Positions 1-20,627 of a stretch of 20,627 nucleotides of DNA are shown piece by piece. Location: positions 1-20,627 of the forward strand of contig SFIM01000035.1 of the NCBI GenBank assembly GCA_004556155.1, in the 5' to 3' direction. The translations under genes and the position numbers were made by a program. The notes under the pieces are model-generated. The model did not search any database, was not told the DNA's origin, and worked only from the letters and a program-made list of their open reading frames with translations. Positions within the stretch are counted from its first letter, which is position 1. Every line of letters starts with the position of its first letter. The DNA comes from Clostridiales bacterium (GTDB lineage: Bacteria; Bacillota; Clostridia; Christensenellales; Aristaeellaceae).

Positions 1-100
1 CTGCTCTCATTATAGCAAAGGAGGCGCTTCCTGTATCTTAAGCTTTTCCCTCTCACCAGCTCCGCTGGTGGTTTTCTTCTTCGCTGAAGCGACAAAAAGT

Positions 101-126
101 CCTGGATTTTTAAAGAAAAATCCAGG
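101..126 (-). terminator. Intrinsic terminator hairpin downstream of the 144..716 gene, possibly bidirectional
   Basis: Perfect inverted repeat CCTGGATTTTT (101-111) / AAAAATCCAGG (116-126) with a 4-nt loop, 17 nt past the minus-strand stop codon. A/T tracts lie on both sides. Confidence 0.6.
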
Positions 127-143
127 GCTATCTTTTTAGCTTT

Positions 144-716
144 TTACGGCTTGCAGCGCTTGCAAGGCGCGTATCCGCGCTGAATGATTTCCTCGCGCGT
201 GCCTTCGTAAACCTGCCGGTTCTTTTCTTTCATTTGTTTCACGCTGCAGCAGGTGGGCGTGTGAAACTTTTTGGTGTTGCGGTTCAGCACATATTGCTGC
301 GTTGCAGCGGGCGTTTGGGAGAGAGCTTTCCCATCGCAGCCGTAGCAGATTGCGTTTGCTTCGATCTTGTCCGTGCCGATGATATACAGCCCGGATTCCG
401 TTTCCACGCGCAGCGGCGCATCGCGCGTCTCCGTGCCGATATCCAGCAGCGACGCCATGCGCTGGGCGGATTCAATGTGGGTAGGATGGTCGCACAGCAC
501 CAGCACGCGGTCAACGCCCGGCAGGCCGCTTGCCTCTGCCAGACGGCGAACGGCCGCCTCGCCGCCGCTGCCGATCAGCAGCGTTTGATCATCCTGACGC
601 AGCAGCAGAAAGCTACCGTCCGCATCAGGGTATACCCGCGCCGTGTCGGCCAGCGCACAGGCAAACAGCAGCAGCAGCGCCGCAATCAGCGCGGCAAATC
701 GTCTTGCGTGCTTCAT
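144..716 (-). CDS. Putative lipoprotein: degenerate, truncated MBL/ComEC-like domain plus a C-terminal Cys-rich zinc-ribbon-like tail
   Basis: The ORF track gives 144..773. I prefer the ATG at 716 (MKHARRF...), preceded by AAGGAG 8 nt upstream. The N-terminus has a signal peptide with a lipobox-like LLFAC. The central LLIGSGGE...VLVLCDHPTHIES resembles an MBL fold with the HxHxDH motif lost. The C-terminal NRNTKKFHTPTC...APCKRC motif is typical of tails on Firmicute MBL/ComEC-like proteins. Confidence 0.6.
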   Translation of the reverse strand: MKHARRFAALIAALLLLFACALADTARVYPDADGSFLLLRQDDQTLLIGSGGEAAVRRLAEASGLPGVDRVLVLCDHPTHIESAQRMASLLDIGTETRDAPLRVETESGLYIIGTDKIEANAICYGCDGKALSQTPAATQQYVLNRNTKKFHTPTCCSVKQMKEKNRQVYEGTREEIIQRGYAPCKRCKP

Positions 717-720
717 AGGC

Positions 721-1452
721 TCAGCTCCTTTGCATGAACGTCCCGTTGGGCAATAGCTGCAATTCCAAATCACAGGGCAGGTGGCTGCTCAGGCACAGCC
801 GCACGTTGGGACCGTCGCTTTCCTGATAGAATAGCGCAGCCTGCTCATGTGTTTTGTCGCCGCGCATCTTGCGCTCAATCAGGCGCTGGCGAAGCAGAAT
901 TTCGTCCGCCGTGATGAACACAGCATAGTCGCGCGGCAGATCGCGCCATATGGGCTGATCCAGCAGCAGATAATTGCCCTCGACCAGCACAATGGGCGCG
1001 GTCACGGGGATGGCCTCCTCCACCACATCGTGCAGCATGCGGTCGTAGGCAGGCCAGCGCAGATTGCCCGCGCGCAGAGCCAGCAGGGTATCTCGCAGGC
1101 GCTGCACGTCAAAGGTATCCGGCGCGCCCTTGACGCGGCGCATTTCAATCTCCTTGCCATTGCGCACAACGGTGTGGGAAAGAATGTAATCCTGATGATA
1201 GTGAAAGCCATCCATGCCCAGCGCCTGCACGGCAGGCATGCTGGGCAGCTGCGCAGCCAGGTGGGATAGAAAATCCACCAGCGTGCTTTTGCCCGTAGCG
1301 GGCGGCGCGGCGATGAAGGCGATGATGCGGCGCGCGCGGCTTTCATGCAGCTGCTGCAAACGGCGCAGCAGGGGAATGAAGATTTCTTCTACATTTTGAT
1401 CGTCATAGTGCGCGGATACCGGGTATCCATTGATAACGGCATGATATTGCAA
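721..1452 (-). CDS. P-loop nucleoside/nucleotide kinase family protein (uridine kinase/PRK/PanK-like)
   Basis: 243-aa ORF with a TTG start preceded by GGAGG 8 nt upstream. Walker A is AAPPATGKST, and GMDGFHY and LVEGNYLL motifs resemble the PRK/uridine-kinase-like family. Its stop lies 5 nt before the next gene start, so the two form an operon. Confidence 0.6.
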   Translation of the reverse strand: MQYHAVINGYPVSAHYDDQNVEEIFIPLLRRLQQLHESRARRIIAFIAAPPATGKSTLVDFLSHLAAQLPSMPAVQALGMDGFHYHQDYILSHTVVRNGKEIEMRRVKGAPDTFDVQRLRDTLLALRAGNLRWPAYDRMLHDVVEEAIPVTAPIVLVEGNYLLLDQPIWRDLPRDYAVFITADEILLRQRLIERKMRGDKTHEQAALFYQESDGPNVRLCLSSHLPCDLELQLLPNGTFMQRS

Positions 1453-1482
1453 GTTGTTAGCCTCCGTGCGTGCGTATAACTC

Positions 1483-1511
1483 ATTATAGCATGATTTGCG
1501 CGCAAAAGCAA
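1483..1511 (-). promoter_or_regulatory. Sigma-A type promoter for the kinase/lipoprotein operon
   Basis: On the minus strand: TTGCTT (1511-1506), a 17-nt spacer, then TATAAT (1488-1483) with an extended TGc. It sits about 30 nt upstream of the TTG start. Confidence 0.45.
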
Positions 1512-1570
1512 TGATTCTCGCATTTCGAGAGCCATTCCCGGTGCAATCGGTAGCTTTTTACCTCGCAGCA

Positions 1571-1579
1571 TGGTAGAAT
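1571..1579 (+). promoter_or_regulatory. Extended -10 promoter element for the XRE-family gene
   Basis: TGgTAGAAT lies 33 nt upstream of the ATG at 1612. No good -35 is present. Confidence 0.35.
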
Positions 1580-1611
1580 AAGCCCGTACTTCAGCATAGG
1601 AGGAACGAAAA

Positions 1612-2913
1612 ATGGAGCGTAAATCCATCGGCACGCTGATTGCCGCGCTGCGGCGCGCAAACGGCCTGACGCAAAAACAGCTGGCCGATCAGCTAGGGGT
1701 GTCCGATAAAGCGGTCAGCCGCTGGGAGCGGGATGAAAGCCTGCCTGATCTGACGCTGCTGCCGGTGATTGCCGATTTGTTTCATATTACAGTGGATGAG
1801 CTGCTGCGCGGGGAGCGCCGCGCGCAGGCGGACGGCGCAGCGGAGGCGCAGGCAAACGCCGATCACGAACGGCTGAAAAGGCAGACGCGCCGCGTGCTGA
1901 ACGCTGCATTTGGCCGCGCGCATGGGCGCATGCTGATTGGGCTTGGCTGCGGCTTTGCGGGGCTGCTGACGGCGATGATCTGCAATTTCGCGGTGATGCG
2001 CGCGCTGCCTGGGCTGGCGGTAGGTTTGCTTTTGTGCCTGGCAGGCGCGGCGCTGCTGGGCGCGTTTGCCGCCGCCGCCCTGCGCGCGGATGCGGAGGAG
2101 GAATACGATGCGGGCGCGCTGCGCGAGTACCGCGTCCGCGTGATTGCCAGCGTCAAGCGCATCGGCATGGCGCTGCTGGCCATGATCGCGCTGATCCTGC
2201 CGCTGGCGGCATGCCTGCCGGGCATATCGGCAGGGTATGTGGACGTATGGGTGCAGCCGGAGGAATGGCTCAAGGGGGCGGCGCTTTTCGGGGCGCTGCT
2301 GGGCACGGCGGCATGCCTGGGGCTGTATCTGATCAATCGGCGGCTGTCGGCGAATGGGCTGTATCCTGTCGCGCGCAGGCATGCGCATGCCTGGGTTGCG
2401 GGTATACTGACGGCAGCCATGTGCCTGACGCTGCTGATAGATGCGGTGACGGTCAATAGCAGATGGATGGATAATCCCGACGCCTGGGCAAACTTTACGG
2501 ATTTTGCAGCGTTTCAGCAGTGGTGCGAGGAGCAGGCTGCAAACGGAAAAAATGAGCAAAGCGATGAAAATGCCGGCGCGCAGATAGCGGCATACTACTA
2601 TGATGAGAACGGAAATGAGGTGCCCATACAGGACGTTTTCCGGGCAACGGTATATGACCCGAAATCAGATTATAAGCGCGCGCTGGGCGAAATCAATACC
2701 GCGGGACTGTTAGGATGGACGGTATATTCTACGGGGGACACCGTTATTTTCCGCGGCAGCACGGAGGAGCTGCAGGCGCCCATCAGGGCGGCCTATCAGA
2801 CCAAATTGCAGATCATCCGCCTGCTTTTGTGCCTGGAGCCGCTGCTGGCGCTGGCAGCCTGGATCCTGATCGCGGCAAATTATCCTTCTCATGCTCGCAA
2901 TGGCAAAAAATAA
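1612..2913 (+). CDS. Membrane-tethered XRE-family (HTH_3) transcriptional regulator
   Basis: AGGAGG lies 8 nt upstream. The N-terminal LRRANGLTQKQLADQLGVSDKAVSRWERDES is a classic Cro/C1 HTH. It is followed by several hydrophobic segments (about aa 105-290), a roughly 110-aa polar domain and a terminal hydrophobic helix. Confidence 0.8.
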   Translation: MERKSIGTLIAALRRANGLTQKQLADQLGVSDKAVSRWERDESLPDLTLLPVIADLFHITVDELLRGERRAQADGAAEAQANADHERLKRQTRRVLNAAFGRAHGRMLIGLGCGFAGLLTAMICNFAVMRALPGLAVGLLLCLAGAALLGAFAAAALRADAEEEYDAGALREYRVRVIASVKRIGMALLAMIALILPLAACLPGISAGYVDVWVQPEEWLKGAALFGALLGTAACLGLYLINRRLSANGLYPVARRHAHAWVAGILTAAMCLTLLIDAVTVNSRWMDNPDAWANFTDFAAFQQWCEEQAANGKNEQSDENAGAQIAAYYYDENGNEVPIQDVFRATVYDPKSDYKRALGEINTAGLLGWTVYSTGDTVIFRGSTEELQAPIRAAYQTKLQIIRLLLCLEPLLALAAWILIAANYPSHARNGKK

Positions 2914-2923
2914 TCCAAAATAG

Positions 2924-3625
<702 letters not shown>

Positions 3626-3632
3626 TCACCCC

Positions 3633-4544
3633 ATGCGCTGGAACGAAAAAAGCGTTTGCAATCAAGCCGCGGTATATGGTTTTACCGCGGCTTATTGCTT
3701 TGCGCCCCTGCCGCAGGATGGCGCGCCGGAGGGTTGCCGCACGCTGATTCTGCTGGTGCGCGCCTATCGCCCTGGCGGCAGGCTGGTGGATCGTTTTTAT
3801 CCGGCCAGCAACGCGGCCTATCATCAGGCACATGCGCTGGTGCAGCTTTTATCGCAGGATATGCAGGCATGGCCGTTGAGTAATCTGCGGTTGAAGCCTA
3901 TCTGCAATCGCCTGCCGCAGTTTGGACGCGGCATCAATACGCTGAACTATTTGAAGGGCATTGGCTCGAGATTTTGCCTGGAATTGATCGGCGTTTCAGA
4001 TGATTTGATAGAGAAAACAAAAATAATAAACCAGAATAATAAAATTAAAGACTGGAATTTAAAGTGTGCATCCTGCAATCAGTGTAGAAACGCTTGCCCT
4101 ACGGGCGCGATTACAGCCGAAGGCTTTGTGCGTGAGCGCTGCCTGCGCAACTATATGCTGTCTGGCAAGAGCGTGCCGCAGGAGTTTCGCGCACATTACG
4201 GCGTGCCGGGCGAGGCCATGGGGGTGATTGGCTGCGATATCTGCCAACGCGTTTGCCCCTATAACGCATTACCGGAGCGCGAACGCCAGGATACCGACGA
4301 GTTTACGCTGGCCGAGCTGCTGGCATGTGCGCCGGATACGATGGAGCGCTTTGCGACGTTGTACGGGCGCAACTATGCCATCCGCAACCGCGTGATCGCG
4401 CAGGCCTTGCTGGCAGCCGCAAACAGCGGTGATACGGCTTTTTTGCCGCAGATTATGGCGCTGGAAAACAGCCCTTCGCCCGCTGTGGCGGAGCATGCCC
4501 GCTGGGCTGCAACAAAATTGAAAGATTTACAGAATCTTTATTAA
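3633..4544 (+). CDS. QueG-like epoxyqueuosine reductase family Fe-S protein (short form)
   Basis: Two ferredoxin-type cluster motifs, CASCNQCRNACP and CDICQRVCPYN, followed by a HEAT-like C-terminal segment (NSPSPAVAEHARWAATKL). The ATG at 3633 was chosen because 3495-3632 of the tracked ORF overlaps upp out of frame. No obvious RBS is present. Confidence 0.55.
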   Translation: MRWNEKSVCNQAAVYGFTAAYCFAPLPQDGAPEGCRTLILLVRAYRPGGRLVDRFYPASNAAYHQAHALVQLLSQDMQAWPLSNLRLKPICNRLPQFGRGINTLNYLKGIGSRFCLELIGVSDDLIEKTKIINQNNKIKDWNLKCASCNQCRNACPTGAITAEGFVRERCLRNYMLSGKSVPQEFRAHYGVPGEAMGVIGCDICQRVCPYNALPERERQDTDEFTLAELLACAPDTMERFATLYGRNYAIRNRVIAQALLAAANSGDTAFLPQIMALENSPSPAVAEHARWAATKLKDLQNLY

Positions 4545-4583
4545 AAAAATATTACAAAACATAGTGCATTTGTTGCGAACTTG

Positions 4584-4592
4584 TGTTATAAT
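4584..4592 (+). promoter_or_regulatory. Extended -10 promoter element upstream of the methyltransferase gene
   Basis: TGtTATAAT in an AT-rich intergenic stretch, 50 nt upstream of the ATG at 4642. Confidence 0.35.
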
Positions 4593-4641
4593 CATTTTGT
4601 CGAACGGCAAAATGGTTATTTTTGTTTGGAGGAAGCACGCA

Positions 4642-5226
4642 ATGCTCGAACGGGTTCAGGAACGCTCCTGGCTGCACGCGCTGGGTTTGCAGGATCGGAC
4701 GCACCTGCGCGGAGCGCAAAAGGCGCTGGCGCAGTGGGCAATCGTGGATGATTATAACAATATTCTGGATTTGAGCTGCCAGGATACCCGGCTGCTGCGC
4801 TTCCTTTCGCAAAAATATAGTCTGCGCGCCTGCGGCATCGCGGATGATCCCGAGCATGCGCGCGCGCTGCGGTTGGAGCTGCCGGACGCGGAGATCTTCT
4901 GCGCCCGCAAGGAGGATATTCCCTGGCGCGATCAGGCGTTCGACGCTGTGTTTTATCAGATGAAAAAGAACGCGCCCGCCTTTGACGGCACTTTCCTGCG
5001 CGAGGCCGCGCGGGTGCTCAAGCCCGGCGGGCAATTGCTGATTGCCGTGCAGGGCGCGCCCGAGCCCCTGTGCAAGGTAGGGGAACTCCTGGGCCTGTGC
5101 GACGGCGATGACCACGTGTCGCCCGCGCAGCTGCTTAAAAGCATGGAGGACGCGGGCTTGGAGGATGTATCCTGGCGACTGGCACAGCCGATGGTCTGCC
5201 TGGCCATGGGCTGGCGGCGCCGCTGA
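4642..5226 (+). CDS. Class I SAM-dependent methyltransferase-like protein
   Basis: The ATG at 4642 is preceded by GGAGG. Rossmann-type layout with ILDLSCQD (a degenerate motif I), DAVFY and VLKPGGQLLIAV (the post-II motif of Methyltransf_11-like proteins). Confidence 0.6.
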   Translation: MLERVQERSWLHALGLQDRTHLRGAQKALAQWAIVDDYNNILDLSCQDTRLLRFLSQKYSLRACGIADDPEHARALRLELPDAEIFCARKEDIPWRDQAFDAVFYQMKKNAPAFDGTFLREAARVLKPGGQLLIAVQGAPEPLCKVGELLGLCDGDDHVSPAQLLKSMEDAGLEDVSWRLAQPMVCLAMGWRRR

Positions 5227-5237
5227 GCGGAGGTTAT

Positions 5238-5885
5238 ATGGAAAGCGGAAAACGCATTGAAATGATCTATAACGGGAAGGCTGTTACCATCCTTAACCAG
5301 CGCAGCCGCCTGTGGACGCACCCCTACGATTACAGAACACCGCAGAAGGCAACGTTATCCAGCGCCGGCTGCGGTGTGTTTTCTATCTGCCATTGCGGCC
5401 AGTGGCTGACAGGCAAGGCTTTTTCGCCCGAGGAGCTGGCGGACTTTTCCATGCAGAACGGCGGCCGCGGCGACGACGGTACCGACCGTCCTGCGCTCTT
5501 GTCCGCCATGATGCAAAAGGGCCTGGCGGCGCAGTATGGCTTCAGTTATCAGGGCGATGGGCTGCGCAATGATCTGGAAACGCTGCGGGTGCATCTGCTG
5601 GAGCACCGCGGCGTAGCGCTGTGCAATCTGCGCGTGGGGCATATCGTATCGCTGCTGGATGCGCGCGAGGCGGACGGCGAGGTGCAGGCATTGGCGCTGG
5701 ATTCCTACAGCGAATCGATGGAAGAAAAGATTCGTCCGCATGTGCGGGAAATTGTGCCGCAAAGCGCGGTGGATACGCTGGTGCGAAACGACGCGGGGCT
5801 GGTTGTGGGTCAGCGACGGCAGTATGCCATGTATTGGGTGGATACCGCCATTGTGCGCGATTTTAACCTGCTGCACGCGCTTTGA
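5238..5885 (+). CDS. Hypothetical protein, possible papain-fold/C39-like cysteine peptidase
   Basis: GGAGG lies 4 nt upstream. Candidate nucleophile context is SSAGCGVFSICH, with a downstream LRVGHIVSLLD. No family was firmly recognised. Confidence 0.5.
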   Translation: MESGKRIEMIYNGKAVTILNQRSRLWTHPYDYRTPQKATLSSAGCGVFSICHCGQWLTGKAFSPEELADFSMQNGGRGDDGTDRPALLSAMMQKGLAAQYGFSYQGDGLRNDLETLRVHLLEHRGVALCNLRVGHIVSLLDAREADGEVQALALDSYSESMEEKIRPHVREIVPQSAVDTLVRNDAGLVVGQRRQYAMYWVDTAIVRDFNLLHAL

Positions 5886-5905
5886 CGCATTAAAGGGGTT
5901 TTATC

Positions 5906-7630
5906 ATGACCAAACGCAGAGCCTTCAAAAGATGGATCGCGGGGCTTTCCGCGCTGGTAATGCTGCTGACGATCGGCCTTGCGCTGCCTGTGGGCGCGCG
6001 GGCTGAAAAGAATACCGTGCGCGTGCTGCTGACGCGCCTGAACCTGACCGACCGGCTGGAAATCGCCCTGGACGGCAGCTATACGCTGGACGGCATGAGC
6101 TTTCAGCGCGGCTCCAGGCTGGTGCTGTCCTGCGCGACAGGGCGCATCATGGTCTATTACGAGGGCATGGCGCTGGACAGCGGCAAGGAGCTTGTTCTTA
6201 CCCGCCATCAGGCAGCGGAGGGCTTGGAAAACGGCCTGCGCCTGAATGGCGATTACGCGCTGTATCGCGGCGATTTGCATGTGAAGACGGATGGAAAAAT
6301 GCTGACCGCTGTGCTGCATATCCCCATCGAGGAATACCTGCTGGGCGTGGTGCCCTATGAGATGAGCGACAGCTTTCCGCTGGAAGCGCTCAAGGCGCAG
6401 GCGGTCGCCGCGCGCACCTATGCGCTGTATAAGATGCGGGGAGCCAGCGGCGCGTATGATCTGGTGGATAATACCAACGATCAGGTATTCCGCGGCTATA
6501 ACGCCAGCAACGAGCGCGCTATCCGCGCCGTGCAGGAGACGGCGGGCGTGGCCTGCTATAATAATGGTGCGCTGGCAATTTGCTATTACACGGCCAGCAA
6601 TGGCGGCCAGGTGGAGCTGGTGCGCAATGTGTGGGGCAAGGGCGAGGGTGATTACATCACCATGCACGATGATCCCTACGATGTGGAAAATCCCGAAAGC
6701 GTGGTCAAATCTGCCGCTATTGCCAAAACAGCCAAGGATGGGATCGTCTATAATCAGCAGCTGACGGATTATCTGCTGGACGGCGTATCCGAGGCCGTGA
6801 CGGCACTGGGGTACAGCGGCGACGCGGCAGATACGCGCATTGCCGGGGTGGCGGGCATCAGCCTGCATACGCCGCAGGGCGGGACGAGCGCCAAGGTAAT
6901 GACGCAGATGCGCTTTGATCTGACGGTGCAGTGCCGCCAAAAGCCCACCGCCGCCATGCAGGATGAAGAGGTGAACCTTTTTGCCATGCCGGAAACGACC
7001 CCCGAGGCCACCTCTGCGCCGCAGCCGACCCAGGCGCCATTTGTTACGCTGGAGCAAACGGTGCAGGTGGATGTGCCGGTGTTCAGCGCCATCGAGCCCT
7101 GGCTGGGTCTATCCATCAATGGCAGTAACAACGAGATCCTGACCGTGCGCGAGGAGAATGACCGGTATGTGATTGAATCCCGTCGCTACGGTCACGGCGT
7201 AGGCATGAGCCAGCGCGGCGCGCAGTGGATGGCCGGGCAGTACGGATGGACATACGATCAGATCCTGCGGTTCTATTATCCGGGGCTGGCGCTCAAAAAG
7301 ACCGATACGCAGGTGACACTGCCGCCGACGGTATCCGCTGCCTTCCTGACTACGCCCGGCCCTGCGGCTACGCCCACGCCGCGCCCCACCCTGATGCCGG
7401 CTTCCGATCAGCTGAAGGCGGGCGAATGGCGCGTTAAGGTAACGCAGATATCTGCCAATTCTTCCCTGAATCTGCGCAGCGCTCCCAGCACGGCTTCCGA
7501 TGTACTGCGCGTGCTCTATTATGGGCAGGAGCTGCTTGCTTCCCCCTGTGATGAGGAGGGGTGGATCAAGGTGCGCACCGACGTGACCGAAGGCTATGTG
7601 ATGGAAAAGTTTGTGGAAAAAATAGAATAA
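5906..7630 (+). CDS. SpoIID/LytB domain protein with C-terminal SH3b domain
   Basis: N-terminal signal/anchor (LSALVMLLTIGLALPVGARA). SpoIID hallmarks are EEYLLGVVPYEM, LKAQAVAARTYAL, YYTASNGGQ and GHGVGMSQRGAQ. A Pro/Thr-rich linker is followed by an SH3b-like WRVKV...LNLRSAPS...GWIKV. Confidence 0.85.
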   Translation: MTKRRAFKRWIAGLSALVMLLTIGLALPVGARAEKNTVRVLLTRLNLTDRLEIALDGSYTLDGMSFQRGSRLVLSCATGRIMVYYEGMALDSGKELVLTRHQAAEGLENGLRLNGDYALYRGDLHVKTDGKMLTAVLHIPIEEYLLGVVPYEMSDSFPLEALKAQAVAARTYALYKMRGASGAYDLVDNTNDQVFRGYNASNERAIRAVQETAGVACYNNGALAICYYTASNGGQVELVRNVWGKGEGDYITMHDDPYDVENPESVVKSAAIAKTAKDGIVYNQQLTDYLLDGVSEAVTALGYSGDAADTRIAGVAGISLHTPQGGTSAKVMTQMRFDLTVQCRQKPTAAMQDEEVNLFAMPETTPEATSAPQPTQAPFVTLEQTVQVDVPVFSAIEPWLGLSINGSNNEILTVREENDRYVIESRRYGHGVGMSQRGAQWMAGQYGWTYDQILRFYYPGLALKKTDTQVTLPPTVSAAFLTTPGPAATPTPRPTLMPASDQLKAGEWRVKVTQISANSSLNLRSAPSTASDVLRVLYYGQELLASPCDEEGWIKVRTDVTEGYVMEKFVEKIE

Positions 7631-7641
7631 GCAGAAAAGCA

Positions 7642-7673
7642 AGCGGTGTGACCATAAAGGCCACGCCGCTTTT
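7642..7673 (-). terminator. Hairpin in the convergent intergenic region, likely terminator for the minus-strand operon
   Basis: A 12-bp imperfect stem, AGCGGTGTGACC / GGCCACGCCGCT. On the minus strand it is followed by TGCTTTTCTG. Confidence 0.45.
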
Positions 7674-7681
7674 GAATGCTG

Positions 7682-7711
7682 AGCGTCTGCCGTGAAAGCA
7701 GGCGCTTTTTT
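7682..7711 (+). terminator. Intrinsic terminator of the SpoIID-like gene
   Basis: Stem AGCGTCTGC / GCAGGCGCT with a 7-nt loop, followed by TTTTTT. Confidence 0.6.
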
Positions 7712-7719
7712 ATAATCCT

Positions 7720-8670
7720 TTAGTTGAAGGTGACGTACTGATCCTTGGCTTTTTCGGTGGGCTCGGCGCTCACCTGCATCAGCGCTACCACCTCATGATC
7801 CTGCGCCTTGTTGTATACCGTTTGCGCCTTGGCGGTGAGGGTATACCACTGCGTCTTGGAGGGCTTGAGATCACCCCGGCACAGGAAGCCCAGGCAAGTG
7901 ATATCGTTGGCGCAGCAGGTCATGGCCAGACGGCCGAAGCGGAAGAACCCCTTCGGCACGCCGGGCTCGGCAAACACCTGCCCCTTGAAGCGCACCACCT
8001 TATCATCGTAGCGGTTAGGGTGATCCAGCGCGTCCAGGTAGAAAGTGCCGTAATTCTCCTCGCTGATGTCGATCACGTCCGCCTTCATATCATAGGGCAG
8101 ATCCTCGTCGGATACGCCGTCATCCGAGTGGCCATCGTTGTATTCAAACAGGATGGTCGTGGTGCTGTTCATGGCGCGCAGCTGCCGCCGCCAGGCGCTG
8201 ACGTTCATATCGTTTTCGCAGCGATTGAACAGGATCAGGTCGGCGTTCTGCATGGGATCGGTCATCAGCTGGCGCATATTGTTCATGTAGGAGTCGAAGG
8301 TCGTCGCATCCACCATGTCAATCACCTGCACAAGCTCCCACTTGGGGGGCAGCTGCATGGTATCCAGCTTTGCAAAGGTGAAGGTGTTGTTGTATTCGAT
8401 GATGACGCGCTCGGGCTTATACTGCTTGTTCAAATCCACAAACAGGGAGGGCGTCATGTCCTCCACGCTGTCCACCATGTGCAGCGTCACCTTTTGCTTG
8501 GCCAGCTTTTCCGCGTCGTATTCCTCCTCGCCGTCCTCGCAGACGACCAGCAGCGTTTTCTGCCCGCGGGAGAAGCTCTCGTCGTCGATCATGTTGTGGA
8601 TCAGCGTGGTTTTGCCGCTGTCCAGAAAACCGGCGACAATATAAATGGGGATAATCTGATTGACAGGCAT
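7720..8670 (-). CDS. Degenerate G3E (CobW-like) P-loop GTPase domain fused to a DUF1980/YcgQ-type C-terminal CC-motif domain
   Basis: AAGGAG lies 7 nt upstream. The N-terminus has Walker A VAGFLDSGKTTL with CobW-like order (LVVCEDGEEE, VIIEYNN, VIDMVDATTF, ADLILFNR) but no GCxCC motif. The C-terminal VRFKGQVF...FRFGRLAMTCCANDITCLGFLC...DQYVTFN matches my recollection of the soluble C-terminal domain of YcgQ/TIGR03943 proteins (ARFxMTCCAAD ... PYVY). Confidence 0.65.
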   Translation of the reverse strand: MPVNQIIPIYIVAGFLDSGKTTLIHNMIDDESFSRGQKTLLVVCEDGEEEYDAEKLAKQKVTLHMVDSVEDMTPSLFVDLNKQYKPERVIIEYNNTFTFAKLDTMQLPPKWELVQVIDMVDATTFDSYMNNMRQLMTDPMQNADLILFNRCENDMNVSAWRRQLRAMNSTTTILFEYNDGHSDDGVSDEDLPYDMKADVIDISEENYGTFYLDALDHPNRYDDKVVRFKGQVFAEPGVPKGFFRFGRLAMTCCANDITCLGFLCRGDLKPSKTQWYTLTAKAQTVYNKAQDHEVVALMQVSAEPTEKAKDQYVTFN

Positions 8671-8682
8671 GAGAATGCTCCT

Positions 8683-9858
8683 TTACACGCCGAAGAGTTC
8701 GCGCAGCGCCTTTTCATCGATATGGGTGCCGATTACGCACAGGCGGCCGGTATAATCGGCGCTGCCGTAGCGGATATCGGTTTCGCCGGGCACATAGTCA
8801 AAGTGCAGCCAGCGGCCATCCTCGGCCTGCACAATGCCCTTGGCACGCAGGATAGCGCCGTAATCTTCCTCCTCCGACAGCTTGGCCAGCGCGGCACGCA
8901 GACCGTCCTCGGTGAAGCGCTTGGCGGTTTCTACGCCGATGTTCTCAAAGATTTCATCCGCGTCATGGCCATGATGATGGTGATGATGCTCATGATCGTG
9001 GCCGCAGCCGCAATGGCCGTGCTCATGGTCGTGATCGTGCTCGTCATGGGCATGCTCATCATGGTCATGGTCGTGATCCTCGTCATGATCGTGATCGTGG
9101 TGATGATGATGCTCGTGCTCGTCGTCATCATCGTCATCGTCTTCGTCATGATGGTGGCCGCAGCAGCAATGGCCATCCTCATCGTGATGGTGATGATGGT
9201 GCTCATGCTCGTGTTCGTCCTCGTCGTCGTCCTCCACGTCTTCCATGGTCAGCAGGGCGGCGGGATGCTCGATGGTATCCAGGATGGTTTCAGCGCTCAG
9301 ATCGCCCCAGGGCGTGGTGATGATGCGCGCGGCAGGGTTCTGCTCGGCCACCAGCTGACGGCTCTTTTCTACGCGCTCGGGATCCTGCAGCTGGGTGCGG
9401 CTGAAGATGATGGTTTCGGCGCTCTTGATCTGATCCAGGAAGAACTCGCCGAAGTTCTTCATATAGGTGCGGCAGCGGTTGGCGTCCACCACGGTGGCGC
9501 AGCCGGTGATTTCGATTTCGGGATGATGCTCGCGGGCTTCCTCCACAGCGCGGCGGATATCGCTCAGCTTGCCAACGCCCGTGGGCTCTACCAGCAGACG
9601 ATCAGGATGGTAGGTATTGATCAGATCGTCAATGGCCTTCTGGAAATCGCCCGCCAGGGTGCAGCAGATGCAGCCGCTGTTCAGCTCGGTCACAGTAATG
9701 CCCGCATCCTTCATGAAGCCGCCGTCCACGCCGACCTCGCCGTATTCATTTTCAAGCAGAATCACCTTTTCGCCCTTCATCGCGCCGGAGATCAGCTTTT
9801 TGATCAGCGTGGTTTTGCCAGCGCCCAGAAAACCGGAAATAATGTTAACCTTGACCAT
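8683..9858 (-). CDS. COG0523/CobW-family G3E GTPase metallochaperone with a very long His/Asp/Cys-rich insertion
   Basis: AGGAG lies 8 nt upstream. Walker A GFLGAGKTTL, ENEYGEVGVD, the canonical metal motif GCICC, and LLVEPTGVG. The C-terminal LRAKGIV...WLHFDYVPG...LCVIGTHID resembles a CobW_C domain. A His-rich linker sits between the two domains. Confidence 0.9.
   Translation of the reverse strand: MVKVNIISGFLGAGKTTLIKKLISGAMKGEKVILLENEYGEVGVDGGFMKDAGITVTELNSGCICCTLAGDFQKAIDDLINTYHPDRLLVEPTGVGKLSDIRRAVEEAREHHPEIEITGCATVVDANRCRTYMKNFGEFFLDQIKSAETIIFSRTQLQDPERVEKSRQLVAEQNPAARIITTPWGDLSAETILDTIEHPAALLTMEDVEDDDEDEHEHEHHHHHHDEDGHCCCGHHHDEDDDDDDDEHEHHHHHDHDHDEDHDHDHDEHAHDEHDHDHEHGHCGCGHDHEHHHHHHGHDADEIFENIGVETAKRFTEDGLRAALAKLSEEEDYGAILRAKGIVQAEDGRWLHFDYVPGETDIRYGSADYTGRLCVIGTHIDEKALRELFGV
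8962..9246 (-). repeat. Low-complexity coding tract (CAT/CAC/GAT/GAC/GAG codons) encoding the His/Asp/Glu/Cys-rich linker
   Basis: My hand count finds about 39 His, 5 Cys (one CCC and one CGC cluster) and otherwise almost only Asp/Glu across about 97 residues (MEDVEDDDEDEHEHEHHHHHH...HEHHHHHHGHDAD). Confidence 0.9.
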
Positions 9859-9873
9859 AATGATTGCTCCTTT

Positions 9874-10956
9874 TTAATGTTGGTCGTTTGCGTATATGAT
9901 ATCCTGTACCGCGCCTTCACCCTCGATAAAGGGATTGAGCGTAAAAGGGGTATCGCTTTGAAGAATATCCATCACCCGCTGGGCCTTGTCGCCCGTGACG
10001 GGAACGGGCTGATAGTTGTTGATCTGCTCGTCGCCCGTTTCGTAATAGGGATGGATGGTAAACTGGGTGGAATAGAGCTGGTTTTGATCAAACTGCAATT
10101 CCACCGACATCAGAGCGGTGGGAATCTGCTTGGCCGTTTTCTTATCCGACAGCGGGTTCTTGTTGCCGCCGAAAACGAAATTGCCCAGGCTGTAGAAGAT
10201 CAGGCGGTTCTTGTACACCTCGATGCCCTGCAGCACATGAGGATGCGTGCCCACCACCAGATCGGCGCCGCTGTCGATGGCGTGGCGCGCAAAGCGGGTC
10301 TGATCCTTATCGTTGTGCTTGTCCTGGTATTCTTCCCCATGGTGCAGGCAGACAATCACAAAATCCACGCCGTCCTCGGCCTTCATGCGCGGGATTTCCT
10401 TTTCGATCCACTGATAATACATTTCCATATAGTACCGGCGGAAGGAAAGCACGGCGAACTTGACGCCGTTGCGCTCGAAGGTGAAGGTATCGGTATTGTA
10501 AGCCCACTGAATGCCCGCCTCGGTCAGGTTCTTCTGACAGTCCTTCAGGCCGCCCTGACCATAGTCCAGCGCGTGGTTGTTGCTCAGGCTCACGCCCTCT
10601 ATGCTGTTTTGAGTCAGCATGTTTACAAAGTCGGCTGGGCCGCGGAAATTGGTGTACAGGCTGGCGTTTTTATAGCTTTTCTTGTCCGTCAGCACGCATT
10701 CCAGGTTGATCAGCGTGTAATCGTCCTGCTCAAAGAAATCCTTGGCGTACTTGAAGGGATAGGCGTAATCGTTGCCCATCGCACGGATCATGCCCACCAG
10801 AGAGTCCTTTTCGCTGTGAAGCGGTTCATCCGAGCCTAAAATGCAGTCACCCACCAGCGTCATGCGCACGGTGGTCAAATCCTTTTGCTCCTCCGCCAGG
10901 CCGCTTAGCGGCAGGCAGATGAGCAGGGCAAGCAAAAGTGCGGTCAGCTTGCGCAT
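9874..10956 (-). CDS. Secreted CapA/PGA_cap-family metallophosphoesterase-like protein
   Basis: GGAGGA lies upstream. Signal peptide MRKLTALLLALLICLPLSGLA. PGA_cap-type motifs are LVGDCIL, INLECVL, SLSNNHALDYG, CLHHGEEY, GADLVVGTHPHVLQG and FYSLGNFVFGG. Confidence 0.8.
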   Translation of the reverse strand: MRKLTALLLALLICLPLSGLAEEQKDLTTVRMTLVGDCILGSDEPLHSEKDSLVGMIRAMGNDYAYPFKYAKDFFEQDDYTLINLECVLTDKKSYKNASLYTNFRGPADFVNMLTQNSIEGVSLSNNHALDYGQGGLKDCQKNLTEAGIQWAYNTDTFTFERNGVKFAVLSFRRYYMEMYYQWIEKEIPRMKAEDGVDFVIVCLHHGEEYQDKHNDKDQTRFARHAIDSGADLVVGTHPHVLQGIEVYKNRLIFYSLGNFVFGGNKNPLSDKKTAKQIPTALMSVELQFDQNQLYSTQFTIHPYYETGDEQINNYQPVPVTGDKAQRVMDILQSDTPFTLNPFIEGEGAVQDIIYANDQH

Positions 10957-11009
10957 CCTGATCCTCCTGTTTTCCCATTGACCTGGGGCTTTTCCTCAGG
11001 CCGGACAAT

Positions 11010-11038
11010 ATTTTATCACCCTTTGTCAAGATTATCAA
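11010..11038 (-). promoter_or_regulatory. Candidate promoter of the CapA-like/COG0523 operon
   Basis: On the minus strand: TTGATA (11038-11033), a 17-nt spacer, then TAAAAT (11015-11010). It is embedded in four phased TTGAC/TTGAT repeats. Confidence 0.35.
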
Positions 11039-11115
11039 CAGCGAAAGGTCAAATAATGTCAAAAACATAGCGGGCTTTTTTAAGCCTGTGCGGGAATTTG
11101 TGAAATGGAAAAACA

Positions 11116-11144
11116 TTGACAATTTTTCACAAGTTGAGTACAAT
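11116..11144 (+). promoter_or_regulatory. Near-consensus sigma-A promoter of the Moco operon
   Basis: TTGACA (11116-11121), an exact 17-nt spacer, then TACAAT (11139-11144). Confidence 0.7.
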
Positions 11145-11150
11145 GAACGT

Positions 11151-11295
11151 GGATTTCAAGCCCTTGCTCCGTCGGATTGATCCTGAAAATGCGGGAGTGG
11201 AACTTTGACATGTGGAATAACAAAAGGGAGTGGCGCGCGCCGACTCCCTTTTTACGGATGAAACAGCAGCAATGAAATAATTGGAGGGAAAAACC
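11151..11295 (+). ncRNA. Structured 5' leader of the moeA operon, candidate Moco (molybdenum cofactor) riboswitch
   Basis: About 145 nt lie between the predicted TSS and the moeA ATG. GGGAGTGG is duplicated (11193-11200 and 11226-11233). A GC-rich hairpin plus T-run is present. A 5' CUCC element (11167-11170) is complementary to both GGAG copies and to the RBS GGAGGG (11283-11288). The family call rests on gene context only. Confidence 0.4.
11226..11253 (+). terminator. Leader (attenuator) terminator upstream of moeA
   Basis: GGGAGTGGCGC / GCGCCGACTCCC stem with one bulged G, followed by TTTTT. It lies inside the 5' UTR, 43 nt before the start codon. Confidence 0.6.
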
Positions 11296-12510
11296 ATGCT
11301 GAGAAAACCGGATTTTATCACTGCGCGGGCATACCTGGCCGATCGGATGACGCCGGTGGAAACCGAGCGCGTCAGCTTGTCGGAGGCGGCGGGGCGCATC
11401 CTGGCGGAGGATCTAATTGCGGCGGATAACATTCCGCCCTTTGACCGTTCACCCTTTGACGGCTATGCCTTCCGCGCGGCGGATACGGCGCAGGCCAGCC
11501 CCGAGCATCCGGTGACGCTGACCATCCTGGAGGAGGTGCCCGCGGGCGCGGTGCCTGCCAAGCGCGTGACGCCCGGCACGGCGACCAAGATCCTGACGGG
11601 CGCGCCCATTCCTGAGGGGGCGGACTGCGTAAGCATGTTTGAGCGCACGGAGTTTACCCGCGAGACGGTCACGTTGTTTGCCCCTGGCAGCGCGGGGGAG
11701 AACATCATCCTGGCGGGCGAGGATGTGAAAAAAGGCACGCTGCTGGTGCGCAAGGGCGCGCGTATTGACGCGGGTGTGGCCGGCACGCTGGCCGCGCAGG
11801 GCGTAAGCCAGCCCCTGGTTTACCGCAGGGTACGGGTGGGCATTATCTCCACCGGCAATGAGGTGATTGCGCTGGATAAAACGCTGCGTCCCGGCAAGAT
11901 TTACGATTCCAACCGCTACATGTTAGAGGCGGCTGTGATGCAGTTGGGCATGGTACCTGTGCATCTGGGGCTGATTGGGGACGACGCGGACGGCATCGCG
12001 CGCCTGATTGAAAAAGGCTTGCCCGACTGCGATGTGATCCTGCTTACGGGCGGCGTATCCGTGGGCGATTATGATCTGACCCCGGCGGCCATCGAACAGG
12101 CGGGCTGCGAAATGCTGATTCGCGGCGCGTCCCTTAAACCCGGCATGGCCTGCGCCATTGGCATGAAGGACGGCAAGCTCGTGTGCGGCCTTTCGGGCAA
12201 TCCTGCCAGTGCGCTGACCAATTATTATGCCATCACGCTGCCCGCGCTGAAAAAGCTGGCGGGATACAGCGAGCCCATTCCCAGAGAGATCGAAATCACG
12301 TTGGCCGACAGCTTTGGCAGAAAGAGCAAGCGCACGCGCCTGCTGCGCGGCAAGCTGGATCTGTCCGACGGCACGGTACGCATGCGGCTTCAGCCGGAGC
12401 AGGGCAACGTGGTGCTGTCCAGCGCCATCGGCTGCGACGCAATGGCCATTGTGCCGGAAGGCAGCGGCCCGGTTCCCGCCGGAACAAAACTGAAAGGATT
12501 CCTGCTGTAA
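11296..12510 (+). CDS. moeA: Molybdopterin molybdenumtransferase MoeA
   Basis: GGAGGG lies 7 nt upstream of the ATG at 11296. Motifs: PPFDRSPFDGYA, TKILTGAPIPEGAD, GIISTGNE, IYDSNRYML, LLTGGVSVGDYD, LKPGMA and LSGNPASAL. Confidence 0.9.
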   Translation: MLRKPDFITARAYLADRMTPVETERVSLSEAAGRILAEDLIAADNIPPFDRSPFDGYAFRAADTAQASPEHPVTLTILEEVPAGAVPAKRVTPGTATKILTGAPIPEGADCVSMFERTEFTRETVTLFAPGSAGENIILAGEDVKKGTLLVRKGARIDAGVAGTLAAQGVSQPLVYRRVRVGIISTGNEVIALDKTLRPGKIYDSNRYMLEAAVMQLGMVPVHLGLIGDDADGIARLIEKGLPDCDVILLTGGVSVGDYDLTPAAIEQAGCEMLIRGASLKPGMACAIGMKDGKLVCGLSGNPASALTNYYAITLPALKKLAGYSEPIPREIEITLADSFGRKSKRTRLLRGKLDLSDGTVRMRLQPEQGNVVLSSAIGCDAMAIVPEGSGPVPAGTKLKGFLL

Positions 12511-12587
12511 AAAAGGAAAATGCCGGGCGTGCGGCGAACAGAACGGTCTGCCGCCGCTTTCATTGCATGCCTGGCAGGGACGGAACT

Positions 12588-13541
12588 ATGCGCGATCAAT
12601 ACGACAGAGAAATCAACTATATGCGCCTGTCCGTGACGGATCGGTGCAATTTGCGCTGCCGCTACTGCATGCCCGAGGAAGGCGTTTGCAAAAAGACGCA
12701 TGAGGAGATGCTGACCGAGGACGAGATGATCGCCGCCGTGGAGGCGGGCGCATCGCTGGGCATTACCAAGCTGCGCATCACGGGCGGCGAGCCGCTGGTC
12801 AAGCGCAATATCATCACGCTTTGCGCGCGTGCGGCCAAGGTGGATGGTATCCGCGAGGTGGCTATCACCACCAACGGCGTTCTTTTGCCTAGGCTGGCCA
12901 AGGGGCTGCGCGCGGTGGGCGTGAGCCGCGTGAACCTGAGCCTGGATACGCTGAAGCCGGACAAATACGCGCGGATTACGCGCATCGGCACGCTGAGCAG
13001 CGCGCTGGCCGGGCTGGATGCGGCGCTGAACGCGGGCTTTGACAAGGTGAAGATCAACGCGGTGCTCATCGGCGGCTTTAATGATGACGAAATCGAAACG
13101 CTGGCGGCGCTTACGCTGCGCTATCCGGTAGACGTGCGCTTTATTGAGCTGATGCCGATGCTGGATCATCCGGAATTTGGCCCGGAAGCCTTTATCCCCT
13201 GCGCAGCGGTGCTGGAGAAGCTGCCCCAGGCCGTGCCTGTGCCGCAGGATGGCGGCGTCGCCAGGCTGTATCGTTTGCCGGGGGCGCAGGGCAATATCGG
13301 CCTGATCAGCCCGGTGAGCGCGCATTTTTGCGCGGCGTGCAACCGCATACGCCTGACGGCGGACGGCAAGCTCAAACCCTGCCTGCACGCAGCTGAGGAG
13401 GTTTCGCTCAAGGGCCTGAATGCTGCGCAGATGCGCGAGACGATGCAGCGCGTGATCTATCAAAAGCCCTTCCGCCATGCGGAGCTGTCTGCGACGCTGC
13501 ATAGTCAGGCGGGACGCAACATGAACCAGATCGGAGGATAA
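12588..13541 (+). CDS. moaA: GTP 3',8-cyclase MoaA (radical SAM)
   Basis: YMRLSVTDRCNLRCRYCMPEEG (the CxxxCxxC cluster), LRITGGEPL, TTNG, NLSLDTL, and the C-terminal cluster FCAACNRIRLTADGKLKPCL. The tracked ORF start at 12183 overlaps moeA and was rejected. The ATG at 12588 is the most plausible start; 12567 is an alternative. Confidence 0.9.
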   Translation: MRDQYDREINYMRLSVTDRCNLRCRYCMPEEGVCKKTHEEMLTEDEMIAAVEAGASLGITKLRITGGEPLVKRNIITLCARAAKVDGIREVAITTNGVLLPRLAKGLRAVGVSRVNLSLDTLKPDKYARITRIGTLSSALAGLDAALNAGFDKVKINAVLIGGFNDDEIETLAALTLRYPVDVRFIELMPMLDHPEFGPEAFIPCAAVLEKLPQAVPVPQDGGVARLYRLPGAQGNIGLISPVSAHFCAACNRIRLTADGKLKPCLHAAEEVSLKGLNAAQMRETMQRVIYQKPFRHAELSATLHSQAGRNMNQIGG

Positions 13542-13546
13542 AAGGC

Positions 13547-14089
13547 ATGGCGATCCTTGAAAAGGCTGGCCTGGACGCGGCACGCCCAGGCGTGCCCAAT
13601 CAAAGCGACTTTACACACTTTAACGCGCAGGGCCGCGCTCGAATGGTAAACGTCGGCGATAAAGCGCCTTCCCATCGCACGGCGACGGCGGGCGCGCGCG
13701 TGCTGGTCAGCCGTGAAACCTTTGCGCTGATCCAAAGCGGCGGCATGAAAAAGGGCGATGTGCTCACCGTGGCGCAGATTGCGGGCGTAATGGGGGCCAA
13801 GCGCACGCCGGAGCTGATTCCCATGTGCCATCCCATCATGATGACGGGGATTGATCTGGCGCTTTCGCTGGATGAAGCGCGCTGCGCGGTGGATATCCGC
13901 GCGACGGTATCCTGCGACGGCAGGACGGGCGTGGAGATGGAGGCGCTGACAGCGGCCTCCACCGCGGCATTGACGGTTTATGATATGTGCAAGGCCGTGC
14001 AGAAGGATATGGTGATTACAGATGTTCGCCTGATTGAAAAAACTGGCGGCGTTCACGGCGATTTTCATAGAGAGGAAGCAGAAGCATGA
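13547..14089 (+). CDS. moaC: Cyclic pyranopterin monophosphate synthase MoaC
   Basis: GGAGGA lies 8 nt upstream. Motifs: FTHFN..G.ARMVNVGDK, KGDVLTVAQIAGVMGAKRTPELIPMCHP and GVEMEALTAAS.AALTVYDMCKAV. Confidence 0.9.
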   Translation: MAILEKAGLDAARPGVPNQSDFTHFNAQGRARMVNVGDKAPSHRTATAGARVLVSRETFALIQSGGMKKGDVLTVAQIAGVMGAKRTPELIPMCHPIMMTGIDLALSLDEARCAVDIRATVSCDGRTGVEMEALTAASTAALTVYDMCKAVQKDMVITDVRLIEKTGGVHGDFHREEAEA

Positions 14090-14988
14090 GCTATACGGCG
14101 GCGATTTTGACCATAAGCGATAAGGGCGCACGCGGTGAGCGCGAGGATAAGAGCGGACCGGTTCTGTGCGAGCTGGCGGCGGAGCATGGGTATCAGGTGG
14201 TTTATACCGCGATCATTCCCGATGAAAAGGATCAGATTCAGGCGGAGCTGATTAAATGCAGCGATGAACTGCATGTAAACCTGGTGCTTACCACGGGCGG
14301 CACGGGCTTTTCCCCGCGCGATGTTACGCCCGAGGCAACGCTGGCAGTGGTGGAACGCGAAACGCGCGGCATTCCTGAGGCCATGCGCATGGAAAGCATG
14401 AAGATTACCCCGCGCGGCTGCCTGTCCCGCAGCGCGGCGGGCATCCGCGGGCGGACGCTGATCATCAACCTGCCTGGCAGCCCCAAGGCGGCCAGGGAGA
14501 ACGTGCTGGCCGTGATCGACGCGATTCAGCATGGCATGGAAATGCTCATGTCTGAGGGCTCGGCGGATTGCGCGCAGACGCAGGATAAGTCCGCGCAGAA
14601 AAAGCAGCGCCCTTCCATTGACGCTTGGCTAAACGAGGCGAAAAAGGATCCGAATGCCGATCAGATCGGCATGTATCTTACGCATAACGGCGTTGTGCGC
14701 AGGACGGCGAAGGCTCAGGTTCGCGCGGGCGAGGCCGATGCAAAGCCGGTGACGGGCATGCATTTTACCTACAATGCGGCCAAGATGGAAGCCGCCGTGG
14801 CCGAGGCCAAGCATATGCCGGGCATTTATTATGTAAAGGCCTGGCTGAATGAGGGCGAGCTGGCGGTTGGCGATGATATCATGCTGGTGCTTGTCGGCGG
14901 CGATATCCGTCCCCATGTTGTGGATGCGCTGCAGGCCCTTGTAGGCAAGCTGAAAACGGAATGCGTGACGGAGCTGGAGCGTGCGTAA
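14086..14988 (+). CDS. MogA/MoaB-family domain fused to a divergent MoaE-like C-terminal domain
   Basis: Its start overlaps the moaC stop as ATGA. The N-terminal roughly 160 aa carry TISDKG, LTTGGTGFSPRDVTPEAT and INLPGSPKA (MogA/MoaB hallmarks). The C-terminal roughly 125 aa align by eye with E. coli MoaE (GELAVGDDIMLVLVGG vs GELWPGDEIVFVGVTS) but lack the SAHR and FWKRE residues. Confidence 0.7.
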   Translation: MSYTAAILTISDKGARGEREDKSGPVLCELAAEHGYQVVYTAIIPDEKDQIQAELIKCSDELHVNLVLTTGGTGFSPRDVTPEATLAVVERETRGIPEAMRMESMKITPRGCLSRSAAGIRGRTLIINLPGSPKAARENVLAVIDAIQHGMEMLMSEGSADCAQTQDKSAQKKQRPSIDAWLNEAKKDPNADQIGMYLTHNGVVRRTAKAQVRAGEADAKPVTGMHFTYNAAKMEAAVAEAKHMPGIYYVKAWLNEGELAVGDDIMLVLVGGDIRPHVVDALQALVGKLKTECVTELERA

Positions 14989-15024
14989 ATTCAGCGGATT
15001 GCGATGAACTGACAGAAGCATGAA

Positions 15025-15061
15025 CCCCCTTTGGAGCTTTGCGGCTTTGGAGGGGGTTTTT
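15025..15061 (+). terminator. Intrinsic terminator of the Moco operon
   Basis: 13-bp stem CCCCCTTTGGAGC / GCTTTGGAGGGGG (four G-U wobbles) with a 6-nt loop, followed by TTTTT. Confidence 0.65.
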
Positions 15062-15085
15062 GACATTGCTTTTTAGAGAATTCTA

Positions 15086-15114
15086 TTGACAAGTAACCGA
15101 TCGATAACTATAAT
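15086..15114 (+). promoter_or_regulatory. Consensus sigma-A promoter of the TetR-led cluster
   Basis: TTGACA (15086-15091), an exact 17-nt spacer, then TATAAT (15109-15114). Confidence 0.7.
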
Positions 15115-15137
15115 AATGCAAGTTATCAATCGGTCAC
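15093..15137 (+). promoter_or_regulatory. Putative TetR operator pair bracketing the -10 box
   Basis: GTAACCGATCGATAACT (15093-15109) and AGTTATCAATCGGTCAC (15121-15137) are inverted copies matching at 15 of 17 positions. Each arm is itself pseudo-palindromic around its central CGATCG (left arm) or CAATCG (right arm). Confidence 0.5.
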
Positions 15138-15157
15138 TTTTGAGAAGGAGGATGCTT

Positions 15158-15781
15158 ATGGGCGGGGAAACGAAGGAAAGAATCCTGGAAACGGCGCTTG
15201 AGCTGTTTGCGCAGAGCGGGTATTTGGGCACATCCATGAGCGATATCGCCGCGCGACTGGGCATTACTAAGGCCGCCCTGTACAAGCACTATGCTGGAAA
15301 GCAGGAAATTCTGGATCGGATTGTACAGCGGATGAACGAGCTGGACGCTGCCCGTGCCGCAGCCTACGAAATGCCGGGGGCGGCGCCGGAGGGCTTTGCC
15401 CAGGCTTACCTGAATACGCCCCTGGACAGGATTCGCGCCTACAGCACGGCGCAGTTTGATCACTGGACCAGGGAGCCGTTTTCAGCCAACTTTCGCAAGA
15501 TGCTCACGCTGGAGCAGTATCGCGACGCCAGACTCGCGCAGCTGTATCAGGAGAATCTGGCAAGCGGCCCGGTGAAATATATGGCCGCTATTTTCAGACC
15601 CCTGACGGATAGCGACGAGACCGCCATGCAGCTGGCACTGGATTTCTATGGGCCGATGTATCTGCTTTACAGCGTCTATGACGGCGCGGCGGATCAGTCG
15701 GCTGTCGCGCCCATGTTGGAAGCGCATATCGACCGTTTTATTGCCAAGCTTGAAGGCGAATACAGAAAGAAGGACGAATGA
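15158..15781 (+). CDS. TetR/AcrR-family transcriptional regulator
   Basis: AGGAGG lies 6 nt upstream of the ATG at 15158. The N-terminal KERILETALELFAQSGYLGTSMSDIAARLGITKAALYKHY is a typical TetR_N HTH. Confidence 0.9.
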   Translation: MGGETKERILETALELFAQSGYLGTSMSDIAARLGITKAALYKHYAGKQEILDRIVQRMNELDAARAAAYEMPGAAPEGFAQAYLNTPLDRIRAYSTAQFDHWTREPFSANFRKMLTLEQYRDARLAQLYQENLASGPVKYMAAIFRPLTDSDETAMQLALDFYGPMYLLYSVYDGAADQSAVAPMLEAHIDRFIAKLEGEYRKKDE

Positions 15782-16191
15782 TGAAGCTCTATTTCGAAAA
15801 TGCCGTGACAACGGTTACTACGCTGATGATCCTTGCCCTGCTGGGTTATATCGGCTGGTCGGTGGCCAATCGCGCCGCTATCCAGCATTGGGGCTGCCGC
15901 AGTTTGTTCCTGCTGGTGTTTGGCCTGGCGGTTTGCTGCTGCGCGGCGGCGCGGGACGGTCTGGACAAGACCATTCAGCAGGCCATTGACGGCAGCTGCG
16001 CGCCGGGGCTGTTCCAACTGGTGAGCGTGCCTACCATTGTCGGCTGCATCGGCGCGCTGGTGATTGTGATTGCCGCCATCGCCACGCCCATTGCCAAAAC
16101 GCAGCGGGCGCGCGAGGTATGGTTCTGTGTGATGTCCGGCGGCGCGGTGCTCAAGATTGCCACCGTGGAAATTGCGAGGATCATTCACTGA
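15778..16191 (+). CDS. Hypothetical integral membrane protein (about 4 hydrophobic helices, Cys-rich)
   Basis: Its start overlaps the TetR stop as ATGA. The sequence is strongly hydrophobic. The long antisense ORF (15694..16713) is Arg/His-rich junk. Confidence 0.6.
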   Translation: MMKLYFENAVTTVTTLMILALLGYIGWSVANRAAIQHWGCRSLFLLVFGLAVCCCAAARDGLDKTIQQAIDGSCAPGLFQLVSVPTIVGCIGALVIVIAAIATPIAKTQRAREVWFCVMSGGAVLKIATVEIARIIH

Positions 16192-16203
16192 GGGGGAAGC
16201 ACG

Positions 16204-16656
16204 ATGCCGCAGATGAACAAGGGAGGAAAATTCATTTTCGGCCAGTCGATCATTCAGGGGCAAAAGACCAGGCGTTTGCGCGCGGGCGTGTACCTGTTTG
16301 CCATCATGGAGTGGGTTTCGGCCATCGGTTACCGGATGTTTCCGCTGAGCGACAGCGGCTATGCAGGAGCCTTTCAGGATGTGATGCATATGGTCGTCAC
16401 CGCGCTGGTGGTGCTGCTGTCCATTGTATCGCTGAGCGTGATCGTCTCCGCCGGGTTGAAGGATAAAAGCTGCCGTTTCTACGGCGTGTGCGCGGCGATT
16501 GCGCTTGGCATGATGATTATTGGCGCGATGGGAATGAAAATCGTGCCTGCGCAGTATTTTGGCGTGGTGGAGCGCTTCAGCGTCTTTGCCGCTACGGGCT
16601 TCAATGCCGCGCTGGGCATTCACCTGTTTTGCATCAAGGATGAAGGAGTAAAGTGA
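16204..16656 (+). CDS. DUF998-like integral membrane protein
   Basis: GAGGGGG lies 7 nt upstream. Hydrophobic helices and a C-terminal GVVERFSVF resemble the DUF998 family GxxER signature. The family call is tentative. Confidence 0.55.
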   Translation: MPQMNKGGKFIFGQSIIQGQKTRRLRAGVYLFAIMEWVSAIGYRMFPLSDSGYAGAFQDVMHMVVTALVVLLSIVSLSVIVSAGLKDKSCRFYGVCAAIALGMMIIGAMGMKIVPAQYFGVVERFSVFAATGFNAALGIHLFCIKDEGVK

Positions 16657-16781
16657 TGAGCTATGAAGCAGTGATTCTTGGCGGCGTGGGCATCGTCGGC
16701 AGTGTGCCGGCAATGCCCATCTGCCGCAGCATTTTCACCGTTCAGGCGGGCGATTCTGCGGGATTGGAGCGTGCGCAATGA
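16656..16781 (+). CDS. 41-codon translationally coupled micro-ORF (MSYEAVILGGVGIVGSVPAMPICRSIFTVQAGDSAGLERAQ)
   Basis: Not in the ORF track because it is shorter than 60 aa. Its ATG overlaps the upstream stop (GTGATGA) and its TGA overlaps the downstream ATG (ATGA). GAAGGAG lies 7 nt upstream. The N-terminal half is hydrophobic. GC3 is about 66% by my count, like neighbouring genes. Confidence 0.4.
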   Translation: MSYEAVILGGVGIVGSVPAMPICRSIFTVQAGDSAGLERAQ

Positions 16782-17401
16782 AACCGACTGTGATCGACCC
16801 GAAAACGACTACCCGCGCGGAGGCTTATGCCCTTTGGATGGACGCGCCCAACCCCATGGTAACCTTTTTCAAAACGCTGGATGTTGCGCCGCTGATTCGC
16901 TTTAGCCGCAGGCGCGGGATGAAATTCAATATGCTGCTGTGCTTCTGCATCGGCAAGGCCGCCAGCGAAATCAAGGAGTTTTATATGCTTCCTGTGGGAA
17001 GGGAGCTGCTCAAATACGATACGATTGCCGTCAATACCATTGTGAAGAACAAGAACGGCGAGGTCAGTTCCTGCGATGTGCCGTTTTCGGACAGTCTTGC
17101 GCAGTTCAACGCCGACTATCTGCGTCTGACGCGGCATGTGGCCGAGCGCTGTGAAAACCATGATCTGCCCGACAGTATGGTCATCGGCACCTCCGCCATT
17201 GTGGATACCGAGCTGGACGGCGCGGTGGGCATGAACAGCGGCATTTTTAACAACCCCTTTATCATCTGGGGCAGGTACCATTCAGGGCTTTTCAAAACGA
17301 CGCTTAAGCTGTCGTTTCAGTTTCATCACACGCAGATGGACGGCGCGCACGCGGGGCGCTTTTTGCAGCACGTGCAAGAGAATATCAAGCATATTCAATG
17401 A
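16778..17401 (+). CDS. Type A chloramphenicol acetyltransferase (CatA)-like O-acetyltransferase
   Basis: GGAG lies 8 nt upstream. At 207 aa it matches CAT proteins in length. The C-terminal LSFQFHHTQMDGAHAGRF matches the catalytic QVHHAVCDGFH-type motif of CAT proteins. The substrate is unknown. Confidence 0.75.
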   Translation: MKPTVIDPKTTTRAEAYALWMDAPNPMVTFFKTLDVAPLIRFSRRRGMKFNMLLCFCIGKAASEIKEFYMLPVGRELLKYDTIAVNTIVKNKNGEVSSCDVPFSDSLAQFNADYLRLTRHVAERCENHDLPDSMVIGTSAIVDTELDGAVGMNSGIFNNPFIIWGRYHSGLFKTTLKLSFQFHHTQMDGAHAGRFLQHVQENIKHIQ

Positions 17402-17404
17402 ATA

Positions 17405-17641
17405 ATGAGGAGAAATAGTGAACTTAAATCGTCCGTCAGCTTCTTGAAGAAACAGGAATTTATTGAAAAGGCAGAATTATTTAATTCCTACAGAGTTGGA
17501 GCAGTTCACAGGATGCGAAGAACAAACTTGGATACGTTAGCTGTAGAACTCCAAAAGGTAAAAGGCTGTTTCGATGAAATATTTGACCTTTATAACGACA
17601 TTCAAGATGATTTCCGCGTGATATTCCACAGCCTTCAATAA
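17405..17641 (+). CDS. Hypothetical 78-aa ORF at the left edge of the AT-rich island, possibly a gene fragment
   Basis: It is an open frame only, with no RBS and AT-rich composition unlike its neighbours. It lies between the CAT-like stop and the 17697-17740 terminator. Confidence 0.2.
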   Translation: MRRNSELKSSVSFLKKQEFIEKAELFNSYRVGAVHRMRRTNLDTLAVELQKVKGCFDEIFDLYNDIQDDFRVIFHSLQ

Positions 17642-17696
17642 AGATACTTTTGTTGAGTACCTAACAGACAAAGAATACGACGAATATTCTGGATAG

Positions 17697-17740
17697 AAAA
17701 AGAGCTATCCGACTTCATTCGAAATCAGATAGCTCTTTTC
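17697..17740. terminator. Bidirectional-looking intrinsic terminator
   Basis: Stem AGAGCTATC (17701-17709) / GATAGCTCT (17728-17736), extended by an inner GACTTC/GAAATC pairing. It is flanked by AAAA on the 5' side and TTTTC on the 3' side. Confidence 0.55.
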
Positions 17741-18536
17741 TTGTGAATAATGAAATTCTGTTGCCAAATCGTTGCCACGAGGGGCATCAAGACTCAAAAA
17801 GTCCAGTGTTTACGGGCTTTTTTGAACCTATGCAATCATTCCCACTCTCTCAGACTTAACGCATTATGTGTAATTTACGTGTATCTGATTCCAAGTGGTG
17901 ACTCTGATTCTCTGAGGCATTCCTATTCCACTGCCTGTACGGCCTCCGGTTATCATTTTGTTATCAGCGCGATAACAGGGGAGACTGTTTTGCTGTAGCA
18001 GTTTGAGAATTTCCACAAGTATAGTATAGCGCAGAACGGGTGCTGATGCAAGAGAAAAGATATTTGGCGAATAAATGCATTTGAAGTTTGTCCTAGTATA
18101 TATTACAGTTTGTGAATATAAATATCAATAGCTGTGATATACCTCTGTGAATGCACAATTATTCTTACATATGCCCAGGGTGGCCACCTTGTATCAAAAA
18201 CTGGTGCATATTATGTGGTATCACGCAAAAAAACAATGTGTTTATAACCTTTCATTTTGCATTGGGGCTTTCGTTTGGTCATTTGACCGTGATGGGTGCA
18301 AATCGATTTGAGTGGGTGCTTTTTTGTGCTATCGTTTTGCAATAGGAATACTGGAGTTTGAATGCAACAAAGTATAGCGTATATTCGAATATCAAGTATA
18401 CTGAATTTTGAAGGTGGAGGTTATTCTGCAAGAACTGATGTTGCCTCCGCAGGTAGCTTTCTGATAGCAGTTATAACCTCGACAACCCAGCAGGGAACTG
18501 GACTGCTTACAGAAAAATAGACAGTGAAATAAAGCA

Positions 18537-18581
18537 CCCTCCTGTTGTAGAATTGAGGAAGTCAAAACTACGACAGGAGGG
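18537..18581 (+). promoter_or_regulatory. Hairpin sequestering the RBS of the IS3 OrfA remnant
   Basis: CCCTCCTGTTGTAG (18537-18550) pairs with CTACGACAGGAGGG (18568-18581): 14 bp with one G-U. The 3' arm contains AGGAGGG, 7 nt before the ATG at 18589. Confidence 0.5.
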
Positions 18582-18588
18582 TCGTTTT

Positions 18589-18858
18589 ATGTCCAGATCA
18601 TACACACATGTGCAGGAATTGCTGCCCAGCGTATTGGCAATGAAGGGGAAAGGGTACACATATCGACAGATTGCAAAACAATTCGGCTTAGCAAAGGAAC
18701 AAGTTGAGGAACTATGCAGCAGAGCGCGAAGAAAGCAGCGAAGAATTGAGAAAGGTTATATTCCTCAACCCAAGGGTCGCCCGAGAAAAACGCCGGCCAC
18801 ACAGGAGCAGTTGCAGAATACAAGGCCTTTCCTGCTCTGCGCTCATTGCTTGCGTTGA
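18589..18858 (+). pseudogene. Truncated IS3-family transposase OrfA (HTH) fragment
   Basis: MSRSYTHVQELLPSVLAMKGKGYTYRQIAKQFGLAKEQVEELCSRARRKQRRIEKGYIPQPKGRPRK resembles the N-terminus of Firmicute IS3/IS150-group OrfA proteins. Similarity stops after ...QEQLQN, and no leucine zipper, frameshift site or OrfB follows. Confidence 0.55.
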
Positions 18859-18896
18859 TCCCCCAATAGCCTCCATGCTCCACATCCAATCAAGCA

Positions 18897-18938
18897 CAGA
18901 AAAGCGGGGGCTGCCGGTTGATTCCGGCAGCCCCCGCT
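18897..18938 (-). terminator. Intrinsic terminator of the sigma/anti-sigma operon
   Basis: Perfect 15-bp stem AGCGGGGGCTGCCGG / CCGGCAGCCCCCGCT with a 6-nt loop. On the minus strand it is followed by TTTTC, 32 nt past the stop at 18970. Confidence 0.8.
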
Positions 18939-18969
18939 GCATGAATAGATGGGAGGATGGGTGTAAGGG

Positions 18970-19827
18970 TTACAGCGCCGCGCGGATATCCGCAAGCACA
19001 TCGGCGGGGATGGTGAACTGCACCATGCCCGAGGACATCGGGGCCACGTCGCCCTCATCGAAGCTGATGACCACCTCGTTCTGACCGTTCACGAAGAAGT
19101 CGGCGTTCTTGACCACCTCGGCCAGATCGAAGTCCGGCATATCCTCATCGTCCAGCCAGAAGGTGTTTTCGGCGTTTTCGGCGGTCAGCGCCTTCATCTG
19201 CGCCGCAATGCTGTCGGTGATGCGGGCGATATAATCGCTGCCCTCGGTGAACAGGTCAGCCAGCGTGAGGCGCTTGCCGGTCTGCAGGTCGATGGTGTAG
19301 TAGTAATCGCTCTGCGCGCCGGAGCCGGAGGCGGTGTAGCACATCAGGCGCAGGGTGAAATAGCGCTCAGTCTCGTTGAGTACCTCGTACTCGATGATGG
19401 TGTCCTGATGATAGCCCTCGTCCAGAGAGGTCTTGAACTGATCGACGTATTCCTGCGCAATCGCGGCGATTTCCGCGTTGATGCCGGTGACGGCGTCCTT
19501 TGCTGCCTCGGCGGTTGCCTCGTCGGATTCGGGCTGGATGCTCAGCTCCGGCACCTGAATATCGGCGGAGTGATCGGCGTCTTGATGCTGGTACTGTTCC
19601 GCCGTGTTGGCGATCAGACCGAGCTGGGTCGCGGCCAGCGCAACGGCGCAGATGGCCACAATGGCAAATACCAGAACAGGCATAAAAGCAAGCTTCTTTT
19701 TCATGGGACGTTCTCCTTCTTTCACTTGGTTCAGCACGCGCTGCGTCAGCCAGGGATCTTCCTGGATGCCCGACGTTTTCCAATCCGCGGCGCGCTCAAT
19801 TTTTTGCCGGAATTCCTGATCCGTCAT
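18970..19827 (-). CDS. RsiV-like anti-sigma factor (N-terminal cytoplasmic domain, one TM, extracytoplasmic DUF4163/DUF3298-like domain)
   Basis: Its start overlaps the sigma gene stop as ATGA. One TM helix (LAFMPVLVFAIVAICAVALAA). The C-terminus has the pattern YFTLRLMCYTASGSGAQSDYYYTIDLQTGKRLTLADLF ... ISFDEGDVAPMSSGMVQFTIP, typical of DUF3298/RsiV ectodomains. Confidence 0.75.
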   Translation of the reverse strand: MTDQEFRQKIERAADWKTSGIQEDPWLTQRVLNQVKEGERPMKKKLAFMPVLVFAIVAICAVALAATQLGLIANTAEQYQHQDADHSADIQVPELSIQPESDEATAEAAKDAVTGINAEIAAIAQEYVDQFKTSLDEGYHQDTIIEYEVLNETERYFTLRLMCYTASGSGAQSDYYYTIDLQTGKRLTLADLFTEGSDYIARITDSIAAQMKALTAENAENTFWLDDEDMPDFDLAEVVKNADFFVNGQNEVVISFDEGDVAPMSSGMVQFTIPADVLADIRAAL

Positions 19828-20342
19828 AGGTTTCCCTCCTCTAACTGTTTCCGCAGCCTTTTTTTGGCATCCGTCAGACGGCGCGAGACCGTCGACAGGG
19901 ATGTATTGAGAATGGCGGCAATTTCTGTGAGAGACATATGCTGCCAGAAGTGCAGCAGGATGACCTCGCTGTATTTGGCTGGAAGCGCCTGAATGGCCTG
20001 AATCAATTCGTCGTCATGCTCGGCCATCTCGTAGGCGGGTTCGGGCAGGTTGGCGATGTCCACGCTTCGGTTGACGAAGCGCGACCACCGGCTCTTCTGC
20101 ATATCCCGGCAGACATTGGCTGCAATGCGCAGCAGCCATGTTTTCTCGCTGCACTCATGCCGGAATTCGGGCAGCGCTTTATAGGCTTTGATGTATACCT
20201 CCTGAACCGCGTCCTCCGCCTGCGAAGCATCCTTGAGCCAGAAGCTGCACATATGCAGCAGCGTCTTTTGATACTCCACAACCAGCCGGTTCAGCTCTTC
20301 CTCGATGTTTTGAGAATTGTCAGGGCCCGTGACAATTTCCAT
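19824..20342 (-). CDS. ECF-type RNA polymerase sigma-70 family factor
   Basis: GGAGGAGG lies upstream. Region 2 is AEDAVQEVYIKAYKAL...WLLRIAANVCRD and region 4 is LPAKYSEVILLHFWQHMSLTEIAAILNTSLSTVSRRLTDAKKRL. Confidence 0.9.
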   Translation of the reverse strand: MEIVTGPDNSQNIEEELNRLVVEYQKTLLHMCSFWLKDASQAEDAVQEVYIKAYKALPEFRHECSEKTWLLRIAANVCRDMQKSRWSRFVNRSVDIANLPEPAYEMAEHDDELIQAIQALPAKYSEVILLHFWQHMSLTEIAAILNTSLSTVSRRLTDAKKRLRKQLEEGNL

Positions 20343-20414
20343 GTGGTGGTCACCTCCTCCTCACACCTATATTGACGACAAACGGACGAAAACCTTGCAG
20401 GTTTTTCGAAGCGA

Positions 20415-20627
20415 ATGAAAAAACTTTTGCCTCTGCGCGCGGGGCGCGCTTTGACAGCCCCATCAAACCATGCTACGCTGCTTGATATCGACCGCGGCGT
20501 GCCGGAAGTTTGGGGCAGCACCTACGATATCCGCGATCTGCTGAACGCTACAATTCAAATGCGTGATGGTAAACCGCTGACGGAAATGAATCTGCCTCTC
20601 AAGGAAAAGCTCAAGATCAAGGGTCTG
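20415..20627 (+). CDS. Possible 5' end of a gene running off the window (very uncertain)
   Basis: The frame is open from 20376 to the window end (MKKLLPLRAGRALT...DIRDLLNATIQMRDGKPLTEMNLPLKEKLKIKGL). The antisense frame is also open until about 20463. There is no clear RBS, and a TTGACA-N17-TACGCT promoter-like site (20451-20479) lies inside it. Confidence 0.2.
   Translation, partial: MKKLLPLRAGRALTAPSNHATLLDIDRGVPEVWGSTYDIRDLLNATIQMRDGKPLTEMNLPLKEKLKIKGL

Follow-up and report, generated by a model that had tools for sequence, protein, structure and literature searches.

Zinc metallochaperones of the COG0523 family (YjiA, YeiR, ZigA, ZagA/YciC, MigC and ZNG1) have in common a G3E P-loop, a CxCC motif, an ExxG Walker B motif, a His-rich, variable linker and an RxKG-bearing CobW_C domain; in ZigA and MigC, RxKG is reported to act as an intramolecular GTPase activator (PMC13001444). 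COG0523 proteins have been reported to be monomeric, unlike HypB and UreG (PMC11672702). In dimerising G3E/SIMIBI NTPases (HypB, UreG, the SRP54-FtsY heterodimer and Nbp35-Cfd1), two related P-loop domains come together at the nucleotide site, and metal ligands lie where they meet. The DUF1980_C domain, outside the proteins described here, is known solely as the C-terminal domain of the small subunit of two-component permeases (DUF1980/TIGR03943 systems such as ScfB, YcgQ and the Streptococcus mutans SMU.746-SMU.747 pair). In Bacillus anthracis, the ArsP_1 permease operon BAS1632 adjoins yciC (BAS1633), and both upstream regions have two Zur boxes that are bound by Zur (PMC6336718); this neighbourhood is an independent link between COG0523 and DUF1980.

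In this study, we analyzed three adjacent genes, A, B and C, in a stretch of 20,627 nt (positions 1-20,627, hereafter the window). We propose, giving this reading about an even chance, that they form one operon of two ages, in which an old heteromeric B-C metallochaperone has received A as a young add-on. The B-C cassette is unstudied and occurs in hundreds of gut Clostridia species. It combines an ordinary metal-chaperone GTPase and a degenerate paralogue that bears a cysteine-pair domain otherwise found in membrane permease subunits.

Operon organization

The three genes (Table 1) are separated by gaps of only 15 nt (9859-9873) and 12 nt (8671-8682), and each ATG is preceded at 7-9 nt by a Shine-Dalgarno-type site (AGGAGG for A, AGGAG for both B and C). 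Thus, the operon anatomy given in a preliminary description (same strand, 15- and 12-nt gaps, an AGGAG-type ribosome-binding site for each gene) matched exactly. The same description had a single upstream intergenic region and a downstream terminator, which agrees with what we observed: one promoter-like site, a candidate by consensus match, lies 54 nt 5' of the gene A ATG in the ~320 nt between A and the divergent moeA, and hairpins follow C. The RNA 3' of C had a folding free energy of -35.6 kcal/mol (z = -5.1), and none of 200 shuffles folded equally well. The first of these hairpins doubles for the convergent SpoIID-like gene on the plus strand (plus-strand terminator, 7681-7707). No strong promoter or terminator was found in the 15- and 12-nt gaps, and weak internal signals were at chance level (4 promoter-like vs 2.4 expected; 6 terminator-like vs 4.5 expected). 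From the sequence, we infer that A, B and C are co-transcribed as one operon.

Table 1. Features of the A-B-C locus, in window coordinates
Feature	Position	Strand	Basis
Gene A, CapA-like (PGA_cap) metallophosphoesterase-fold protein, 360 aa, predicted to be secreted	9874..10956	-	Pfam PGA_cap
N-terminal Sec-type signal peptide of A (MRKLTALLLALLICLPLSGLA / EEQ)	10894..10956	-	read from translation
Gene B, predicted canonical COG0523 G3E GTPase metallochaperone, 391 aa	8683..9858	-	cobW and CobW_C
Predicted GCICC metal-binding motif of B, aa 62-66	9661..9675	-	aligns with YjiA CxCC
His/Asp/Glu-rich linker of B, aa 205-299	8962..9246	-	composition count
RAKG in the CobW_C domain of B, aa 338-341, matching the RxKG arginine-finger motif	8836..8847	-	alignment A4
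Gene C, divergent G3E paralogue fused to DUF1980_C, 316 aa	7720..8670	-	HMMs, homologues, AF2
Predicted G3E-like nucleotide-binding domain of C, aa 1-180	8131..8670	-	hhalign, Foldseek, motif counts
DUF1980_C domain of C, aa 186-316, helix then five-stranded beta structure	7723..8115	-	Pfam, AF2
MTCC vicinal-cysteine motif of C, aa 250-253, then conserved Asp256	7912..7923	-	homologue counts
Operon promoter-like site TTGATA-17 nt-TAAAAT, TG before the -10 hexamer	11010..11038	-	consensus match 10/12
Terminator region, two hairpins, the second followed by UUGCUUUUCUGCUU (U-rich run)	7630..7706	-	folding

A canonical and a degenerate G3E protein

HMM searches recovered all four domains to which these proteins had been provisionally assigned (cobW, CobW_C, DUF1980_C and PGA_cap). 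Gene B matched cobW (1e-37) and CobW_C (4e-9) and has the full COG0523 architecture; its best solved match was YjiA (1NIJ, E = 1e-19), which was also the best match for the model of C. The GCICC motif was invariant in 30 of 30 B homologues (family alignment A4), as were R338, K340 and G341 of the RAKG motif in the same alignment. The 95-aa linker contains 39 His, 27 Asp, 15 Glu and 5 Cys residues, including HCCCGH and HCGCGH, and a linker of this kind, variable in length, was present in all 30 aligned homologues. However, B differs from described COG0523 proteins in its G4 motif, SRTQ instead of [NT]KxD (the G4 Lys is replaced by Arg in B and C alike), and it falls under the NCBIfam equivalog cut-offs for ZigA, CobW and YeiR. 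In contrast with the described single-gene chaperones, B invariably comes with a divergent paralogue of its own.

That paralogue, C, matched both cobW (5e-12; 46 bits, cut-off 20.7) and DUF1980_C (PF21537; 4e-15; 56 bits, cut-off 25.9). It has more than 1,600 homologues, and all listed ones share the two-domain architecture. The AF2 model of C had a pLDDT of 87 (91 for the DUF1980_C domain alone), and Foldseek with this model gave YjiA, HypB and UreG as top matches, with HypB, UreG and SRP GTPases as the next predicted structural neighbours after YjiA. When the C and B families were compared by hhalign, they aligned over the G domains alone (probability 99.2%, 26% identity), and C appears to be an ancient paralogue of B. 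Its Walker A motif, GFLDSGKTT, is intact (Walker A in 76 of 76 loci) and the Walker B Glu is kept, so C still looks able to bind a nucleotide. On the other hand, the glycine of switch II, the Asp for guanine specificity, CxCC and CobW_C have all been lost from C, which has IEYN in place of ExxG and NRC in place of [NT]KxD. CxCC was absent from the C homologues of all 76 loci, in line with the earlier view that one G3E paralogue is canonical and His-rich (B, with GCICC and a 39-His linker) and the other is not. The altered G4 motif, of NRC type in 73 of 76 loci, itself holds a Cys. Conserved cysteines of C are Cys151, Cys252-Cys253 and Cys44, the last occupying the place of Glu37, a metal ligand in YjiA; a CE[ED]G motif was present in 74 of 76 loci, and one of the two exceptions, L055, keeps this Cys within CEQG.

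Homology to DUF1980 permease subunits extends across the entire C-terminal domain of C. Against the corresponding domain of P0192, a membrane DUF1980 protein, identity was 35% (E = 2e-26), and R-x-x-M-x-C-C-x-x-D is common to both. The domain carries an invariant Cys-Cys-x-x-Asp; M[TV]CC was found in 76 of 76 C homologues examined, and P0192 has MACC. Comparison of the predicted domain with the PDB gave weak OB-fold matches (E = 2e-3 to 3e-2, query TM-score mostly 0.34-0.44). Unlike DUF1980 subunits, however, C has neither the N-terminal transmembrane DUF1980 domain nor an adjacent ArsP_1 permease gene; it is below the TIGR03943 cut-off (61 vs 88.8 bits) and has a G3E domain fused instead.

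Conservation of the B-C cassette

B directly preceded C in the same orientation in 152 of 153 loci (76/76 species-genome loci with upstream DNA and 76/77 metagenome loci), the exception, L129, being a 2.2-kb contig with C and without B. A B homologue picked from the B side likewise had C downstream. Gaps between the two genes were short, with a 4-nt ATGA overlap in 19 of 76 loci. No other gene family recurred around B-C; even the commonest neighbour families reached no more than 3 of the 62 genes upstream and 6 of the 78 genes downstream. C was present in at least 588 species genomes and formed over 1,600 clusters at 90% identity, and the C-terminal domain alone formed 668 clusters at 50% identity. 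At the level of gene order, B-C is an almost invariant, often translationally coupled two-gene cassette across Clostridia. Genes around it were housekeeping genes (L20, Pth, SecG, L13/S9).

Gene A, a recent neighbour

A resembles the CapA/PGA_cap family (B. anthracis CapA and the MslH epimerase), with a PGA_cap match spanning it end to end (E = 8e-56, aa 32-263) and candidate metallophosphoesterase-type motifs read from the sequence (NNH, HHGEE, GTHPH and GNF). The nearest solved structure was MslH (8GQ9, E = 5e-12, aa 196-262); however, A scored 64 bits, far under the MslH equivalog cut-off of 700 bits, and capB, capC and capE were absent near A. A similar hydrophobic leader was observed in the A orthologues of L001, L081, L083, L087 and L089. 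Inspection of the translation revealed no twin-arginine motif in the signal peptide. Since the leader is of Sec type, A is predicted to fold and take up metal outside the cell, and the doubt raised earlier about its cytoplasmic metallation was justified: such metallation seems implausible.

A was found 5' of B-C solely in one clade, in which C is at least 69% identical to that of the window. A orthologues of the clade are 62-100% identical, after which identity drops to 47% or less. Within the clade, the fetched loci showed the trio in at least six separate contexts, with an A-B spacing of 8-30 nt, and it was kept in all 17 metagenome loci whose C is at least 74% identical to the window's; its persistence in so many flanking contexts is some evidence that the A-B linkage was selected rather than accidental. 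By contrast, CapA genes were 5' of B-C in none of 38 more distant metagenome loci, in neither of two fairly close relatives (L085 and L086), and in 1 of 62 species-genome upstream neighbours, L001, itself in the clade. More distant CapA homologues usually adjoin genes for NAGPA-type phosphodiester glycosidases or cell-wall enzymes, not G3E genes. The preliminary description had proposed a three-part module, to be given up if conservation ended with close relatives; since the trio did not extend beyond one clade, the three-part composition fails on those terms. Judged from this distribution, A is a recent add-on restricted to one gut lineage, probably co-transcribed with B-C yet probably not a client of the chaperones. 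One distant A homologue overlaps, and is translationally coupled to, a gene for a DtxR-family metalloregulator (repressor).

Metal, regulation and proposed function

Zur/Fur/PerR-like boxes upstream of B were no commoner or better than in shuffles in 64 loci, with consensus sequences taken from other phyla, so that a lineage-specific operator could be missed. Near-consensus extended -10 promoters were present upstream of B at many loci. Control by metal limitation, as suggested earlier, thus received no cis-regulatory support, and B-C expression appears to be constitutive and not Zur-repressed. By analogy, the metal of B-C is most likely zinc; the Met/Cys-Cys/Asp motif of C and the poly-His linker of B would also suit Ni, Co, Cu(I) and Fe.

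In the two-age operon that we favor, B and C may form a nucleotide-dependent heteromer via their G domains, as in dimerising G3E/SIMIBI NTPases. B would provide GTP hydrolysis and the metal, most likely Zn(II), which its long His/Asp/Cys linker could buffer, whereas C would be a non-catalytic or weakly catalytic partner whose cysteines receive, hold or present metal to client proteins. A, Sec-exported and with cell-envelope affinities, would have been inserted 5' of B, behind the promoter, in an ancestor from which one gut lineage descends. Given that COG0523 proteins are reported as monomeric, a B-C G-domain heterodimer would be unusual for the family, and because the catalytic motifs of C are degenerate, any such complex would be asymmetric, with one active and one pseudo-enzyme; we found no description of such a G3E pair in the literature searched.

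A heteromeric B-C chaperone that serves, instead of general zinc allocation, either a different metal (Ni, Co, Fe or Cu(I)) or a single anaerobic metalloenzyme is in our estimate unlikely. The Met-x-Cys-Cys motif of C suits thiophilic metals, poly-His/Asp linkers with Cys clusters resemble HypB-type Ni-storage regions, COG0523 includes the Co chaperone CobW and Fe-type nitrile hydratase activators, and the search with the other-phyla consensus found no Zur box upstream of B. However, the neighbours were housekeeping genes, with no recurring hydrogenase, CODH, urease, cobalamin or nitrile hydratase genes nearby (CbiC in 1 of 62 upstream neighbours), and the scores stayed below the NCBIfam equivalog thresholds of CobW and HypB. 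It is quite unlikely that C is a soluble stand-in for a ScfB/YcgQ-type small subunit, with DUF1980_C docking on an ArsP_1/ScfA-type permease encoded elsewhere so that B-C links metal transport across the membrane, inward or outward, to GTP hydrolysis and the buffering of metal: no permease gene recurred within ~6-7 kb of B-C in 80 loci, ScfAB itself has no established function, and the three N-terminal helices of P0192, by the positive-inside rule applied by eye, would place its DUF1980_C outside the cell, whereas C is cytoplasmic. The known occurrence of the domain, the vicinal Cys pair kept in soluble and membrane forms, and the Zur boxes upstream of such a permease operon beside yciC (PMC6336718) speak for it.

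We consider it very unlikely that all three genes form a zinc-limitation module with the exported CapA-like dimetal enzyme as a client or a starvation-induced, metal-sparing enzyme. The absence of CapA 5' of B-C outside one clade, the Sec-type export of A with extracellular metal acquisition, its cell-wall neighbours elsewhere and the lack of a Zur-like box upstream of B (other-phyla consensus) all count against this, although the genes are closely spaced under one promoter-like site and stay together in the six contexts and all close metagenome loci, COG0523 genes are often found beside clients or metal-sparing paralogues (PMC2770081), and a DtxR-family repressor gene is overlapped by one distant CapA homologue. 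Finally, the degenerate catalytic motifs and low cobW score of C might suggest a decaying duplicate of B without its own function, which we find scarcely credible. This reading is already contradicted by the conservation of C: full-length, intact copies occur in at least 150 loci and at least 588 species, and the protein has dozens of invariant columns including four cysteines, yields a confident AF2 prediction and is translationally coupled to B.

Conservation of the B-C gene pair

Homologues of C, the gene whose product joins cobW and DUF1980_C domains, fell into more than 1,600 clusters, with an identical two-domain architecture in every match listed. They were encoded in at least 588 species-level genomes of Christensenellales, Oscillospiraceae and Lachnospiraceae, and the carriers include Blautia, Coprococcus, Flavonifractor, Butyricicoccus and Kineothrix. 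Of 80 species loci, 76 extended upstream of C, and each of these had a homologue of the COG0523 gene B immediately 5' of C in the same orientation; in a set of 80 metagenome loci, B was immediately upstream of C in 76 of 77. The exception was a 2.2-kb metagenome contig (L129, 1-1609), where C was instead preceded, at a distance of approximately 90 nt, by the end of a YebC/PmpR-like gene; either a genuine rearrangement or chimerism of the assembly may account for this. The reverse check agreed, as a B homologue chosen from the B side had C downstream. The B-C gaps were short, and in 19 of 76 pairs the genes overlapped by 4 nt (ATGA), as is usual for translationally coupled genes. Comparison of these loci showed B and C to be a co-inherited, co-oriented and, as judged from gene spacing, often translationally coupled pair of paralogues.

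The search for a further gene conserved alongside the pair was negative. Clustering of ORFs within 6-7 kb of B-C recovered only B, C and antisense shadows as recurrent, and the Pfam families of neighbouring genes peaked at 3 of 62 loci upstream and 6 of 78 downstream, the commonest being housekeeping families (L20, NFACT, peptidyl-tRNA hydrolase and YlmH). The window has such an antisense ORF of 1,014 aa (7795..10839, plus strand) spanning most of A, B and C, which was taken to be spurious; similar ORFs made up the second- to fifth-largest 'families' in the clustering.

The preliminary description had placed A, which encodes an exported CapA-like (PGA_cap) enzyme, in a three-part metal-limitation module with B and C, and had looked to conservation of the trio as a neighbourhood. 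However, the trio was confined to one clade: a PGA_cap gene was upstream of B-C in only one of 62 species loci, and among metagenome loci the trio was present in all 17 with C at least 74% identical to that of the window and in none of the 38 with C at 54% identity or below. Two fairly close relatives, L085 (B 80%, C 67%) and L086, had B-C without A. In the five fetched trio loci (L001, L081, L083, L087 and L089), which with the window make six distinct genomic contexts, identity to the proteins of the window was 66-67% for A, 78-84% for B and 69-77% for C, and the A-B spacing was 8-30 nt. The claim of a three-part system with CapA should therefore be downgraded. Contigs with C 97-100% identical to that of the window came from human gut metagenomes, and the window organism is a human-gut bacterium.

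Operon organization and regulation

Locations of genes and other features in the window and at related loci
Feature	Location	Strand	Remark
Gene A (CapA-like)	9874..10956	minus	ORF, 360 aa
Gene B (COG0523)	8683..9858	minus	ORF, 391 aa
Gene C (cobW + DUF1980_C)	7720..8670	minus	ORF, 316 aa
Molybdenum-cofactor biosynthesis operon: moeA, moaA, moaC, MoCF_biosynth + MoaE fusion	11281-14988	plus	Divergent from A
Near-consensus CTTGACA-17-TGnTATAAT, then immediately a short GC-rich hairpin at the predicted mRNA 5' end	L004, L005, L006, L008, L009, L013, L014, L015, L030		About 40-110 nt upstream of B
NAGPA-type gene directly upstream of a CapA-like gene	L087 3239-6083; L089 3151-6224; L096 1862-5074; L097 2095-4120		Four unrelated contexts

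The ORF listing and the sequence matched exactly the three ORFs, intergenic gaps and AGGAG-type ribosome-binding sites described before: A and B are separated by 15 nt and B and C by 12 nt, with AGGAGG (A) or AGGAG (B and C) a few bases 5' of each ATG. The approximately 320 nt of intergenic DNA shared by A and the divergent moeA contain a promoter-like TTGATA-17-TAAAAT with an upstream TG, and the RNA 3' of C folds into a pair of hairpins with a U-rich run after the second (free energy -35.6 kcal/mol; z = -5.1 against shuffles). Neither short gap contained a promoter or terminator, the weak internal consensus matches being at chance level. Taken together, the gaps, ribosome-binding sites, upstream promoter-like site, downstream hairpins and absence of signals inside the gaps make it very likely that A, B and C are co-transcribed.

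The anticipated regulation by metal limitation did not find support upstream of B: six consensus sequences for Zur, Fur or PerR, which may not be those of the host, gave top matches at 64 loci no better than in shuffled controls, and the only enriched k-mers were ribosome-binding-site and sigma-A promoter elements. Together with the near-consensus promoters of many loci, these two results point to probable constitutive expression of B-C, a lineage-specific operator also being possible. Many loci had the promoter CTTGACA-17-TGnTATAAT followed by a short 5' hairpin, which may stabilize the mRNA. A hairpin comparable to those of the relatives (CCTGAGG...CCCCAGG, about 10973-11000) follows the promoter-like site of the window.

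A riboswitch or other RNA element upstream was ruled out by an Rfam scan of the whole window (E <= 1), which returned no riboswitch, the Moco riboswitch included, and only two chance microRNA matches. Alignment of the regions upstream of A from three trio loci revealed only the promoter hexamers in common. At one of the trio loci (L081, about 5600-5700), a putative tRNA-like sequence was seen between the common promoter-like element and the CapA gene.

Protein B is a canonical COG0523 member

An HMM check placed all four family calls made earlier (cobW, CobW_C, DUF1980_C and PGA_cap) above their Pfam cut-offs. B matched cobW (1e-37; 129.4 bits against a gathering cut-off of 20.7) and CobW_C (4e-9; 36.8 bits against 22), and aligned with Escherichia coli YjiA at E = 1e-19. 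Its CxCC motif, GCICC (aa 62-66), lies between Walker A and Walker B and was invariant in all 30 homologues, as was RAKG (aa 338-341) in the CobW_C domain, an instance of the RxKG motif, for which a recent study reported an intramolecular arginine-finger role in ZigA and MigC (PMC13001444). The linker (aa 205-299) holds 39 His, 27 Asp, 15 Glu and 5 Cys. Thus, as in other COG0523 proteins, B has the G3E P-loop, CxCC and CobW_C with RxKG. However, its guanine-specificity (G4) motif departs from [NT]KxD: SRTQ aligns with TKTD of YjiA, and in the B family S-R-T is conserved with Q, D or G as the fourth residue, which makes the nucleotide preference of B uncertain. Scores were below the NCBIfam equivalog cut-offs for ZigA (80.5 vs 600), CobW (91.2 vs 332) and the YeiR-type PRK11537 (81.2 vs 361). 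By its motifs, B was shown to hold everything predicted to be needed for metal-stimulated GTP hydrolysis, and on this basis it is a textbook COG0523 protein that, taken alone, would be an ordinary new family member.

The best NCBIfam match for the G domains of both B (1e-26) and C (4e-13), under the cut-off in both cases, was NF041053, 'CobW-related selenoprotein'. This hints that their nearest curated relatives may be short, Sec-containing proteins consisting of the G domain only.

Protein C is a divergent paralogue with a DUF1980_C domain

C matched cobW weakly but significantly (46.3 bits vs 20.7) and DUF1980_C at 56.2 bits (cut-off 25.9). Pfam returned neither CobW_C nor the N-terminal transmembrane domain DUF1980 (PF09323) for it, and TIGR03943 covered only its C-terminal half (61.3 vs 88.8 bits). 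When the C and B families were compared by hhalign, the G domains only were aligned (99.2% probability, 26% identity), and these predicted relationships show C to be a paralogue of B. Both proteins have Arg in place of the usual G3E G4 Lys, which fits an old tandem duplication.

Unlike a typical COG0523 protein, C has neither CobW_C nor CxCC, the latter being found in none of 76 C homologues. As a member of the G3E P-loop NTPase superfamily it retains the fold and Walker A (GFLDSGKTT; GF[LI][ED][SA]GKT in all homologues and loci examined), but it lacks the catalytic ExxG/switch II glycine: the Walker B Glu is kept, the following Gly is lost, and IEYN(N/S) replaces E(P/T)(S/T)G. The Asp of [NT]KxD is also lost, the motif reading NRC and including Cys151. 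This is one of four conserved cysteines of C. Of 76 homologues, 74 have Cys44 within CE[ED]G, and one of the two others, L055 (CEQG), still has Cys; through the B-YjiA alignment, Cys44 aligns with Glu37 of YjiA, which we take to be a zinc ligand in the crystal structure, a reading that fits the title of 4IXN, the Zn-bound E37A/C66A/C67A mutant. The other two, Cys252-Cys253, fall in R-x-x-M-[TV]-C-C-x-x-D, a motif that all 76 homologues have. From these motifs, C looks able to bind nucleotide, catalytically degenerate and equipped with new conserved cysteines.

The AlphaFold2 model had a pLDDT of 87 for whole C and 91 for the C-terminal domain alone. In Foldseek searches, the full model matched YjiA, HypB, UreG and SRP GTPases. 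The C-terminal domain gave weak OB-fold matches to SSB, the MCM N-terminal domain and aspartyl/asparaginyl-tRNA synthetases (E 2e-3 to 3e-2; TM-score relative to the query mostly 0.34-0.44), and its modelled fold is weakly OB-like, unlike the alpha-beta sandwich of CobW_C. A search of 1.84 billion representatives with this domain alone returned 668 clusters, mostly fusions of approximately 316 aa, and also genuine membrane DUF1980 proteins. One of these, P0192 (N-terminal DUF1980 plus DUF1980_C), was 35% identical to C across the whole domain (E = 2e-26) and has the Cys-Cys motif in common with it. Compared with the DUF1980/TIGR03943 permease small subunit, C thus has the DUF1980_C domain with its vicinal Cys motif but no transmembrane DUF1980, full-length TIGR03943 score or adjoining ArsP_1 gene.

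The R-F-K-G sequence of C (aa 227-230) resembles the RxKG arginine finger, and DUF1980_C was suspected to be a diverged CobW_C. This was rejected, since the hhalign alignment was restricted to the G domains, the model of the domain resembled OB folds, if weakly, and not an alpha-beta sandwich, the Lys of R-F-K-G is variable in the C family, and the membrane DUF1980 protein P0192 has K-L-K-G at the equivalent place.

Protein A is an ordinary CapA-family protein

A matched PGA_cap with E = 8e-56 (189.7 bits vs 27), and its N-terminus is a hydrophobic leader without a twin-arginine motif, as previously stated. The sole solved relative by sequence was the CapA-like epimerase MslH, and the score of A was far under the MslH equivalog cut-off. 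Although A has the PGA_cap domain of the CapA/poly-gamma-glutamate capsule system, the capB/capC (pgsB/pgsC) synthetase operon is absent around it: its neighbours in the window are the G3E genes, a SpoIID-like gene and molybdenum-cofactor genes, and neither capB nor capC was seen at the related loci examined.

Homologues of A fell from 62% directly to 47% identity or less, and five of the more distant ones were examined for context. Two (L096, L097) were directly 3' of a NAGPA-type phosphodiester glycosidase gene, one was a member of a tandem PGA_cap pair and one was near a YkuD transpeptidase gene. A PG_binding + NAGPA gene was also directly upstream of A in two trio loci (L087, L089), and the NAGPA-type genes beside CapA-like genes sometimes carry PG_binding_1 or PIG-L domains. 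This arrangement suggests an envelope-polymer processing pair, acting for example on GlcNAc-1-phosphate. Another distant homologue (46% identity; L091 and L092, 4627-6059) shares a 4-nt overlap with a co-oriented repressor gene of the DtxR/MntR family (Fe_dep_repress), and is a second, independent tie of this CapA subfamily to a metal-related gene.

We read A as a cell-envelope enzyme gene placed between the promoter and B in one lineage; alone, it is an ordinary CapA-family protein. The inference that it is a chaperone client is attractive but probably wrong, and in annotation a CapA-like secreted enzyme should not be called one from the A-B-C operon alone.

Possible mechanism and alternative explanations

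COG0523 proteins are considered probably monomeric, single-gene chaperones whose clients are not known (PMC11672702; PMC2770081). We propose that B and C would act as a heteromer, in which B would supply the metal, buffered by its His/Asp/Cys linker and bound at CxCC, together with GTP-driven switching, and C would be an adaptor that takes over the metal at Cys44 and/or at the Cys-Cys-Asp site of DUF1980_C and offers it to clients. The metal would by default be zinc, by analogy with most bacterial COG0523 proteins. The chances that this composite reading is right appear evenly balanced. A stricter version is possible but doubtful, namely that B-C is an obligate asymmetric G3E heterodimer of an active COG0523 GTPase and a pseudo-GTPase, with the Cys-Cys domain DUF1980_C as a dedicated metal acceptor/delivery module. 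If this were true, COG0523 would gain its first two-component system, and it would follow by extension that DUF1980_C is a general metal-handling domain and that the ScfAB/YcgQR 'permeases' needed for streptococcal virulence are thiophilic-metal transporters.

Ni, Co, Cu(I) or Fe would fit the ligand set of B and C just as well, although a metal other than zinc, or a dedicated client, is unlikely set against that default. Docking of C on a permease encoded elsewhere seems rather improbable. DUF1980 proteins (ScfB, YcgQ and the Streptococcus mutans SMU.746-SMU.747 pair) are the smaller component of a 'permease' encoded by two genes, the other being of the ArsP_1 type; its mutants lose fitness in streptococcal infection and acid tolerance, and its substrate is not known (PMC5584981). 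In Bacillus anthracis, the ArsP_1 permease operon BAS1632 adjoins the COG0523 gene yciC (BAS1633), and Zur binds the upstream regions of both, each with two Zur boxes (PMC6336718); this is a thin but independent association of COG0523 with the ArsP_1/DUF1980 permease family. Among the neighbours of B-C, no permease gene recurs. The three-part zinc-limitation module is more improbable still; the persistence of the trio in several flanking contexts leaves a small chance for a functional A-B linkage within a single clade. Decay of a duplicate is a most improbable account of C.

Neither the B-C cassette nor the combination of cobW with DUF1980_C in C appears to have been described, though both occur in hundreds of gut Clostridia species: our literature search found no description of such a protein or of the pair, and database names were only 'GTPase', 'hypothetical protein' or 'CobW family GTP-binding protein'. 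COG0523 proteins occur in all kingdoms and are important for survival under host metal restriction, with clients and mechanism poorly defined, and ScfB/YcgQ, the membrane form of DUF1980_C, is required for group A streptococcal infection. The pair is a naturally 'split' system in which to study how a COG0523 chaperone releases its metal, and is the first functional handle on DUF1980_C, and thus a clean, testable way into both metal hand-over and the role of DUF1980.

Other features of the window

A functional link of the trio to the adjacent molybdenum-cofactor operon (moeA-moaA-moaC-moaB/moaE) was ruled out: the operon is absent from every other trio locus, and the juxtaposition therefore looks coincidental. 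A low-GC stretch at approximately 17000-18700 (0.40-0.45 vs about 0.57 in the rest of the window), flanked by a CAT-like acetyltransferase ORF (16778-17401) and a DUF3298/ECF sigma factor pair (18970-20342), may be horizontally acquired or non-coding.
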